Part shown: positions 1 to 64,000 of the stretch, piece by piece
Layout: each line of letters begins with the position of its first letter
How positions within the stretch are numbered: the stretch's first letter is position 1
Assembly: GCF_041919235.1 (NCBI RefSeq)
Contig: NZ_JAYRUC010000022.1
Location: 22,138-86,137, forward strand
Reading direction: 5' to 3'
Length of the DNA stretch: 64,000 nucleotides
DNA from: Pandoraea sp.
Lineage (GTDB): Bacteria; Pseudomonadota; Gammaproteobacteria; Burkholderiales; Burkholderiaceae
The notes under the pieces: model-generated
The model's database searches: none
Seen by the model: only the letters and a program-made list of their open reading frames with translations
What the model was told of the DNA's origin: nothing
Position numbers and translations under genes: made by a program

Positions 1-1
1 C

Positions 2-721
2 GATCGGCTCGCCCTGGACATTGGCGAAGTGGTCTCGGTGGGCGAGGAAATGGCCCGCGACACGAGCCATCAGGAATTCATTGCGATCAGCACGGGCGCG
101 TCGAGCACGCGTCAGCCGCCTGCGGGCAAGCCGCTGGATTCGGCACGGCGTCTGGCCGACGGCCTCTCGGAAGTTCGCGCGGCCACCGGCGAAACCGATG
201 CGGTCGGTCTGCTCAATCTAACGCTCGAAGCGATTTTGCAGTCGCTGGGCTTCGTCAACTGCGCGGCCTTCGTGCGTGCGCCTGCGGGCAAAGTGTTCGA
301 AATGCGTTTCGGCATCGGACGCGACGTGCAGCCTCTGCTCGGCCTGACGTTCCCCGAAGCCTTCGAACCGGACGTCTTCCATCTGGCGCTGACCAACGGC
401 CGGGCCATTCTGATCGACAATGCCCGTGAGCCGCGCATCGTGCCGCGCATTCCGATGTGGCACCGTGAGCATTTCTCAAACGTGAAGTCGTTCTTCCTGC
501 TGCCGGTTCGCCAGCGCAACCAGACCGTGGCACTGCTCTACGGCGACTGGGGCGGTGCCCTGTGCGCAGGGGGCATCGGCGCGAAGGAAATGGAGTTTCT
601 GCGCCACATGGGCGAAGAGATCTCCAGCAAGCTCGAAAGTGTGGCGCAGCAAAACGCCAGCACCGGCAATACGGGCGACACGCTCGCTCGTAAGCCGTCC
701 GGCACGACCGGCGGGCGCTGA
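2..721 (+). CDS. GAF-domain-like signalling protein, C-terminal part (gene starts upstream of the window)
   Basis: Frame 2 is open from base 2. The ORF-track protein 29..721 has a GAF-like core (LLNLTLEAILQSLGF...FFLLPVRQRNQTVALLYGDWG) and GC-rich third codon positions. Confidence 0.5.
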   Translation, partial: DRLALDIGEVVSVGEEMARDTSHQEFIAISTGASSTRQPPAGKPLDSARRLADGLSEVRAATGETDAVGLLNLTLEAILQSLGFVNCAAFVRAPAGKVFEMRFGIGRDVQPLLGLTFPEAFEPDVFHLALTNGRAILIDNAREPRIVPRIPMWHREHFSNVKSFFLLPVRQRNQTVALLYGDWGGALCAGGIGAKEMEFLRHMGEEISSKLESVAQQNASTGNTGDTLARKPSGTTGGR

Positions 722-932
722 AGCACACTGCCTCACCCCGTCGCCGACCTGCCAGCGTGCGGCGGCTTGGCGACGCGTCATCTCCGTCGTCGCGCAGCCC
801 ATCGCAGTCCTCCACACCCTTCGGCATCCGTCGCGCCCTCTCGCATCCTTGCGCATCCTTTCCCCTCCTTCCCTTCCTTTCGCCCCCTCTCGCTCTATTT
901 AGCTCCCTTTCGCTTCGCATCCGTCGCTCGTG

Positions 933-987
933 CCCATCCCGCGCCCATCCCGCGCCCATCCCGCGCCCATTCCGCCCACATCCCGCG
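933..987. repeat. 11-bp tandem repeat cccatcccgcg (3 perfect + 2 degenerate units) in a pyrimidine-rich non-coding gap
   Basis: Read directly: cccatcccgcg at 933, 944 and 955, then cccattccgcc and cacatcccgcg. Confidence 0.85.
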
Positions 988-1475
988 TTCGCACCGCGTC
1001 GACACCCCCGTCCCGGCGGCTGTCTGCCGCCCCGGCATGCTTGCTGGCCGATTCCGCCACGCTCACCGAGACGGTGGGGCCAGCAGGCAACGAGTGTCTC
1101 CGAGATTCATACGCCAAGCGCAATCTTTAGTATTTCGGATTCGATATGATCGCCGACCGCCGGCCGGCGTCATCCGCCCGGCACTGGACGATTCGAGCGC
1201 GGCCGATCCTGGTGCGCACCGCGTCGCGGCACGGCGCGCGGCGCGTTTCACCCTTACGCAATAAGGCTTTGCGGGCCATCGACCATCACCGCGCAGGCGG
1301 GCATACTATGTCGCCGTACGGCAGTTTTTCTCCATGACGGCGCGCCTGTGGTCGATCTCGGTCAACGTGAGGCGCTGCGCCCGTGGTTTTTGACCGCACT
1401 CGCTGCACTTCGGTAAAAAATTTACGCTCGATTTGGCCCTGTAAATCCATTCGTACCGTCGTCTCAGGAGAAGAC

Positions 1476-2846
1476 ATGACGCAACCTGCTGCTGCACCGG
1501 TGCATCCGGTCGACGAGCGCCTGCCGCTCCCCAAGTTGTTCACGCTGGGATTGCAACACGTGCTGGTGATGTATGCGGGAGCGGTCGCGGTGCCGCTGAT
1601 CATTGGCGGCGCGCTCAAGATGTCGGTCGATCAGGTGGCGTTTCTGATCAACGCGGATCTCTTCGCCTGCGGGATCGCCACCTTGATCCAGACGCTCGGC
1701 CTCTGGATCTTCGGTCTGCGTCTGCCGATCATGATGGGGGTGACGTTTACCGCCGTCACGCCGATGATCGCCATCGGCACCAATCCCGATCTCGGACTGC
1801 TCGATATCTATGGCGCGACCATTGCGTCCGGCCTGATCGGCATTCTGATCGCGCCGCTCATCGGCAGACTGCTGCGACTCTTCCCGCCGGTCGTGACCGG
1901 GACCGTGATCACGGTGATCGGCATCTCGCTCATGGGCGTGGGCATCAACTGGGCGGCGGGCGGCTTCGGCAATCCGGACTACGGCAATCCTCTGTATCTG
2001 GGCGTGTCGTTCGCCGTGCTTCTGTGCATTCTGTTCATCACCAAGTACGTGCGCGGCTTCTTCGCCAACATTGCAGTGCTGCTGGGCATTCTGTTCGGCA
2101 CGATCGTGGCGATGGTGCTTGGCAAGGTGTCGTTTGCGGGCGTGTCCGAAGCGCCTTGGTTCGGCTTCGTCATGCCGTTCCATTTCGGCGTGCCGCGCTT
2201 CGATCCGATCGCCATCGCGACGATGACACTGGTCATGCTCGTGACGTTCATCGAGTCGACCGGCATGTTCCTGGCCGTGGGCGACATCGTCGGGCGTCCG
2301 GTCGATCGGAAAATGCTGGTGCGCGGCTTGCGCGTCGACGGGCTGGGCACGATGATTGGCGGCATTTTCAACACGTTCCCCTATACCTCGTTCTCGCAGA
2401 ACGTGGGGCTGGTCGGCGTGACCGGTGTCAAGAGCCGCTGGGTATGCGCGATGGGCGGGCTGATCCTGATCGTGCTGGGTTCGTTTCCGAAGGTGGCGCA
2501 CGTGGTGGCGTCGGTGCCGCAGTTCGTGCTGGGGGGCGCCGGCATCGTGATGTTCGGCATGGTGACGGCCACGGGCGTGAAGATTCTCTCGACGGTGGAC
2601 CTCTCGAAGAATCGCTACAACCTGTACATCATTGCGATCAGTATCGGCGTGGGGATGATTCCGGTGGCGTCGGACAAATTCTTCATGAAGCTGCCGCACG
2701 CACTCGAACCGTTCTTCCACAGCGGCATTCTGCTCGCGTCGGTCAGCGCCGTGCTCCTCAACGCGCATTTCAACGGCTTGCGCAGCGAAGCAGAAGCGAG
2801 CGCACTTGCGCAAGCGACCGGCAAACAGGCGGATGTCGCACATTGA
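1476..2846 (+). CDS. Nucleobase:cation symporter-2 family permease (xanthine/uracil-type)
   Basis: Protein MTQPAAAPVHPVDERLPLPKLFTLGLQHVLVMYAGAVAVPLIIGG... is typical NCS2 and multi-TM. ATG at 1476 is preceded by caggag. The upstream part of ORF 1383.. has no SD. Confidence 0.9.
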   Translation: MTQPAAAPVHPVDERLPLPKLFTLGLQHVLVMYAGAVAVPLIIGGALKMSVDQVAFLINADLFACGIATLIQTLGLWIFGLRLPIMMGVTFTAVTPMIAIGTNPDLGLLDIYGATIASGLIGILIAPLIGRLLRLFPPVVTGTVITVIGISLMGVGINWAAGGFGNPDYGNPLYLGVSFAVLLCILFITKYVRGFFANIAVLLGILFGTIVAMVLGKVSFAGVSEAPWFGFVMPFHFGVPRFDPIAIATMTLVMLVTFIESTGMFLAVGDIVGRPVDRKMLVRGLRVDGLGTMIGGIFNTFPYTSFSQNVGLVGVTGVKSRWVCAMGGLILIVLGSFPKVAHVVASVPQFVLGGAGIVMFGMVTATGVKILSTVDLSKNRYNLYIIAISIGVGMIPVASDKFFMKLPHALEPFFHSGILLASVSAVLLNAHFNGLRSEAEASALAQATGKQADVAH

Positions 2847-2956
2847 GTTGCATGTGCTGCGTCAGTCGGCGCGTCACGGCGTCGACTGACAGGCTGTGCA
2901 AGAGCGATCGCACACGGCCGAGGCGCCGAAGACACGCCCCGCCCGTCGAAATCCCC

Positions 2957-5900
2957 TCAGTGAAAGTTCCGGCTCGATACCGTGAGTTCCCCGAGCATCG
3001 ACGAGAGATCGACCAGACGATGCGCGACCAGATGGGTCACACGCGCCTCGCGCTGCCATACCCCTTCCACCCCCAATAAGGACGACGCCAGCAATTCCTT
3101 GCGCTGCGATTCGACCAGGTCGGGCCAGACGATCACGTTGATGACCCCCGTTTCGTCTTCGAGCGACACGAAGACCGTGCCATTGGCCGTGCCCGGCCGC
3201 TGCCGTCCCGTCACAATGCCCGCCGTGCGCACCCGGTGTCCGTGCACGGCCTCGGTCTGCAACGCCTTCGCCGTTCGCACCCGCATCCTGGCAAGCTTCT
3301 CGCGCAACAGCAGCAGCGGATGACGCCGCAGCGTCAGCCCCGTGCTCGCGTAATCGGCCACGATGTCCTGGCCCTCGGGCATCGGTGGCAACACCACCTG
3401 CTCGCCGGCACTGCCCGGCACCGCGTCGCGCAACGCCGTCGCCCCCAACAGCGGCGTGGGCGGCTGCCATGCGGCGACGGTCCAGCGCGCCTGACGCCGC
3501 CCGCCCAGCAATGCCGACAGCGCGTCGGCGGCCGCCAGGGCGTCGAGATCGCGTCGCGACAATGCGGCTCTCGCCGTCAGATCGTCGATGTCGGTCAACG
3601 GTCGCTGCCGGCGCGCACGCTCGATCGCCCGTGCCCCTTCGGCAGACAACCCCTTGACCAGCGACAGCCCCAGCCGCACGGCCGGCCGGCCGGCGTTGCC
3701 ATACCGCCCAATGCGTGCCTCGGGACGCGACTCGACATCGCTCACGCAAACGTCGACCGAGCGCACCTCGACACGATGGCGCCGCGCATCCTGCACCAAC
3801 TGCGACGCCGAATAGAATCCCATCGGCAAACTGTTGAGCAACCCGCACAGGAACATCTCCGGCGCATGGCACTTGAGCCATGCGCTCGCATAGGCGAGCA
3901 GCGCGAAGCTTGCCGCATGGCTCTCGGGAAAACCGTACTCGCCGAAGCCCTCGATCTGCCGGCAGATGGCCTCGGCAAACTCACGCGGATACCCGTTCTT
4001 CAGCATCCCGTCGACGATGCGGGTCTGGAACTTCTCAAGGCCGCCCTTGCGCTTCCATGCAGCCATCGAGCGGCGCAACTGATCGGCATCCCCGGCCGAG
4101 AAATCGGCGGCGATCATCGCGATCTGCATCACTTGCTCCTGAAAGATCGGCACGCCCAGCGTGCGTTCGAGCGCCGCCTTGATCTCCTCTCGCGGATAAA
4201 CCACGTCCTCCTTGCCCTGCTTGCGACGCAGATACGGATGCACCATCCCGCCCTGAATCGGCCCCGGCCGCACGATCGCCACCTCGATCACCAGATCATA
4301 GAACTTGTCCGGCTTCAGACGCGGCAACATGCTCATCTGCGCGCGCGACTCGATCTGGAAGACACCGACGGTATCGGCGCGGCGAATCATCCCGTACGTC
4401 GCCGGATCGTCTCGCGGAATGTCCGCCAGACAGATCGGCTCACCGCGCCATTCCCCCAGCAGATCGAGCGTGCGACGCAACGCGCTCAGCATACCGAGCG
4501 CCAACACGTCGACCTTGAGCAGCTTGAGCGTCTCGATATCGTCCTTGTCCCATTGAATGACGTAACGATCCTTCATCGCCGCCGGCGCAATCGGCACCAG
4601 CCGCGAGAGCTTGTCGCGCGAAATCACGAAACCGCCCACATGCTGCGACAGATGCCGGGGGAAGCCGATCAGCCGTGCGACCAGATCGGCCCATAACCGC
4701 GTGGTCGGCGCGTCGGGTGAAAGCCCCTGCGCCGCCATGCGCGCGAGCAGATTCTCGCGACCGTCCCACCACTGCTGACTCTGCGCAACCTGCTCGACGA
4801 TCGACAGATCGATGCCCAGCGCCCGCCCCGTGTCGCGCACTGCACTGCGCATGCGATACGAGATCACCGTCGCGGCGAGCGCCGCCCGGTCGGTGCCGTA
4901 CTTGTTGTAGATGTACTGGATCACCTCTTCGCGGCGCTGATGCTCGAAGTCCACGTCGATATCGGGCGGCTCGTTGCGCTCCTTAGACAAAAACCGCCCG
5001 AACAGCAACTGCACCTCGTCAGGGTTGACCGCCGTGATCCCCAGGCAATAGCACACGGCCGAGTTGGCCGCCGAGCCCCGCCCCTGACACAGAATGCTCT
5101 GGCTGCGCGCGAAACGCACAATGTCGTAGACCGTCAGGAAATACGGCTCGTACTCAAGCTCCCGAATGAGCTTCAGTTCGCCATCGATGAGACGACGAAC
5201 CTTCTGCGGCACCCCGTTCGGATAGCGCTGCCTCGCCCCCGCCTCGACCTCCTGACGCAGATACGTCACAGGCGTATGACCAGCAGGTACCAATTCCTCG
5301 GGATACTCATAGCGCAGGCTACGCAGATCGAAATGGCATCGCGAGGCGATGGCTATCGTCTCGGCCAGGGCGTCGGGCGGGTAGAGCCATGCGAGCCGCA
5401 GCCGCGTGCGCAGATGCTGCTCCGCATTGGCGGCAAGCGCCAACCCGCAAGCCTGCACCGGCTTGCCCAGTCCGATAGCGGTGAGCGTGTCCTGCAACGG
5501 CTTGCGCGAGCGCACATGCATGAGGACATGGCCGGTAGCGACGAGCGGTACGCCGCACTCGACGGAGATCGCGCGCAGATGCGCCAGATGCCTGTCGTCG
5601 TCGGCGCGATGACGGCGCTCGAGCGCCAGCCACACCCGCCCCTCGCCGAACGTCTGCGCGGCCCAGCGGGTTTGGGCCAGAGTGCGCTCGGGACTCGCGT
5701 CGGCATCCGGCACCAGGATCATCAGGCAACCCGGCAAACCACGCAGATGCGACTGCTCATTGGCCGGCGCGCTGAAGTCTTGCGCATGGAGACGATAGCT
5801 GCGCTTCGGGCCGCGCATGCGCCCCAGCGTAATCATCTCGGCGAGATTGCCGTAGCCTTCGCGATGCTGCGCGAGCGCCACCAAATGCACGCTCCCCAGC

Positions 5901-6277
5901 GCGAGCGACGGGTCCTCAGGCGTCAGACGAAACTCACTGCCCACGATCAACGACAGCGATGGATGCTGCACCGCTTCGGCCAGCGCGCGCACGACGCCCG
6001 CCAGCGAGCACTCGTCGGTGATCGCCAGCGCGGTATAGCCCAGATGCGCCGCGCGCGCGATCAGTTCCTCCGGGTGAGACGCGCCGCGCTGAAACGAGAA
6101 ATTCGATAGACAGTGCAGCTCGGCATACGCGGGCAGACTGCCGTCGTCGGCGGCACGCGGGTCAGCGGGAGCCGCGGGCGCGATACCAGTCGCGATACCA
6201 GACGCGTCGGCACTGTCGTCATTGGCGGCCAGCCCTTCGGTCGGGCCTTGCCACGGCAGGAAATCATCGGCATTCAT
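2957..6277 (-). CDS. dnaE2: Error-prone DNA polymerase (DnaE2/ImuC)
   Basis: 1106 aa with a PHP domain start (YAELHCLSNFSFQRGASHPEELI) and a Pol III alpha core. Lies downstream of imuA-imuB. Confidence 0.95.
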   Translation of the reverse strand: MNADDFLPWQGPTEGLAANDDSADASGIATGIAPAAPADPRAADDGSLPAYAELHCLSNFSFQRGASHPEELIARAAHLGYTALAITDECSLAGVVRALAEAVQHPSLSLIVGSEFRLTPEDPSLALGSVHLVALAQHREGYGNLAEMITLGRMRGPKRSYRLHAQDFSAPANEQSHLRGLPGCLMILVPDADASPERTLAQTRWAAQTFGEGRVWLALERRHRADDDRHLAHLRAISVECGVPLVATGHVLMHVRSRKPLQDTLTAIGLGKPVQACGLALAANAEQHLRTRLRLAWLYPPDALAETIAIASRCHFDLRSLRYEYPEELVPAGHTPVTYLRQEVEAGARQRYPNGVPQKVRRLIDGELKLIRELEYEPYFLTVYDIVRFARSQSILCQGRGSAANSAVCYCLGITAVNPDEVQLLFGRFLSKERNEPPDIDVDFEHQRREEVIQYIYNKYGTDRAALAATVISYRMRSAVRDTGRALGIDLSIVEQVAQSQQWWDGRENLLARMAAQGLSPDAPTTRLWADLVARLIGFPRHLSQHVGGFVISRDKLSRLVPIAPAAMKDRYVIQWDKDDIETLKLLKVDVLALGMLSALRRTLDLLGEWRGEPICLADIPRDDPATYGMIRRADTVGVFQIESRAQMSMLPRLKPDKFYDLVIEVAIVRPGPIQGGMVHPYLRRKQGKEDVVYPREEIKAALERTLGVPIFQEQVMQIAMIAADFSAGDADQLRRSMAAWKRKGGLEKFQTRIVDGMLKNGYPREFAEAICRQIEGFGEYGFPESHAASFALLAYASAWLKCHAPEMFLCGLLNSLPMGFYSASQLVQDARRHRVEVRSVDVCVSDVESRPEARIGRYGNAGRPAVRLGLSLVKGLSAEGARAIERARRQRPLTDIDDLTARAALSRRDLDALAAADALSALLGGRRQARWTVAAWQPPTPLLGATALRDAVPGSAGEQVVLPPMPEGQDIVADYASTGLTLRRHPLLLLREKLARMRVRTAKALQTEAVHGHRVRTAGIVTGRQRPGTANGTVFVSLEDETGVINVIVWPDLVESQRKELLASSLLGVEGVWQREARVTHLVAHRLVDLSSMLGELTVSSRNFH

Positions 6278-6298
6278 AAGACTGTGGCCCCACCGAAT

Positions 6299-7945
6299 TC
6301 AGCCGAACAGGCCATGCAAGTACCACGCGGCATCCGCCCCCGTCACGGGACGCTCACGAAACACCCACAGCAGCGCCCCCGTGGTATCGGCCGCAATGAA
6401 GTAGTCGCGCGTCACGGTGTCCGGCGCCCACCAGCCGGCTTCGATACGCTCGGGACCACTCACCAGTTGCAATGGCCCCTGCCGCCACGGACGCTCCTGA
6501 CGCACGTTGAGCCGCTGCGGCGCATCGAGCAGCCACGCCGGACGCGGCGGCCTCCCCTTCTCGCCCTCAGGCTGAGGGCCACCCGCGCGGGACGCCGTAC
6601 CGCCGGCGGCATGGGGCGTATGGCCGGCGGCCCCGTGCGGCACGCTCACGAACGCCGCCTCGGGCCGGTGATCGCCGCGCACCTGCAAACGCCGCACGTG
6701 CTCGTCGCCCAGACGCGCCGCCACACGCTCCATCAGTTGCACATAATCCTGCCGGGCACGCCCCGGCTCGGGCAAGAGCGAACCGCTTTGCGCAACGTGC
6801 GGGGCCGTCTGCGTGACATCGAGCCGCAACGTCAGCACCGGTGCGACCAATGGCGTGCGGGCCAGCCGTTCCTTGCACAGCGACAATAAATGTGCGGGCG
6901 CGGCACTCGCTTCGGCAAGACGGATGTCGAAACGCGTCGGCGCCAGCGTTTGCCGCCCCATCGGCTCATGTTCGAGCACCAGTGTGAGCGCGCGCGTGGC
7001 CAGTTGTCCCGCAGCAAGCCACCCCGTGAGCTGAACGAGCAGACGGCGCAAGCCGAAAAGCAACACGTCAACGTCATGCGTGAGCGACGGCAGCGGCAGC
7101 ACCGCCTCGAAATGAGGCGGCGCACGATACCAGACCGGCGCTTCCGGCGTCTCGCCATAGGCCCGGGAAAGCGCAGCGGGCAGTTCAGCACCACAACGGC
7201 GTCTCACGCCCGCTGCGGGCAGCGTGCGCAGCTCGCCCAACGTCGCACAACCGATTTGCGCAAGCCAGTCGAGCCACGGCTGCGCCTCGGGCAGCAACGC
7301 GACCGGGAGCGCATCGAGTTGTTGCGCCAGCGTCAGCGCCATCGGCGATGGCGCCGACGGCATCGTGGCCATCGCAGGCGCTGTCACGGTGACTGGCACT
7401 ATCGAGCGACGCGACGCCCGTGACTGCATCGCCGCCTGTATCTGCCCGGGGGTCGGCGCATGGGGATCGACGGGCATCGGCAGCGCCTCGCTGGCACGCG
7501 CGAGAAGCGCCGCTGCGCTCGCCGTGGCGGCAATGCCCAACGACGCCCGGTGCCCGAGCGCCTCGGCACTCTCGTGCACCTGCGCAACCAGCGATGCCAG
7601 ACCGCCGAAAAGACGCAGGCTCGGTGCCGCGTCGATCAGCACGCATTGCGGCGCGGCGATGGCAACGTCGGGACCGAAGCGCAGCAACGCCAGCGCCAGC
7701 GCTTCGAGCGCGGCCGTCTCGGCCGCTTCGTCGCGATCGTGAAATCGTGCCTGCGGCAATAACGCCAGCACACCGCCACGGCGCATGCCGGGTTGCACCC
7801 CGGCCGCCCGCGCCGCGTCACTCGCCTGCCAGACACGCGACTGCGCCAGCACGACCGTCGTGTCGGTCAGCGCATCAGCCGGTGTGGGCGCAGAGGCGAT
7901 CTCGAGTGCCAGATACGGCAGATGCAGGGCGATCCAGCAAGCCAT
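6299..7945 (-). CDS. imuB: ImuB, Y-family-polymerase-like SOS mutagenesis protein
   Basis: N-terminus MACWIALHLPYLALE is typical of ImuB. GGAG lies 6 nt upstream of the ATG at 7945. Sits between imuA and dnaE2. Confidence 0.85.
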   Translation of the reverse strand: MACWIALHLPYLALEIASAPTPADALTDTTVVLAQSRVWQASDAARAAGVQPGMRRGGVLALLPQARFHDRDEAAETAALEALALALLRFGPDVAIAAPQCVLIDAAPSLRLFGGLASLVAQVHESAEALGHRASLGIAATASAAALLARASEALPMPVDPHAPTPGQIQAAMQSRASRRSIVPVTVTAPAMATMPSAPSPMALTLAQQLDALPVALLPEAQPWLDWLAQIGCATLGELRTLPAAGVRRRCGAELPAALSRAYGETPEAPVWYRAPPHFEAVLPLPSLTHDVDVLLFGLRRLLVQLTGWLAAGQLATRALTLVLEHEPMGRQTLAPTRFDIRLAEASAAPAHLLSLCKERLARTPLVAPVLTLRLDVTQTAPHVAQSGSLLPEPGRARQDYVQLMERVAARLGDEHVRRLQVRGDHRPEAAFVSVPHGAAGHTPHAAGGTASRAGGPQPEGEKGRPPRPAWLLDAPQRLNVRQERPWRQGPLQLVSGPERIEAGWWAPDTVTRDYFIAADTTGALLWVFRERPVTGADAAWYLHGLFG

Positions 7946-8753
7946 GCGAGACTCCGGAAGCAGAAACAAAAGACACCGTGGACGGTGAAGACGAAGGTGC
8001 CGGATCGGGCCTGAGATGCGCCGGCTGCTCGTCGTCGGCGCCTCCCGTCACCGATTGCGGGACGCGCGCATATGGTGCGGGCAACGTCAGCCAGAGCGGT
8101 TCGAGACGAGGCGGCCCGCGACGCTTGTGGAACTGCACGCCGAGACGACTTCCCTCTCCGACGGCAAGTCCCAGCCTCAACGGTGCCGCCGAGGCTGTCG
8201 CGGCGGCCGCGGCCCCACGCATCACCCAGGCCAGTGTCTCGCCGCCACCGGCCGCGACCTGAAGCCGCCGGATCTGTTCGGGCGTCGCAGCGGGCAGCCA
8301 GGTGAGCACAGCACCGCAGCACGCGCTTTTGAGTGCCTGTTCGGCACACCAGAGCATGTCGCGATCCTCGGTCCTCATGCTCCGCCCGCCACGCGCCCGA
8401 GGCCCCTGACGCTGCACATGTGCCGCATGCGCCGGACGCATCACGACACTGAGCCAGCGCAGATCGATCCCCCATCCCGCCAGCGCCGGCGCGTACGGCA
8501 GCATGGGCGGCGCAATCACCATCACCGGCTGGCCCGCTTGCGTGAGATCGCGCAACGCCGGTGCCAGCAACCGCCACTCCCCGATGCCCAGACGCTCGCT
8601 CAACAACTCCGTCACCGCGCCACGCGGCCACCCGGCGCCCGGCAGTTCGGCGTCGAGCGCGGCAAAGCCGGTGGAGTGGCCGGCGCGGTGGCAATGCGCC
8701 AGTTCACTGGCACGCCACAGCCCGGCAGGCAAGGTGGAAAGCGGCAGGGTCAT
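7875..8753 (-). CDS. imuA: ImuA, RecA/SulA-like SOS protein
   Basis: Contains ...STGFAALDAELPGAGWPRGAVTELL... First gene of the cassette, with a LexA box 14 nt upstream. Start taken at M29 of the track ORF (MTLPLSTLPAGLW). Confidence 0.8.
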   Translation of the reverse strand: MTLPLSTLPAGLWRASELAHCHRAGHSTGFAALDAELPGAGWPRGAVTELLSERLGIGEWRLLAPALRDLTQAGQPVMVIAPPMLPYAPALAGWGIDLRWLSVVMRPAHAAHVQRQGPRARGGRSMRTEDRDMLWCAEQALKSACCGAVLTWLPAATPEQIRRLQVAAGGGETLAWVMRGAAAAATASAAPLRLGLAVGEGSRLGVQFHKRRGPPRLEPLWLTLPAPYARVPQSVTGGADDEQPAHLRPDPAPSSSPSTVSFVSASGVSHGLLDRPASAVSGTRDRLCAHTG

Positions 8754-8766
8754 CGCACACGCAAAA

Positions 8767-8786
8767 TACTGTATGAATGTACAGTA
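8767..8786 (-). promoter_or_regulatory. LexA (SOS) box TACTGT-N8-ACAGTA
   Basis: tactgtatgaatgtacagta is read directly and is a perfect CTGT-N8-ACAG palindrome. It lies immediately upstream of the imuA start (8753). Confidence 0.85.
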
Positions 8787-8961
8787 TAGCAGTTCATACG
8801 CTGTTGACGGGATATTCACGCCCTCGTCTACCGTCACGATCCCGCTTGCGGGCGAGCGCCGGCCCTGCTAGGGTCTGTTCTCCCAAGCGTCGGGCAAGAC
8901 GCGCCTGAAATCCGGATGAACAAGCCCGACCGTTGGCGCCATTGAACGAATCCCTTCCCTC

Positions 8962-10308
8962 ATGCCGCTGCCCACCACTGCCACTGCCCCCTTCTGTCCC
9001 TCCGAAGTCAAAGGCAGCATCGTCATCGACGCGCGCGCATCGCGCTGGACCAAGCTCAAACGCTTTGCGGGCCCTGGCCTGCTCATTGCCATCGGGTACA
9101 TGGACCCCGGCAACTGGGCGACGGACATTCAGGCGGGGTCGCAATTCGGCTACGCATTGCTCTGGGTGGTGGCGCTATCGAGCCTTGCGGCCATCTTTCT
9201 TCAGATGCTCGCGGCACGGCTGGGACTGGTCGCGGGGCGCGATCTCGCGCAGGCCAGCTACGACCGCTACGGTCGCGCGGGGCGCCTCATCCAGTGGATC
9301 ACCGCCGAGATTTCGATCATCGCCTGCGATATCGCCGAAGTCCTCGGCTGCGCGCTCGCCTTCAAGCTGCTGCTCGGCGTGCCGATCGCCTGGGGCATCG
9401 CTCTCACCGCGCTCGACACGATGATCGTGCTCGGTCTGCAAGGCAAAGGCTTCCGCCAGATAGAAGCCATCGTCTTCGGGTTGATCGGCACGATGGCCTT
9501 CTGCTTCGTCGCCCAAGTGGCGATGGTGCCGCCCGACTGGCACGCGGTGGCCGCCGGGCTCGTCCCCGGTGTACCCAGCCACGACCGGCACGATGCCCTC
9601 GTACTGGCGCTCGGCATCGTCGGCGCCACGATCATGCCGCACAACCTGTACCTGCATTCGTCGGTCGTGCAGACGCGACGGGTCGTCGGCGGCGAACGCG
9701 GCAAACGCGGCGAACGCGGCGAACGCGGCAAACACAGCGAAGTGCGCGACACGCTCGCGCTGGTGCGTATCGACACAGGCGTCTCACTCGCGATCGCCAT
9801 GTGTGTGAATGCGGCAATTCTGATTCTTGCCGGCTCGCTGTTTCACACCAGCGGCCAGACCAACGTCACCGATATCGAGCAGGCGTATCGGCTGATTACG
9901 CCCATTGCGGGCAGCGCAGCCGCGTTCCTGTTCGGCATCGCGCTGCTCGCTTCGGGGCAAAGCTCAACGCTCACGGGGACTATCGCGGGGCAAGTCATCA
10001 TGGACGGCTTTCTGCACATGAAGATCCCCTGCTATCAGCGCCGTCTGATCACGCGCGGACTTGCGCTCGTGCCTGCGCTGATCGGCGTGCTATGGCTCGG
10101 CGACGGCGCCGTGGGCAAGCTGCTCGTGTGGAGCCAGGTGCTGCTCAGCTTGCAACTGCCCTTCGCCATGTGGCCGCTCATCCGTTCGGTCAGCGACCCG
10201 CGCGTGATGAACGGCAACACCCTCGGACGCCCCGCACAAGTGTTCGCATGGGCCCTCTTCGCCGCCATTACCGCCACCAATCTGCTGCTCATCTTCGGGC
10301 TGAACTGA
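8962..10308 (+). CDS. mntH: Nramp-family divalent metal (Mn2+/Fe2+):H+ symporter
   Basis: Carries GPGLLIAIGYMDPGNWATDIQAGSQFGYALLWV and MPHNLYLHSS, the Nramp signature segments. Confidence 0.95.
   Translation: MPLPTTATAPFCPSEVKGSIVIDARASRWTKLKRFAGPGLLIAIGYMDPGNWATDIQAGSQFGYALLWVVALSSLAAIFLQMLAARLGLVAGRDLAQASYDRYGRAGRLIQWITAEISIIACDIAEVLGCALAFKLLLGVPIAWGIALTALDTMIVLGLQGKGFRQIEAIVFGLIGTMAFCFVAQVAMVPPDWHAVAAGLVPGVPSHDRHDALVLALGIVGATIMPHNLYLHSSVVQTRRVVGGERGKRGERGERGKHSEVRDTLALVRIDTGVSLAIAMCVNAAILILAGSLFHTSGQTNVTDIEQAYRLITPIAGSAAAFLFGIALLASGQSSTLTGTIAGQVIMDGFLHMKIPCYQRRLITRGLALVPALIGVLWLGDGAVGKLLVWSQVLLSLQLPFAMWPLIRSVSDPRVMNGNTLGRPAQVFAWALFAAITATNLLLIFGLN
9691..9735 (+). repeat. In-frame 9-bp tandem repeat x5 inside mntH (encodes GER GKR GER GER GKH)
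   Basis: ggcgaacgc ggcaaacgc ggcgaacgc ggcgaacgc ggcaaacac, read directly. Confidence 0.9.
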
Positions 10309-10379
10309 GACGTGCGAAGGCGGCGCGACGCTCTCGATTCGAGACTTGAGACTTGTCGGCGCCGCCATGCCGGTCCGCC

Positions 10380-10856
10380 TTACAGACCGAGCTCGCTCAG
10401 TCCCGGATGATCGTCGGGACGGCGTCCCTGGGGCCAGTGGAACAGGCGCTCACGCTCCGCGATGCGCGAGTCGTTGATACTGGCATGGCGCTCGGCCATG
10501 AGTCCTTGCGCGTCGAACGCCCAGTTCTCGTTGCCATACGAACGGTACCAATTGCCCGAATCGTCGCGCCATTCGTAGGCAAACCGCACCGCGATGCGGT
10601 CCTCGGTGAACGCCCACAGCTCCTTGATCAGCCGATACTCGAGTTCGCGTTGCCATTTGCGCGTCAGGAATTCGACGATCTGCTCGCGGCCACGCGGAAA
10701 TTCGGCGCGATTGCGCCAGCGACTGTCGACGGTATAGGCCAACGCAACCCGCGCAGGATCACGCGAGTTCCAACCGTCCTCGGCCATACGAATTTTCTGA
10801 ATTGCGCTCTCCCGCGTGAATGGCGGAAACGGCGGACGGGACTCACTTGCGGCCAT
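10380..10856 (-). CDS. DUF1348 / NTF2 (SnoaL)-like protein
   Basis: [46 protein letters not shown]...YGNENWAFD matches my memory of the DUF1348 family. Start taken at MAASES (M33 of the track ORF). Confidence 0.75.
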
Positions 10857-11119
10857 GGCAACACTCCTATCGGAAATAGCAGGGAAGAAAAGAGAAGACC
10901 GTGCGAGTGTATCGCCAAGCCGCTTTCCGCGCTGGACGTGCGGAACGCGCACACCGTATCGCTACGCATTAACGTCACGGCGACGCATGCTAAGATCAGT
11001 ACACCTTACCAAATCTCACAAAAGCAGAAGGCTGAAAATCGGTAAGGGACCAGATGCCCGCGACGGGTCGACGTCATCACAGATCGTCCGCCGGGTGACA
11101 ACACATACAGGGGATCACC

Positions 11120-11803
11120 GTGCAGAAAAGTCAGTCCAGCATTGCGCTGTTTGGCGCCGCCATGCTCGCCGTCGGCGTGCTCGGCGGTTGCGCCACCGAA
11201 AGTTCGCGCACCGTAGCAATCGCCAAGGTCGAAAGTGCCAGCCGTCCGTACGTCGGTGTGCGCACGCCGATCGCCGTCGGCAAGTTCGACAACCGTTCCG
11301 CGTACATGCGGGGCGTTTTTTCCGATAACGTCGACCGTCTCGGCAGCCAGGCCAAGACGATCCTGATCACGCATCTGCAGCAAACCAATCGCTTCAACGT
11401 GCTCGACCGCGACAACATGGCCGAGATCCGCCAGGAAGCCGACATCAAGAAGACTCGGCAGGCCCTCAAGGGCGCCGACTACGTGATCACCGGCGACGTC
11501 GTCGAGTTCGGCCGCAAGGAAGTGGGCGACAAGCAGCTTTTCGGCATTCTCGGCCGGGGCCGCGAGCAGATCGCCTACGCCAAGGTCAACCTGAACGTGG
11601 TCGACATTGCCACCAGCGAAGTCGTGTTTTCGAGCGGTGGTGCGGGTGAGTTCGCGCTGTCCAACCGCGAAGTGATCGGCTTCGGCGGCACCGCAGGCTA
11701 CGACTCGACGCTCAACGGCAAGGTCCTCGACCTCGCCATGCGAGAGGCCGTCAACAACCTGGTCGCCGGCATCGAAGGCGGCGCCTGGAAACCCGGCAAG
11801 TAA
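11120..11803 (+). CDS. CsgG-family outer-membrane lipoprotein
   Basis: Signal peptide with lipobox (VLGGC). Segments PIAVGKFDNRS...YVITGDVVEFG...KVNLNVVD are typical of CsgG-like proteins. GTG start. Confidence 0.85.
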   Translation: MQKSQSSIALFGAAMLAVGVLGGCATESSRTVAIAKVESASRPYVGVRTPIAVGKFDNRSAYMRGVFSDNVDRLGSQAKTILITHLQQTNRFNVLDRDNMAEIRQEADIKKTRQALKGADYVITGDVVEFGRKEVGDKQLFGILGRGREQIAYAKVNLNVVDIATSEVVFSSGGAGEFALSNREVIGFGGTAGYDSTLNGKVLDLAMREAVNNLVAGIEGGAWKPGK

Positions 11804-11930
11804 GCCGTCCCCTTTGGGTTGAAGCCTGCCGCTGCGCGTCGTTCGCGACGCGCCCGGTCTCGCACGCCATGTGCAGGCCGGGCACGATGCATGCGCGCGC
11901 CGCAGCCTACCTGTCAGGATCTTTATCGTT

Positions 11931-12302
11931 ATGAATTTCAAGTTCGCATCCGGGCGCGCCGCCGTGGCGGCCGTCCTCGGTGGCGCCCTGCTCACGGGTT
12001 GCGCCACCCCGCCCAAGCCCTTATACGACTGGGAAAGCTACCAGCCGCAAGTCTACGAGTACTTCAAGGGTGAATCGAAGGAGGCCCAGATCGTCGCGCT
12101 CGAGCGCGACCTGGAGAAGATCAAGGCCGCCAATAACGCCGCGCCGCCGGGCTATCACGCCCACCTCGGCCTGCTCTACGCATCGGTGGGCAAGCCAGAC
12201 AAAATGGTCGAGGAATTCCTGACAGAGAAGCGATTGTTCCCGGAGTCGGCCGGCTACATCGACTTTCTTCTCAAGAACAAAACGCCGGAGGCCAAGCAAT
12301 GA
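11931..12302 (+). CDS. DUF4810-like lipoprotein
   Basis: MNFKFASGRAAVAAVLGGALLTGC lipobox. Conserved partner position between the CsgG-like and DUF799 genes. Confidence 0.7.
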   Translation: MNFKFASGRAAVAAVLGGALLTGCATPPKPLYDWESYQPQVYEYFKGESKEAQIVALERDLEKIKAANNAAPPGYHAHLGLLYASVGKPDKMVEEFLTEKRLFPESAGYIDFLLKNKTPEAKQ

Positions 12303-12964
12303 TCGTACGACTCTTTCGATGGGTGACGGTGGCGGCACTGGCCGCCGTCATGACCGGTTGCGCGGTTCATCAGGCCACGCCGTATGACTACACGGCGTTC
12401 AAGGAAAGCAAGCCGAAGTCGATTCTGGTGTTGCCGCCGCTGAACGAATCGCCCGACATCGACGCGACTTATAGCGTGCTCTCGCAGGTCACGGTGCCGT
12501 TGGGCGAGGCCGGCTACTATGTGATGCCCGTGGCACTGGTCGACGAGTCGTTCCGTCAGAACGGCCTGACCGTCGCCGGGGACATCCATCAGGTGAGTCC
12601 GGCCAAGCTGCGCGAGATCTTCGGCGCCGACGCCGCGCTCTATATCAAGATCTCGCAATATGGCACCAAGTACATGGTGCTCGACAGCGCCACGGTGGTG
12701 ACGGTCTCGGCCGACCTCATCGATCTGCGCAATGGCGCCAAGCTGTGGAGCGGAGCGGCCAGCGCGTCGAGCAACGAGGGGAACAACAACAGCGGCGGCG
12801 GCCTGATCGGCATGTTGATCACGGCAGCGGTCAAGCAGATCGTCAACAGCGTGTCGAATGCCGGCTACACGGTTGCCGGCACCGCCAATGCACGCCTGCT
12901 GTCCGCCGGACGCCCCGACGGCTTGCTTTACGGCCCGCGCTCACCAAAGTACGGCACCGACTGA
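12299..12964 (+). CDS. DUF799 (GNA1162-like) lipoprotein
   Basis: Lipobox VMTGC and a KSILVLPPLNES motif. The start overlaps the upstream stop (ATGA coupling). Confidence 0.75.
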   Translation: MIVRLFRWVTVAALAAVMTGCAVHQATPYDYTAFKESKPKSILVLPPLNESPDIDATYSVLSQVTVPLGEAGYYVMPVALVDESFRQNGLTVAGDIHQVSPAKLREIFGADAALYIKISQYGTKYMVLDSATVVTVSADLIDLRNGAKLWSGAASASSNEGNNNSGGGLIGMLITAAVKQIVNSVSNAGYTVAGTANARLLSAGRPDGLLYGPRSPKYGTD

Positions 12965-13348
12965 GGCTATTCCACGCGCCCCCTCGGCGGTGCGGTGGCT
13001 CGCTCACTGCACCGCCCGGGGCGGCGCACGCCTGCGCAGACGCCGGCTTGTCATCTATAGTGATAACGCATCACCTGGACCGATAGCGACACCGCGTCTC
13101 AACGCGGGAGCGTACGCGCAAGCCGACGCAACGCAACGCAACGAGGGACACGCATGAACGACAAAGCCCGCCGAAGTGGCGGGCTTGCGCGAGCCAATCC
13201 CGGGAAAGCAGGAATTGGCATCCGGACTCACGGCTGGGCGCCGTCGCACGCCATCACATCGATGACGGGGATCGCCCGGTGTGACGATCGACTTGCCTGA
13301 TTGCGCCAGCGACGACCGTTCGTCCGGAAGGACTTGCTACAGCGTTGC

Positions 13349-13489
13349 TTAGTAACCGGCGGTTTCGAGCGCGCGGATACGGTGCTCCAACTCGATGATG
13401 TCCTTCGACTCGGCCAGGAAGGCCTCACGACGACGACGCTCAGCTGTTTCGAACCAAGTATTCACGACTTCAAACAGGGCGACAAACAT
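13349..13489 (-). CDS. Small 46-aa protein (DUF3563-like), below the ORF-track size cutoff
   Basis: My own translation: MFVALFEVVNTWFETAERRRREAFLAESKDIIELEHRIRALETAGY*. GGAGAA lies 6 nt upstream of the ATG, with an AT-rich leader upstream. Confidence 0.55.
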   Translation of the reverse strand: MFVALFEVVNTWFETAERRRREAFLAESKDIIELEHRIRALETAGY

Positions 13490-13729
13490 GACGTTTCTCC
13501 AGTTCATTTAGTGTGCTGCATTGCAGCAGTGCTTTGCATTATATAGGGTTTTCCCGTTAAGGGTTAGCCCTTATTTGCGAAAATCCCCAAAAATCTGCTA
13601 GAGGGCTGCTTCGAATGCCTCGAAGTTAAAATAAAGCTATTTAAAATCAAGAACATAAACAACTGTCGGCACGTTGCAACATCCCCCTGCGGCGCACGGT
13701 CGCAGGGGGTCGATCAAAATGAATGGGGC

Positions 13730-13755
13730 AAAAAAAAGCGCCGCTGCTGCGGCGC
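13730..13755 (-). terminator. Rho-independent terminator downstream of cueR
   Basis: On the minus strand: GCGCCGC-AGCA-GCGGCGC followed by T8. It lies 48 nt after the cueR stop. Confidence 0.75.
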
Positions 13756-13802
13756 GTCATGCGGAAATTCGGCGGTGGAGCGCTCACATCGCCTGCCACG
13801 GC

Positions 13803-14363
13803 TTAGCCCTGGGGGCCGCGACCGACCTGCCCCTCACCGTCACCGGCCAAGCCGTCTGCGCAGGCGCTGGCATTGGTGACAACAGCGTCCGCTGCAATGG
13901 CCTCCTGCGCCGGACTGCACGCGGCCTTCGCGCCCGAAGAAACATCCGCCTTGGCGCCGAGGTCGCCAGAAAGCGCGCCACCCGCAATCCCTTCCAGTAT
14001 CGGACACTCGGGACGGTCGTCGCCGTGACAATGCACGGCGAGGTGAGAGAGCGTGTCACGCATCGCCACCAGTTCCCCAATGCGTTGATTGAGTTCGTCG
14101 ACATGGGATTGCGCCAGCGCCTTCACTTGTGCGCTGGAACGGCCGCGATCCTGCCATAGCGCCAGCAACTGTCGGATCTGATCGATCCCGAAACCCAGCC
14201 GCCTCGCCTGGCGAATAAACCGAAGCAGATGGAGATCCTGCTCGGCGTAGCGCCGATAACCCGCCTCGGAGCGAGGACTCGGGGGCATCAGGCCGATACT
14301 CTCGTAGTACCGGATCATCTTGGCCGTCACGCCGCTGGCCTGCGCCGCTTGTCCGATGTTCAT
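13803..14363 (-). CDS. cueR: Cu(I)-responsive MerR-family regulator (CueR/HmrR type) with a ~60-aa C-terminal extension
   Basis: N-terminal MerR HTH (MNIGQAAQASGVTAKMIRYYESIGL). Metal loop C112-X7-C120 (HCHGDDRPEC). Confidence 0.9.
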   Translation of the reverse strand: MNIGQAAQASGVTAKMIRYYESIGLMPPSPRSEAGYRRYAEQDLHLLRFIRQARRLGFGIDQIRQLLALWQDRGRSSAQVKALAQSHVDELNQRIGELVAMRDTLSHLAVHCHGDDRPECPILEGIAGGALSGDLGAKADVSSGAKAACSPAQEAIAADAVVTNASACADGLAGDGEGQVGRGPQG

Positions 14364-14370
14364 GGCTGCC

Positions 14371-15189
14371 TCACTGGGGGAAACGAGGGTTGAACGACGG
14401 GGTCAAGGAACCGCTCACTCCCTTGCCGGCGTCCGACGGCACGAGTCGAGCGCTGATCGGTGAATGATCGGAAATCCGTGACCAAGGGCGCCCGTGCAAA
14501 ACCTGCGCCCCTTCGATATGAAAGCCGCGCGCGTAAATGCGGTCAAGTCGTAGAAGCGGCAATCCGCTCGGAAAACTGCGCGCCGGACGCCCTTCACTGT
14601 TCTGAAACACCTCGGTCAGCGCCAACCGTTCGGCCAGCAGCCGGTCCGCCTGATTGCTCCAATCGTTGAAGTCGCCTGCAATAATCAACGGCGCATCCGC
14701 AGGAATGGCGTCGGCCACCCGCTCCGTCAGCATCTCGAACTGGCGGCGGCGACCGCGACCGGCCAGCGACAAATGAACACACAAGGCATGTAACGGCTGC
14801 GACAGGCCCGGCACGGCGATCTCGCAGTGAAGCATGCCGCGCTTCTCGAAACGATAGGTCGTGATGTCGTGGTTGTCGGACCGGACAATCGGATAACGGC
14901 TCAGAATCGCATTGCCATGATGCCCGTGCTCATAGACGACGTTGCGTCCGTACGCGTGATCGTTCCACGTGGCGCCCGCCAGAAACTCGTGCTGCGGTTG
15001 CATCGGCCAATTGCTGTGACGCTCGGCGTGTCGCTGGTGCATGCCCTGCACTTCCTGCAAAAAGACGAGATCCGGTGCAAGCCCCTCCAACCCCTCGCGC
15101 AGTTCGTGAACCCGCAAGCGATTGAATGCGGAGAATCCCTTGTGGATGTTGTAACTCGCGATGTGCAGACTATTCATATATGGCAGCAT
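14371..15189 (-). CDS. Endonuclease/exonuclease/phosphatase (EEP) family protein
   Basis: Contains LHIASYNIHKGFS...DLVFLQEV...IAGDFND...RLDRIY...SDHSPI, the EEP catalytic motifs. The start codon is ambiguous (15198/15189/15177). Confidence 0.8.
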   Translation of the reverse strand: MLPYMNSLHIASYNIHKGFSAFNRLRVHELREGLEGLAPDLVFLQEVQGMHQRHAERHSNWPMQPQHEFLAGATWNDHAYGRNVVYEHGHHGNAILSRYPIVRSDNHDITTYRFEKRGMLHCEIAVPGLSQPLHALCVHLSLAGRGRRRQFEMLTERVADAIPADAPLIIAGDFNDWSNQADRLLAERLALTEVFQNSEGRPARSFPSGLPLLRLDRIYARGFHIEGAQVLHGRPWSRISDHSPISARLVPSDAGKGVSGSLTPSFNPRFPQ

Positions 15190-15351
15190 TGCCCTCACGC
15201 CGGAAGACAGACGATATCACCTAGATGGCGTCGCGATCGGCGAATTTCAAGACAAATTGGAACCTGGACGGCGCATGAAGCAATCTCTGCCCATGCGCCG
15301 CGTCTCTAATTTCATTATGCGCCGTTCGCCTTGTGCCCGGGCAAGCCACCC

Positions 15352-17925
15352 TCACGCGCCGACGCCATGGGCTTCGCCCATCTGCCCCGCTGTGCGGGTG
15401 TTGACGTCCTGCACTGCCGAACGCCAGCGGCGCAACAACAACGCGTTGCTCACCACGCTGACACTGCTGAGCGCCATCGCCGCGCCCGCGATCATCGGGT
15501 TCAACAGCCCGAATGCCGCCAGCGGAATCCCGACCACGTTGTACGCGAAGGCCCAGAACAGGTTCTGACGAATCTTCGACCATGTGCGACGCGAGACGTC
15601 GATGGCATCGGCAACCCGCAGCGGATCGCCGCGCATGAGCGTGATGCCGGCCGTCTGCATGGCCACGTCGGTGCCCGAACCCATTGCAATGCCGACGTCG
15701 GCCGCCGCCAGTGCAGGGGCGTCGTTAATGCCGTCGCCAACCATCGCGACGACCGCGCCGTTGCGCTTGAGCTGTGCGATCACCTCCGCCTTATGCTCAG
15801 GCAGCACGTCGGCATGAACTTCGTCGAGCCCCAACGCGTCGGCCACCGCCCTCGCGCTCCCTGCGTTATCTCCCGTCACCATTACGCAGCGCACGCCCAA
15901 GGCATGCAGACGCTCGATGGCGGGCCGTGCCGTGACTTTGAGCGTGTCACCGAACGCCAGCAGTCCGAGCAACCGCGCCCCCGCCCCGACGTTTGCGCCC
16001 TCGTTTGCGCCCTCGTTTGCGCCCTCGTTTGCGCCCTCGTTTGCGCCCTCGTGCGCGCCTGCGCCCGAACCAGCGGTTTCGACCAGCCATGAGACAGTGC
16101 GCCCCTCGGCCGCCAGCCGCGCAGCTTCCTGCGCAAGCGTCGCTTGCGAAACGCCCAGTTCGTCGAGCAGCCGCGCGTTCCCCAACTGCAGCGTGTGGAC
16201 GTCGCTCGGATCGCCCCCTGCCTCGATACGGGCGCGCATTCCTCTGCCAGGCAGCGCGACAATGTCGGACGCCACCGGTATCGCCGACGTCAGCCCGGCC
16301 TCGTCTGCGGCCGTCGCTACGGCCTTCGCAAGCGGATGAGAACTGCCCGACTGCACCGCAGCGGCCCAGCGCAGCAACCTATCGGCCGTCATTCCGGCCG
16401 CAGGCAGATGGGCCACGAGACGCGGCTTGCCTTCGGTCAAGGTGCCGGTCTTGTCGAACGCCACGATGCTGATGCGATGCGCCAGTTCGAGTGCTTCGGC
16501 ATCCTTGATAAGAATGCCCTGCCGTGCAGCGGCGCCCGTGCCGACCATGATCGCGGCCGGCGTTGCCAGCCCGAGCGCACACGGGCACGCGATGACCAGC
16601 ACTGCGACTGCATTGAGCAGCGCCGCCTCGAAGCCGATGCCAAGCGCCCACCCGCCGATCACCGTCACGATCGCGATGAGCACCACCACCGGCACAAACA
16701 CGGCGGCCACACGGTCGACGGCGCGCTGGATCGGGGCCTTGCCTGCCTGTGCGTCTTCGACCATGCGGATGATGCGAGCCAGCGCAGTATCGGCACCGAC
16801 AGCCGCTGTCTCGATCTTGAGCGTTCCAGCCCCGTTGATCGAGCCGCCGACAACGGTGTCGCCGCCCGCTTTGTCGATGGGCAACGGTTCACCGGTGAGC
16901 AGCGATTCGTCCAGTTGGCTTTCGCCCTCGCGAATGACGCCATCGACAGGCACCCGTTCACCGGCACGTACCACCACCCAGTCGCCAACCTTCACTTGCC
17001 CCAGCGGCACCGACACCTCGCTTGCCGCGCCCTGCGGATCGCGCAACACACGCGCCGTCTCGGGACGCAGGGCCGCAAGCGCGCGAATCGCTTCTACGGT
17101 GCGACGCTTTGCCCGCGCTTCAAGCCACTTGCCGAGCAGCACCAGCGTAATGACGACGGCCGCCGCCTCGAAATACAGATGCGGCATGCCGTCGGCCGGG
17201 GTGCGCCACCATTCGTACAGACTCAGCCCGTAGGCGGCAGAGGTGCCCAACGCCACCAGCAAATCCATATTGCCGCTACCGGCGCGCAACGCCTTGTAAC
17301 CCGCCCGATAGAACCGCGCACCCAGCCAGAACTGCACCGGTGTGGCGAGCAACCACTGCCCCCACGGCGGGAGCATCAGATGAATGCCCACCGGTTCGAG
17401 CAGCATGGGCAGCAACAACGGCAGGGACAATGCCGCCGCGACGGCAACCGGCCACCATGTCGGGCCTTCGCGAGACGCACCGGCCTGCGCCGGGTCCGTC
17501 GCAGGCAACGCTTCATAGCCTGCCTTCTCGACGGCAGCGATGAGCGCCCCCGCGTCGACCACGCCACGCACCCCGCGCACGGCCGCGCGCTCCGTCGCCA
17601 GATTCACATTGGCCTCGACCACCCCGGCCACTTGACGAAGCGCCTTTTCCACACGCCCCGCGCATGTCGCACACGTCATGCCGCCAATGGCCAACTCGAA
17701 CGACTGCTCTGCGACTCGATATCCCGCGTCGTTCACGGCCGTCTCGACGGCACCGAGCAGCGCCGCAGGCGTGACGTCGGGTGAGGCTTCCACAGCGGCC
17801 GTTTCGGTCGCGAGATTGACGTTGGCGTTGGCCACTCCCGGCGCGCGCCGTAACGCCTTCTCGACCCGCATCACACATGAGGCGCAGGTCATGCCTTCGA
17901 TACCGACCGACCAGTTCCGAGTCAT
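15352..17925 (-). CDS. copA: Copper-translocating P1B-type ATPase
   Basis: Two N-terminal HMA domains (GMTCASC, GMTCATC), plus CPC, DKTGT and GDGINDAP motifs. GGAGA lies 7 nt upstream of the ATG at 17925. Confidence 0.95.
15991..16062 (-). repeat. In-frame 12-bp tandem repeat x5 (+1 degenerate) inside copA, encoding (EGAN)5
   Basis: gtttgcgccctc occurs five times from 15991, then gtgcgcgcctgc. The protein reads [27 protein letters not shown]. Confidence 0.9.
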
Positions 17926-17961
17926 CTTCAGGTCTCCAGAAAGACTGTCTTCATGTATCAC

Positions 17962-17992
17962 AGCATAGACCTTGCCATGGCGGGAAGGTCAA
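17962..17992 (-). promoter_or_regulatory. MerR/CueR-type promoter of copA (TTGACC-19 nt-TATGCT with an internal dyad)
   Basis: Reverse complement reads TTGACC ttcccgccatggcaaggtc TATGCT. The 19-nt spacer contains the dyad GACCTT..AAGGTC. Confidence 0.8.
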
Positions 17993-18117
17993 GCCTCCGG
18001 CGTCAACATGTCGCAGTCCGTGCAGAGACAGTCTCGTCGAACATCACGATAGCGCGCCTGCCACCGCTCAGGGTTGGGCCGCGTCTGAACGAATGCGCGA
18101 ATACACTGAAAAAGCCC

Positions 18118-18148
18118 TTGAGCTTCCCTTGGCAGGAAGGTCTATGAT
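18118..18148 (+). promoter_or_regulatory. MerR/CueR-type promoter of copZ (TTGAGC-19 nt-TATGAT with an internal dyad)
   Basis: TTGAGC ttcccttggcaggaaggtc TATGAT, with dyad CTTCC-N7-GGAAG. Lies 48 nt upstream of the copZ ATG. Confidence 0.8.
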
Positions 18149-18195
18149 GACTTCGTACGATCAATGTCACGGAAACCGCTTTCAAGGAATGCAAC

Positions 18196-18396
18196 ATGCA
18201 AGTGCAAGTCGAAGGAATGACCTGCGGTCATTGCGTCAAGGCCGTCACGCGTGCGATCACCGAGTGCGACGCTTCAGCGAAGGTCAATGTGGATCTGGGC
18301 TCGGGTCGCGTAGACGTCGAAAGCCGTCTCTCGCCGACGGAAGTCAGCACCGCCATCACCGACGCCGGTTACACGGTCAAAGGCACCCAGGCCTGA
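18196..18396 (+). CDS. copZ: Heavy-metal-associated (HMA) copper chaperone
   Basis: 66 aa, with the MQVQVEGMTCGHCVKAV MxCxxC motif. Confidence 0.85.
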   Translation: MQVQVEGMTCGHCVKAVTRAITECDASAKVNVDLGSGRVDVESRLSPTEVSTAITDAGYTVKGTQA

Positions 18397-18544
18397 GCGT
18401 CACACGGCGCTTCGGATGTCGCGAGCCGCATGCGGCTGCGCGGCCTTCCCTGCAGACTGGCGACACCCTGTGCTACGCTCTGTCTCGCCAAACACGTAAC
18501 GGCACCCCGCAATGCGTAACTGCGAGCTGCCTTGCGAATGGCAT

Positions 18545-18725
18545 ACACGTCTTCAGGGCGGGGTGAAAGTCCCCACCGGCGGTAGGTGACGTTGCGCAGT
18601 GCAAGCTGCGTACGTCACGAGCCCGCGAGCGCTTGCCCCCGTCGCTTTCGCGACACCGGCAGGGTCAGCAGATCTGGTGCGATGCCAGAGCCGACGGTCA
18701 TAGTCCGGATGAGAGAAGATGCGTC
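18545..18725 (+). promoter_or_regulatory. FMN riboswitch (RFN element)
   Basis: Conserved RFN blocks are read directly: cttcagggcggggtgaaagtccccaccggcggta ... agcccgcgagcg ... ggtcagcagatctggtgcgatgccagagccgacggt.atagtccggatgagagaaga. Lies upstream of ribB. Confidence 0.9.
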
Positions 18726-18821
18726 GATACCCGCGCGCCATGGAACTACGTTCCGTGGTGGCGTCCGTTCGCATGCCCCGAAAACGTTTTTCGCCCGATT
18801 GATTTACGCGAGGAGCGTTTC

Positions 18822-19574
18822 ATGTCCGATATCACAAGCCCTACCCACGCAGCGCAGCAACAGGCCGCATCGGCCGCCCATTCGACTGGAGCAACCGGAA
18901 CGACTGGCGCGACCGGCGATCTGCACGCCTACCCGGCATTCGCCAACCTGCCGCCGGTCGAAGTCCGCCTGGCGGCATCGCTCGAGGCCATGCGCGAAGG
19001 CCGTCCGGTCATTCTCATGGACGATCTCGACCGCGAAAACGAAGCCGATCTGATCGTCGCCGCCGAGAAAATCACCCCAGCCACCATGGCCATGCTGATT
19101 CGCGAATGCAGTGGCATCGTCTGCCTATGCCTGCCCGACGAGACACTGCGCCGTCTCGATCTGCCGCCGATGGTCGAGCAAAACCAAAGCCGTTACGGCA
19201 CGGCCTTCACGGTCACGATCGAAGCGCGTCAGGGCGTGAGCACCGGGGTCTGCGCCGCCGACCGCGTGACCACGATTCGCGCGGCCATTGCCGACGATGC
19301 CCAGCCCTCCGATCTGTCCCGCCCGGGCCACGTCTTCCCGCTGCGCGCACAGCCGGGCGGCGTGCTCACGCGTCGCGGTCACACCGAAGGCTCGGTCGAT
19401 CTGGCCATGCTCGCCGGTCTGAAACCGGCCGCCGTGTTGTGCGAGTTGATGAATCCGGACGGCACAATGACGCGCGGCGTCGACATCGAGCGCTTCGCCG
19501 AGCAACACGACCTGCCGATACTGACCATCGATGAGTTGGCCACCTATCGCCGCGGCCGCGCACAAGCGGCCTGA
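18822..19574 (+). CDS. ribB: 3,4-dihydroxy-2-butanone-4-phosphate synthase
   Basis: Contains [23 protein letters not shown]...[17 protein letters not shown] lies upstream of the ATG at 18822. Has an N-terminal low-complexity extension ([12 protein letters not shown]). Confidence 0.9.
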
Positions 19575-19740
19575 GCCCACGCCCCGACGTGCGCCCCCGA
19601 AGTCACGACGACGGTGTCAGCCGCCATCGCCGTGACTTCGGCTCGATGCCGCCCTCTAACGCAGAACGCCATAAGCGAACACCACGACTTTTATAATCGG
19701 ACGATTTCGCTAGCATCATAAAAGCCACGAGGAAGACGTC

Positions 19741-20307
19741 ATGAATATCCGACCGGATGCCGCCGCCGTATTGGCGCAATGGAATGCGGACGAAAGCGCC
19801 GTGCGTGAGCGGCTTGCACGCAATGGTCCCCTGCGCTACGGCGTCGCCGCGCCTTCGGACGTCATCGGTCTGTCGGGCCAGGAGATTTTCCAGGCGATGT
19901 TCGACGGCAAGCTCCCGATGCCCCCCATCAGTGAGACGCTCGGCTTCATCGCCATCGAAGTCGGGAATGGCCGCGCCGTATTTCAGGGTCGCCCGGCGCT
20001 GCCGTATTACAACCCGCTCGGTGCGGTCCATGGCGGCTGGTTCGCCACCCTGCTCGACTCGGCCGTCGCCTGCGCGGTTCATTCGACGTTGCCTGCGGGG
20101 CGCAGCTACACCACGCTTGAACTCAAGACGAACATGGTCCGGGCCCTCACGCGCGACATACCGTGCGTACGGGCAGAGGGCGAAGTCATTCAGGTGGGGC
20201 GCCAGGTCGGCATTGCCGAGGGCCGCATCGTCGGTCCGGACGGCACGTTGTATGCGCACGCCACGACCACCTGTCTTATTTTCGACTTCCCGCCGCGCAC
20301 GGCATAA
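19741..20307 (+). CDS. PaaI-family hotdog-fold thioesterase
   Basis: Core reads NPLGAVHGGWFATLLDSA...TLELKTNMVRA... Confidence 0.8.
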   Translation: MNIRPDAAAVLAQWNADESAVRERLARNGPLRYGVAAPSDVIGLSGQEIFQAMFDGKLPMPPISETLGFIAIEVGNGRAVFQGRPALPYYNPLGAVHGGWFATLLDSAVACAVHSTLPAGRSYTTLELKTNMVRALTRDIPCVRAEGEVIQVGRQVGIAEGRIVGPDGTLYAHATTTCLIFDFPPRTA

Positions 20308-20325
20308 ACGACACGCCGCATTCTG

Positions 20326-20371
20326 AAAAAACCCGCCGGAGGGAATGAATCGGCCTCCGGCGGGTTTTTTT
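20326..20371. terminator. Bidirectional rho-independent terminator between convergent genes
   Basis: aaaaaa-acccgccggagg-loop-cctccggcgggt-ttttttt. Confidence 0.85.
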
Positions 20372-20414
20372 GCGGTATGCCGCCACGCGGTCGTCGCAAC
20401 GGCATGCACGTCAT

Positions 20415-22196
20415 TCAATGCGGCGAACCGCCGCCTTTCTCGCTATCGGGTTGATGTTCGAGCGTTTCCTTGAGCGCGATCTGGAGCTTTGCGTGCATCC
20501 GCACGAACCAGCTTCGCATGACGATGGCCAGCACCACCGTGCCTGCGACGATCAGCACAATCATCTCCGTGGACGGCAGAATGCTCGCCGACAGGGCCGC
20601 CACCAACAGGATCACGCCAACCATCGCGGCAATGGGCAGAATCTCGGCCACCACACGTCGCACCTGGAGCGTGTAACGCCCGGTCAGGCTCGGCGGCACC
20701 GACAACTCCACCAGCAACAGCGAGAGCGATTTGAGCTTGCGGTACACCGCGATCAGGAACGGCAGCGACAGCACGAGCGCCACGCCCCAGACCACCGCAC
20801 TCTGCAGGCTCGGGTCGCGCACCCACGGCGACATCAGTTCGGCCAGTCGCCGATAGAAGAAAGCACCGCCGAGGAAGATCGTCACGACGAGCGCAAGATT
20901 GATCGCCACGCTCACCACGATGCGACGCACGATCGCGACAAGCGCAGCGCTATCGCCCGTCAGATGAATGCTCTGCAGCCACTGGGTGTACTGCCCGAGC
21001 ACGTAAGTCAGGCGCCCCGGCATCGCGCGGCCGAGCCAGCCGGTGACCGGATCGGCGCTCTTGATCAGGTACGGCGTGAGCAGTGTCGTGATGACCGAAA
21101 CCGCGACGGCAATCGGGTAAAGAAAGTCGCTCGTCACCTTGAGCGAAAGGCCCAGCGCCGCAATGATGAAGGAGAACTCGCCGATCTGCGACAGGCCCAT
21201 GCCCACACGCATCGATGTGCGGCCGTCCTGCCCCGAGAGATACGCGCCCAGGCCGCACGACACGATCTTGCCGACCACGACCGCCAGGGTAATGACCAGA
21301 ATCGGCCAGATATACGTGACGAGCACGTGCGGGTCGAGCAGCAGACCGATGGTGACGAAGAACACCGCGCTGAACATGTCGCGCAGCGGCGCAACCAGCC
21401 GCTCGATGGTGTGCAGCTCACGCGCTTCGGCCATGATCGCGCCGATCAGGAACGCGCCGAGCGCCACGCTGTATCCCATCTTGATCACCAACAGGCAGAA
21501 GCCAAAACACAGGCCGAGCACGACCACCAGCAACATCTCGTCGCTCTTGAATTTCGCCACATACGCCAGAATGCGCGGCACGAGCAGAATGCCCACGACG
21601 AGCGACACCACCATGAACAGCAGCAGCTTGCCCAGCGTGAAGGTGGCCTCGCCTGCATCGACCGAGCCGCTCAGTGCAATGCCCGAGAGCAGCGCGATCA
21701 TGCCGATGGCAAGCACGTCTTCCACGATCAGCACGCCGAAAATGAGCTGGGCAAAGCGCTCGCGCTTCATGCCGAGTTCGTCGAGCGCCTTGACGATGAT
21801 GGTGGTCGACGAGACCGCGAGCATGGCGCCGAGGAAGATCGAGTCCATCGCCTTCCAGCCGAAGAAGCGCCCGATTTCATAGCCGAGCCAGAGCATCAGC
21901 ACGATTTCGGTGATCGCTGCCACGAATGCCGTCACGCCCACCCGCGCGAGCTTGCGCAGGCTGAACTCCAGCCCCAGCGAGAACATCAGGAACACGACAC
22001 CGAGTTCGGCCAATATGCCGATGGTCTTCTCGTCGTGTATCAGCGCGAACGGCGGTGTGTACGGGCCGATGATCACGCCCGCCACAATGTAGCCGAGCAC
22101 GACCGGCTGCCGAAATCGGTTGAAGATGACCGTCACAATGCCGGCCAACAGCATGATGACGGCCAGATCCTGAATGAAGTCGATGGCGTGATGCAT
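20415..22196 (-). CDS. Cation:proton antiporter (CPA2/Kef-like)
   Basis: Starts MHHAIDFIQDLAVIMLLAGIVTVIFNRFRQPVVLGYIVAGVIIGP and is multi-TM. The upstream 114 codons of the track ORF are not protein-like. Confidence 0.85.
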   Translation of the reverse strand: MHHAIDFIQDLAVIMLLAGIVTVIFNRFRQPVVLGYIVAGVIIGPYTPPFALIHDEKTIGILAELGVVFLMFSLGLEFSLRKLARVGVTAFVAAITEIVLMLWLGYEIGRFFGWKAMDSIFLGAMLAVSSTTIIVKALDELGMKRERFAQLIFGVLIVEDVLAIGMIALLSGIALSGSVDAGEATFTLGKLLLFMVVSLVVGILLVPRILAYVAKFKSDEMLLVVVLGLCFGFCLLVIKMGYSVALGAFLIGAIMAEARELHTIERLVAPLRDMFSAVFFVTIGLLLDPHVLVTYIWPILVITLAVVVGKIVSCGLGAYLSGQDGRTSMRVGMGLSQIGEFSFIIAALGLSLKVTSDFLYPIAVAVSVITTLLTPYLIKSADPVTGWLGRAMPGRLTYVLGQYTQWLQSIHLTGDSAALVAIVRRIVVSVAINLALVVTIFLGGAFFYRRLAELMSPWVRDPSLQSAVVWGVALVLSLPFLIAVYRKLKSLSLLLVELSVPPSLTGRYTLQVRRVVAEILPIAAMVGVILLVAALSASILPSTEMIVLIVAGTVVLAIVMRSWFVRMHAKLQIALKETLEHQPDSEKGGGSPH

Positions 22197-22652
22197 CCGA
22201 TACGTTCTCCCCGAGGCGCGTTGCGCCGTTATTGATGTTCTTGAGGCCACGCCCGCTACGCGCCGCTCCCGTCGGGATGCTGCGGTAACACAAGGCGTGA
22301 TGCTTGATGAAGGTGGGAAGCCGGCGGGGTGCCACCGGCTTGATAGACGTTGCCTGGATTCGCCCGTCGCCCCCCGACGAATCTGTCGCCGAGGCGCTGA
22401 CCTGCGCCCCCCCGGAGGGTCTCCGGCCCCGTGCCCGGATCGGCAAAACCCGCCGAACGGCCCGCCCGAGCGCGGCGAAAAACCAATATACGCGATGGGC
22501 GAACACGCGCGCAACCCAAGATTGACGGGGCTTTTCATAAAAAATTCCCTTCCCGGTCACACTCAATGAAATTTTTCTTCTTGCCTTTTGTCTCGTCCCC
22601 TTGTGAAATATCACATAAATATCAATTGAATTTCATGGGGAGTTCACGACGT

Positions 22653-23339
22653 ATGCGTTTTCGTCTGTCGTTTAGCGTGTCGGGTGACGGCGCCGAGAAG
22701 AATGTCGACGTGCCGGTCGACACATTGATCGTCGCCGGCTGGGCGGGACGCGATCTCGACGCGGTCGAGCACCACATCGCCGAGTTGGCCGCACTGGGGG
22801 TGCGCCGCCCGTCGAGCACGCCGTGCTTCTACCGGCTCGCGCCCGCGCTGCTGTCACAGGGCGAGGCCATCGACGTCGTGGGCCAGACCAGCAGCGGCGA
22901 AGCCGAATGCGTGCTCCTGCGCCACGGCGACGAGCTGCTCGTGAGCGTAGGCTCCGATCACACCGACCGAGAGGTCGAGGCGTACGGCGTGACCGTCTCG
23001 AAGCAGGTATGCGCGAAGCCGGTCGCGCGTGAGGCGTGGCGCTTTGCCGACGTTGCCGCGCACTGGGATCGATTGGCGCTGCGCTCCTGGGTGACGCAGC
23101 ACGGAGAACGGCGTCTATATCAGGACGGCACGGTGGCAAGCCTGCTCTCGCCGCAGACGCTGATGGCCAAGCTCGGGCCGCACGGCTTGCCGGCGGGCGC
23201 CGCGATGTTCTGTGGCACACTCGCTGCCATTGGCGGCGTGGCCGGCGGCGAGCGGTTCGAGATCGAACTGCACGACCCGGTCCTCGGCCGCACCCTCCGG
23301 CACAGCTACGCCACGCAGGTGCTCGCTATCGCCGACTGA
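22653..23339 (+). CDS. DUF2848 family protein
   Basis: Contains LIVAGWAGRDLDAVEHHIAELAALGV...SVGSDHTDREVE...SKQVCAKP. GGGGAG lies 10 nt upstream. The alternative start at 22635 has no SD. Confidence 0.7.
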   Translation: MRFRLSFSVSGDGAEKNVDVPVDTLIVAGWAGRDLDAVEHHIAELAALGVRRPSSTPCFYRLAPALLSQGEAIDVVGQTSSGEAECVLLRHGDELLVSVGSDHTDREVEAYGVTVSKQVCAKPVAREAWRFADVAAHWDRLALRSWVTQHGERRLYQDGTVASLLSPQTLMAKLGPHGLPAGAAMFCGTLAAIGGVAGGERFEIELHDPVLGRTLRHSYATQVLAIAD

Positions 23340-23359
23340 CTGCGCCCAACCCCAACCCG

Positions 23360-24088
23360 ATGCCCAACGACACGCCTCTCAAGCCCGATCCCGCCGCTGC
23401 CGCTGATCCCGCTAATCTCGCTGATCCCGCCACCAACGTGACGCAAGCCGCTGCCGATGGCCGCAGCCTGACCGAGCGCGCTTACGAAGCGATCAAGCAC
23501 GACATCATCACCTTGCGGCTGCGCCCTGGCGAGACGCTCAACGAAGTCCAGTTGATGCAGTCCACGGGGCTTGGGCGCACACCGGTCCACCAGGCGATGC
23601 ACCGGCTGGCGCTGGAAGGGTTGCTGGTCATCCTGCCGCGCAAGGGCGCGCTGGTGGCGCCCGTCTCGCTCAACGACGCGCTCGAGATCATCGACGTTCG
23701 CATGATCAACGAGGCGTATTGCGTGGAACTGGCCGCGCGCGCGGCCACCCCGGCCGACCTCGCGGCCATAAAGGCTGTGCTGGCGCGCTCGCACGAGGCC
23801 ATCGCCACGCGCGATGTCGCCGAAATGATGCGCATCGACCGCGACTTCCATCTGGCGATCTCTCGTGCCTCGCGCAACCAGACGCTCGCCGAACTGCTGC
23901 GCGGCCTGCACGAACGCTCGCTGCGTTTCTGGTTTCTCGCCCTGTCGACGCCGAGTCATCTGGAAGGCGTCTACGAGGAGCATCTCGAACTGTTCGAAGC
24001 GCTCGCCGCGCACGACGCCGAGCGCGCCCGCCGGGCCATCGCCCGCCATATCGAAGAATTCCGCACCCATATCCTGAAAGCGATCTGA
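23360..24088 (+). CDS. GntR/FadR-family transcriptional regulator
   Basis: Winged HTH (RAYEAIKHDIITLRLRPGETLNEVQLMQSTGLGRTPVHQAMHRLALEGLL) plus an FCD-like C-terminal domain. Confidence 0.9.
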   Translation: MPNDTPLKPDPAAAADPANLADPATNVTQAAADGRSLTERAYEAIKHDIITLRLRPGETLNEVQLMQSTGLGRTPVHQAMHRLALEGLLVILPRKGALVAPVSLNDALEIIDVRMINEAYCVELAARAATPADLAAIKAVLARSHEAIATRDVAEMMRIDRDFHLAISRASRNQTLAELLRGLHERSLRFWFLALSTPSHLEGVYEEHLELFEALAAHDAERARRAIARHIEEFRTHILKAI

Positions 24089-24090
24089 AC

Positions 24091-25476
24091 ATGAGCACCG
24101 ACGCCATCGATCTGAAACGCCCCCTGCCCGAACTCGCCGCCGCGCTCGACGCAGGGCGCACCACAAGCCGCGCATTGACCGAACAGGCGCTCGCGCGCAT
24201 CGCCGATCCGGCGGGCCAGGGCAACGTCGTCTTCACGCACGTCGATACGCAAGCCGCCCGCGACGCCGCCGACGGCCTCGACGCCCTGCGCCGGGCCGGC
24301 GTGCGTTTGTCGCCGCTGATGGGCATTCCCGTGTCGGTGAAGGATTTGTTCGACGTGGCCGGGCAAGTTACGCGCGCGGGCTCCAAAGTTCTGTCGGACG
24401 CCGCCCCGGCCAGGCACGATGCACTTGCCGTGGCGCGCCTGCGTCGGGCCGGCGCGGTGATCGTGGGGCGCACGAACATGACCGAGTTCGCGTTCTCCGG
24501 CCTGGGCCTGAACCCGCACTATGGCACGCCACGTTCGCCGTGGCAGCGCGCGGCGGGTCACGTCGCCGGCGGGTCGTCGTCAGGGGCAGCCGCGTCGGTG
24601 GCCGACGGCATGGCAGCCGTCGGACTCGGCACCGATACGGGCGGCTCGATCCGCATTCCTTCGGCGTTTTGCGCGCTGACGGGCTTCAAACCGACGGCGG
24701 CGCGCACACCGCGCGAAGGCGCCCTGCCGCTCTCGACCTCGCTCGACTCGGTCGGCCCCATCGGCCGCTCCGTCGATTGCTGCGCCTGGGTCGATGCCAT
24801 TCTTTCGGGCAATGCCGTCGACGAAACCTCGCAGGCGCCGCGCGACGTTCGCGGCATGCGCTTCGGCGTGTTGACGAACTTCGTGCTGGACGGCGCGCAA
24901 CCCGAGGCCCTGGCCATCTACGAGCGTGTGCTCGCGACCCTCGCCAAGGCAGGCGCGACGCTGGTGACGTTCGACTTCGCACCGTTCGACAATCTGCCTG
25001 CGATCAACCGCTTCGGCTTTTCGCCCATCGAGGCGTATGCGTGGCATCGCGCGCTGCTGGCCGAGCGTGCGCAGGACTACGATCCGCGCGTGCTGGTACG
25101 CATCCGGAAGGGCGCGCCGGCCAGCGCGGCCGACTACATCGACTTGCTGAACGCGCGCGCCGCCCTCATCGCCGCTGCGACCCGCGTCTGGCAACGCTTC
25201 GACGCAGTGCTGTGCCCGACCGTGCCGATCGCGCCACCGGCCATCGCGCCGCTCGAGGCGAGCGACGACGCGTTCACGGCAACCAACGCGCTGGTGCTGC
25301 GCAACCCCACGGCCATCAACATGATCGACGGGTGCGCGTTCTCGCTGCCGTGTCACGCTCAGGGAGAAGCACCGATCGGCCTGATGGTCAGCGCAGCGGC
25401 GGGCGACGACGCTCGCCTGTTTCCGGTCGGCCGCGCAATCGAGCACGCCCTGCGCGCGGCGGGCCTCGGCGGTTGA
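24091..25476 (+). CDS. Amidase-signature family amidase
   Basis: Carries GGSSSGAAASVA...GTDTGGSIRIPSAFC, the amidase signature. The start lies 2 nt after the GntR gene stop. Confidence 0.9.
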   Translation: MSTDAIDLKRPLPELAAALDAGRTTSRALTEQALARIADPAGQGNVVFTHVDTQAARDAADGLDALRRAGVRLSPLMGIPVSVKDLFDVAGQVTRAGSKVLSDAAPARHDALAVARLRRAGAVIVGRTNMTEFAFSGLGLNPHYGTPRSPWQRAAGHVAGGSSSGAAASVADGMAAVGLGTDTGGSIRIPSAFCALTGFKPTAARTPREGALPLSTSLDSVGPIGRSVDCCAWVDAILSGNAVDETSQAPRDVRGMRFGVLTNFVLDGAQPEALAIYERVLATLAKAGATLVTFDFAPFDNLPAINRFGFSPIEAYAWHRALLAERAQDYDPRVLVRIRKGAPASAADYIDLLNARAALIAAATRVWQRFDAVLCPTVPIAPPAIAPLEASDDAFTATNALVLRNPTAINMIDGCAFSLPCHAQGEAPIGLMVSAAAGDDARLFPVGRAIEHALRAAGLGG

Positions 25477-25516
25477 TGCTGCAAGCGCGGGCGCGGGGCG
25501 GCCGCGCCACCCGCGC

Positions 25517-25551
25517 ATCACGTGTCACGCGTCACGCGTCACGCGTCAACC
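25517..25551. repeat. 7-bp tandem repeat gtcacgc (3 perfect, 2 flanking degenerate)
   Basis: atcacgt gtcacgc gtcacgc gtcacgc gtcaacc, read directly. Intergenic. Confidence 0.8.
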
Positions 25552-25735
25552 GCGGGCATGGCGGGCTCGGCTGTCGGCGCAATGCACGCAAGCGTCTGAT
25601 TTTCGGGCAAAAAGTTCCGCACTTTTTCGGCTCACGTATGCATCGGGCTGGGGTTACAATGCCAGCCCAAGTGCCTGCCACCCGGCGTCATGCGGGGTTT
25701 CGCGGGATTCGTGATGGCCCACTGCCCGAAGTGAC

Positions 25736-26248
25736 ATGAACGCTCAAATCGACCCGGCCCTGCGCCGCGAACGCCTGCTGTACCTCCTGCTCACCGTCGT
25801 CTGCCTCGCCCTGTTGGGCGGCGCGCTGTACTTCCAGTACGTGCGTCACGAAGACCCGTGCCCGCTGTGCATTCTGACGCGCTACGCGCTCGTGCTGATC
25901 GCGATCTTCGGTCTGGTAGGCGCGCTCTCGCGTGGCTGGGCGAGCATTCAGTTCGCCCGCGTGCTTGCCGCGCTGTCGGCGATCGGCGGCATGGCGGCGT
26001 CGGGATATTTGATCTACGTGCAGGCCAATCCGCTGGTGAGCTGCGGGTATGACGTGGTCGAAGCGTTCGTCGACGCGTTGCCGACGTCGCGCATGCTGCC
26101 GCAAGTCTTCCAGGTGCAGGGAATGTGTCAGACGATGTACCCGCCGATCCTTGGTCTCACACTGCCGATGTGGTCGCTCGCCGCGTTTGTGGTGATTTTC
26201 CTGTCGCTGGCGCTGCATCGCCCGCGCCGCGCGATTTCACTGCGCTAA
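25736..26248 (+). CDS. dsbB: Disulfide bond formation protein B
   Basis: CPLC motif in the first periplasmic loop (HEDPCPLCILTRY). Four-TM layout. Confidence 0.9.
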   Translation: MNAQIDPALRRERLLYLLLTVVCLALLGGALYFQYVRHEDPCPLCILTRYALVLIAIFGLVGALSRGWASIQFARVLAALSAIGGMAASGYLIYVQANPLVSCGYDVVEAFVDALPTSRMLPQVFQVQGMCQTMYPPILGLTLPMWSLAAFVVIFLSLALHRPRRAISLR

Positions 26249-26385
26249 GCGTCACAGATCGTACCGGCCGCCTGTCTTCGGGCAGCGGCCGCGATTTCTC
26301 CGTCCCCCGCCTCGCCGCCCGCAGTCCCGCCTCGCCACAATCCCGCCTTCCCGCAGTCCCGCCTTCCCCGCACCGTCCCTCGCTC

Positions 26386-27387
26386 TCAAGGCCGCGCCAG
26401 CGCAGGCGTGTCCGTTCCGCCGCCGTTCGCGGCATCGAGCTCCGTCGCCACCTCCGCCACTCGCCGACGCAGCCACGTCACCTCCGGCGCCGCATGCGTA
26501 CGCTCGTGCCATAGCTGGTAGAACCGCATCGGCGGGAAGGCGAACGGCGACGGCAGCACGCGAATCGGCAGATAGCGGGCATAGTGCTGTGCGAACTGGC
26601 GTCCCGTCGTAAACACCAGATCGGTGCGCATCAGCACATACGGCACGAGTCCGAAGTACGGCATCGTCATCTGAATATTGCGGCGCAGGCCCTGTTCGGC
26701 CAGACACCCGTCGATGAAGCTATGCCGCTCGGCCACGTACGGGGTAGGCGCCAGATGCGGCAATTCCAGATAATGCTTAAGCGAAATGCCCTTGTTCGCG
26801 AGGGGATGCTGCGCGCCGAGCATGCAAACCACCTCGTCGTCGAACAGACGCGACATGTGCAGTTGCGGTGGCGGCTCCAGCCAGTTGCCGATCACGACGT
26901 CGAGCGCTCCGTTCTCCAGCGCGCCGGCGTAGTCGAAGCCCGTGTTGATCGGCTGTACGTGCAACCGGGCCGACGGCGCGTCACGGCGCAGCACTTCGGC
27001 GATGTTGGGGAGGAAAACGGCGTCCAGATAATCGGGCGCGCCGAGACGGAACGCCCGCGTGGTGGTCTGCGGCGCGAATTCCGTGGCGGGATGGGTAATG
27101 CGCTCGATGGCGGCGAGCGCGTCGGTCGCGTAGCCCAGCAGTTCCCGGCCGCGCTCGGTCGCCACCATGCCGCTCTTGCCACGCACCAGAATGGCGTCGC
27201 CGGTGATCTCGCGCAGGCGGCGCAGCGAGTTGCTGATGGCCGGCTGCGACTGGCCAAGCTTGAGCGCGGCGCGCGAGACGCTTTGCTCGGTCAGCAGCGT
27301 ATGCAGCACCCGCAGCAGGTAGGCGTCGATCTGTTCGCGGGGTCTTTGCATGGACGAGGACGCTCTGGGCAGCTTGGGTTGAGCCAT
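26386..27387 (-). CDS. LysR-family transcriptional regulator, divergent from xdhA
   Basis: LysR HTH (LLRVLHTLLTEQSVSRAALKLGQSQPAISNSLRRLRE). Confidence 0.9.
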   Translation of the reverse strand: MAQPKLPRASSSMQRPREQIDAYLLRVLHTLLTEQSVSRAALKLGQSQPAISNSLRRLREITGDAILVRGKSGMVATERGRELLGYATDALAAIERITHPATEFAPQTTTRAFRLGAPDYLDAVFLPNIAEVLRRDAPSARLHVQPINTGFDYAGALENGALDVVIGNWLEPPPQLHMSRLFDDEVVCMLGAQHPLANKGISLKHYLELPHLAPTPYVAERHSFIDGCLAEQGLRRNIQMTMPYFGLVPYVLMRTDLVFTTGRQFAQHYARYLPIRVLPSPFAFPPMRFYQLWHERTHAAPEVTWLRRRVAEVATELDAANGGGTDTPALARP

Positions 27388-27539
27388 AGTTTATGACAAT
27401 GCCGCCTCATCGGGGCGATCGAATAGGCATCATCATGGCCGCGAAATATTTACCTCCGCCGCCAGTGCTATCTTCGGTTCATCCTCACGCCGGCCATGTC
27501 CTGGCGCGTCTGCAATCCCACTGCACTACACTGAGAACC

Positions 27540-29012
27540 ATGGAGACACAAGCCATCCGCTTTTTTTACCGCGGCAAGGTGCACGAGGTCACTGGCGAGG
27601 CCACGACCCGCACCGTGCTTCAGTACACGCGCGAAGACCTGCATTGCACCGGCACCAAGGAAGGGTGTGCCGAAGGCGATTGCGGTGCCTGCACGGTCGT
27701 GATCGGCGAACTGGCCGACGATGGCAACGTGGCGCTGCGTGCCGTCAACGCCTGTATCCAGTTCCTGCCCACGCTCGACGGCCGCGCGCTCTTCACGGTC
27801 GAAGACCTGCGTGCCCCCGATGGCGCGCTGCACCCGGTGCAACAAGCGCTCGTGGACTGTCACGCCTCGCAGTGCGGCTTCTGCACGCCGGGCTTCGTGA
27901 TGTCGCTGTGGGCCATGTATGTGAACCGCCCGGCGCACGCCGGCTGCCCAACCCGGCGCGAAATCGACGACGTGCTCTCCGGCAATCTGTGCCGTTGCAC
28001 CGGCTATCGTCCGATCGTCGACGCCGCCCAGGCGATGTTCGACCTGCCGCGCCGCGACTTCGACCGCCCGGCGCTCGCAAAGCAACTCCAGGCGTTGCAG
28101 CGTGGCGACACGTTCTCGTATGCGCACGACGGCAGCGTGTTCCATGCGCCGCGCACGCTGGCCGCACTGGGCCGCCTGCGCGCGGCTCACCCGGACGCGC
28201 GCATTCTGGCCGGCAGCACCGACGTCGGCCTATGGGTCACCAAGCAATTCCGCGAGCTCAAGCATCTGATCTATATCGGACAGGTCGCGGAACTGCGCGA
28301 GATTTCCGAAGGGCCGAGCGGCCTCTATATCGGTGCGGGCGCGCTGCTCAACGATGCGTTCGATGCCCTCGTCGCGCACTATCCGGCGCTGGCCGAGATG
28401 CGGCAGCGCTTCGCCTCGTTCCCGATCCGCAACGCCGGGACACTGGGCGGCAACGTGGCGAACGGCTCGCCCATCGGCGACTCGATGCCTGGATTGATCG
28501 TGCTCGGAACGCGCATCGTGCTGCATCGCGAAGGGGCGGTGCGCGAGATGCCGCTCGAAGACTTCTATCTGGCCTATCAGAAAAACGCACTCGAAGCGGG
28601 CGAGTTCGTGCAGGGCATCCGCGTGCCGCTGCCGAGTGCGGCGCAACGCTTTCGCACCTACAAGCTGGCCAAACGCTTCGATCAGGACATCTCGGCAGTG
28701 TGCGCCGCCTTCGCGGTCGAACTCGACGGCGAGACCGTGCGCTCGGCGCGCGTGGCCTTTGGCGGCATGGCCGCCACGCCCAAGCGTGGCAGCGCCATCG
28801 AAGCCGCATTGACCGGCCAGCCGTGGACCGAAGCGACGGTGCGCGCCGCGATGGCGGCACTGCCTGCCGATTTCCAGCCGCTCTCCGACATGCGTGCGAC
28901 CAGCGCCTACCGGCTGGCCGGGGCGCAAAATCTGCTGTATCGTTTTTTCCTGGAAACGCGCATCGATGCGCCGCTTGCGGCGCACGAAGTCAACGCGTTC
29001 GCCCACAGCTAA
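27540..29012 (+). CDS. xdhA: Xanthine dehydrogenase small subunit (2Fe-2S + FAD-binding)
   Basis: Contains GTKEGCAEGDCGACTV and CHASQCGFCTPGF...NLCRCTGYRPI. Start taken at METQAIRFFYRG. Confidence 0.9.
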   Translation: METQAIRFFYRGKVHEVTGEATTRTVLQYTREDLHCTGTKEGCAEGDCGACTVVIGELADDGNVALRAVNACIQFLPTLDGRALFTVEDLRAPDGALHPVQQALVDCHASQCGFCTPGFVMSLWAMYVNRPAHAGCPTRREIDDVLSGNLCRCTGYRPIVDAAQAMFDLPRRDFDRPALAKQLQALQRGDTFSYAHDGSVFHAPRTLAALGRLRAAHPDARILAGSTDVGLWVTKQFRELKHLIYIGQVAELREISEGPSGLYIGAGALLNDAFDALVAHYPALAEMRQRFASFPIRNAGTLGGNVANGSPIGDSMPGLIVLGTRIVLHREGAVREMPLEDFYLAYQKNALEAGEFVQGIRVPLPSAAQRFRTYKLAKRFDQDISAVCAAFAVELDGETVRSARVAFGGMAATPKRGSAIEAALTGQPWTEATVRAAMAALPADFQPLSDMRATSAYRLAGAQNLLYRFFLETRIDAPLAAHEVNAFAHS

Positions 29013-29025
29013 CCGGAGGGTGCCC

Positions 29026-31374
29026 ATGAACACGCAAGTCGAAGGCTTCATGACGCAATCCGGTGCCAACGCAGCGGCCGGCGCACAGGTGGGCCGCTCG
29101 CGCGCGCACGAGTCCGCCGAACTCCACGTGGCCGGCGAAGCCACCTACACCGACGACATCCCCGAGGTGCAAGGCACGCTGCATTGCGCGCTCGGCGCGT
29201 CGCCCAGGGCGCACGCCCGCGTGCTCTCGCTCGACCTCGACGCCGTGCGCCGCGCGCCCGGTGTGGTCGCAGTGCTCACCGCCGCCGACATCCCCGGCGT
29301 GAACGACTGTGGCCCCGTCATTCACGACGACCCGATTCTCGCGGACGGCATCGTCCAGTACATCGGTCAGCCGATGTTCGCCGTGGTGGCGCAATCGCAC
29401 GACGCTGCCCGCCGCGCAGCGCGTCTGGCCAAGGGCGAATACGAAGACCTGCCCGCCCTCCTCACACCGCAGGCTGCCAAGGCAGCCGGTGCCGGCGTGT
29501 TGCCGCCCTATCACCTGCGCCGGGGCGACGCCGACGCCGCACTGCAAGCCGCACCGCACCGGCTGAGCGGCACCTTCGAATGCAACGGGCAGGAGCAGTT
29601 CTATCTCGAAGGGCAGATTTCGTATGCCATTCCGAAGGAAAACGACGGCATCCATGTCTATTGCTCGACGCAGCACCCGACCGAAATGCAGGCGCTCGTC
29701 TCGCATGCCCTCGGCTGGCACAGCCATCAGGTGCAAGTCGAATGCCGTCGCATGGGCGGCGGCTTCGGCGGCAAGGAATCGCAATCGGGCCTGTTTGCCT
29801 GTGTCGCCGCGCTCTGCGCCACGCGTCTGAAGCGCCCGGTGAAGCTGCGACTCGATCGCGACGACGACTTCATGATGACCGGCAAGCGCCACGGCTTCTA
29901 CTTCGAGTACGACGTCGGCTTCGACGACGACGGCCGCATCACGGGCGCGAAGGTCGACATGACGCTGCGCGCGGGCTTCTCTGCCGATCTGTCGGGACCG
30001 GTCGCCACGCGCGCCATCTGCCACTTCGACAATGCCTATTTCGTGCCCGATGCCGATCTGCGAGCGCTGTGCGGCAAGACCAACACGCAATCGAATACGG
30101 CGTTTCGCGGCTTTGGCGGCCCGCAGGGCGCGCTCATCATGGAGGTGGTGCAGGACGCCATCGCACGGCGTCTGGGCAAAGACGCGCTCGACGTTCGCCG
30201 CGTGAACTTCTACGGCAAGACCGAGCGCAACACCACACCGTACGGACAGGTCGTCAAGGACAACGTCATTCACGAGCTCGTGGCGCAACTGGAGCAAACC
30301 AGCGAGTACCGCGCGCGGCGCGACGCCGTGCGCGCGTTCAATCGCACGAGTCCGGTGCTGCGCAAGGGACTCGCGCTCACGCCGCTCAAGTTCGGGATCT
30401 CGTTCAACGTGCAGGCTTTCAATCAAGCCGGGGCGCTGGTGCACATCTATCGAGACGGCTCGATGCTGGTCAATCACGGCGGCACCGAGATGGGCCAGGG
30501 CCTGAACACGAAGGTCGCACAGGTGGTGGCGCACGAGCTGGGGGTCGACCTCTCGCATGTGCGTGTCACCGCGACCGACACCAGCAAGGTGGCGAATACG
30601 TCGGCCACCGCCGCCTCGACGGGCGCCGACCTCAACGGCAAGGCCGCGCAGAACGCCGCGTGGCAGATTCGCCAGCGTCTTGCCGCATTTGCAGCGCAGA
30701 CGTACGGCGGATCGGCCGACGATGTGTGCTTTGCCAACGACGTCGTCAGCGTGAACGGTCACACCATCCCCTTCCCCGATCTGGTGGAAGCGGCCTACTG
30801 GGCGCGCGTACAGCTATGGTCCGACGGCTTCTACGCCACGCCGGGCCTGTCGTGGGATGCCGCGTCCATGACCGGCCACCCGTTCTTCTACTTTGCCTAC
30901 GGGGCGGCCGTCTCCGAGGTGGTGCTCGACACGCTCACGGGCGAATGGCGTCTGCTGCGGGCCGACGTGTTGCACGACGCCGGCAAGTCGATCAACCCGG
31001 CGCTCGACATCGGGCAGGTCGAGGGCGCGTTCATTCAGGGCATGGGCTGGCTGACGACGGAAGAACTGTGGTGGAACAAGGAGGGCAAGCTCATGACGCA
31101 CGCACCGTCCACCTACAAGATCCCCGGCATCAGCGATTGTCCGACGGACTTCCGCGTGGCGCTGTTCGAGAACACGAACGTCGCCGACGCCATCCATCGC
31201 TCCAAAGCTGTCGGCGAGCCGCCGCTGCTGCTGCCGTTCTCGGTATTCAACGCGCTGCGCGATGCGGTGGCGAGCGTGAACGACTATCGCGACGAGCCGG
31301 TACTCAATGCGCCGGCCACGTCGGAAGCGCTGCTCATGGCGATCACCGAGCTGCGCACGCGCAGCGCCGCCTGA
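29026..31374 (+). CDS. xdhB: Xanthine dehydrogenase molybdopterin-binding subunit
   Basis: 783 aa with GGGFGGKE, FRGFGGPQG and KAVGEPPLLL motifs. Confidence 0.95.
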   Translation: MNTQVEGFMTQSGANAAAGAQVGRSRAHESAELHVAGEATYTDDIPEVQGTLHCALGASPRAHARVLSLDLDAVRRAPGVVAVLTAADIPGVNDCGPVIHDDPILADGIVQYIGQPMFAVVAQSHDAARRAARLAKGEYEDLPALLTPQAAKAAGAGVLPPYHLRRGDADAALQAAPHRLSGTFECNGQEQFYLEGQISYAIPKENDGIHVYCSTQHPTEMQALVSHALGWHSHQVQVECRRMGGGFGGKESQSGLFACVAALCATRLKRPVKLRLDRDDDFMMTGKRHGFYFEYDVGFDDDGRITGAKVDMTLRAGFSADLSGPVATRAICHFDNAYFVPDADLRALCGKTNTQSNTAFRGFGGPQGALIMEVVQDAIARRLGKDALDVRRVNFYGKTERNTTPYGQVVKDNVIHELVAQLEQTSEYRARRDAVRAFNRTSPVLRKGLALTPLKFGISFNVQAFNQAGALVHIYRDGSMLVNHGGTEMGQGLNTKVAQVVAHELGVDLSHVRVTATDTSKVANTSATAASTGADLNGKAAQNAAWQIRQRLAAFAAQTYGGSADDVCFANDVVSVNGHTIPFPDLVEAAYWARVQLWSDGFYATPGLSWDAASMTGHPFFYFAYGAAVSEVVLDTLTGEWRLLRADVLHDAGKSINPALDIGQVEGAFIQGMGWLTTEELWWNKEGKLMTHAPSTYKIPGISDCPTDFRVALFENTNVADAIHRSKAVGEPPLLLPFSVFNALRDAVASVNDYRDEPVLNAPATSEALLMAITELRTRSAA

Positions 31375-32453
31375 TGCATCGCTGGGTCGACGCCGCGCAC
31401 AAGCTGCTCGCCCGCGGCGAGGCGGCGGTACTGGTGACGATTGCGCGCGTGGAAGGCTCTGCGCCGCGCGAAGCAGGCACGCATCTGCTGGTGACGCGCG
31501 AGCACGTGTGGGAAACCATCGGCGGCGGCCATCTCGAATGGCGCGCAATGGACGTCGCGCGCCAGTTGCTGCGCCGGTACGCGCAGCAAGGCGCGCGGCA
31601 CGTCGAGCGCTTCGCCCTCGGCCCGAGCCTCGGACAATGCTGCGGCGGTGCCGTCACCCTCGCGTTCGAAGTCCTCACGCTGGCCGATCTGGCCTGGGTC
31701 AGCGCGCTGCACAAGCGGCTCGCGGCCGGCGAGGCCAGTCTGCGCAGCGTGGCCTTCGGGGCGCCGGGGGACGATGCCGCAGCGAGCCAGCAGCAAGGCG
31801 GCCCCGTCGTACTGACGGCGCTCGACGCGAACGAACCGCTGGCGCACCCCCACACGCTGACCCGCGACGCCGACGATGCCGCCTGCTCGTTCTGGCAAGG
31901 CAGCGACGGCTGGTTCTGGTTGAGCGAGCGTCTGGCACCCAGCGACTTTCATATCGTGCTGTTCGGCGCGGGACACGTCGGACAGGCCATCGTGCAGGTG
32001 CTGGCCACGCTGCCGTGCCGCGTGACCTGGGCCGACGAACGTCACGAAACATTCCCCGAGACGGTGCCGGCGAACACCGTCGTGGAATCGACGGACACAC
32101 CGGAGGCCGTTGTCACCGAAGCGCCGCCGGGAGCGTATTTTCTCGTCATGACGCATAACCACGCGCTGGATCAGCGTTTATGCGAGGCGATTTTCAAACG
32201 CGACGACTTTGCCTACTTCGGCTTAATCGGCTCGATGACCAAGCGCCGTCAGTTCGAGCATCGTCTGCGCGATCGCGGGGTGCCGCCCGAGCGCTTCGAG
32301 CAAATGATCTGCCCCATCGGCGTGGCCGGCATTACCGGCAAAGCACCGGCGACCATCGCGATTGCTGTCGCCGCACAACTGTTGCGTGTACGCGAGCAGC
32401 AGATGCGCCCAAACACCCCTGCACCGTCGCACGATACCGGCGTCACCCTCTGA
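31374..32453 (+). CDS. xdhC: Xanthine dehydrogenase accessory/maturation protein XdhC
   Basis: The start overlaps the xdhB stop (TGATG). Contains LVTIARVEGSAPREAGT...GGGHLE...LFGAGHVGQA. It is the last third of the fused track ORF 29184..32453. Confidence 0.85.
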   Translation: MHRWVDAAHKLLARGEAAVLVTIARVEGSAPREAGTHLLVTREHVWETIGGGHLEWRAMDVARQLLRRYAQQGARHVERFALGPSLGQCCGGAVTLAFEVLTLADLAWVSALHKRLAAGEASLRSVAFGAPGDDAAASQQQGGPVVLTALDANEPLAHPHTLTRDADDAACSFWQGSDGWFWLSERLAPSDFHIVLFGAGHVGQAIVQVLATLPCRVTWADERHETFPETVPANTVVESTDTPEAVVTEAPPGAYFLVMTHNHALDQRLCEAIFKRDDFAYFGLIGSMTKRRQFEHRLRDRGVPPERFEQMICPIGVAGITGKAPATIAIAVAAQLLRVREQQMRPNTPAPSHDTGVTL

Positions 32454-32531
32454 AGCCGGCCGGGCGAGTGCGTGACCGGCGTTCGCCGACGACGGTAGAA
32501 TCCCGCCCATCCCCCTCAACTCGAACTCTCC

Positions 32532-33572
32532 ATGCCACTCACGCCAGAACTCGCCAAGACCCTTTGCGCCATGCCCAAGGCGGAGCTGCATCTGCATATC
32601 GAGGGCACGCTGGAGCCCGAACTGATCTTCCGGCTCGCCGAGCGAAACGGCGTCACGCTGCCGTATCCGAGCGTGCAAGCGCTGCGCGCCGCCTACGCCT
32701 TCACCGATCTGCAGTCGTTCCTGGACATCTACTACGCCGGCGCGAGCGTCTTGCTCACCGAAGCAGATTTCTACGACATGACGCGGGCCTATCTGGCGCG
32801 TGCGCTCATCGATAACATCCGTCACACGGAGATCTTTTTCGATCCGCAGACGCACACGGCGCGCGGCGTTTCGATGGCGACGGTCGTGGGCGGCATCGAA
32901 CGCGCGCTGGCCGAAGCGCAGGCGCAGCACGGCATCACAAGCCGGATGATTCTTTGCTTCCTGCGTCATTTGTCCGAAGAAGACGCCCTGCAAACGCTGG
33001 AAACGGCGCTACCGTATTTCAACACCCTCGGACACCGGCTAGTCGGCGTGGGACTCGATTCGTCCGAGCAGGGAAACCCGCCCGCCAAATTCGCCCGCGT
33101 GTTCGAGCGTTGCCGCGCGCTGGGTCTGCACATCGTGGCGCATGCCGGGGAAGAAGGACCGCCCGCGTATATCCACGAGGCGCTCGACACGCTGCACGTC
33201 GAGCGCGTGGATCATGGCGTACGCGCCATCGAAGACGACGCGCTGCTCGAGCGCCTGGCCCGCGAGAAGATCGCGTTGACGGTATGCCCGCTGTCGAACG
33301 TGCGCCTCAAAGTGTTCGACGACATGGGGAAACACACGCTGCACGCGCTGCTCAAGCGCGGATTGGCGGTGACGATCAACTCGGACGATCCCGCCTACTT
33401 CGGCGGCTATCTGAACGACAACTTCCTGGCGACGTTCGATGCGCTCGACATGACGCTCGAGGACGCTTACACGATGGCAAGGAACAGCTTCGAGGCCTCG
33501 TTCATCGACGATAGCGAAAAGCGCCGTCTGGTGGGCGAACTTGAACGCTTCCGTGCTGCGCAGGCGAGTTAG
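32532..33572 (+). CDS. add: Adenosine/adenine deaminase family protein
   Basis: Contains [16 protein letters not shown]...HAGEEG...SDDPAYFG. Confidence 0.85.
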
Positions 33573-33609
33573 CGCTCGGTCCGCCTGCCGCCCCGCCTTC
33601 TCGCTGAAA

Positions 33610-33637
33610 CGCCCGAACATCTTTCGGGCGTTTTTTT
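33610..33637 (+). terminator. Rho-independent terminator after add
   Basis: cgcccgaa-catct-ttcgggcg followed by T7. Confidence 0.85.
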
Positions 33638-33835
33638 GTGTCCGCGCAAGCCAGGGTGCCTCGCCCGGCACTTCGCCACATTAGCTCGCGATGATGAGGA
33701 ACATTCCACTTGAGGAATATTTTCCTCCGGACCCGATGCTATTTTTTGAGCGTGCCCAGATAGGCGTCACGCGGTGCCCCCACACCTGCAACGTCGAGCA
33801 CACACAACACCTTAGAACATCGGAGACAACACCCC

Positions 33836-35260
33836 ATGGACTCATCGCTCAGCCCCCCGGCGGGTCGTGCCGCGCCCGACGCGATTCTCGACAACACGCG
33901 CGTGGCGGGCGCGCAACCTGTCTCGACGCTCGACCGATATTTCGGTATCACAGCGCTCGGATCGACGTTCCGCACGGAAGTCATCGCGGGCATCACGACA
34001 TTTCTCGCGGCGATGTACATCATCGTCGTCAACCCGGCCATTCTGTCGAAAACCGGCATGGCGTTCCCTGCGGCGCTCACCGCCACCGTGCTCATCAGCT
34101 TCTTCGGCAGTTGTGCGATGGGACTCTACGCGCGCAATCCGGTGCTGGTCGCACCGGGCATGGGACTCAACGCGCTGTTCGCATTCACGATGGTGCATGG
34201 CGTCGGCATGCCGTGGCAGACGGCGCTCGGCTGCGTGTTCTGGTCGGGCATTCTCTTCGCACTGCTCGCCGCGCTCAATGTGCGACGCTTCGTCGTCGAG
34301 GCGATTCCGGCGAATCTGCGCTACGCGATCTCGTGTGGCATCGGCCTGTTCATCACCGTGATCGGGCTCGTCAATGCCAAGCTCGTGGTGAGCGACCCGG
34401 TCACGGTCGTGCGTCTGGCCCACTTGTCGCCACCGACCGTCACCTTCCTCATCGGGCTGGCGCTCACGACCGTGCTCGTCGCGCGGCGCGTGAACGGTGC
34501 GCTGATGATCGGCATCGTCGCCACCACGCTCATGGCCATTCCCATTGGCCGACTGTGGGGCAACGGCAGCGCGTACTTCCCCAAGGAACTCGCCACGGCC
34601 ACGCTGGTGAACTTCCAGGGTTTCTTCGCGGCGCCCGACTTTTCGGGCATCGGCCAGCTCGACCTGCTGGGCGCGCTGAAGGTCGCGTACCTGCCGTTCA
34701 TCTTCGTGATGCTCTTCACGGCATTCTTTGATACGCTCTCGACCTTCATGAGCATTGCCGAAGCCGGTAACATGAAGGACCGCGACGGCAATCCCCGCAA
34801 TATGCGCCAGGCCATGATCGTCGATTCGTTCTCGGTGCTGATCTCCGGCCCACTCGGCACGAGCCCGGCGAACGCCTACATCGAATCGGCGGCCGGCATT
34901 GCGCAAGGGGGACGCACCGGGCTGACTGCCGTCGTATGCGCCCTGCTGTTCCTGCCGTTCCTGTTCGTGTCGCCGATGCTCTCGCTGGTGCCCGCCATCG
35001 CAACCGCGCCGGCCCTGATTCTCGTCGGCGTGTTCATGATGGAATCGGTGGCGCGCATCGAATGGCACCGCATGGATGAGGCGATCCCGAGCTTCATCGC
35101 AGTTGTGATGATTCCGATTTCGTATTCGATCACGGACGGCATCGCTTACAGTTTCCTCGCGTTCGTCGTGCTCAAGCTGTTCACCGGGCGTGTGAAGGAG
35201 ATCAAGCCGGCGATGTGGATCGTCGCCGCGCTGGCAGTGCTGCTGCTCACGCAAATGTAA
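33836..35260 (+). CDS. NCS2/AzgA-type purine (adenine/guanine/hypoxanthine) permease
   Basis: Contains LDRYFGITALGSTFRTEVIAGITTFLAAMYIIVVNP. Multi-TM. Confidence 0.9.
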   Translation: MDSSLSPPAGRAAPDAILDNTRVAGAQPVSTLDRYFGITALGSTFRTEVIAGITTFLAAMYIIVVNPAILSKTGMAFPAALTATVLISFFGSCAMGLYARNPVLVAPGMGLNALFAFTMVHGVGMPWQTALGCVFWSGILFALLAALNVRRFVVEAIPANLRYAISCGIGLFITVIGLVNAKLVVSDPVTVVRLAHLSPPTVTFLIGLALTTVLVARRVNGALMIGIVATTLMAIPIGRLWGNGSAYFPKELATATLVNFQGFFAAPDFSGIGQLDLLGALKVAYLPFIFVMLFTAFFDTLSTFMSIAEAGNMKDRDGNPRNMRQAMIVDSFSVLISGPLGTSPANAYIESAAGIAQGGRTGLTAVVCALLFLPFLFVSPMLSLVPAIATAPALILVGVFMMESVARIEWHRMDEAIPSFIAVVMIPISYSITDGIAYSFLAFVVLKLFTGRVKEIKPAMWIVAALAVLLLTQM

Positions 35261-35278
35261 CAACAGAAGGCCCTGTAC

Positions 35279-36607
35279 ATGTCCACGACAACCGAAGCCC
35301 TGCGCGCCGTGCGCGCGCAACTGGTCTACTTCACGCACGACCCCGCGCGTGCCTCGCTCGACGGCACGCCCGGCACCGTGCACCATACCGACGGTGTCGT
35401 CGCGTTCGAGAACGGCCGCATCACCGCCGTCGGAGACTACGCGAAGGTGGTCCCGACACTGCCGCAAGGCACCGCTATCGAGGATCTGCGCGACAAGATC
35501 GTCACGCCCGGCTTCATCGACACACACATCCACTATCCGCAGACGGATATGATCGCGTCGCCCGCGCCGGGGCTGCTCCCCTGGCTCGAGAAGTACACCT
35601 TTCCGACCGAGCGCCGCTTCGAGAATCCGGCGTATGCCGCCGACGTCGCCGAGTTCTTCCTCGACGAGTTGCTGCGCGGCGGCACCACGAGCGCCATGGT
35701 GTACTGCACGGTGCATCCCGGCTCGGCCGACGCGTTTTTCAAGGCCAGCGATGCGCGCAACCTGCGCATGATCGCCGGCAAGGTGATGATGGATCGCAAC
35801 TGCCCGACGTTCCTGCGCGACACGGCCGAGAGCGGCGCACGCGACAGCGAGGCACTGATTCAGCGCTGGCACAACAAGGGTCGCCAGCTCTATGCGCTCA
35901 CGCCGCGCTTCGCACCGACGTCGACCGAAGCCCAGTTGGGCGTGTGCGGCGAACTTGCCGGGCAGTATCAAGACGTCTTCATTCAAAGCCATGTGGCCGA
36001 GAATACCGACGAAGTCGAATGGGTGCGCTCGCTCTTCCCTGGCCACCGCAGCTATCTCGACGTGTACGACCACTACAAGCTGCTGCGCAAGCGAGCCGTA
36101 TACGGCCATTGCATCTGGCTCGACGAGCATGACCGTCGCCGCATGTTCGAGACGGGCACCGTCGCCGCGCATTGCCCAACATCGAACCAGTTCCTGGGCA
36201 GCGGCCTGTTCGACTTCGCGGCCGCCGAGGCGAGCCGCATGCCCGTGACGCTCGCGACCGACGTGGGCGGCGGATCGACCTTCTCGATGCTCCAGACGAT
36301 GAACGAAGCGCACAAGGTGGCGCGCCTGTCGGGCTATCACCTCTCGGCCGAACGCATGTTCTATCTGGCTACCGAGGGCGCCGCGCACGCGCTGGATCTG
36401 CACGGCACCATCGGCACGCTCGCCGTAGGTGCAGAGGCCGATTTCGTGGTGCTCGACCCGAAGGCCACGCCGCTGCTCGCACGTCGCACGGCACTGGCCG
36501 AATCGCTCGAAGAACTGCTGTTCGCCTTCGCCATGCTCGGCGACGACCGTGCCATCGCGACCACCTACGCCGCCGGCAAGCCGGTACATCGTCGCGCAAC
36601 CCACTGA
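35279..36607 (+). CDS. guaD: Guanine deaminase
   Basis: Contains PGFIDTHIHYPQTDMI...LPWLEKYTFPTE...HVAEN... Confidence 0.9.
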   Translation: MSTTTEALRAVRAQLVYFTHDPARASLDGTPGTVHHTDGVVAFENGRITAVGDYAKVVPTLPQGTAIEDLRDKIVTPGFIDTHIHYPQTDMIASPAPGLLPWLEKYTFPTERRFENPAYAADVAEFFLDELLRGGTTSAMVYCTVHPGSADAFFKASDARNLRMIAGKVMMDRNCPTFLRDTAESGARDSEALIQRWHNKGRQLYALTPRFAPTSTEAQLGVCGELAGQYQDVFIQSHVAENTDEVEWVRSLFPGHRSYLDVYDHYKLLRKRAVYGHCIWLDEHDRRRMFETGTVAAHCPTSNQFLGSGLFDFAAAEASRMPVTLATDVGGGSTFSMLQTMNEAHKVARLSGYHLSAERMFYLATEGAAHALDLHGTIGTLAVGAEADFVVLDPKATPLLARRTALAESLEELLFAFAMLGDDRAIATTYAAGKPVHRRATH

Positions 36608-36711
36608 CGCCTCGTGTTACGCGAGAGAACGCGCGCCGTCGCCTCGGCTCGACGCGCATTCCCTCGCGGTCACCGGCCGCGCGCAAGGGGCATGCGGCCG
36701 GGGATCTCCTT

Positions 36712-36737
36712 GGGCAGCCGCTGGGCTGCCCTTTTTT
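36712..36737 (+). terminator. Rho-independent terminator after guaD
   Basis: gggcagcc-gctg-ggctgccc followed by T6. Confidence 0.85.
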
Positions 36738-36784
36738 CCTTGCGCCACGCTTGCCTGTCACACCGCGGATGCTATAATCCGCTC

Positions 36785-36950
36785 CGATTCATTGGGGAGT
36801 AGCCGCCCTGTCGTAGACGGTAGTCTTCGGCAGGGGCGTACGTCAACAGACTTGGCCGATTCCGGCTATGGCGTGCGCAGCCCTCGGGCCTGGCGAGACC
36901 GATGACGATGCTTCCGCCACCCGGGCCGGGACGCATTGTCATTGGCTCGC
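36785..36950 (+). promoter_or_regulatory. yybP-ykoY (manganese) riboswitch
   Basis: Conserved blocks ttggggagtagc ... gtcaacagac ... ggcgagaccg ... cattgtcattgg are read directly. tataat at 36773 lies upstream, and a UPF0016 exporter gene lies downstream. Confidence 0.8.
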
Positions 36951-36980
36951 AAAATTCACGGCCCGGCGGAGATATAACAG

Positions 36981-37538
36981 GTGTCCCCATTCCTCGTCTC
37001 GACCGGTGTGGTCGCGCTCGCCGAAATCGGCGATAAAACCCAACTGCTGTCCCTCGTCCTCGCCGCGCGCTTCAAGAAGCCCGTGCCGATCATTCTCGGC
37101 ATTCTCGTCGCGACTCTCGTCAATCACGGCTTTGCCGGCGCTGTCGGCGAATGGCTGTCCACGGCGATCAGCCCGGCTGTCATGAAGTGGGCCATCGTCG
37201 CATCGTTCCTCGGCATGGCAATCTGGATCCTCATTCCCGACAAGCTCGACGAGGAAGAGTCCACCACACGACGCAAGTTCGGCGTGTTCGCGACGACCGT
37301 CTTCACGTTCTTCATCGCGGAGATGGGCGACAAGACGCAGATCGCCACGGTCATGCTCGCGGCGCGCTATCAGGACTTCTTCGGCGTTGTGGCCGGCACC
37401 ACGCTCGGCATGATGCTGGCCAACGTGCCGGCCGTGTTCCTGGGCCACAAATTCGCCGGCCGCCTGCCGACCCGGGCTGTGCACGCCGTCGCCGCCGTGA
37501 TCTTCGCAGTACTCGCCATCGTCACGTTGATGCAGTAA
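36981..37538 (+). CDS. TMEM165/GDT1 (UPF0016) family Mn2+ exporter
   Basis: Two E-x-G-D-(KR)-T motifs (AEIGDKTQ, AEMGDKTQ). GTG start. Confidence 0.85.
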   Translation: MSPFLVSTGVVALAEIGDKTQLLSLVLAARFKKPVPIILGILVATLVNHGFAGAVGEWLSTAISPAVMKWAIVASFLGMAIWILIPDKLDEEESTTRRKFGVFATTVFTFFIAEMGDKTQIATVMLAARYQDFFGVVAGTTLGMMLANVPAVFLGHKFAGRLPTRAVHAVAAVIFAVLAIVTLMQ

Positions 37539-37715
37539 ACGCCAAACGCCGGAGTGACGCGCGCGTTCAAACAACGCCCGGCGCTACTCCGGCGCTACTC
37601 TTGTATTTCTCCTGCGCTACTCCTGCATTACGCCTGCATTACGCCGCCATTACTCCGGGCACTACTGCGGCATTACTTCGGCATAAGGTGGCTGTCTGCC
37701 GTATGCCTGTATGCC

Positions 37716-38324
37716 TTATTGCCCGACCTTCTGCTGAACATTGACCGTGCGCCCGCTCGGGAACGGCAACTGCCTGAGCGCCGCGTCGATCAGGTACGGC
37801 ATGGCCGAGGCGAGCGACGTGCCCGCGTCACTGGTATTGGCCTGCACGCGGTACACCTCCTTGCCGCTCGCGCGGTCCGTGAAGCGCAACTGCAACTCGG
37901 CGAGCCCATACGGATAATCGCGCTCGATGTACGCGGGCGGCGCACCGTACGGATAGCCGTACCAGCCCCACGGACGCCCCCACGGCCCCCACGGACCGGG
38001 GGCGAACATCGGATCGTAGGCCGGTTCGGCCACGCGCATCACCTGCTGGGTGATGCGGTAGGTCATCCCGATCAGGTAGTGCGCGCTCGACGGACTCTGC
38101 TCATTGAAGCCGTCTCCCGCCAGACGCGTGCGCAACCAACGCTCGTAAGTCGCGTGCTCCAGATTGTTCTGCTGTTCCGGTGTGCGCGTGAGCGCGTAAG
38201 TCCGTGGACCTTCGAAGCCCGGTGAATCGCCGAACGCGGTCACCTGACTCGTTACCGTGCTGGCACAGCCCGCCAGCAACACGCTGGCGACGGCCAACGT
38301 CGCCATTGCCCATCGTTTCCACAT
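37716..38324 (-). CDS. Lipoprotein (DUF4136-like)
   Basis: MWKRWAMATLAVASVLLAGC lipobox, with GGAGCAG upstream. Only the last 202 codons of the 816-aa track ORF are protein-like. Confidence 0.7.
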   Translation of the reverse strand: MWKRWAMATLAVASVLLAGCASTVTSQVTAFGDSPGFEGPRTYALTRTPEQQNNLEHATYERWLRTRLAGDGFNEQSPSSAHYLIGMTYRITQQVMRVAEPAYDPMFAPGPWGPWGRPWGWYGYPYGAPPAYIERDYPYGLAELQLRFTDRASGKEVYRVQANTSDAGTSLASAMPYLIDAALRQLPFPSGRTVNVQQKVGQ

Positions 38325-38525
38325 GATCGACTGCTCCAGAGAAAGGCCGGGCGCACCGATGCACGCCGCTCGCGCCGATTTAAGCATAGGATGGCGCCCC
38401 GCGCACATCCCAGTCATTGGACTGATCGCACCCACGCAAAATTCAGCAAATCGCTCGCTTGAACGCGAAGCCGCCGCCACTCCGTTACAATTTGTGAATT
38501 CCTGGCCGTCCGCGAAACACCGTCC

Positions 38526-41270
38526 ATGCTCAGAACCGACCTCGCAGGTGTCATCCAACGCTCCGACTATACGCCCCCGGCGTACCTGATCGACACCGTC
38601 CAACTCGACTTCGACCTTGCCCCCGATGTCACGACAGTCACCAGTCGAATGCGCGTGCACCGCAATCCGGCCGGTCCCGGCGGCGATCTCGAACTGGTGG
38701 GCCAAGGCCTGCAACTGGTAAGCCTCGAAGTCGACGGCAAGCCTTGGGCCGCCTACCGCACCGATGAGGAATCGCTCACGGTCGAAGCACCGCCCAACGC
38801 GTTCGAGCTCGCGCTCGTCACGCGCTGCCGACCGCAGGAGAACACGTCGCTCATGGGGCTGTATGTCTCGGGCGGCAACTTCTTCACGCAATGCGAAGCC
38901 GAGGGCTTTCGCAAGATTACGTACTTCCTGGACCGTCCGGACGTGATGGCGACGTACACCGTCACGCTGCGCGCCGATCGCGAAGCGTATCCGGTGCTGC
39001 TGGCCAACGGCAATCTGATCGACCAGGGCGACCTGCCCGACGGGCGTCACTTCGCCATCTGGGACGACCCCTTCAAGAAACCCAGCTACCTGTTTGCGCT
39101 GGTGGCCGGCCAACTGGTCTGCCGCGAGGAACGCATTGTGGCCGGCGACGGCCGCGAGAAGCTGCTCCAGGTCTGGGTCCAGCCGCAGGATCTGGACAAG
39201 ACCGCGCACGCCATGCATTCGCTCGTCAACTCGATCCGGTGGGACGAGGAGCGCTTTGGCCGCGTGCTCGACCTCGACCGCTTCATGATCGTGGCGGTGA
39301 GCGACTTCAACATGGGGGCGATGGAGAACAAGGGGCTGAACATCTTCAACACGAAGTATGTGCTGGCCGATGCCGCCACCGCGACCGACGACGACTTCGG
39401 CAACATCGAAGCCGTGGTGGGGCACGAGTACTTCCATAACTGGACCGGCAATCGCGTGACCTGCCGCGACTGGTTCCAGTTGAGCCTGAAGGAAGGCCTG
39501 ACCGTGTTCCGCGACCAGGAGTTCTCTGCCGACATGATGGGTTCCGAGTCGGGGCGTGCCGTCAAGCGTATCGACGACGTGCGCGTGCTGCGCCAGGCGC
39601 AGTTCCCCGAAGACGCCGGTCCGATGGCCCACCCGGTGCGCCCGGAGAGCTACGTCGAGATCAACAACTTCTACACGGTCACCGTCTACGAGAAGGGCGC
39701 CGAAGTCGTTCGCATGTATCAAACGCTGCTCGGGCGCGAGGGCTTCCGCCGAGGCATGGATCTGTACTTCGAGCGTCACGACGGTCAGGCGGTGACGTGC
39801 GACGACTTCCGTGCAGCGATGGCCGACGCCAATCGTCGCGATCTCACGCAATTCGGCCGCTGGTACAGTCAGGCCGGCACCCCGCGCGTGACGGTCGACG
39901 CTGCGTATGACGAAGCCGCGCGCACCTATACGCTCACCCTCACCCAGCGCTGCCCGAAGGTCGGCGTCGAGCTGCAGGACAGCACGCTCGTCAAGCAGCC
40001 GTTCCATATTCCGTTCGCGGTCGGCCTGCTCGATCGCGACGGTCGTGACATGGCGCTGCGCCTGGCCGATGACGCCGGCCACCCCATCGATGGACCCGCG
40101 CCCACCACGCGCGTGCTCGACTTCACGCAGGAGCGACAGCGCTTCACATTCGTCGACGTGCCGCACGCGCCGATGCCGTCGCTGCTGCGCGGCTTCTCGG
40201 CCCCGGTGATCGTCGAGTACGAGTGCACCATCGACGAACTGGCATTCCTGATGGCCAACGACAGCGATCCGTTCAATCGTTGGGAAGCGGGGCAGCGGTT
40301 GGCCACGCGTCAGTTGCTCGCGCTCGTCGAATCGATTCAGATGGGCGAATTGCCGAGTGTGGACAGCTACGTGCTCGAAGCCTTCCGCCAGGTGCTACGC
40401 GACGAAGCGCTCGATCCGGCGTTCCGCGCGCAGGCGCTCACGCTGCCGTCCGAGTCGTACCTTGGCGAGCAGATGACGGAAATCGACCCGGCAGCCATCC
40501 ATGCGGCGCGTCAGTATCTTCGCCAGCGTCTCGCGGCGTCGCTGCACACCGAGTGGCTCGCGGCTTATCACAACCATCGCGCGCCGGGGCCCTACCAGCC
40601 GGACGCGGCTTCCGCAGGCGAGCGCGCGCTCAAGAACCTCGCGCTGTCTTACCTGATGGAGTTGTCGGACGCCGGCACGGCGCAAACCGCACGCACGCAG
40701 TACGACGCCGCGGACAACATGACGGATCGTTTCGCCGCGCTCACCGCACTGGTGCATTGCCGCACGGGCGCCCGCGAAGGTGGCGCGGCGCAGGGCCACA
40801 AACAGGGCCACGCACAGGGCCACGACCACGCCGCCGAAGCGTTGGAGGACTTCTATCGACGCTTCGAGCACGAGCCGCTCGCCATCGACAAGTGGTTCGC
40901 GTTGCAAGCCATGCAACGCGGCGACGGCAGCCACTGTGTGATCGACGCCGTACGTGAGCTCATGCGCCATCCGGCCTTCACACTGAAGAATCCCAACCGC
41001 GCGCGTTCATTGATTTTCAGCTTCTGCAGCGGCAATCCCGCACAGTTCCATGCCGCCGACGGCTCCGGCTACCGGTACTGGGCCGAACAGGTGCTCGCGC
41101 TCGATGCCCTTAACCCGCAGGTTGCAGCACGTCTGGCGCGCGTGATGGACCGCTGGCGCAAGTACATGCCCGCTTTGCGCGAGCGCATGCGCGAAGCGTT
41201 GCAGGAAGTGTCGCAGCACGCGGCACTGTCGAAAGACGTCCGCGAGATCGTCGAGAAAGCACTGGCCTGA
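38526..41270 (+). CDS. pepN: Aminopeptidase N
   Basis: GAMEN and HEYFHNWTGNRVT...LKEGLTVF motifs (M1 zinc aminopeptidase). Confidence 0.95.
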   Translation: MLRTDLAGVIQRSDYTPPAYLIDTVQLDFDLAPDVTTVTSRMRVHRNPAGPGGDLELVGQGLQLVSLEVDGKPWAAYRTDEESLTVEAPPNAFELALVTRCRPQENTSLMGLYVSGGNFFTQCEAEGFRKITYFLDRPDVMATYTVTLRADREAYPVLLANGNLIDQGDLPDGRHFAIWDDPFKKPSYLFALVAGQLVCREERIVAGDGREKLLQVWVQPQDLDKTAHAMHSLVNSIRWDEERFGRVLDLDRFMIVAVSDFNMGAMENKGLNIFNTKYVLADAATATDDDFGNIEAVVGHEYFHNWTGNRVTCRDWFQLSLKEGLTVFRDQEFSADMMGSESGRAVKRIDDVRVLRQAQFPEDAGPMAHPVRPESYVEINNFYTVTVYEKGAEVVRMYQTLLGREGFRRGMDLYFERHDGQAVTCDDFRAAMADANRRDLTQFGRWYSQAGTPRVTVDAAYDEAARTYTLTLTQRCPKVGVELQDSTLVKQPFHIPFAVGLLDRDGRDMALRLADDAGHPIDGPAPTTRVLDFTQERQRFTFVDVPHAPMPSLLRGFSAPVIVEYECTIDELAFLMANDSDPFNRWEAGQRLATRQLLALVESIQMGELPSVDSYVLEAFRQVLRDEALDPAFRAQALTLPSESYLGEQMTEIDPAAIHAARQYLRQRLAASLHTEWLAAYHNHRAPGPYQPDAASAGERALKNLALSYLMELSDAGTAQTARTQYDAADNMTDRFAALTALVHCRTGAREGGAAQGHKQGHAQGHDHAAEALEDFYRRFEHEPLAIDKWFALQAMQRGDGSHCVIDAVRELMRHPAFTLKNPNRARSLIFSFCSGNPAQFHAADGSGYRYWAEQVLALDALNPQVAARLARVMDRWRKYMPALRERMREALQEVSQHAALSKDVREIVEKALA
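40791..40826 (+). repeat. In-frame 12-bp tandem repeat x3 inside pepN (QGHK QGHA QGHD)
   Basis: cagggccacaaa cagggccacgca cagggccacgac, read directly. Confidence 0.85.
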
Positions 41271-41319
41271 GCCGCGCTGCACCGACAGCGCCGACAGCAC
41301 CGAAGGCATCGCAAGTCCC

Positions 41320-41357
41320 CCAACGCCGCCGATGCGCAACCGTATCGGCGGCGTTGG
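41320..41357. terminator. 14-bp perfect-stem hairpin between convergent pepN and metE
   Basis: ccaacgccgccgat-N10-atcggcggcgttgg. Confidence 0.75.
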
Positions 41358-41413
41358 CGTTTGTGCCTCGATGCGTCACATGCGCTGCGTCACAAGCGAT
41401 GTGTCACGCGGCG

Positions 41414-43720
41414 TCACGCGGCCCGCGCCTGCGTGGGCGCCGCCGACAGACGCGCCCGCACAGCACGGGCGGCAGCGACCATATGGGCCAATGCCGCATC
41501 GACCTGCGCCCAGTCGCGGGTCTTCAAACCGCAATCGGGGTTGATCCACAGGCGCTCCGCCGGAATGTGCGCGAGCGCCGCCTCGATCAGGCGCTCCATG
41601 TCCGCCTGCGACGGCACGCGTGGCGAGTGGATGTCGTACACCCCCGGGCCGATCTCGTTCGGGTACGCGAAGGCCTCGAACGCGCCAAGCAACTCCATGT
41701 CGGAGCGCGTGGCTTCAATGGAAATCACGTCGGCGTCGAGCGCGGCAATAGACGGCAGAATGTCGTGGAACTCCGAATAGCACATATGCGTGTGGATCTG
41801 CGTGTCGTCGGCCACCCCGGATGAACACACGCGAAACGCCCGCACCGCCCACTCGAGATACGACGGCCAGTCGCGCGCGCGCAGCGGCAACCCCTCGCGC
41901 AGCGCAGGCTCGTCGATCTGAATCACGCGCACGCCTGCCTTCTCCAGCGCCGCCACTTCCTCGCGCAACGCCAGCGCGATCTGCAACGCCGTGCGTTCGC
42001 GCGGTTGATCGTCGCGCACGAACGACCATTGCAACATCGTCACCGGTCCGCTCAGCATGCCCTTGACCGGTTTGTCGGTGAGTTGCTGCGCGTAAGCGCT
42101 CCACGTGACGGTCATCGGCTCGGGCAGGTACACGTCGCCATAGATCACCGGCGGCTTCACGCAGCGAGAGCCGTAGCTCTGCACCCAGCCGTGCTCGGTG
42201 ATCGCGAAGCCCCAGAGCAGTTCGCCGAAGTACTCGACCATATCGTTGCGCTCGGCCTCGCCGTGCACGAATACATCGAGCCCATAGGCCTCCTGCTTGT
42301 CGATGGCCAGGCGAATCTGCGCGCGCATCGTCTCCAGATAATCCAGATGCGACAGCGCGCGGCGCTTGAAGTCGGCACGCGCCGTACGAATTGCCCCCGT
42401 CTGGGGAAACGAACCGATCGTCGTCGTTGGCAGCACGGGCAGCTTAAGCCAGGCACGCTGCGCGCGCGCACGCACCGGATAGTCGGACGCACGGCGCGCG
42501 TCGGCCGGCGTGAGCGCCGCCAGACGCTTCTGCACCACGCTGTTGCGCGTGCGCGGCGACGTACGACGCGCCGCCTGCGCCGCGGCGTCGGCCGCGAAGG
42601 CAGCCTGGACGTCTGCGCTTGCGAAGTCCGCCGCGTCGAGCGAGCGGCGCAGCAATGCCACTTCGCCGAGCTTTTGCACAGCGAACGCGAGCCACGCGCG
42701 CACTTCCCTATCCAGTCGCGCCTCGCTCGCCAGATCGACCGGGCTGTGCATCAGCGAGCAGCTCGACGCCACCCATAGGCGATCCCCGAGTTTCTCGGCA
42801 AGCGGCGTGAGCAATGCGCGTGTGCGCGTCAGATCGCAGCGCCAGACGTTGCGCCCGTCGACCACCCCGGCGCTGAGCACCTTGTCCTGCGGCCACTGTG
42901 CGGCGAATACGTCGAGCTGGTCCGGTGCGCGCACGCCATCGAGATGCACTCCGGCCACAGGCAGCGCAGCCAACATGGCCGCGTGCTCGCTGACATCGCC
43001 GAAGTACGTGGCAAGCAACATCGACGGCGCCACGGGCGCGAGGCGCCGGTAGGCCGGGGCGAAGGCGTCCACCCACCGCTCGGGCAAGTCGAGCGCGAGA
43101 ATCGGTTCGTCGACCTGCACCCACGTCACGCCTTGCGCCTTCAGGCGAGCCAGCACCCGCTCATATTGAGACAGCAGCTCGGGCAGCAACGAGAGACGAT
43201 CTGCCAGACCGCCCTTCTCCTTGCCCAGATACAGCAGCGAGAGCGGTCCGAGCAGCACCGGCTTGACGTTCTCGCCCTCGTTCAGCGCTTCGGCCACCTC
43301 GTCGAACAGCCATTGCGTGCCCGCGCCGAAGCGCGTCTGCGGCGAGTACTCCGGCACAAGATAGTGATAGTTCGTGTCGAACCACTTCGTCATTTCCATC
43401 GCGCCTTGCTGCGCGTTGCCCCGCGCGGCGGCGAAGTAGTCCGCGACGGTGAGCGCGGGCGGCACCGCGCCGAAGCGTGCCGGCAGCGCGCCGACCAACG
43501 CCAGGGTGGAGAGCACCTGGTCGTACCAATGGAAGTCTCCGACGGTGATCCAGTCGAGCCCCGCCTCGCGCTGCGCACGCCGGTTGGCCGCACGAATGCG
43601 CCGTCCGACCGACTGCAACGCTACGGCGCTCATCTCGCCACGCCAGAACGCCTCGACGGCAAATTTGAGTTCACGTTGCGCGCCGATGCGCGGCAATCCA
43701 AGTACGTGGGCCTGAGCCAT
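41414..43720 (-). CDS. metE: Cobalamin-independent methionine synthase
   Basis: Starts [28 protein letters not shown]. 768 aa, with the HMCYSEF motif. Confidence 0.95.
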
Positions 43721-43857
43721 GAGCGGGTGTCCTTCCGGGAGCGTGCGGTGGTTGCGGGGTCTTTGTCTGCGGACGATGTCCACTCAGGCTGGCAGTATCC
43801 CGGTCACACATGTATTATTCAAACGAAAGTTTTTGCCATTTATCATTAATTATTTTC

Positions 43858-44781
43858 ATGCAACGTACCCCCATCGAACTTCGTCACTTGCAGACGTTGC
43901 TCGCGCTGCGCGACACCGGCAGCGTGTCGCGCGCCGCATTGTGGCTGCACCTGACGCAGTCCGCGCTGTCACATCAGATCAAGGCGCTGGAAGATTTTTA
44001 TGGCTTGCCGCTGTTCGTGCGCAAGTCGTCGCCGCTGGTCTTCACGCCAGCGGGCAAGCGCCTGCTCGCGTTGGCCGAGGAGGTCGTGCCGGCGGTCGAC
44101 GACGCGGGACGCGACCTCACGCGACTGGCGCAAGGCACGCAGGGCACGCTGCGCATTGCGGTCGAGTGCCACACATGTTTCGATTGGCTGATGCCTGCAA
44201 TGGACGCGTTCCGCATTCGCTGGCCGGAAGTCGAACTCGATATCGTGTCGGGCTTTCACGCCGATCCCATCGGACTGCTGCACCAGGATCGCGCCGATCT
44301 GGCGATCCTCTCGGAGCGAGAGGACGGTGAGGCGGTCGACTTCCATCCGCTGTTCCGCTTCCAGATGATCGCGCTCATGGCGAACGACCATCCCCTCGCG
44401 GGCAAATCGCATCTCGACGCGGAGGACTTCCGCAGCGAGACGCTCATCACCTATCCGGTCCCCGACGACATGCTCGACATCGTGCGTCAGGTCCTGCGCC
44501 CCGCAGGGGTCGAGCCGACGCGCCGGACCACCGAGCTGACGGTGGCGATTCTGCAACTGGTCGCCAGCCGCCGTGGGCTGGCCGCCCTGCCGCTCTGGGC
44601 GGTCACCGGCTATCTTGAGCGACGCTATGTGAGCGCGCGTCCGATCACGCCACAAGGGCTCACGGCCGAACTGTGGGCGGCGACGTTGCCGGCGATCACG
44701 GCGCGGCCGTACATCGGCGAGTTCGTGTCGCTCATGCGCGAGACGAGTCTGCTCACCCTGCCGGAGATCGAACTGTTGTAA
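43858..44781 (+). CDS. metR: LysR-family regulator, MetR-like (divergent from metE)
   Basis: Contains IELRHLQTLLALRDTGSVSRAALWLHLTQSALSHQIKALE. Position is divergent from metE. Confidence 0.8.
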   Translation: MQRTPIELRHLQTLLALRDTGSVSRAALWLHLTQSALSHQIKALEDFYGLPLFVRKSSPLVFTPAGKRLLALAEEVVPAVDDAGRDLTRLAQGTQGTLRIAVECHTCFDWLMPAMDAFRIRWPEVELDIVSGFHADPIGLLHQDRADLAILSEREDGEAVDFHPLFRFQMIALMANDHPLAGKSHLDAEDFRSETLITYPVPDDMLDIVRQVLRPAGVEPTRRTTELTVAILQLVASRRGLAALPLWAVTGYLERRYVSARPITPQGLTAELWAATLPAITARPYIGEFVSLMRETSLLTLPEIELL

Positions 44782-45344
44782 ACGGTGTCGCGCAACCAGT
44801 TTCCGAGACAGAATGCGGGCGCGGTAGCGTGGCGGCGGTCGAGCGGGTCCGTCGGACCGATCGTCGAACGGACGGGGCGCCAGCCCCCCACCACGCCGTG
44901 TAATACCCCGCCAGAGCGCATATCAATGTCCCTTGATCCCTCAACGCCATGACCGCCCGGCGCGTTGCCTTATCGCCCAGCCGCCGAGTCAGCGGCCACC
45001 GACGGGCGCTTTGGACAAGTCGAACCTGACGAGGCGTCACGCCAGCGCGCCCAGGAATCTTTGGGAAAATTCCGAAATATCGATGTTACAAATTGCGCCA
45101 CACCGCAACCTGCGGTGATGCGTCTTCGCAGATCACATCGGCACCTGTCGGGTCAACTAGATTACAAACGCGCCCTCGGCTGGGACAACGTGATGCCGAT
45201 GACGCGCGTACGAAACGCTGACCGCCAACCGCCGATCAACCACGGAGGGGAGCCGGTTCGCGTTGCGTATAACGGTGCTTCAACGTCGACGCGCGAACTT
45301 GCGCACTCGCAGCTTTGCGCGCCATTTCCAGAGGAGTTAATGCC

Positions 45345-45608
45345 ATGGCGTTCAACAACGTGGGGCCTCTGACATTCCTGAGCCCCAACCAGTCTGCCTA
45401 TTGGTGGTATGTCCGCAACGGCGGTGAGGATTTCGGCACGCAATTTGCGAGCGCCGATGTCAAGACACCGAATTCCGGCGGCGTTCATCGCGCTGACAAT
45501 CAGCGTAAGGAGAAGGAGAACAACGGCCACACCACGTACTTCGTGACTATTACGAACCTTGGGCCGGGCGGTGCCTGGCATAACCTGCAAGGCGGGGGGG
45601 TGGTATGA
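45345..45608 (+). CDS. Hypothetical small protein (87 aa)
   Basis: AGAGGAG lies upstream of the ATG. GC-rich third positions. Translationally coupled to the next ORF. Confidence 0.5.
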   Translation: MAFNNVGPLTFLSPNQSAYWWYVRNGGEDFGTQFASADVKTPNSGGVHRADNQRKEKENNGHTTYFVTITNLGPGGAWHNLQGGGVV

Positions 45609-45808
45609 AGATGATCGTCATCGTCAACAAGCAAGGGGAGCTTGTCGCCGCGCAACAAGGCGACGGCAGCGTACGCGGTCAAGTGGCCGGCATCGCCGCC
45701 GGACCCGATCAGCACTCGCACATCATCGACGTCCCGGACGACGTGGTGAAGCTGGCCGATCCGCATGCGTTCGCTTCACGCATCGCCTCACTCGTGCCGC
45801 GCGCTTAA
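45605..45808 (+). CDS. Hypothetical small protein (67 aa)
   Basis: The ATG overlaps the upstream stop (GTATGA). The upstream GGGGGGG could serve as an SD. Confidence 0.5.
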   Translation: MKMIVIVNKQGELVAAQQGDGSVRGQVAGIAAGPDQHSHIIDVPDDVVKLADPHAFASRIASLVPRA

Positions 45809-45910
45809 GGCGGCACGCTTTCAACGGCAGTGCCCCGCCGCTCCCCGAGGATCGGTTTTTTTCGCGGAGCGGTGGGTCGCCGGCGAGCCGACAGATCGCG
45901 CAGCGCCGAA

Positions 45911-46816
45911 TCACGCCTTCTGAGCGAGAAAGTTCAGTAACGTCGCGGCCGCTGCGTTCAGTCGGTCCTGCCCGAGGGACACGAGCCAGAGCTGGCGGTG
46001 CGCCCATTCGTCGGTCAGGGGCCGCACGACCACGTCGAGTTTGCCGACATACAACTGACCGACCTGTTCCGGAGCGATGGCGATGCCCAGGCCCGCATGC
46101 GCCATGCGGCATAGGGCGTCGAGACTGGAGACACGAATCTTGATGCGCAACGACGCACCCGCAGCGCTCGCCTGCTGATGCAGCAACTGCGTGAGCGCGC
46201 TGTTGCCTTGCAGCCCCACGAGTGTCTCGCCCACGCAGGCCGAGAACGGAATTTCGCCAGAGCGCGACGCCAGCGGATGCCCCACGGGCAGAATCATCGC
46301 GAGCCGATCGCGGCGATATGGCAGCATCGTGAAGGCTTCGATGCCCTCGATGGCGTTGCAGATGCCCACGTCGACGGCCCGCTCGGCCACGCGCTGGAGC
46401 ACTTCGTTAGTGTGCTGCTCGTCGAGTTCGACGTCCACGGCGGAGAACACCCGACCGAACGCGGCGAGGTCTTCCGGCAGGAACTGCACGATGGCCGACA
46501 GATTCGCGGCCATGCGCACGCTGCCGCGCGCCCCTTCGTGGAACTGCGACAACTCCGCGCCGAGCGATTCGATGGTGCCGAGAATGCGCTCGGCGTAGCG
46601 ACGTACCGTCTCGCCCACCGGGGTGACGGTGATGCCACGCTGATGGCGCTCAATGAGGGGGAGCCCGACGATCGCCTCGATGTCGGCAATGCGCCGGCTG
46701 ATGGCCGACGGTGCAATGAATTCGCGCTCGGCGGCGCGGGCCATGCTTCGCTCCTGGCAGACGGCCACGAACAGGCGCAAAGAGGTGAGGTCTAGCTTGC
46801 GAAGAAGGTTTTCCAT
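45911..46816 (-). CDS. LysR-family transcriptional regulator
   Basis: Contains LTSLRLFVAVCQERSMARAAEREFIAPSAISRRIADIE. Divergent from the ATCase-like gene. Confidence 0.85.
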   Translation of the reverse strand: MENLLRKLDLTSLRLFVAVCQERSMARAAEREFIAPSAISRRIADIEAIVGLPLIERHQRGITVTPVGETVRRYAERILGTIESLGAELSQFHEGARGSVRMAANLSAIVQFLPEDLAAFGRVFSAVDVELDEQHTNEVLQRVAERAVDVGICNAIEGIEAFTMLPYRRDRLAMILPVGHPLASRSGEIPFSACVGETLVGLQGNSALTQLLHQQASAAGASLRIKIRVSSLDALCRMAHAGLGIAIAPEQVGQLYVGKLDVVVRPLTDEWAHRQLWLVSLGQDRLNAAAATLLNFLAQKA

Positions 46817-46950
46817 ACCCTGCGGCAATACACCGGAAATGCCGGAAACGCCCGGCTGGCGCGGCCCCTTGCGGGGCACGTCTTTTGCTGGACAAACGAC
46901 GAATCGACGCCTATTATACGCATCGCGTACACATCCCTGCCGACCCGACC

Positions 46951-48234
46951 ATGAGTGCACAGCAGACTTTCCTGCGCGACGCGATGCGTCGCCTGAATAT
47001 GACCCGCGACAGCTTCGCCGAGCGCATTGGCGTTCGTCGGCGCGCCCTCGACACTTGGCTGCTGCCGGAGGACTCGAGCGAATATCGCACGATGCCGAGC
47101 ATCGTGGAGAAATTCGTCGGCGAAATCCTCGGTCGCGAGGCGCCCTCCTCAGAATCTACGCAAAGCGCACACAAGCCGCTGCGCGAACGCATGGGCCTCG
47201 ACGGCAAGCCACATTTGATCTCGGTCGATCAGTTCTCGCGCGATTCGCTCGAAGCGCTGTTTCACGTCGCCGATATCATGCAACCGATCGCGCGCCGACA
47301 GAAGATCTCGCGCGTGCTTGAAGGCGCGGTACTCGGCAACCTGTTCTTCGAAGCGAGTACCCGTACCCGGGTGAGCTTCGGCGCGGCCTTCTGCCGCCTT
47401 GGCGGCTCGGTGTGCGACACGACCGGCTTCACGTTCTCGTCGATGGCCAAGGGCGAATCGATCTACGACACAAGTCGCGTGATGAGCGGTTACGTCGACG
47501 CGCTCGTCGTGCGTCACCCGGAAAAGGGCTCGGTCGCCGAATTTGCCCGCGCCACGAACATTCCCGTCATCAACGGCGGCGACGGTCCGGGCGAACACCC
47601 CAGTCAGGCGATTCTCGACCTGTACACCATCGGCCGCGAGTTCTCGCGCCTGGGCAAGCTGGTCGACGGCGCCCACGTTGCGATGGTCGGCGATCTGCGC
47701 TACGGCCGCACGGTGCACTCGCTCATCAAGTTGCTTGCGCTGTATCGCGGCCTGAAGTTCACGTTGATCTCGCCGCCGTCGCTGGAAATGCCGGGGTACA
47801 TTCTCGATCAGATCTCGCAGAACGGCCATGTGATCGTGCAGAGCAACTCGCTCGCCGATCTGGCCGGTGCCGACGTGGTGTACGCCACTCGCATCCAGAA
47901 GGAGCGCTTCGCCGACGAGGCCATCGAGGGTTATACGCCGGACTTCCAGATCAACGAGGCGCTCATCAATCAGTATTGCGACGCCCGCACGATCATCATG
48001 CACCCGCTGCCGCGCGACAGCCGCCCCGGCGCCAACGATCTGTCCACGGATCTGAATCACGATCCGCGCCTGGCGATCTTCCGTCAAACGGACAATGGCA
48101 TTCCGGTGCGCATGGCAATTTTCGCGATCCTGCTCGGCGTCGACAAGCAAGTGCAGCACAGCATGCGCGACGCGGCTTGGCGCTCGCCCTCGCACGTCGG
48201 TCCCGACGACGCATTGTTCGACGGCCTCGACTGA
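46951..48234 (+). CDS. Aspartate carbamoyltransferase catalytic-chain paralogue with a ~88-aa N-terminal extension
   Basis: STRTR, HPSQ and HPLPR motifs are intact. The N-terminal segment LNMTRDSFAERIGVRRRALDTWLL looks HTH-like. Confidence 0.85.
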   Translation: MSAQQTFLRDAMRRLNMTRDSFAERIGVRRRALDTWLLPEDSSEYRTMPSIVEKFVGEILGREAPSSESTQSAHKPLRERMGLDGKPHLISVDQFSRDSLEALFHVADIMQPIARRQKISRVLEGAVLGNLFFEASTRTRVSFGAAFCRLGGSVCDTTGFTFSSMAKGESIYDTSRVMSGYVDALVVRHPEKGSVAEFARATNIPVINGGDGPGEHPSQAILDLYTIGREFSRLGKLVDGAHVAMVGDLRYGRTVHSLIKLLALYRGLKFTLISPPSLEMPGYILDQISQNGHVIVQSNSLADLAGADVVYATRIQKERFADEAIEGYTPDFQINEALINQYCDARTIIMHPLPRDSRPGANDLSTDLNHDPRLAIFRQTDNGIPVRMAIFAILLGVDKQVQHSMRDAAWRSPSHVGPDDALFDGLD

Positions 48235-48385
48235 TCTGCCAAATCTCGGACGACACCGAGGTGTTCGTCGGCCACATCTGAAATTGCGCTGCCCCCAAGG
48301 ATTTTTCGCGGGGGCAGTGCGTCTTTACGAGTAAAATTGCGTCCATATCGAATCGGCACGCTATTTTGCTTTTCCGGAGGCCCAC

Positions 48386-49399
<1,014 letters not shown>

Positions 49400-49580
49400 G
49401 GCGGGGTGGGAGCGTCGCCGCGAATGCCGTGCGTGGTCGAAAAATCCCGGATAAGACACGAAGCGCAGGATTTCTGCAGTTTCAAGGATTTACGCGTAAC
49501 GCACGCAGAGACAGCAAAAAATCTCTGAAAAAAGTGGTGACAATCGCGGAAATTCTGCTATTATCTCACTTCTTCGCAGC

Positions 49581-49656
49581 GCCGGAGTAGCTCAGTCGGT
49601 AGAGCAGCTCATTCGTAATGAGAAGGTCGGGGGTTCGATTCCTCTCTCCGGCACCA
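49581..49656 (+). tRNA. tRNA-Thr (anticodon CGU)
   Basis: Folded by hand. Perfect 7-bp acceptor stem GCCGGAG/CTCCGGC, D arm GCTC/GAGC, anticodon loop TTCGTAA, T loop TTCGATT, encoded CCA. Confidence 0.95.
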
Positions 49657-49663
49657 GCGACTT
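49643..49663 (+). repeat. attL core (tRNA-Thr 3' end + 7 nt)
   Basis: tctctccggcaccagcgactt. Repeated at 62041-62060 with one G missing. Confidence 0.8.
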
Positions 49664-49688
49664 AAATCGTTGGGTATGACGAAGTCCT

Positions 49689-49725
49689 AAAAACCCGCAT
49701 AAGCATTAGCTTTGCGGGTTTTTTG
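49689..49725 (+). terminator. Hairpin + T-run after tRNA-Thr (inside the element's left arm)
   Basis: aacccgca-N13-tgcgggtt followed by tttttgtt. Confidence 0.7.
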
Positions 49726-49841
49726 TTATCTCGCGAGGTACCATGCAATGCCCCCTAATCTCGACCAATCTGGGGGCATTTTTGGGGGCATAACGGAGCC
49801 CCCTGCGACCGATGCCCCCAAACCGGCATGGAGTCGTAATC

Positions 49842-51089
49842 ATGGCATTAACAGACGCTGAAGCTCGCACAGCGAAACCAACGCAAAAAACGTATCGACT
49901 TGCCGACGCCAACGGCATGTATCTCGAAGTCTCCCCCGGCGGCGCAAAGTACTGGCGATGGAAATATAGATTCGCCGGGAAGGAAAAGCGTCTAGCGCTG
50001 GGTCTGTATCCGAATGTCTCCCTAGCAGAAGCACGACGTGCCCGAGACGAAGCTCGGATGCAACTTGCTGACGGCATAGATCCGGGTGAAGCGAGGAAGG
50101 CGGAGAAACGCACCGCTCGCCTGAATTCTGAGAATTGCTTTGAAGCCGTAGCTCGCGAGTGGCACGCTAGATATGCGCCGAACTGGACTGACGGTTACGC
50201 GCAGAAAGTTCTGCGACGACTATCGCTGTATGCATTTCCATGGCTTGGTGGACGTCCGATTGCGGAGTTGGAAGCCGTGGAGGTATTGGACGCGTTAAGG
50301 CGCGTGGAGAAGCGCGGCAAGCTGGAAACTGCGCATCGTCTTCGAGTCAACATCGGTCAAGTGATGCGGTACGCGGTTGCCACAGCACGAGCCAAGCGCG
50401 ATGTAACGGTAGACCTGCGCGGCGCCCTGGCACCGATCCAGACAACGCACTTCGCGGCCATTACAGACCCCACCGAGCTTGGCCACCTTCTTCGAGCTAT
50501 AGACGGCTACACGGGGACATTCCCGGTGCTCTGCGCGCTCAAGCTTTCTCCCCTCCTCTTCCAGCGCCCCGGCGAGTTGCGACAAGCTGAATGGATTGAA
50601 TTCAACCTCGACTCGGCTACGTGGGAAGTGCCAAGCATTCGAATGAAGCGAATAAAGTCCGCGAAGCTCCGGGGAGCAGCGCATATCGTCCCGCTGCCGA
50701 GTCAGGCAGTCACAATACTCCGCGAGCTTCAAGCTTTGACCGGCAGCGGAAGATATCTCTTCCCGAGCGCACGCACCGCAGAACGCCCGATGAGCGATAA
50801 CGCATTGAACGCAGCCCTGCGACGGCTCGGATATGACAACGAAACAATGACGGGGCACGGCTTTCGCGCGACCGCGAGAACTATTCTTGACGAGATTCTA
50901 AACGTCCCCGTGGTTGCAATCGAAGCTCAATTAGCCCACACAGTGCGTGACCCTCTCGGCCGCGCCTACAACCGCACATCGCACGTCCCACAACGTAGGG
51001 CAATGATGCAGCTATGGGCAGACTATCTTTGCAAATTGCGTGCAGGCTGTGCTCATGCGCCGGCGAATAATGACCAGCCAATTCGTTAG
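49842..51089 (+). CDS. int: P4-type tyrosine integrase (DUF4102 N-terminal + phage integrase domain)
   Basis: Starts MALTDAEARTAKPTQKTYRLADANGMYLEVSPGGAKYWRWKYRFAGKEKRLALG. Carries HGFRATARTIL and a downstream catalytic Tyr region. Confidence 0.95.
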   Translation: MALTDAEARTAKPTQKTYRLADANGMYLEVSPGGAKYWRWKYRFAGKEKRLALGLYPNVSLAEARRARDEARMQLADGIDPGEARKAEKRTARLNSENCFEAVAREWHARYAPNWTDGYAQKVLRRLSLYAFPWLGGRPIAELEAVEVLDALRRVEKRGKLETAHRLRVNIGQVMRYAVATARAKRDVTVDLRGALAPIQTTHFAAITDPTELGHLLRAIDGYTGTFPVLCALKLSPLLFQRPGELRQAEWIEFNLDSATWEVPSIRMKRIKSAKLRGAAHIVPLPSQAVTILRELQALTGSGRYLFPSARTAERPMSDNALNAALRRLGYDNETMTGHGFRATARTILDEILNVPVVAIEAQLAHTVRDPLGRAYNRTSHVPQRRAMMQLWADYLCKLRAGCAHAPANNDQPIR

Positions 51090-51186
51090 ATTTTTCATTG
51101 CAACCAAGGAAACTCCGTGATATACGGAAATATCAACTCATATTCACCGAAAGAATTAAAAAAATTTACGCTAGGGGATTTTCCGA

Positions 51187-52839
51187 ATGGCAACTCTGTC
51201 GAGTGAAGTAGCAATACCAATTCCAACTTTTGATAAACGTCAACAAGCCTCGAATCAATCATCTACCATAGGCTTTGCAATTCCGAAGCTAAAGGAGAGA
51301 TACACCGACGAGCTTGTCATCGCCCTTGTCGGTCCAGTGGGCTCAGGCTGCACCACCGTTGCCACGCTGTTAGCCGATACCTTCCAAAGGGAATATGCTT
51401 ACGCTGTCGAACGCTATAGGATGAGCGATTACATCGGCGAATACGCAAATTTGGTTGATGAGTCGGTAGATCCAAATCTTCAAGGGTCAGAGCGGGTACG
51501 CCACCTTCAGAAAGTGGGGGACAAACTACGAAAGACATTCGATCCCGGCTATCTTGCGGCGAAAGTAATCGAAAAAATTGCTGAAGTACGAGCACAGGTC
51601 GGTACAGCACAAACAGCAGAGGGCTTAGACGTAGCCATCAGTCAGCGAAGAGTCCACATAATCGATTCGCTCAAGAACCCTAGCGAGTTGCAGTTACTAC
51701 GGAGAACCTACGGAAACATGTTGTGGGTGTTCGGTGTTTTCGCGCCGGAATCAGTGAGAAAGGAACGGCTGGTCCACGCACAGAAGTTGGATCTGGCAAG
51801 TCTTGAATTGATAATTTCAACCGACTACAGTGAGGTTGGTGATCACGGTCAAAGTGTCAAAGACGTTTTCCACGAGGCAGATTTCTTTGTTCGGAATGAT
51901 AGGTCTACCGAAGAGGACGTTAAGAAGGCTTTGGGGCGGTACCTCGAAATACTTTTTGGCTATCCGGTACATACGCCGACTACCGACGAATCCGCTATGT
52001 ATGCTGCGCATGCAGAAGCATCAAAATCAGCATGTATGTCTCGGCAAGTAGGTGCCTCGATCACATCTGCCGCAGGGGAAATTATCGGGCTTGGCAGAAA
52101 TGACGTTCCGAGATTTGGAGGCGGATTGTATGGTGAGGATGCTTCGGGGCCAGACAATCGATGCTACAAATGGACAGGGAAATGCTGTCACAACGATCAA
52201 AAAAAAGAGGCTCTGTACGAGGAAATTGCAAAACGACTTGCTGACAGCGGCTTGCTTGCTAAGTCTGCGGATAAATCGGCTGTTATCAGCGAGCTAAAAC
52301 AGACTGCCGTAAAACAGCTAATCGAATATTCGAGAGCTGTCCACGCAGAAATGGATGCTATTGTCTCGGTTGCCCGATCGAACAAAGCAGGACTCAGTGG
52401 CGGCACTCTATATGCGACCACGTTTCCGTGCCACTCTTGCGCTCGACATATAGTTGCGAGCGGCATTGCACGCGTCTTGTACATCGAGCCATATCCGAAA
52501 AGCTTGGCCCTTGATCTACATCGAGACGCTGTTTCGGAAGACCAACACATGGCACCTGAAATGGTTGTGTTCTTACAGTACTCCGGCGTTGCCCCGAAAA
52601 ACATGCTGCCTTTGTTCAAGTCCAAGTTGACACGCAAGGATAGCGATGGAAAACTGCGAGAGTTCGACAAACGCACTGCATCCCCGTTAGTAGCTGTCTC
52701 GTTGGATGACTTCCCAACCCACGAGAAATACGTCATCGCGGAGTATGCAAAACATGAAGAAAATGCAAAGCAACAAAGACAGGCAACTCTCTTTGGATCT
52801 GGATCCTCAGATGCTGACAGCCCCTCCGCGCCCTCATGA
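51187..52839 (+). CDS. P-loop kinase-like / cytidine-dCMP deaminase fusion protein (DcdV-like anti-phage dCTP deaminase architecture)
   Basis: Walker A GPVGSGCT (aa 49-56). Zn-deaminase motifs HAE (386-388) and PCHSC (414-418). AT-rich relative to its surroundings. AGGGGA SD. Confidence 0.8.
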   Translation: MATLSSEVAIPIPTFDKRQQASNQSSTIGFAIPKLKERYTDELVIALVGPVGSGCTTVATLLADTFQREYAYAVERYRMSDYIGEYANLVDESVDPNLQGSERVRHLQKVGDKLRKTFDPGYLAAKVIEKIAEVRAQVGTAQTAEGLDVAISQRRVHIIDSLKNPSELQLLRRTYGNMLWVFGVFAPESVRKERLVHAQKLDLASLELIISTDYSEVGDHGQSVKDVFHEADFFVRNDRSTEEDVKKALGRYLEILFGYPVHTPTTDESAMYAAHAEASKSACMSRQVGASITSAAGEIIGLGRNDVPRFGGGLYGEDASGPDNRCYKWTGKCCHNDQKKEALYEEIAKRLADSGLLAKSADKSAVISELKQTAVKQLIEYSRAVHAEMDAIVSVARSNKAGLSGGTLYATTFPCHSCARHIVASGIARVLYIEPYPKSLALDLHRDAVSEDQHMAPEMVVFLQYSGVAPKNMLPLFKSKLTRKDSDGKLREFDKRTASPLVAVSLDDFPTHEKYVIAEYAKHEENAKQQRQATLFGSGSSDADSPSAPS

Positions 52840-52967
52840 GAAGTTGGTATCGTCATCCGTTGTGCGTTTCCCCACCAGCAGCTTGACGACGTCCTTCCAG
52901 CGGCATGTCATCAGCCAATTGGTTCGCACAAAGGTCATTGTTAAATAGGCCCACGACCGGAGATCTC

Positions 52968-52992
52968 GGAATGCACCAATTTTGTGCATTCC
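52968..52992. terminator. Perfect 9-bp-stem hairpin 129 nt after the deaminase stop
   Basis: ggaatgcac-caatttt-gtgcattcc followed by tctt. Confidence 0.6.
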
Positions 52993-53172
52993 TCTTAGTA
53001 GTCGTTGCGGCTGTATAGCTCCTCGCAGACCTCACCGTTGCGCCGTAACAACGTGTGGTACCTGCGACACAAGCATTCCGCTATCGGATATCGCCCCACA
53101 TTTGTTGAATAACCGGCCGTTCGCTCTACGCCCCCCTGCTTCTCCACCACCTGTCGTAAACCTTCCCTGCTT

Positions 53173-53451
53173 TTATCCAGCCTTCCTTATGGTCTGCAAG
53201 TCCCGAGCAATTCGCGCTAGTGTGGGCGAGGTGTGGCCGTTCGCCTCGTCCGTCTTCCCGGTCATCAGCCAATAAGCGTATTGGGGCCACACATTTCCGA
53301 GCGCTTCGAGCATGTCATCGCTTGCTCGCTGCTGTCCCCGAACTACGTTTTGCCAACGTCGTCCGTTTATTCCTGTGCGAGCCTCCATGTCGACCCAAGG
53401 CCGACGCGGGTCAAGCTCGACGTCGGCTAACTCCTTAATTCGCCCTCGCAT
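53173..53451 (-). CDS. Phage CI/Cro-like HTH repressor
   Basis: 92 aa. Has a ...YAYWLMTGK... tail typical of CI-type HTH proteins. Divergent from the phage structural operon. Confidence 0.65.
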   Translation of the reverse strand: MRGRIKELADVELDPRRPWVDMEARTGINGRRWQNVVRGQQRASDDMLEALGNVWPQYAYWLMTGKTDEANGHTSPTLARIARDLQTIRKAG

Positions 53452-53485
53452 TTCGGACTCATCCCAATCCCAATTTCAACGCCAT

Positions 53486-53502
53486 CGACTAACATTTAGT
53501 CG
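53486..53502. promoter_or_regulatory. Perfect palindrome CGACTAA-CAT-TTAGTCG in the divergent promoter region (candidate operator)
   Basis: Read directly. Located between the repressor start (53451) and the first rightward gene (53574). Confidence 0.55.
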
Positions 53503-53573
53503 TTGGCACATTGATTTGTTGTCCATACTTTTTCTGCCGAATCACGCGACCGTTTCCATATGGAGTTTGGCGA

Positions 53574-54200
53574 ATGACCAGCAAACAAAAGCTCACCATC
53601 CTCGAAGTCACCCGACGTCAAGGCATATCCAGCAAGACTGGCCGTCCTTACGACATGCGCATCGCGGATTGCATCCTCTGGCAAACGACTAGCGAGGGAG
53701 ACGACTCCGTTGTCGGCTTGGTCACGCTTCCCGACGTACTCAAAGATTCGCGCGAAGGCGAATACCTCGCGGAATTCGCTTTCGGACGATCATTTGAGGG
53801 CCAGCTTGTCCCGCGCATTGTCGCGTTGCAGCCCTTCGGAGATGGTGCCAACCCTACTTCTCCAATCGAAAAACAGAGGGTCTCTATCATCAACGTTGTA
53901 CGACGCGAAGGCATATCCAGCAAAACCGGCCGTCCTTACGACATGCGTACTGCGCAATGCATCCTGTGGCCAAACTCGAGCGATGGCCCTCGGCGCATCG
54001 TTGGCACAATCACTCTTCCCGAGTTCGCCAAAGAAACCCCGAAGGGCGAGTACTTCGCAGAGTTCGCCATGACGCAGTCGATGGACTGTCACCTTGTCCC
54101 GCGCATTGTAGCGTTGCACCCCTACGTAAGTGACGCCCGCCCGACCGCTACTCCCAAGGCTACCGCCGCTGCGAAGGCTACCGCCACTGCCGCCGCATAG
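53574..54200 (+). CDS. Putative phage ssDNA-binding protein, internally duplicated (2 x ~96 aa) with an Ala/Thr/Lys tail
   Basis: The two halves align residue-for-residue (RRQGISSKTGRPYDMRIADCILW / RREGISSKTGRPYDMRTAQCILW). The function is assigned only from its position as first gene of the rightward operon. Confidence 0.6.
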   Translation: MTSKQKLTILEVTRRQGISSKTGRPYDMRIADCILWQTTSEGDDSVVGLVTLPDVLKDSREGEYLAEFAFGRSFEGQLVPRIVALQPFGDGANPTSPIEKQRVSIINVVRREGISSKTGRPYDMRTAQCILWPNSSDGPRRIVGTITLPEFAKETPKGEYFAEFAMTQSMDCHLVPRIVALHPYVSDARPTATPKATAAAKATATAAA

Positions 54201-54317
54201 CTTTGCCTAGCCTCACGTCGTCTATCTAAAAGACGACAACCTGTAGTTCTATCCGGCCCCCCGCCAGATTCTTTGCACCGTCACCGCTGACCGGCCGTGA
54301 TGGGATTGGGGGTTGCG

Positions 54318-54614
54318 ATGCTTCACCAACTGTCTCTCGACCTATTCGGCGGCTTCTGTCCCGCTCGAATCAAACAGCGGCGTACGCCTCGCCCTCTCCC
54401 GATTGCCTACCGCCCGTGGCGTCAACTGCGCCTCAAGCTGCCTCTGCGTCGCCTCATCAAAGCCGGTAAGGGCTTCATCTGGACGCGTCCCGACGGCGTT
54501 CAGTTCGTGTGCAAAACCATGCGCGCGCTCGTCGCCCGAATCATGGATTACGACGGCCACCTGCTGCCCGCGTGCATGCGCTCGGCCATGAGCCAGTCGC
54601 TCAAGCGTCAATGA
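54318..54614 (+). CDS. Hypothetical phage protein
   Basis: GC-rich third positions. GGGGG lies upstream of the ATG. No recognisable motif. Confidence 0.45.
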   Translation: MLHQLSLDLFGGFCPARIKQRRTPRPLPIAYRPWRQLRLKLPLRRLIKAGKGFIWTRPDGVQFVCKTMRALVARIMDYDGHLLPACMRSAMSQSLKRQ

Positions 54615-54639
54615 CAGCCGCAACCGTATAGGTCCCGAT

Positions 54640-54900
54640 ATGACAGCCCCCACTGACCTTATCAACCGCACCGTGACCGCCACTGACGGCACGTGCATGT
54701 GTATCGCCCGCATTGGCGGCGTTCGCGCGGATGACACCGAACGCTTCGGCCGCATGCTCGAAGCCGCTGCACTGCTTTACGAAACCGTACAGGTTCTCGC
54801 CGGTGCGCTCGACCTTGCCTATGAAGCGCACGAGTTACCGCAACCGGCTTGCTCAAAGTTCGCGTGGCAGATCCTCAACAACATCAATCGTGGGGGATGA
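54640..54900 (+). CDS. Hypothetical phage protein
   Basis: Coding-like codon bias. Its stop overlaps the next start. Confidence 0.5.
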   Translation: MTAPTDLINRTVTATDGTCMCIARIGGVRADDTERFGRMLEAAALLYETVQVLAGALDLAYEAHELPQPACSKFAWQILNNINRGG

Positions 54901-55172
54901 CAGTGAGTGAACAAGCTATTCGCGTACTGAGCTGCACACCTGCTCGCAGTGCGGCGGTGGTAACGCCGACAGACCGTCAACTGTGCCCGCCCGAGAACGG
55001 CCAGCTATTCGCAGTTACGGCCACACCGCCCTCGCCATCCCCCACAAGTGGAACACCGCTCGACATTCAACAAATGGCGGGCTTCTGGACATTGGCCTTC
55101 ACGATGGTCGTTGGACTGTATGTCGTGAGTGCCCATGTAGGCGCAGTTCTCGGCTTCATACGCCGGGGATAA
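54897..55172 (+). CDS. Small phage membrane protein (C-terminal TM, possible minor coat)
   Basis: ATGA coupling. C-terminal hydrophobic segment FWTLAFTMVVGLYVVSAHVGAVLGFI followed by RRG. Confidence 0.5.
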   Translation: MTVSEQAIRVLSCTPARSAAVVTPTDRQLCPPENGQLFAVTATPPSPSPTSGTPLDIQQMAGFWTLAFTMVVGLYVVSAHVGAVLGFIRRG

Positions 55173-55219
55173 GCCAGCGCGCCGGACGCACTCCGGTATT
55201 TACCAGTGAAGGAATCACT

Positions 55220-55474
55220 ATGAAATTCAAAAACATGTTGCAGAAAGTGAAGCACGCGGGCGCAGTCGTGAGCGTCGCCGTACTGAGTGCTGCCCCGATG
55301 TATGCGCGAGCCGAAGATGCTCAAGCGCTCGGGTCCGACTTTTCGCAATTGACGAAGGCGATCAGCCTCGGGGACATCATTGCCGTACTGATGGGCGTCG
55401 GTTCGCTGTTTGCCGGTGTGTACGTGACGATGAAGGGTATCGGTCTCGTCATTCGACTGATTCGCGGTAACTGA
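55220..55474 (+). CDS. Inovirus major coat protein (g8p-like)
   Basis: Signal peptide ending ARA. The mature ~53 aa has an acidic N-terminus, a hydrophobic core and a basic C-terminus (IRLIRGN). GAAGGA SD. Confidence 0.8.
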   Translation: MKFKNMLQKVKHAGAVVSVAVLSAAPMYARAEDAQALGSDFSQLTKAISLGDIIAVLMGVGSLFAGVYVTMKGIGLVIRLIRGN

Positions 55475-55601
55475 TCGAGCCACGGTGGGAAGCGATCCGG
55501 ACGCTTCCCGGCAGCAACTGCAAGGGCCAAATCAATCAAACCTAGTACTACGTTCTGAACGAAGGGGCCGTACTCACCAAACGCATTCATCGAGGTTTTC
55601 T

Positions 55602-55805
55602 ATGGATCAAAAGATGTTTGAGGACTTGCAAATTCTGATCTCCTACGCCGCGACACTGTCATTTATCGGCGGAATCTTTGGGGCGGTAATTGGCCAGTTC
55701 TTGATCGACGTTATGGACTGGCTGCGCAGAAGGTATGAGGCGCAGCGAAACGCAGACGGAAGTCCCACTGCGTGCCAAGAGCCTGCTCCAAAAAACGTTG
55801 CGTAG
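55602..55805 (+). CDS. Small phage membrane protein
   Basis: 67 aa with one TM (ILISYAATLSFIGGIFGAVIGQFLI). GAGG SD. Confidence 0.5.
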   Translation: MDQKMFEDLQILISYAATLSFIGGIFGAVIGQFLIDVMDWLRRRYEAQRNADGSPTACQEPAPKNVA

Positions 55806-55957
55806 TTGTCGATGCAACACGATGTCTTTCGCAATCCGCCAGCCCATCCGCCACGCCAAGGACTCCCAATGCCCGCACAAGAACTTTGGAATTTGATGTT
55901 TTTCGCGTGGGGCATCGCCTGCGGATGGGCTGTCGTTCAAGGCTTGAGGAGCATGTG

Positions 55958-57706
55958 ATGAAGAAGCTACTCATCGTGGCGCTCGGGTTCGCCTTTGTGA
56001 TCAGCATTGCAAACGAGGTCCGCGCCATTCCGCTTGCCGCTGCGTACTCCACGCTCGTCATGAACCAGTCGGTTGCATTGGTCACGCAAAAGGCAGTGCA
56101 ACGAGATGGGATTTCACCGGACGACGAGAGGCTCAACGCAACGTATAAGGCAATGGAGCGCGTTGCCACCGAACATGCCGAAACGTCGTTAGCTGAACGG
56201 ATGTACATCGCAGCCGGTGCACCTACGTGGTTTGGGCTTGCAGCAACGCTATTGGGGGCGCAACTCGGTGAAATCGCGGTCGGCAAGTTTAAGAACATGG
56301 ACGTGACCGTCACCGCCCCGTCCGCCAATGCAATCGAAGTCAAACGTAAGGTTGACGTACCGATCCCCGACCATCTGAAACCCTATGTCCCGCCGCATTA
56401 CCCGCCGGTTAGTGTTGTCGCCAGTGAGGGACCATGGGAGGCGATGGTAGCGGCCGGAGCCAGGGTATACCGCGACTCATCGTGCATGGCCGGTGAGCCA
56501 TGCGCAAAATTTCCCAAAGAGCCGTGGTCTTCCATGAGTCGCTTGGTCGACTGGTACTGGAGTTCATGGAGCGACATGACTGTCATTGCCCGCAGCCGTG
56601 AGCAGCTTGAGGAGTACTTGCGCATCTTCATGGAGGCAAAACTCCGCATCGGCGGGATAACCGCCAGAAACGTGCGCGTCCGAATTGCGGATGAACTCGA
56701 CGCTAATGGGGTGCCCGTAAAGACATGGGCCTATCGTTCGTATGAATATGAGAAGTGCGAACAGGTGCAGAAGACGGTCGTGGACGTTTCAAAGAAGGAA
56801 TGTCCAGATGTCGTAAAAGAATCACCGAATGCCATCGAGTGGCCTGCATGTACAAGAAAGGTCACGGAAGAGGTTTGCGCGTGGCAAGTGGCTCCGGAAG
56901 CGGATGGCTGGTCAGACGGATTAGCGCCCGGTCACATCCGTCCAGACGAGTTGGATATGAGCGGCTATGGCCTTCAGGAGCGGGCACGCACCTATAGCTC
57001 ATTGGATGAAGCATATGCGGACCTCTCCGATGAAGAGAAGCGGCTCGACGTAAATCCCAAGTTAGTTGCCGACGTCGCGAATGCCCTGGCCCACAAAGCG
57101 AGTCAGCAAAAGGACTATCGCGGCGTGCCGTACCGATTGACGTCACCCATTACCCCGCAGGACGTGAAGGAATGGGTCGAGGGAAAGGGGCGCGGGGCGC
57201 TTCCTCAGTTGATTGACGTCTTTTCTCGTCCCGCGCCCGCTTATGAGCGAGTAGTGCCAATTCACGTCACGATAACGCCGGACAGAACGTGGCCCGATAG
57301 TCGCGTCACGACTGGTGGCCGTGACGGTGATCGTGGCGGTGATCGAGAAAAGACGAAAGACGGACAATCGAAAGACGTCAATGTCGTCAACACTCCAGGC
57401 GTTTACGTCAAAAACCCAGTCGAGATCGATCTCGGACAAGCGCCCGACGTCGGCGCTCCGCCCCTCGAATCTGCGCCGACGGCAGAGATGATCTTGTCCC
57501 CCATTCTCGGGTTGCTGTCCGATTTTAGAAAATGGACAGTGCCCGCACATACCGGTAGCTGTCCGCGCCCGAGCGTCACGATATTTCAACGCGAAATCCG
57601 AATGGACTCGATGTGCAAACTCGCAGAAGAACAGCGGGTTGCAATTCATCGCGTGATGCTTGCAGCTTTCGTTCTCGCTGCCTTGTTGCTCGTGTTGTCT
57701 GCGTGA
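55958..57706 (+). CDS. Inovirus adsorption/minor coat protein (g3p-like)
   Basis: Signal peptide MKKLLIVALGFAFVISIANEVRA. Gly/Asp/Arg-rich linker (GGRDGDRGGDRE). C-terminal membrane anchor. Positioned after the coat gene. Confidence 0.7.
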   Translation: MKKLLIVALGFAFVISIANEVRAIPLAAAYSTLVMNQSVALVTQKAVQRDGISPDDERLNATYKAMERVATEHAETSLAERMYIAAGAPTWFGLAATLLGAQLGEIAVGKFKNMDVTVTAPSANAIEVKRKVDVPIPDHLKPYVPPHYPPVSVVASEGPWEAMVAAGARVYRDSSCMAGEPCAKFPKEPWSSMSRLVDWYWSSWSDMTVIARSREQLEEYLRIFMEAKLRIGGITARNVRVRIADELDANGVPVKTWAYRSYEYEKCEQVQKTVVDVSKKECPDVVKESPNAIEWPACTRKVTEEVCAWQVAPEADGWSDGLAPGHIRPDELDMSGYGLQERARTYSSLDEAYADLSDEEKRLDVNPKLVADVANALAHKASQQKDYRGVPYRLTSPITPQDVKEWVEGKGRGALPQLIDVFSRPAPAYERVVPIHVTITPDRTWPDSRVTTGGRDGDRGGDREKTKDGQSKDVNVVNTPGVYVKNPVEIDLGQAPDVGAPPLESAPTAEMILSPILGLLSDFRKWTVPAHTGSCPRPSVTIFQREIRMDSMCKLAEEQRVAIHRVMLAAFVLAALLLVLSA

Positions 57707-57713
57707 GGTCGCC

Positions 57714-58013
57714 ATGCCGCTATTCGCTATTCTTGTTGCTGCGCTTAACAGCGCCTTGGTATTTCTGCTGCGCTCAGTGCTGGTCAAATTCGGCACATTC
57801 TTCGCGCTATGGTTTATCACTACAGGCTTTATCGAGGTACTCCAGCGATCCGGTGTCTTGCCAAACGCGCGGGCGCTCGACAATGCATTCGGCGGCTTAT
57901 CGAGTGATATGTGGTACTGGCTCGACTTGTTTGCCGTTCCGTCCGGCATGCCCATCATCGTGGGGGCAGCGGCAACCCGCTTTATCATCCGGCGCTTGCC
58001 GATTATCGGGTGA
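57714..58013 (+). CDS. Inovirus minor coat protein (g6p-like, DUF2523-type)
   Basis: 99 aa, hydrophobic. Positioned between the g3p-like gene and Zot. Confidence 0.65.
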   Translation: MPLFAILVAALNSALVFLLRSVLVKFGTFFALWFITTGFIEVLQRSGVLPNARALDNAFGGLSSDMWYWLDLFAVPSGMPIIVGAAATRFIIRRLPIIG

Positions 58014-58017
58014 CGCC

Positions 58018-59082
58018 ATGGCCATCAATGCATACACCGGCCTGATGGGGTCCGGTAAAAGTTATGAGGTGGTCAGTAGCGTTATCGTGCCGGCTGTGAT
58101 CGCAGGGCGACGTGTCGTGACCAACATCGACGGCATACAGCCTGACCTCATTCGCAAATACTGCATCGATGTTCATAAGGCCGACGAGGGCGCATTGGGC
58201 GAAATTGTCCCGGTGACGAATGACGATGTAACGCGAGAGGGCTTCTTTCCCGACGAGACCAAACCCGAATCTCCGTCCATTGTGAAGCCCGGCGACCTTG
58301 TCACCATCGACGAGGCGTGGAATTTCTGGTCAACCAGCGGCAAGCTTTCGCCGGAGCATATGCGCTTTTTTCGCATGCACCGTCATTACGTGCATCCGGA
58401 CACTGGCATTGCATGCGATGTCGCTTTAATGATCCAGTCGATTGGCGATCTGCACCGCCAGTTGCGCGCCGTCGTGGAAATCACCTTCGTCACGAAGAAG
58501 CTCAAGGAACTGGGCTTCAACACGCGTTATCGCGTTGAGATGTATGAGGGTGGCAAAGTTACCAAGTTGAATCGGCTTGATACCTTCAACAAGACATATA
58601 GCAAGGCCGTTTTCCCTTTGTATCAATCGTACGCGGGCGGCAAGGGCAAAGAGAAGACCATCGACCGGCGTCAGAATCTGCTTAGCAACAAGCGGTTGTG
58701 GGGCTTAGCAATTGCCGTGGTTGCATCTTGGTCCATCGGCGGGACAATCGTCTGGCGGTACTTCCATCCGAGCGTCGACAATGCGGCAAAACCTGCCCAG
58801 ACGCCGGGGTATGCGTCCGCAGAGGCCATGCGTGCTTCCGCCAGCGATGCGAACACGTCATCGCCAGCGCAAAGTGCCTTCAGCGCAGGGTGGCGAGTGG
58901 CCGGGCACTATACGGTCGGGGACGGTCGATATGTTGTTGTCGCCGACGGCACAGGACGCCTTCGCGTCGAGTCGCCATCGGTGTTTCAAAACAGCGGCAT
59001 AGCTATCGTCGGTACGATCGATGGTGAGAGGGTAACGTCTTGGACAGGTGTCGCCCCGACAGGTAGAGGGGGCGTGCAATGA
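58018..59082 (+). CDS. Zot / g1p-family phage assembly ATPase
   Basis: MAINAYTGLMGSGKSYEVV Walker A, an IDEAW Walker B-like segment, and a TM segment near aa 290. Confidence 0.9.
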   Translation: MAINAYTGLMGSGKSYEVVSSVIVPAVIAGRRVVTNIDGIQPDLIRKYCIDVHKADEGALGEIVPVTNDDVTREGFFPDETKPESPSIVKPGDLVTIDEAWNFWSTSGKLSPEHMRFFRMHRHYVHPDTGIACDVALMIQSIGDLHRQLRAVVEITFVTKKLKELGFNTRYRVEMYEGGKVTKLNRLDTFNKTYSKAVFPLYQSYAGGKGKEKTIDRRQNLLSNKRLWGLAIAVVASWSIGGTIVWRYFHPSVDNAAKPAQTPGYASAEAMRASASDANTSSPAQSAFSAGWRVAGHYTVGDGRYVVVADGTGRLRVESPSVFQNSGIAIVGTIDGERVTSWTGVAPTGRGGVQ

Positions 59083-60779
59083 AATTCGCCCTGTGCACGC
59101 TGTTGAGCGTTGCAGCGCTGAGTGCTCACGCAGATGAATCCAAGATTGTCCAAGCCCCCATCGACTTTTCCGGTTTCCGTGAGCAAGAGGAGTACTCCCC
59201 GCTCGATCACTCGTCGCACCCGATGCTCGACGTTGAGCAAAAGCGGCAGGTGCAAAACGTCCCCCGCGGATCTCGACAACCAAAAATGACGGCTGGTGCG
59301 TTCGACTTCCAGCTTGTCAGTGTCTCGCAACTCATCACGCTGCTGTACGGCGAGGCGGTCAAGACACCGTACGTCATTGCACCGGAAGTGCTGCAAGACC
59401 AGCGACTAGTCTCTTTTCGCTACAACACGAAGCGCGGCGACCTGAAAGCGTTCCTCGCGCTATTTCTCGACTCGCTCGGCTTTTGCGTCGAGACACGATC
59501 AGGTGTCGACTTTGTTTTCAAGCGTCAGGAAGTCGATGCTGCCGTTGAGCCGAACCGCGACACGTTCGTCTATCACCCGCAGTATCGGGACACCGCATAT
59601 CTTGCGCGTCTCACCAGTCCGCTGTTCCGTGGTCAATTCACCGTCAATCGATCCGTTTCCGCGCCGCCGGAAACTCGCGTCGGCGGCCAGGTGCCGGACG
59701 GCTCTGTGGCATCGTTGATCGACCAGCGCGGCGATACGTTGCTCTTTCACGGTACGCCTTCTGAGATCGCAGTGCTTAAGCACCTGCTCCCTCAGCTCGA
59801 CACCCCTATGGGCGAAGTTAGCGTGCGTGCGGCCGCTTACGAAGTCGTCAATAGTTCCGAACGCGGCTCTGCCTTTCAACTCGCGCTGGATCTGCTCTCG
59901 AAGGGGCTCGGTATTGAGGTCTCTGTAGATGGGGACAAGTTCGGCAACGCAATCCGCTTGAAAGCGGGCGACTTCTCCACGGTCTTCTCGGCTTTGGCCA
60001 AGGACACCCGTTTTCAGGTCATCAACAGCCCGAACCTGCGCATTCGCTCCGGCGCTAGGGGCCGTCTCACGGTCGGCCAGAAGGTGCCTATCCTCAAGTC
60101 TGTGAGCTATCCGCGCGGTGGTGGTGAGCCGGTGCAATCGGTCGAATACCACTCGTCAGGTGTCATCTTCGAACTGGCCCCAACGGTCAAGGACCGAATC
60201 ATTGATCTGCGAGTTACCCAGCAGATCAGTGACTTCGTGAAAACGACGACTGGCGTCAACAACTCGCCGACGCTCAACACCCGAGAAGTCAGCACTGAAA
60301 TCAGTCTGCACGACGGTGACGTGATCCTCATGGGCGGTCTGACAACCAACAAGAGCACCGACAACCGCACGGGATTGGCGTTCCTGCCGCGCTTTCTGGA
60401 CAGTCATAGCGACGCCACGTCGAACACGGAAATCCTGCTGATGCTCCAGGTGGAGCGCGTGAGGGAGTCTAGCGTCGGGAGTGTCGGCGCCGATGCCGAA
60501 GCCGAAGGTGCTCACGAGCCGCACCGCGAAGTCCGGACCGATGACGCGCGGCCCAGCGCGGCTCGCGCGACCGAGCAGCGGGTAGCACTGCCGACGTCGG
60601 CCGAAGCTGCAACGTCCATCGCACCTCCCCTCACTGAAGACCGCTTTGCCGTCAGTCCTGTGCGTGAAGTGGCGCAGATGTCAGAGAGGGCGACGCGTCG
60701 GCCGCCCCCGCCGCCCGCAGGGTCGAGGACGGCGGGGGCGCGCGAAGCGCGCCCCTATATTTATATCAGTAACACTTAA
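59079..60779 (+). CDS. Phage-encoded secretin (g4p / GspD-family) with a ~105-aa C-terminal tail
   Basis: Signal peptide. Secretin core GQKVPIL...VIFELAPTV...GDVILMGGL...GLAFLPRFL. The start overlaps the Zot stop (ATGA). Confidence 0.85.
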   Translation: MKFALCTLLSVAALSAHADESKIVQAPIDFSGFREQEEYSPLDHSSHPMLDVEQKRQVQNVPRGSRQPKMTAGAFDFQLVSVSQLITLLYGEAVKTPYVIAPEVLQDQRLVSFRYNTKRGDLKAFLALFLDSLGFCVETRSGVDFVFKRQEVDAAVEPNRDTFVYHPQYRDTAYLARLTSPLFRGQFTVNRSVSAPPETRVGGQVPDGSVASLIDQRGDTLLFHGTPSEIAVLKHLLPQLDTPMGEVSVRAAAYEVVNSSERGSAFQLALDLLSKGLGIEVSVDGDKFGNAIRLKAGDFSTVFSALAKDTRFQVINSPNLRIRSGARGRLTVGQKVPILKSVSYPRGGGEPVQSVEYHSSGVIFELAPTVKDRIIDLRVTQQISDFVKTTTGVNNSPTLNTREVSTEISLHDGDVILMGGLTTNKSTDNRTGLAFLPRFLDSHSDATSNTEILLMLQVERVRESSVGSVGADAEAEGAHEPHREVRTDDARPSAARATEQRVALPTSAEAATSIAPPLTEDRFAVSPVREVAQMSERATRRPPPPPAGSRTAGAREARPYIYISNT

Positions 60780-60899
60780 CGTACAAACACCCGGCAAGCC
60801 CTGCCCGTAAAGGCAAGAACACTCCCCCCGAAAAAAGAAAGGCCCCGACCGCTGGAACGGTTCGAGGCCTGTACATCAACACGACAATTAGGAGTTGCC

Positions 60900-61676
60900 A
60901 TGTTTGAGACAAGTGTAAGTGATTATCCCTTCCGCCGCGAATACGTCGTCGGTGGTCGCGACTTTGGCGATGGTCAGGTAGAAATCGTCGTTACGCAGTT
61001 CGACCGCTACATGCGGGCACAGCAGCTTCACATGATGCCCAAAGCGAAGCGCGGCGAATCCGAGAAGAAGGAAGACAACCGGCTCGTGGCAGCCAAGCGG
61101 GCCAAACAGCAGGTCAGATTTCGCTGCAAGGCCATGCACGCGGATCGCATGATCACGTTGACGTACCGGGAGAACATGGAGGACAAGGAACGCCTCAAAC
61201 GCGACTTTGACAAGCTCCGGCGTCGTTTGGCGAAGCTCCATGACTTCCAGTATGTCGCCGTTCCCGAACGACAGATGCGCGGTGCGTGGCATCTGCACAT
61301 CGCCGTGAAGGGACGCCAGAACTACCGAGTGCTGCGCGCGATCTGGATTTCAATCGTCGGGGACGACAACGGCTATGTCCGAGTTTCCAACCCGTTCCGT
61401 CAAAAGGGCTTGCGCCACAAGCTGGCCGCCTATCTGAGCAAGTACATCACGAAAGACTTTGCCGAACACGAGATGAACGAGAAGCGCTATTGGACCAGCA
61501 AGGGGATCGCGGTTCCTGAGCGGCAGCCTATCGCCCACATCCTTAACGACGAACCCGAAAAGGCCATCGTGACCGCTTTCGAAGCGGCGGAGGCGTGGGG
61601 CGCGAGGTTGGACGACTGTCAGGTGTTCTGGGACGACTGGCAGGGGTGTTTGTGGCTAGCTACCCGCGAGACATGA
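60900..61676 (+). CDS. Rolling-circle replication initiator (HUH superfamily)
   Basis: Motifs ITLTY, HLHIAV (HUH) and YLSKYITKD (catalytic Tyr). AGGAG SD. Confidence 0.85.
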   Translation: MFETSVSDYPFRREYVVGGRDFGDGQVEIVVTQFDRYMRAQQLHMMPKAKRGESEKKEDNRLVAAKRAKQQVRFRCKAMHADRMITLTYRENMEDKERLKRDFDKLRRRLAKLHDFQYVAVPERQMRGAWHLHIAVKGRQNYRVLRAIWISIVGDDNGYVRVSNPFRQKGLRHKLAAYLSKYITKDFAEHEMNEKRYWTSKGIAVPERQPIAHILNDEPEKAIVTAFEAAEAWGARLDDCQVFWDDWQGCLWLATRET

Positions 61677-61722
61677 CGCAAAACGTTCCCACTAGTTCAA
61701 TCGCCCCAACCAATAGGAGCAC

Positions 61723-62007
61723 ATGATGCAAGCATCAACGAATTCAGCTACTCTCTCCAACGCCACACTGCCGAGTGTCGGTTTCGTCCGATTGCCTCAA
61801 GTTCTGGCCGCATTCCCTGTATCCCGGTCCGTTTGGCTCAGAGGAGTAAAGGAAGGACGATTCCCGAAGCCCGTTCACCTCGGCCCGCGTACTGTGGCAT
61901 GGCGAGTTGAGGACATCAGGACACTGATCGGAACGGCCTCAGAGGGCACATTAGGGGGTGGGGGCATCGCTGGGGGCATCAGCAAAACCGGATTCGGCGA
62001 AGCCTGA
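61723..62007 (+). CDS. AlpA-family excisionase/regulator
   Basis: FVRLPQVLAAFPVSRSVWLRGVKEGRFPKPVHLGPRTVAWRVEDIRTLI is the AlpA/Xis-type HTH. It is the last gene before attR. Confidence 0.85.
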   Translation: MMQASTNSATLSNATLPSVGFVRLPQVLAAFPVSRSVWLRGVKEGRFPKPVHLGPRTVAWRVEDIRTLIGTASEGTLGGGGIAGGISKTGFGEA

Positions 62008-62040
62008 TGCCATAAGGCTTGCAGCGGGTTATTAGGTTCT

Positions 62041-62060
62041 TCTCTCCGCACCAGCGACTT
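62041..62060 (+). repeat. attR core (degenerate copy of the tRNA-Thr 3' end)
   Basis: tctctccgcaccagcgactt compared with tctctccggcaccagcgactt at 49643. Confidence 0.8.
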
Positions 62061-62300
62061 CTTCAGTCCCTGGTCATGCAAGCAAGACGCAGTCCTTAGC
62101 AGTCAACAAGAAAGCCGCCCGAGTCAGTCGTGCGGCTTTTTTGTTTTCCCCCGCTCAGATCTCGCATCGTCGATCCAGTCAACGATACTGGGGGTGCTTC
62201 TGGGGGCATTTTTGGCGGCATTTCTGGGGGCATTTTCACCAGCGCCACGACCGATGCCCCCTACGCACCCCCAACAACGTCGTTGCCCCCATCGCCGACT
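62061..62300. mobile_element. Remnant left arm of a second, related integrative element (hairpin + arm-site cluster, no genes)
   Basis: It has the same layout as 49664-49830: hairpin with T-run (62112-62142), TGGGGGCAT copies (62201, 62225), and gaccgatgccccc shared with 49808. Confidence 0.6.
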
Positions 62301-62336
62301 TACCCTGGCCCGGGGGATATCGGACACGACACGGCG

Positions 62337-63005
62337 TCAGCCCTGCGCCGGTCCGTGCATGTCGTCGGCGCCCCCCGGTGCGTCATCGTGCTTCCCCTCG
62401 TCAGCGTCAGCCGACTGCGCCATCCAGGCGTGATAGCCCGCCACGCCCATCTGGCGCATGAGCGCTTCGTTGCGCTCAAAGATCGCCTCCGCCTCCGGGA
62501 AAGCCTCGACCGCACGATCGATACTCGACTCACGCAGCAAATGCAGAATCGGATACGGCGAGCGGTTGGTGTAGTTCTCCGCGTCGTCCGGCCCCGCACC
62601 TTCGAACTGATAGTCCGGGTGAAAACTCGCGATCTGCAATGCACCCTCGAGACGCTTCTGCCTGAGCATGCGCTCAGCAAAGAACAACGCGTCGTTGTAG
62701 TCGTGAAAATCGCGCAGCGCGCCCGGCACGATCAGCAGCGTCGTGTCGACCGCTTGCGGATCGGCATCGGCCAACCACTGCAACTCGCGTTCGAGATCGA
62801 GCATCACGCCCTCCCTATCGCGGGCCGCGCTCACCACGTAACGAATCTGGCCCTTGACGTGGACCGCCTTCGCAAATGGGCAAAGGTTCAGCCCGATCAC
62901 GGCGCGCGTGAGCCAGTGGCGCGTCGCCGCGATCACGACCTCAGCGTCCTGAACCTCCGCAAATTGAGGTTGTGTTTCACGCACTGGGCAGGTTTTCTCC
63001 GGCAT
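62337..63005 (-). CDS. DUF1415 family protein
   Basis: Contains GLNLCPFAKAV...LLIVPGALRDFHDYND...IASFHPDYQF... Confidence 0.75.
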   Translation of the reverse strand: MPEKTCPVRETQPQFAEVQDAEVVIAATRHWLTRAVIGLNLCPFAKAVHVKGQIRYVVSAARDREGVMLDLERELQWLADADPQAVDTTLLIVPGALRDFHDYNDALFFAERMLRQKRLEGALQIASFHPDYQFEGAGPDDAENYTNRSPYPILHLLRESSIDRAVEAFPEAEAIFERNEALMRQMGVAGYHAWMAQSADADEGKHDDAPGGADDMHGPAQG

Positions 63006-63164
63006 AGCGAGGCTTGGCGATCAATCGTTGAATACCGCATTGTAATTCGCTGCCGGCGCGCACCGTCATGTCCGCCACCGATAGCCCACCGGCACGAATG
63101 CCAAAACCGGCCTGCGGCATTTGCGCAAACATGCGGCTTTCCCACCGCCACGCGCCCAACGACC

Positions 63165-64000
63165 ATGCCCGGCACAACGTCCATCCCGTCTCCCGTCGCC
63201 AGCAGTCCCGAACCCCTCTCGCCCACCTCTCCCCCGCTCATCGGGCTCAATCAGGACGACCGCCGCTACAACACCAATATCGCGCCGCTGGCCGCCATGA
63301 CATTGAGTCAATTGCTCGACGCGCAGCGGTCCCGCAACTATCGCCAGCATGAAATCTGGAACACCCTGGTCAACGCGCAAACCTTTGCAGGCCGCGAGTT
63401 ACGGCTCGCCTGCGAAAGCGCATCGCCCAACGGGCCCCTGTTCCTCGAAATGGTGACGCTGCTCACGACGCAGGAGCAAGATCGCACCCTGGATCGATTG
63501 GCCGACGCGGGCATCTTCCTCGTGCCGGGGCGCACGCATCAACTGCGCGCCGAGGATGCTGCGCTCATGCGCAGCGACGAAGGCCTCAAACTTTGGTTGC
63601 AGTACGCGGCCGCACCGACCTGCTTTCTGAGCGTATTCGACGGCTCCGACGTGTTCGGCGAAGCCACCACGAAAAACCGCTCGCGTATCGACAAAATCAT
63701 CCGCGTGCTCATTGCGAGCGGCCGTGACGCCACCGACGCCTCGCCCTCGAACCCCACCGGCACGGCGCCTCGCAATCCACTCTCCCATTTGTGCGCACAG
63801 ATCGCCCCGCAATGGTTGCGCAGACTGCTTCAACTCGGCGCCTGCCCCAATCAGATGAATGACCAGGGCATGCCGTTGGCGGTGGTTGCCATGCGCGCCC
63901 AGGCGCTGCGTCTGTATACCGCCGGTCACGACCCCCTGGATCCGCATGACTCGCTACGCCAACTTGCGCAACTCTTCAGGCGACACGGCGGCGATCTGGC
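63165..64000 (+). CDS. Hypothetical protein, N-terminal part (runs off the window end)
   Basis: My own translation of frame 3: open from 63003 to 64000, with the first ATG at 63165. GC-rich third positions. Pro/Ser-rich N-terminus. Not in the ORF track because there is no stop codon. Confidence 0.55.
   Translation, partial: MPGTTSIPSPVASSPEPLSPTSPPLIGLNQDDRRYNTNIAPLAAMTLSQLLDAQRSRNYRQHEIWNTLVNAQTFAGRELRLACESASPNGPLFLEMVTLLTTQEQDRTLDRLADAGIFLVPGRTHQLRAEDAALMRSDEGLKLWLQYAAAPTCFLSVFDGSDVFGEATTKNRSRIDKIIRVLIASGRDATDASPSNPTGTAPRNPLSHLCAQIAPQWLRRLLQLGACPNQMNDQGMPLAVVAMRAQALRLYTAGHDPLDPHDSLRQLAQLFRRHGGDL

What the first reader, a model, noticed from the sequence alone, without database searches (positions are those of the whole stretch)
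51187..52839. AT-rich cargo gene encoding a P-loop-kinase/cytidine-deaminase fusion (DcdV-like nucleotide-depletion defence) inside a filamentous prophage
The 550-aa product has an N-terminal Walker A (GPVGSGCT). Its C-terminal zinc deaminase domain carries HAE...PCHSC, split by a Cys-rich insert (CYKWTGKCCHNDQ).

This is the architecture published in 2022 for V. cholerae DcdV and for anti-phage dCTP deaminases, which defend by depleting dCTP.

The gene is compositionally foreign. Two 60-nt lines I counted inside it are 42-45% GC, against about 70% for a core line I counted at 48001. It sits between the integrase and the phage repressor, the classic moron position.

I am not aware of such a gene having been described as inovirus cargo. 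It raises a question: a phage that replicates by rolling-circle ssDNA synthesis must itself tolerate or silence a dCTP-depleting enzyme.
Basis: partly seen in the sequence, partly recalled or inferred. Interest (0 to 1): 0.75.

Follow-up and report, generated by a model that had tools for sequence, protein, structure and literature searches.

The report
Anti-phage dCTP deaminase in filamentous prophage
A filamentous prophage in a Pandoraea chromosome carries a known type of anti-phage enzyme that removes the DNA building block dCTP; the enzyme is ordinary, but it comes with an undescribed 64-residue partner gene that carries a motif like those that bind the replication sliding clamp.

Summary
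ORF 51187-52839 encodes a 550-aa fusion of a kinase-like domain and a zinc deaminase. It passes the curated models for the anti-phage dCTP deaminase family (PADLOC E=9e-165; NCBIfam equivalog 466 bits, cut-off 400). NCBI already names this exact protein "anti-phage dCTP deaminase [Pandoraea sp.]". So the gene call is correct but not new.

The gene lies inside a 12.4-kb integrated inovirus at tRNA-Thr, bounded by att repeats, between a P4-type integrase and a repressor-like gene. Related Pandoraea inoviruses hold AbiE, a Z1/helicase protein, a PLD-like nuclease or DUF2726+ParD in that slot. A Paraburkholderia inovirus with a serine recombinase carries a 71%-identical deaminase. I found no paper reporting this gene in an inovirus. 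Defence cargo in filamentous prophages is, however, published.

One new point: a 64-aa ORF (52754-52948) overlaps the deaminase 3' end. It is under purifying selection and accompanied a dCTP deaminase gene at all 13 distinct other loci examined. It has a near-invariant N-terminal QLSLxL/F, which fits the beta-clamp-binding consensus. Its function is untested.

The parts
49581..49656 (+). tRNA-Thr (anticodon CGU), the integration target
   Evidence: ARAGORN; Rfam tRNA 67.4 bits
49640..49663 (.). attL core, made of the 3' end of the tRNA plus 7 nt (TCCTCTCTCCGGCACCAGCGACTT)
   Evidence: Repeated at 62035-62060 with one indel. The 12-mer CACCAGCGACTT occurs only at these two sites in the window.
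49842..51089 (+). P4-type tyrosine integrase, 415 aa from MALTDA
   Evidence: Pfam Arm-DNA-bind_3 9e-27, Phage_int_M 8e-36, Phage_integrase 3.5e-11; phrog_1
51187..52839 (+). Anti-phage dCTP deaminase, 550 aa. Kinase-like N-domain with P-loop G49-x4-G54-C55-T56. Zinc deaminase C-domain with H386, E388, C415, C418.
   Evidence: PADLOC dCTPase 9e-165; NCBIfam NF041025 466 bits against cut-off 400; Pfam; AF2 model and Foldseek; residue conservation; identical protein named by NCBI
52754..52948 (+). Conserved 64-aa ORF overlapping the last 86 nt of the deaminase gene in another frame. It has an N-terminal QLSLDL (clamp-binding-motif-like) and a C-terminal FQRHVISQLVRTKVIVK.
   Evidence: Found with a dCTP deaminase gene at 13 distinct other loci. 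pN 0.27 against pS 0.75 in its own frame, reversed in the other frames. About 70 clusters at 50% identity, all 54-87 aa. No Pfam or PADLOC hit.
53173..53451 (-). Repressor-like transcriptional regulator, 92 aa, divergent from the phage structural operon
   Evidence: phrog_147 transcriptional regulator 2.4e-15; homologues at the same position in related Pandoraea inoviruses
53574..54200 (+). Inovirus ssDNA-binding protein, a tandem duplication of the domain
   Evidence: phrog_2866 1.9e-65 with two stretches; 116-nt direct repeat at 76% identity
55220..55474 (+). Major coat protein, 84 aa
   Evidence: phrog_2186 and phrog_6548; start placed
55958..57706 (+). g3p-like minor coat / adsorption protein
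   Evidence: phrog_7187 1.3e-62
57714..58013 (+). g6p-like minor coat protein (DUF2523)
   Evidence: Pfam DUF2523 8e-11; phrog_974
58018..59082 (+). Zot / pI-like assembly ATPase
   Evidence: Pfam Zot 1.1e-26; phrog_197 6.8e-80
59079..60779 (+). pIV-like secretin
   Evidence: Pfam Secretin 2.4e-20; phrog_1012 9.8e-115
60900..61676 (+). Rolling-circle replication initiator
   Evidence: Pfam REP_ORF2-G2P 4e-17; phrog_3419 7.8e-109
61723..62007 (+). AlpA-family DNA-binding protein, a likely excisionase
   Evidence: Pfam Phage_AlpA 6e-11
62035..62060 (.). attR core (GGTTCTTCTCTCCGCACCAGCGACTT)
   Evidence: The same junction is conserved in L002 and L004.

Best explanation
The gene encodes a functional member of the anti-phage dCTP deaminase family (AvcD/DcdV type). 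It is carried as accessory cargo in the variable slot next to the lysogeny genes of a 12.4-kb inovirus integrated at tRNA-Thr in a Pandoraea chromosome.

**Shown here:**
- family membership;
- intact catalytic residues and P-loop residues;
- location inside the att-bounded prophage;
- a slot that is variable and holds defence-family or toxin-antitoxin genes in relatives.

**Inferred from published work on family members:**
- The enzyme is kept inactive in the lysogen.
- When a lytic phage shuts down host transcription, the enzyme deaminates dCTP/dCMP to deoxyuridine nucleotides, which starves the invader's DNA synthesis.
- The resident filamentous phage does not shut off host transcription, so it does not trigger the enzyme. 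It benefits because its chronically infected host survives.

**Inferred here, less firmly:** in this clade the deaminase works with the translationally overlapping 64-aa protein encoded at 52754-52948. That protein would act as a regulator or adaptor. Its N-terminal QLSLxL/F motif may bind the beta sliding clamp, and its C-terminal conserved segment may bind the deaminase.
For: **Family membership.**
- Family HMMs above curated thresholds.
- Two-domain fold.
- H386, E388, C415, C418, G49 and G54 are invariant in 46 homologues.
- The P-loop reads G-C-T, as in the E. coli enzyme, where G29A and C30A abolish defence. DcdV has Ser at the equivalent position, mutated as S52K.

**Location in the prophage.**
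- att repeats at 49640-49663 and 62035-62060 enclose int, deaminase, repressor, the inovirus core, Rep and AlpA.
- GC steps from 64.8% to 57.7% to 49.4%.

**Variable slot.** In related Pandoraea inoviruses it holds AbiEi/AbiEii, a Z1/Helicase_II protein, a PLD-like nuclease, or DUF2726+ParD.

**Other phages with the gene.**
- A Paraburkholderia megapolitana inovirus carries a 71%-identical deaminase between Rep and a resolvase.
- IMG/VR inovirus contig L027 carries a 35%-identical one.

**Activation logic.** Taken from PMC10511110 and bioRxiv 10.1101/2021.04.26.441389.

**Small ORF.**. The clamp-binding-motif definition Q-phi-x-[LM]-x-[FL] and the Hda peptide PAQLSLPLYL (KD 0.38 uM) come from PMC11139829.
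Against: - No biochemical or phage-challenge data exist for this protein.
The tested relatives are probably only about 35-40% identical, judging from enterobacterial plasmid homologues.
- No AvcI-like RNA could be recognised upstream. The spacer is 97 nt, the fold z-score is +0.65, and there is no conservation. How this copy is kept off is therefore unknown.
- The small ORF is absent next to 17 of 21 IMG/VR homologues and next to 4 plasmid homologues. It is not a general requirement of the family.
- Clamp binding rests on a 6-residue motif only.
- Excision and packaging of the deaminase with the phage genome have not been shown.
Confidence: 0.8

Rival explanations
1. The deaminase plus small ORF acts mainly as a toxin-antitoxin-like addiction or stabilisation module for the prophage. 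It could also control co-resident or superinfecting inoviruses. Protection from lytic phages would then be a side effect or absent.
For: - AvcID is described as a type III toxin-antitoxin system, and DcdV over-expression is toxic.
- Toxin-antitoxin pairs are the commonest cargo of filamentous prophage variable loci (PMC11630473).
- A Pf accessory toxin-antitoxin system mediates polylysogeny (PMC12328805).
- The overlapping two-gene layout resembles type II toxin-antitoxin operons.
- ParD and AbiE occupy the same slot in relatives.
Against: - The two roles are not mutually exclusive.
- Family members that were tested do protect against lytic phages.
- The same two-gene module also occurs outside prophages, in chromosomal islands.
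Confidence: 0.25
2. The integrase and deaminase form a separate small integrative island that happens to lie beside an independently integrated inovirus. On this reading the deaminase is not phage cargo and is not packaged.
For: - The closest backbone relative, P. bronchicola L003 (92-96% identical in SSB, orf105, orf86 and Rep), uses a different integrase at the other end, next to tRNA-His, and lacks this int. The lysogeny module is therefore exchangeable.
- A degenerate copy of the int-proximal sequence lies just outside attR at 62063-62290, which shows serial use of this tRNA site.
- The deaminase has a lower GC than the rest of the element.
Against: - There is only one att pair, and it encloses everything. 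No att-like core lies between the deaminase and the repressor.
- AlpA, the usual partner of P4-type integrases, sits at the far end next to attR.
- P. commovens L004 has the same order, int, then different cargo, then repressor, inovirus, Rep and AlpA, with int 82% and Rep 80% identical.
- A second inovirus backbone carries the same deaminase clade.
Confidence: 0.1
3. It is a nucleotide-metabolism gene that serves the phage's own replication, as T4 cd (dCMP deaminase) does by feeding dUMP/dTTP synthesis. On this reading it is not a defence gene.
For: The C-terminal domain has the dCMP deaminase fold and its best solved relatives are T4 Cd and human DCTD. phrog_174 'dCMP deaminase' gives 3.4e-26.
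Against: - The full-length match is to the defence family, not to biosynthetic enzymes. ComEB TIGR02571 scores 45.6 bits against a cut-off of 219.
- The fused kinase-like domain with a degenerate P-loop is the family hallmark.
- The gene is absent from most related inoviruses and is replaced there by other cargo, mostly defence-family or toxin-antitoxin genes.
Confidence: 0.05

Closest known systems
Anti-phage dCTP deaminase (E. coli AW1.7 enzyme; 'Antiviral defense via nucleotide depletion in bacteria', bioRxiv 10.1101/2021.04.26.441389)
   Same: - N-terminal kinase-like domain plus C-terminal zinc deaminase.
- The P-loop has Gly-Cys where Walker A has Gly-Lys (G29/C30 there, G54/C55 here).
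- Zinc-binding cysteines are essential.
- The protein passes the PADLOC and NCBIfam models built for this family.
   Different: - Carried by an inovirus.
- Followed by a conserved overlapping 64-aa ORF that is not described for the E. coli system.
- Identity to the tested protein was not measured here.
AvcID (DcdV-DifV) of Vibrio cholerae VSP-1 and its enterobacterial homologues (bioRxiv 10.1101/2021.03.31.437871; PMC10511110)
   Same: Same two-domain architecture. Functional residues line up with an offset of 3-4 positions:
- S52 in DcdV corresponds to C55 here;
- E384 corresponds to E388;
- C411 and C414 correspond to C415 and C418.
   Different: - AvcID has its inhibitor, the AvcI sRNA (annotated as a small ORF), 5' of the deaminase. 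I saw that layout on E. coli, Klebsiella and Photobacterium plasmids.
- Here the upstream spacer is 97 nt, with no detectable structure or conservation.
- Here the conserved small gene is 3' and protein-coding.
Burkholderia phage phiE094 gp47/gp46 (P2-like, Peduoviridae; NC_055911)
   Same: - The deaminase is 40.6% identical over 87% of the query and sits near the integrase.
- It is followed by a small ORF that begins MDRDKQLSLNF, with the same N-terminal motif.
   Different: It is a tailed temperate phage. The small ORF does not overlap the deaminase, and its C-terminus is not alignable to the Pandoraea family.
Variable or accessory loci of filamentous prophages (Vibrio: PMC11630473, PMC12715192; Pseudomonas Pf KKP: PMC11341870)
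   Same: A defined hypervariable slot near the regulatory and lysogeny genes of an inovirus, carrying anti-phage or toxin-antitoxin cargo that benefits the chronically infected host.
   Different: - Those reports list toxin-antitoxin systems, retrons, PARIS, restriction-modification and KKP. The word 'deaminase' does not occur in the main text of either Vibrio paper.
- Here the host is a betaproteobacterium and integration uses a P4-type integrase at a tRNA rather than XerCD/dif.
Hda N-terminal clamp-binding motif (QLSLPL) and the beta-clamp-binding-motif consensus Q-phi-x-[L/M]-x-[F/L] (PMC11139829)
   Same: The small ORF has QLSLDL at residues 11-16, close to its N-terminus. Q, L, S and L are invariant in the 23 aligned members, and position 6 is L or F.
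   Different: The protein is unrelated to Hda. Binding is untested. Several distant family members deviate from the motif, for example QLSFEL and QRSLEF.

Membership tests
Anti-phage dCTP deaminase / AvcD (DcdV) family | Full-length match to the curated family models | tested here: met
   NCBIfam NF041025 equivalog gives 466.2 bits against a cut-off of 400, covering model positions 1-437 of 437. PADLOC PDLC02373 gives E=9.3e-165.
Anti-phage dCTP deaminase / AvcD (DcdV) family | N-terminal P-loop-kinase-like domain fused to a C-terminal CDA/dCMP-type zinc deaminase domain | tested here: met
   - Pfam dCMP_cyt_deam_1 at residues 265-432.
- phrog_139 dNMP kinase at residues 37-262.
- The AF2 model matches AdkA-like kinase 3lw7 (TM 0.83-0.86 on the target) and dCMP deaminases 1vq2, 2w4l and 2hvw.
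Anti-phage dCTP deaminase / AvcD (DcdV) family | Catalytic H-A-E and P-C-x-x-C zinc-site residues present | tested here: met
   H386, A387, E388, P414, C415 and C418 are invariant in 24 and in 46 homologues.
Anti-phage dCTP deaminase / AvcD (DcdV) family | Degenerate P-loop (GxxxxG followed by Cys/Ser instead of Lys) that is required for activity | tested here: met
   The sequence is G49-PVGS-G54-C55-T56, and position 55 is never Lys in 24 homologues. Requirement for activity is shown only in relatives, through G29A/C30A and S52K.
Anti-phage dCTP deaminase / AvcD (DcdV) family | Infection-triggered deamination of dCTP/dCMP and protection from lytic phages | not testable with these tools
   This needs phage challenge and LC-MS of dNTP pools.
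AvcID subtype (type III toxin-antitoxin-like) | Cognate inhibitory sRNA (AvcI/DifV, about 170 nt) encoded immediately 5' in the same operon | tested here: inconclusive
   - Only 97 nt separate int and the deaminase.
- The fold z-score is +0.65.
- There is no upstream conservation among 11 clade members, and no Rfam hit.
- Known AvcI homologues share no sequence similarity either, so absence cannot be proven.
Integrated inovirus (filamentous prophage) | Inovirus morphogenesis and replication gene set: Zot/pI, pIV secretin, major and minor coat proteins, ssDNA-binding protein, rolling-circle Rep | tested here: met
   Pfam and PHROG hits for all of them, in canonical order.
Integrated inovirus (filamentous prophage) | Defined ends that include the cargo gene (att repeats, recombinase) | tested here: met
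   The tRNA-Thr 3'-end repeat is at 49640-49663 and 62035-62060. The integrase is at the left end and AlpA at the right. No empty-site comparison was made.
Integrated inovirus (filamentous prophage) | Excision and production of virions that package the whole element | not testable with these tools
   This needs induction, junction PCR and virion DNA sequencing.
Beta-clamp-binding proteins (small ORF 52754-52948) | Clamp-binding motif Q-phi-x-[L/M]-x-[F/L] in an exposed or terminal region | tested here: met
   - QLSLDL is at residues 11-16.
- Q, L, S and L are invariant in 23 members.
- The analogous ORFs of phiE094, L027 and L057 have QLSLNF, QLDLDF and QLSLDF.
- Only 0.67% of small ORFs in the held DNA carry such a motif near the N-terminus.
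- The consensus is from PMC11139829.
Beta-clamp-binding proteins (small ORF 52754-52948) | Physical binding to DnaN | not testable with these tools
   No complex prediction or binding assay was available.

The most novel reading that the evidence does not exclude
In this clade the dCTP deaminase would be a two-protein system rather than a single-gene system. The overlapping 64-aa protein would use its N-terminal QLSLxL/F motif to bind the beta sliding clamp and its conserved C-terminal segment to bind or regulate the deaminase. Nucleotide depletion would then be coupled to the state of the replisome, for example clamp availability during phage DNA replication or host DNA breakdown. This would be a protein-based counterpart of the AvcI RNA antitoxin. 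It would also explain how an ssDNA phage that depends on the host replisome can carry the enzyme safely.
Probability: 0.25. Interest if true: 0.7.

Novelty: new member of a known kind. Interest (0 to 1): 0.4.

Why it matters
**The gene itself.** It adds little. It is a routine member of a defence family described in 2021-22, and NCBI already names it as such.

**The context.** It extends a published pattern to betaproteobacterial inoviruses that integrate at tRNA genes: filamentous prophages keep a hypervariable slot next to their lysogeny genes, filled largely with anti-phage and toxin-antitoxin cargo. It also shows that a nucleotide-depleting enzyme can be carried by a phage that itself needs host dNTPs.

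**The most useful by-product.** The conserved small partner ORF offers a concrete, testable lead on an open question for this family: how the deaminase is held off and then switched on.

Tried and rejected
**Searches that gave nothing useful**
- Megablast of the whole 12.4-kb element against 50,697 phage records found no match.
- The PDB sequence search found only the deaminase-domain and kinase-domain relatives. There is no solved full-length family member.
- The Rfam scan of 49400-62400 found only the tRNA.
- The promoter/terminator scan of 49600-53600 gave fewer hits than shuffled sequence and was uninformative.
- No usable att repeats were found in L036, as expected for a serine recombinase. 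Its 'inside the prophage' status rests on gene order only: rsmD-like gene, insertion, coaD.

**Search for an AvcI-like upstream RNA**
- An alignment of the 250 nt upstream of 11 clade members shows 32% column identity, which is random.
- The fold of 51040-51200 has z = +0.65.
- This is not decisive, because known AvcI homologues are not conserved in sequence.

**Assignments considered and rejected**
- A housekeeping dCMP deaminase (ComEB/TadA) is rejected. ComEB scores 45.6 bits against a cut-off of 219 and TadA 13 bits against 150.
- The small partner ORF is not universal. It is absent by my scan next to 17 of 21 IMG/VR homologues and 4 plasmid homologues.
- Profile comparison could not show that the small ORFs of phiE094 and L027 are homologous to the Pandoraea family beyond the N-terminal motif.

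**Census and literature**
- Only 1 of 21 IMG/VR contigs with the deaminase is an inovirus. This used a tblastn panel of three inoviruses' genes, so distant inoviruses could be missed.
- Nine full-text searches found no paper that reports a dCTP deaminase in an inovirus or a clamp-motif partner. The library lacks most subscription journals.

**Not done**
- I made no comparison with an unoccupied tRNA-Thr site in another Pandoraea genome.
Full report
**1. The observation**

ORF 51187..52839 (+) is real and encodes 550 aa.
- The gene is 49.4% GC. The rest of the inovirus is 57.7% and the flanking chromosome 64.8%.

**2. What the protein is**

Curated models place it in the anti-phage dCTP deaminase family.
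- PADLOC 'dCTPase' PDLC02373 gives E=9.3e-165 over residues 24-532.
- NCBIfam NF041025 'anti-phage dCTP deaminase' (equivalog) gives 466 bits against a cut-off of 400, over the whole model.
- Pfam dCMP_cyt_deam_1 gives 2e-16.
- Biosynthetic relatives fail. ComEB scores 45.6 bits against a cut-off of 219.

The structure agrees. An AlphaFold2 model built on 46 homologues (mean pLDDT 84, pTM 0.82) has two domains.
- One matches an AdkA-like nucleotide kinase (3lw7, TM 0.83-0.86 on the target).
- The other matches dCMP deaminases (T4 Cd 1vq2, human 2w4l, S. mutans 2hvw).
- No full-length relative is in the PDB.

Residue conservation agrees as well.
- G49, G54, H386, E388, C415 and C418 are invariant across 46 homologues.
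- The P-loop is degenerate. Position 55 is Cys here and is never Lys in 24 homologues.
- This matches the tested enzymes. G29A and C30A kill defence in the E. coli protein. DcdV carries Ser at that position, mutated as S52K.
- DcdV E384 and C411/C414 correspond to E388 and C415/C418 here.
- In the 'Cys-rich insert' only C326 and C334 are invariant, plus H335 in 21 of 24. The segment is modelled with low confidence.

The identical protein is already in NCBI as 'anti-phage dCTP deaminase [Pandoraea sp.]'. More than 6,000 homologues were found with E of 1e-20 or better.

**3. Where the gene sits**

tRNA-Thr(CGU) lies at 49581-49656. It is followed by:
- a P4-type integrase (49842-51089);
- the deaminase;
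- a repressor-like gene on the minus strand (53173-53451);
- a tandem-duplicated ssDNA-binding protein;
- the major coat protein, a g3p-like protein and a DUF2523/g6p-like protein;
- Zot, a pIV secretin and a rolling-circle Rep;
- an AlpA-family protein ending at 62007.

The 3' end of the tRNA (49640-49663) is repeated at 62035-62060 with one indel. The 12-mer CACCAGCGACTT occurs only at those two places in the window. The deaminase is therefore inside a 12.4-kb att-bounded element whose core is an inovirus. The same right-hand junction is present in two other Pandoraea assemblies (L002, L004).

**4. Is this a cargo slot?**

I fetched 23 loci encoding relatives of the Rep protein, mostly from Pandoraea. 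The backbone is syntenic, but the segment just upstream of the repressor or SSB differs:

| Loci | Content of the slot |
|---|---|
| L006, L007, L008, L010, L011 | AbiEi/AbiEii |
| L005 | a Z1/Helicase_II protein |
| L004 | a PLD-like nuclease; backbone order is int, cargo, repressor, inovirus, Rep, AlpA |
| L003 | DUF2726 plus ParD |

The closest backbone relative, P. bronchicola L003, uses a different integrase at the other end, beside tRNA-His. The lysogeny module is therefore exchangeable as well. This fits published descriptions of hypervariable, defence-enriched loci in filamentous prophages (PMC11630473; PMC12715192; Pf KKP, PMC11341870).

**5. Other inoviruses with this gene**

- The 71%-identical homologue in Paraburkholderia megapolitana (L036) lies between Rep and a serine recombinase. 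That inovirus has Phage_Coat_B, DUF2523, Zot, a secretin and a DNA methylase, and is inserted between an rsmD-like gene and coaD.
- IMG/VR contig L027 carries a 35%-identical deaminase beside an integrase and repressor, and its Zot is 53% identical to the window's. Whether that deaminase lies inside or just outside that prophage cannot be decided from the contig.
- Of 21 IMG/VR contigs with the deaminase, only L027 is recognisably an inovirus.
- Other close homologues sit in chromosomal islands or other mobile elements.
- More distant ones sit in the P2-like phage phiE094, beside Mu-like phage genes, and on plasmids, including 4.6-kb Klebsiella plasmids.
- Carriage by inoviruses is therefore recurrent but uncommon. 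I found no paper that reports it.

**6.

Published work largely answers this.
- AvcD is inhibited by the labile AvcI RNA. It is released when an infecting phage stops host transcription (PMC10511110).
- The E. coli enzyme depletes dCTP only after infection. T7 escapes it through mutations in the RNAP inhibitor gp5.7.
- From general knowledge, filamentous phages do not shut off host transcription, so the resident phage should not trigger the enzyme. This step is inference.

For this copy no AvcI-like RNA is recognisable.
- The upstream spacer is 97 nt and is not unusually structured (z = +0.65).
- It is not conserved among clade members.
- Rfam finds nothing.
- Known AvcI homologues share no sequence similarity either, so absence is not proven.

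**7.

A 64-aa ORF (52754-52948) starts 86 nt before the deaminase stop codon, in another frame.

*Linkage to the deaminase.*
- An equivalent ORF follows every deaminase of at least 59% identity for which I hold downstream DNA.
- Every member of the small-protein family whose context I looked up overlaps the 3' end of a dCTP deaminase gene.
- Together these make 13 distinct other loci in very different neighbourhoods.

*Evidence that it codes for protein.*
- Its non-overlapping C-terminal 20 codons show pN 0.27 against pS 0.75 in its own frame.
- In the other two frames the ratio is reversed and stop codons occur.

*Size and annotation of the family.*
- It has about 70 clusters at 50% identity, all 54-87 aa.
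- Where named at all, members are 'hypothetical protein'.
- There is no Pfam or PADLOC match.

*The N-terminal motif.*
- QLSLx[L/F] is near-invariant.
- It fits the hexameric beta-clamp-binding consensus Q-phi-x-[L/M]-x-[F/L]. It closely resembles the Hda peptide PAQLSLPLYL, which binds the clamp with KD 0.38 uM (PMC11139829).
- Small ORFs immediately 3' of more distant deaminases carry the same motif at the same place: phiE094 gp46 has QLSLNF, L027 has QLDLDF and L057 has QLSLDF. Their remaining sequence is not alignable.

*Limits.*
- The ORF is absent next to 17 of 21 IMG/VR homologues.
- It is also absent from the enterobacterial and vibrio AvcID-type loci, which instead have the small 5' ORF/sRNA.
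- Some distant family members deviate from the motif.
- I infer that this clade's system has two genes, and that the small protein is a regulator or adaptor that may contact the sliding clamp. None of this has been tested.

**8. Verdict**

- The enzyme is an ordinary, already-annotated member of a known defence family, sitting in a known kind of prophage cargo slot.
- The inovirus association is a modest extension of published patterns.
- The small clamp-motif partner is the only element that could add something new to the field, and it needs experiments.

Noticed in passing
window 52754-52948 (+): A conserved 64-aa ORF overlaps the 3' end of the deaminase gene. It has an N-terminal QLSLDL (beta-clamp-binding-motif-like) and a C-terminal FQxRVIxxLxRTxV motif. 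It is under purifying selection and was linked to a dCTP deaminase gene at all 13 distinct other loci examined. Where named it is only 'hypothetical protein', and this copy is not in the protein collection.
   Followed up: yes
window 62063-62290: Just outside attR lies a diverged copy (about 70% identical) of the sequence that follows attL: a terminator-like hairpin, GGGGGCAT repeats and CGACCGATGCCCCC, which on the left run into the integrase start. It looks like the int-proximal remnant of an earlier related element at the same tRNA-Thr site. The same arrangement is present in L002.
   Followed up: partly
window 53574-54200 (+): The inovirus ssDNA-binding protein is a tandem duplication: two G5P-like domains, with a 116-nt direct repeat at 76% identity. 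L003 and L004 share the duplication. More distant relatives (L014, L015; about 101 aa) have a single domain.
   Followed up: partly
L003 10778-12274; L004 1-2600; L005-L011 1-3400: Related Pandoraea inoviruses exchange both cargo (AbiE, Z1/helicase, PLD-like nuclease, DUF2726+ParD) and lysogeny modules. P. bronchicola L003 has a different integrase and small Xis-like ORF at the Rep end, beside tRNA-His. L005-L011 show no integrase similar to the window's within 10 kb of Rep.
   Followed up: partly
L066 1721-1906; L067 124-306; L069 1717-1887; L027 1822-2025: The small ORFs 5' of AvcID-type deaminases on E. coli, Klebsiella and Photobacterium plasmids all end in a basic amphipathic stretch closing with K-[IL]-x-W (KKITW, KSLKW, QKIRW). 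The 3' small ORF of L027 ends RKLSW. This hints that the 5' and 3' small ORFs may be related, although the V. cholerae element was shown to act as RNA.
   Followed up: no
L049, L050 (MT839973, MT838710) and Klebsiella plasmids H42-H55: Two roughly 5-kb 'Bacteriophage sp.' records from human faeces carry a dCTP deaminase. They resemble in size the 4.6-kb ColRNAI Klebsiella plasmids that carry the same gene, so they may be small plasmids rather than phages.
   Followed up: no
L071 156-6851: A deaminase plus small-ORF pair sits directly beside Mu-like phage genes (Mor, gpT-like capsid, protease, MuB). This is another temperate phage type that carries the module.
   Followed up: no
window 46885-48234 (+): A 449-aa ORF (TTG start) has a C-terminal two-thirds that reads like an aspartate/ornithine carbamoyltransferase, preceded by an N-terminal extension of about 100 aa. 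The start codon or a fused regulatory domain was not checked.
   Followed up: no
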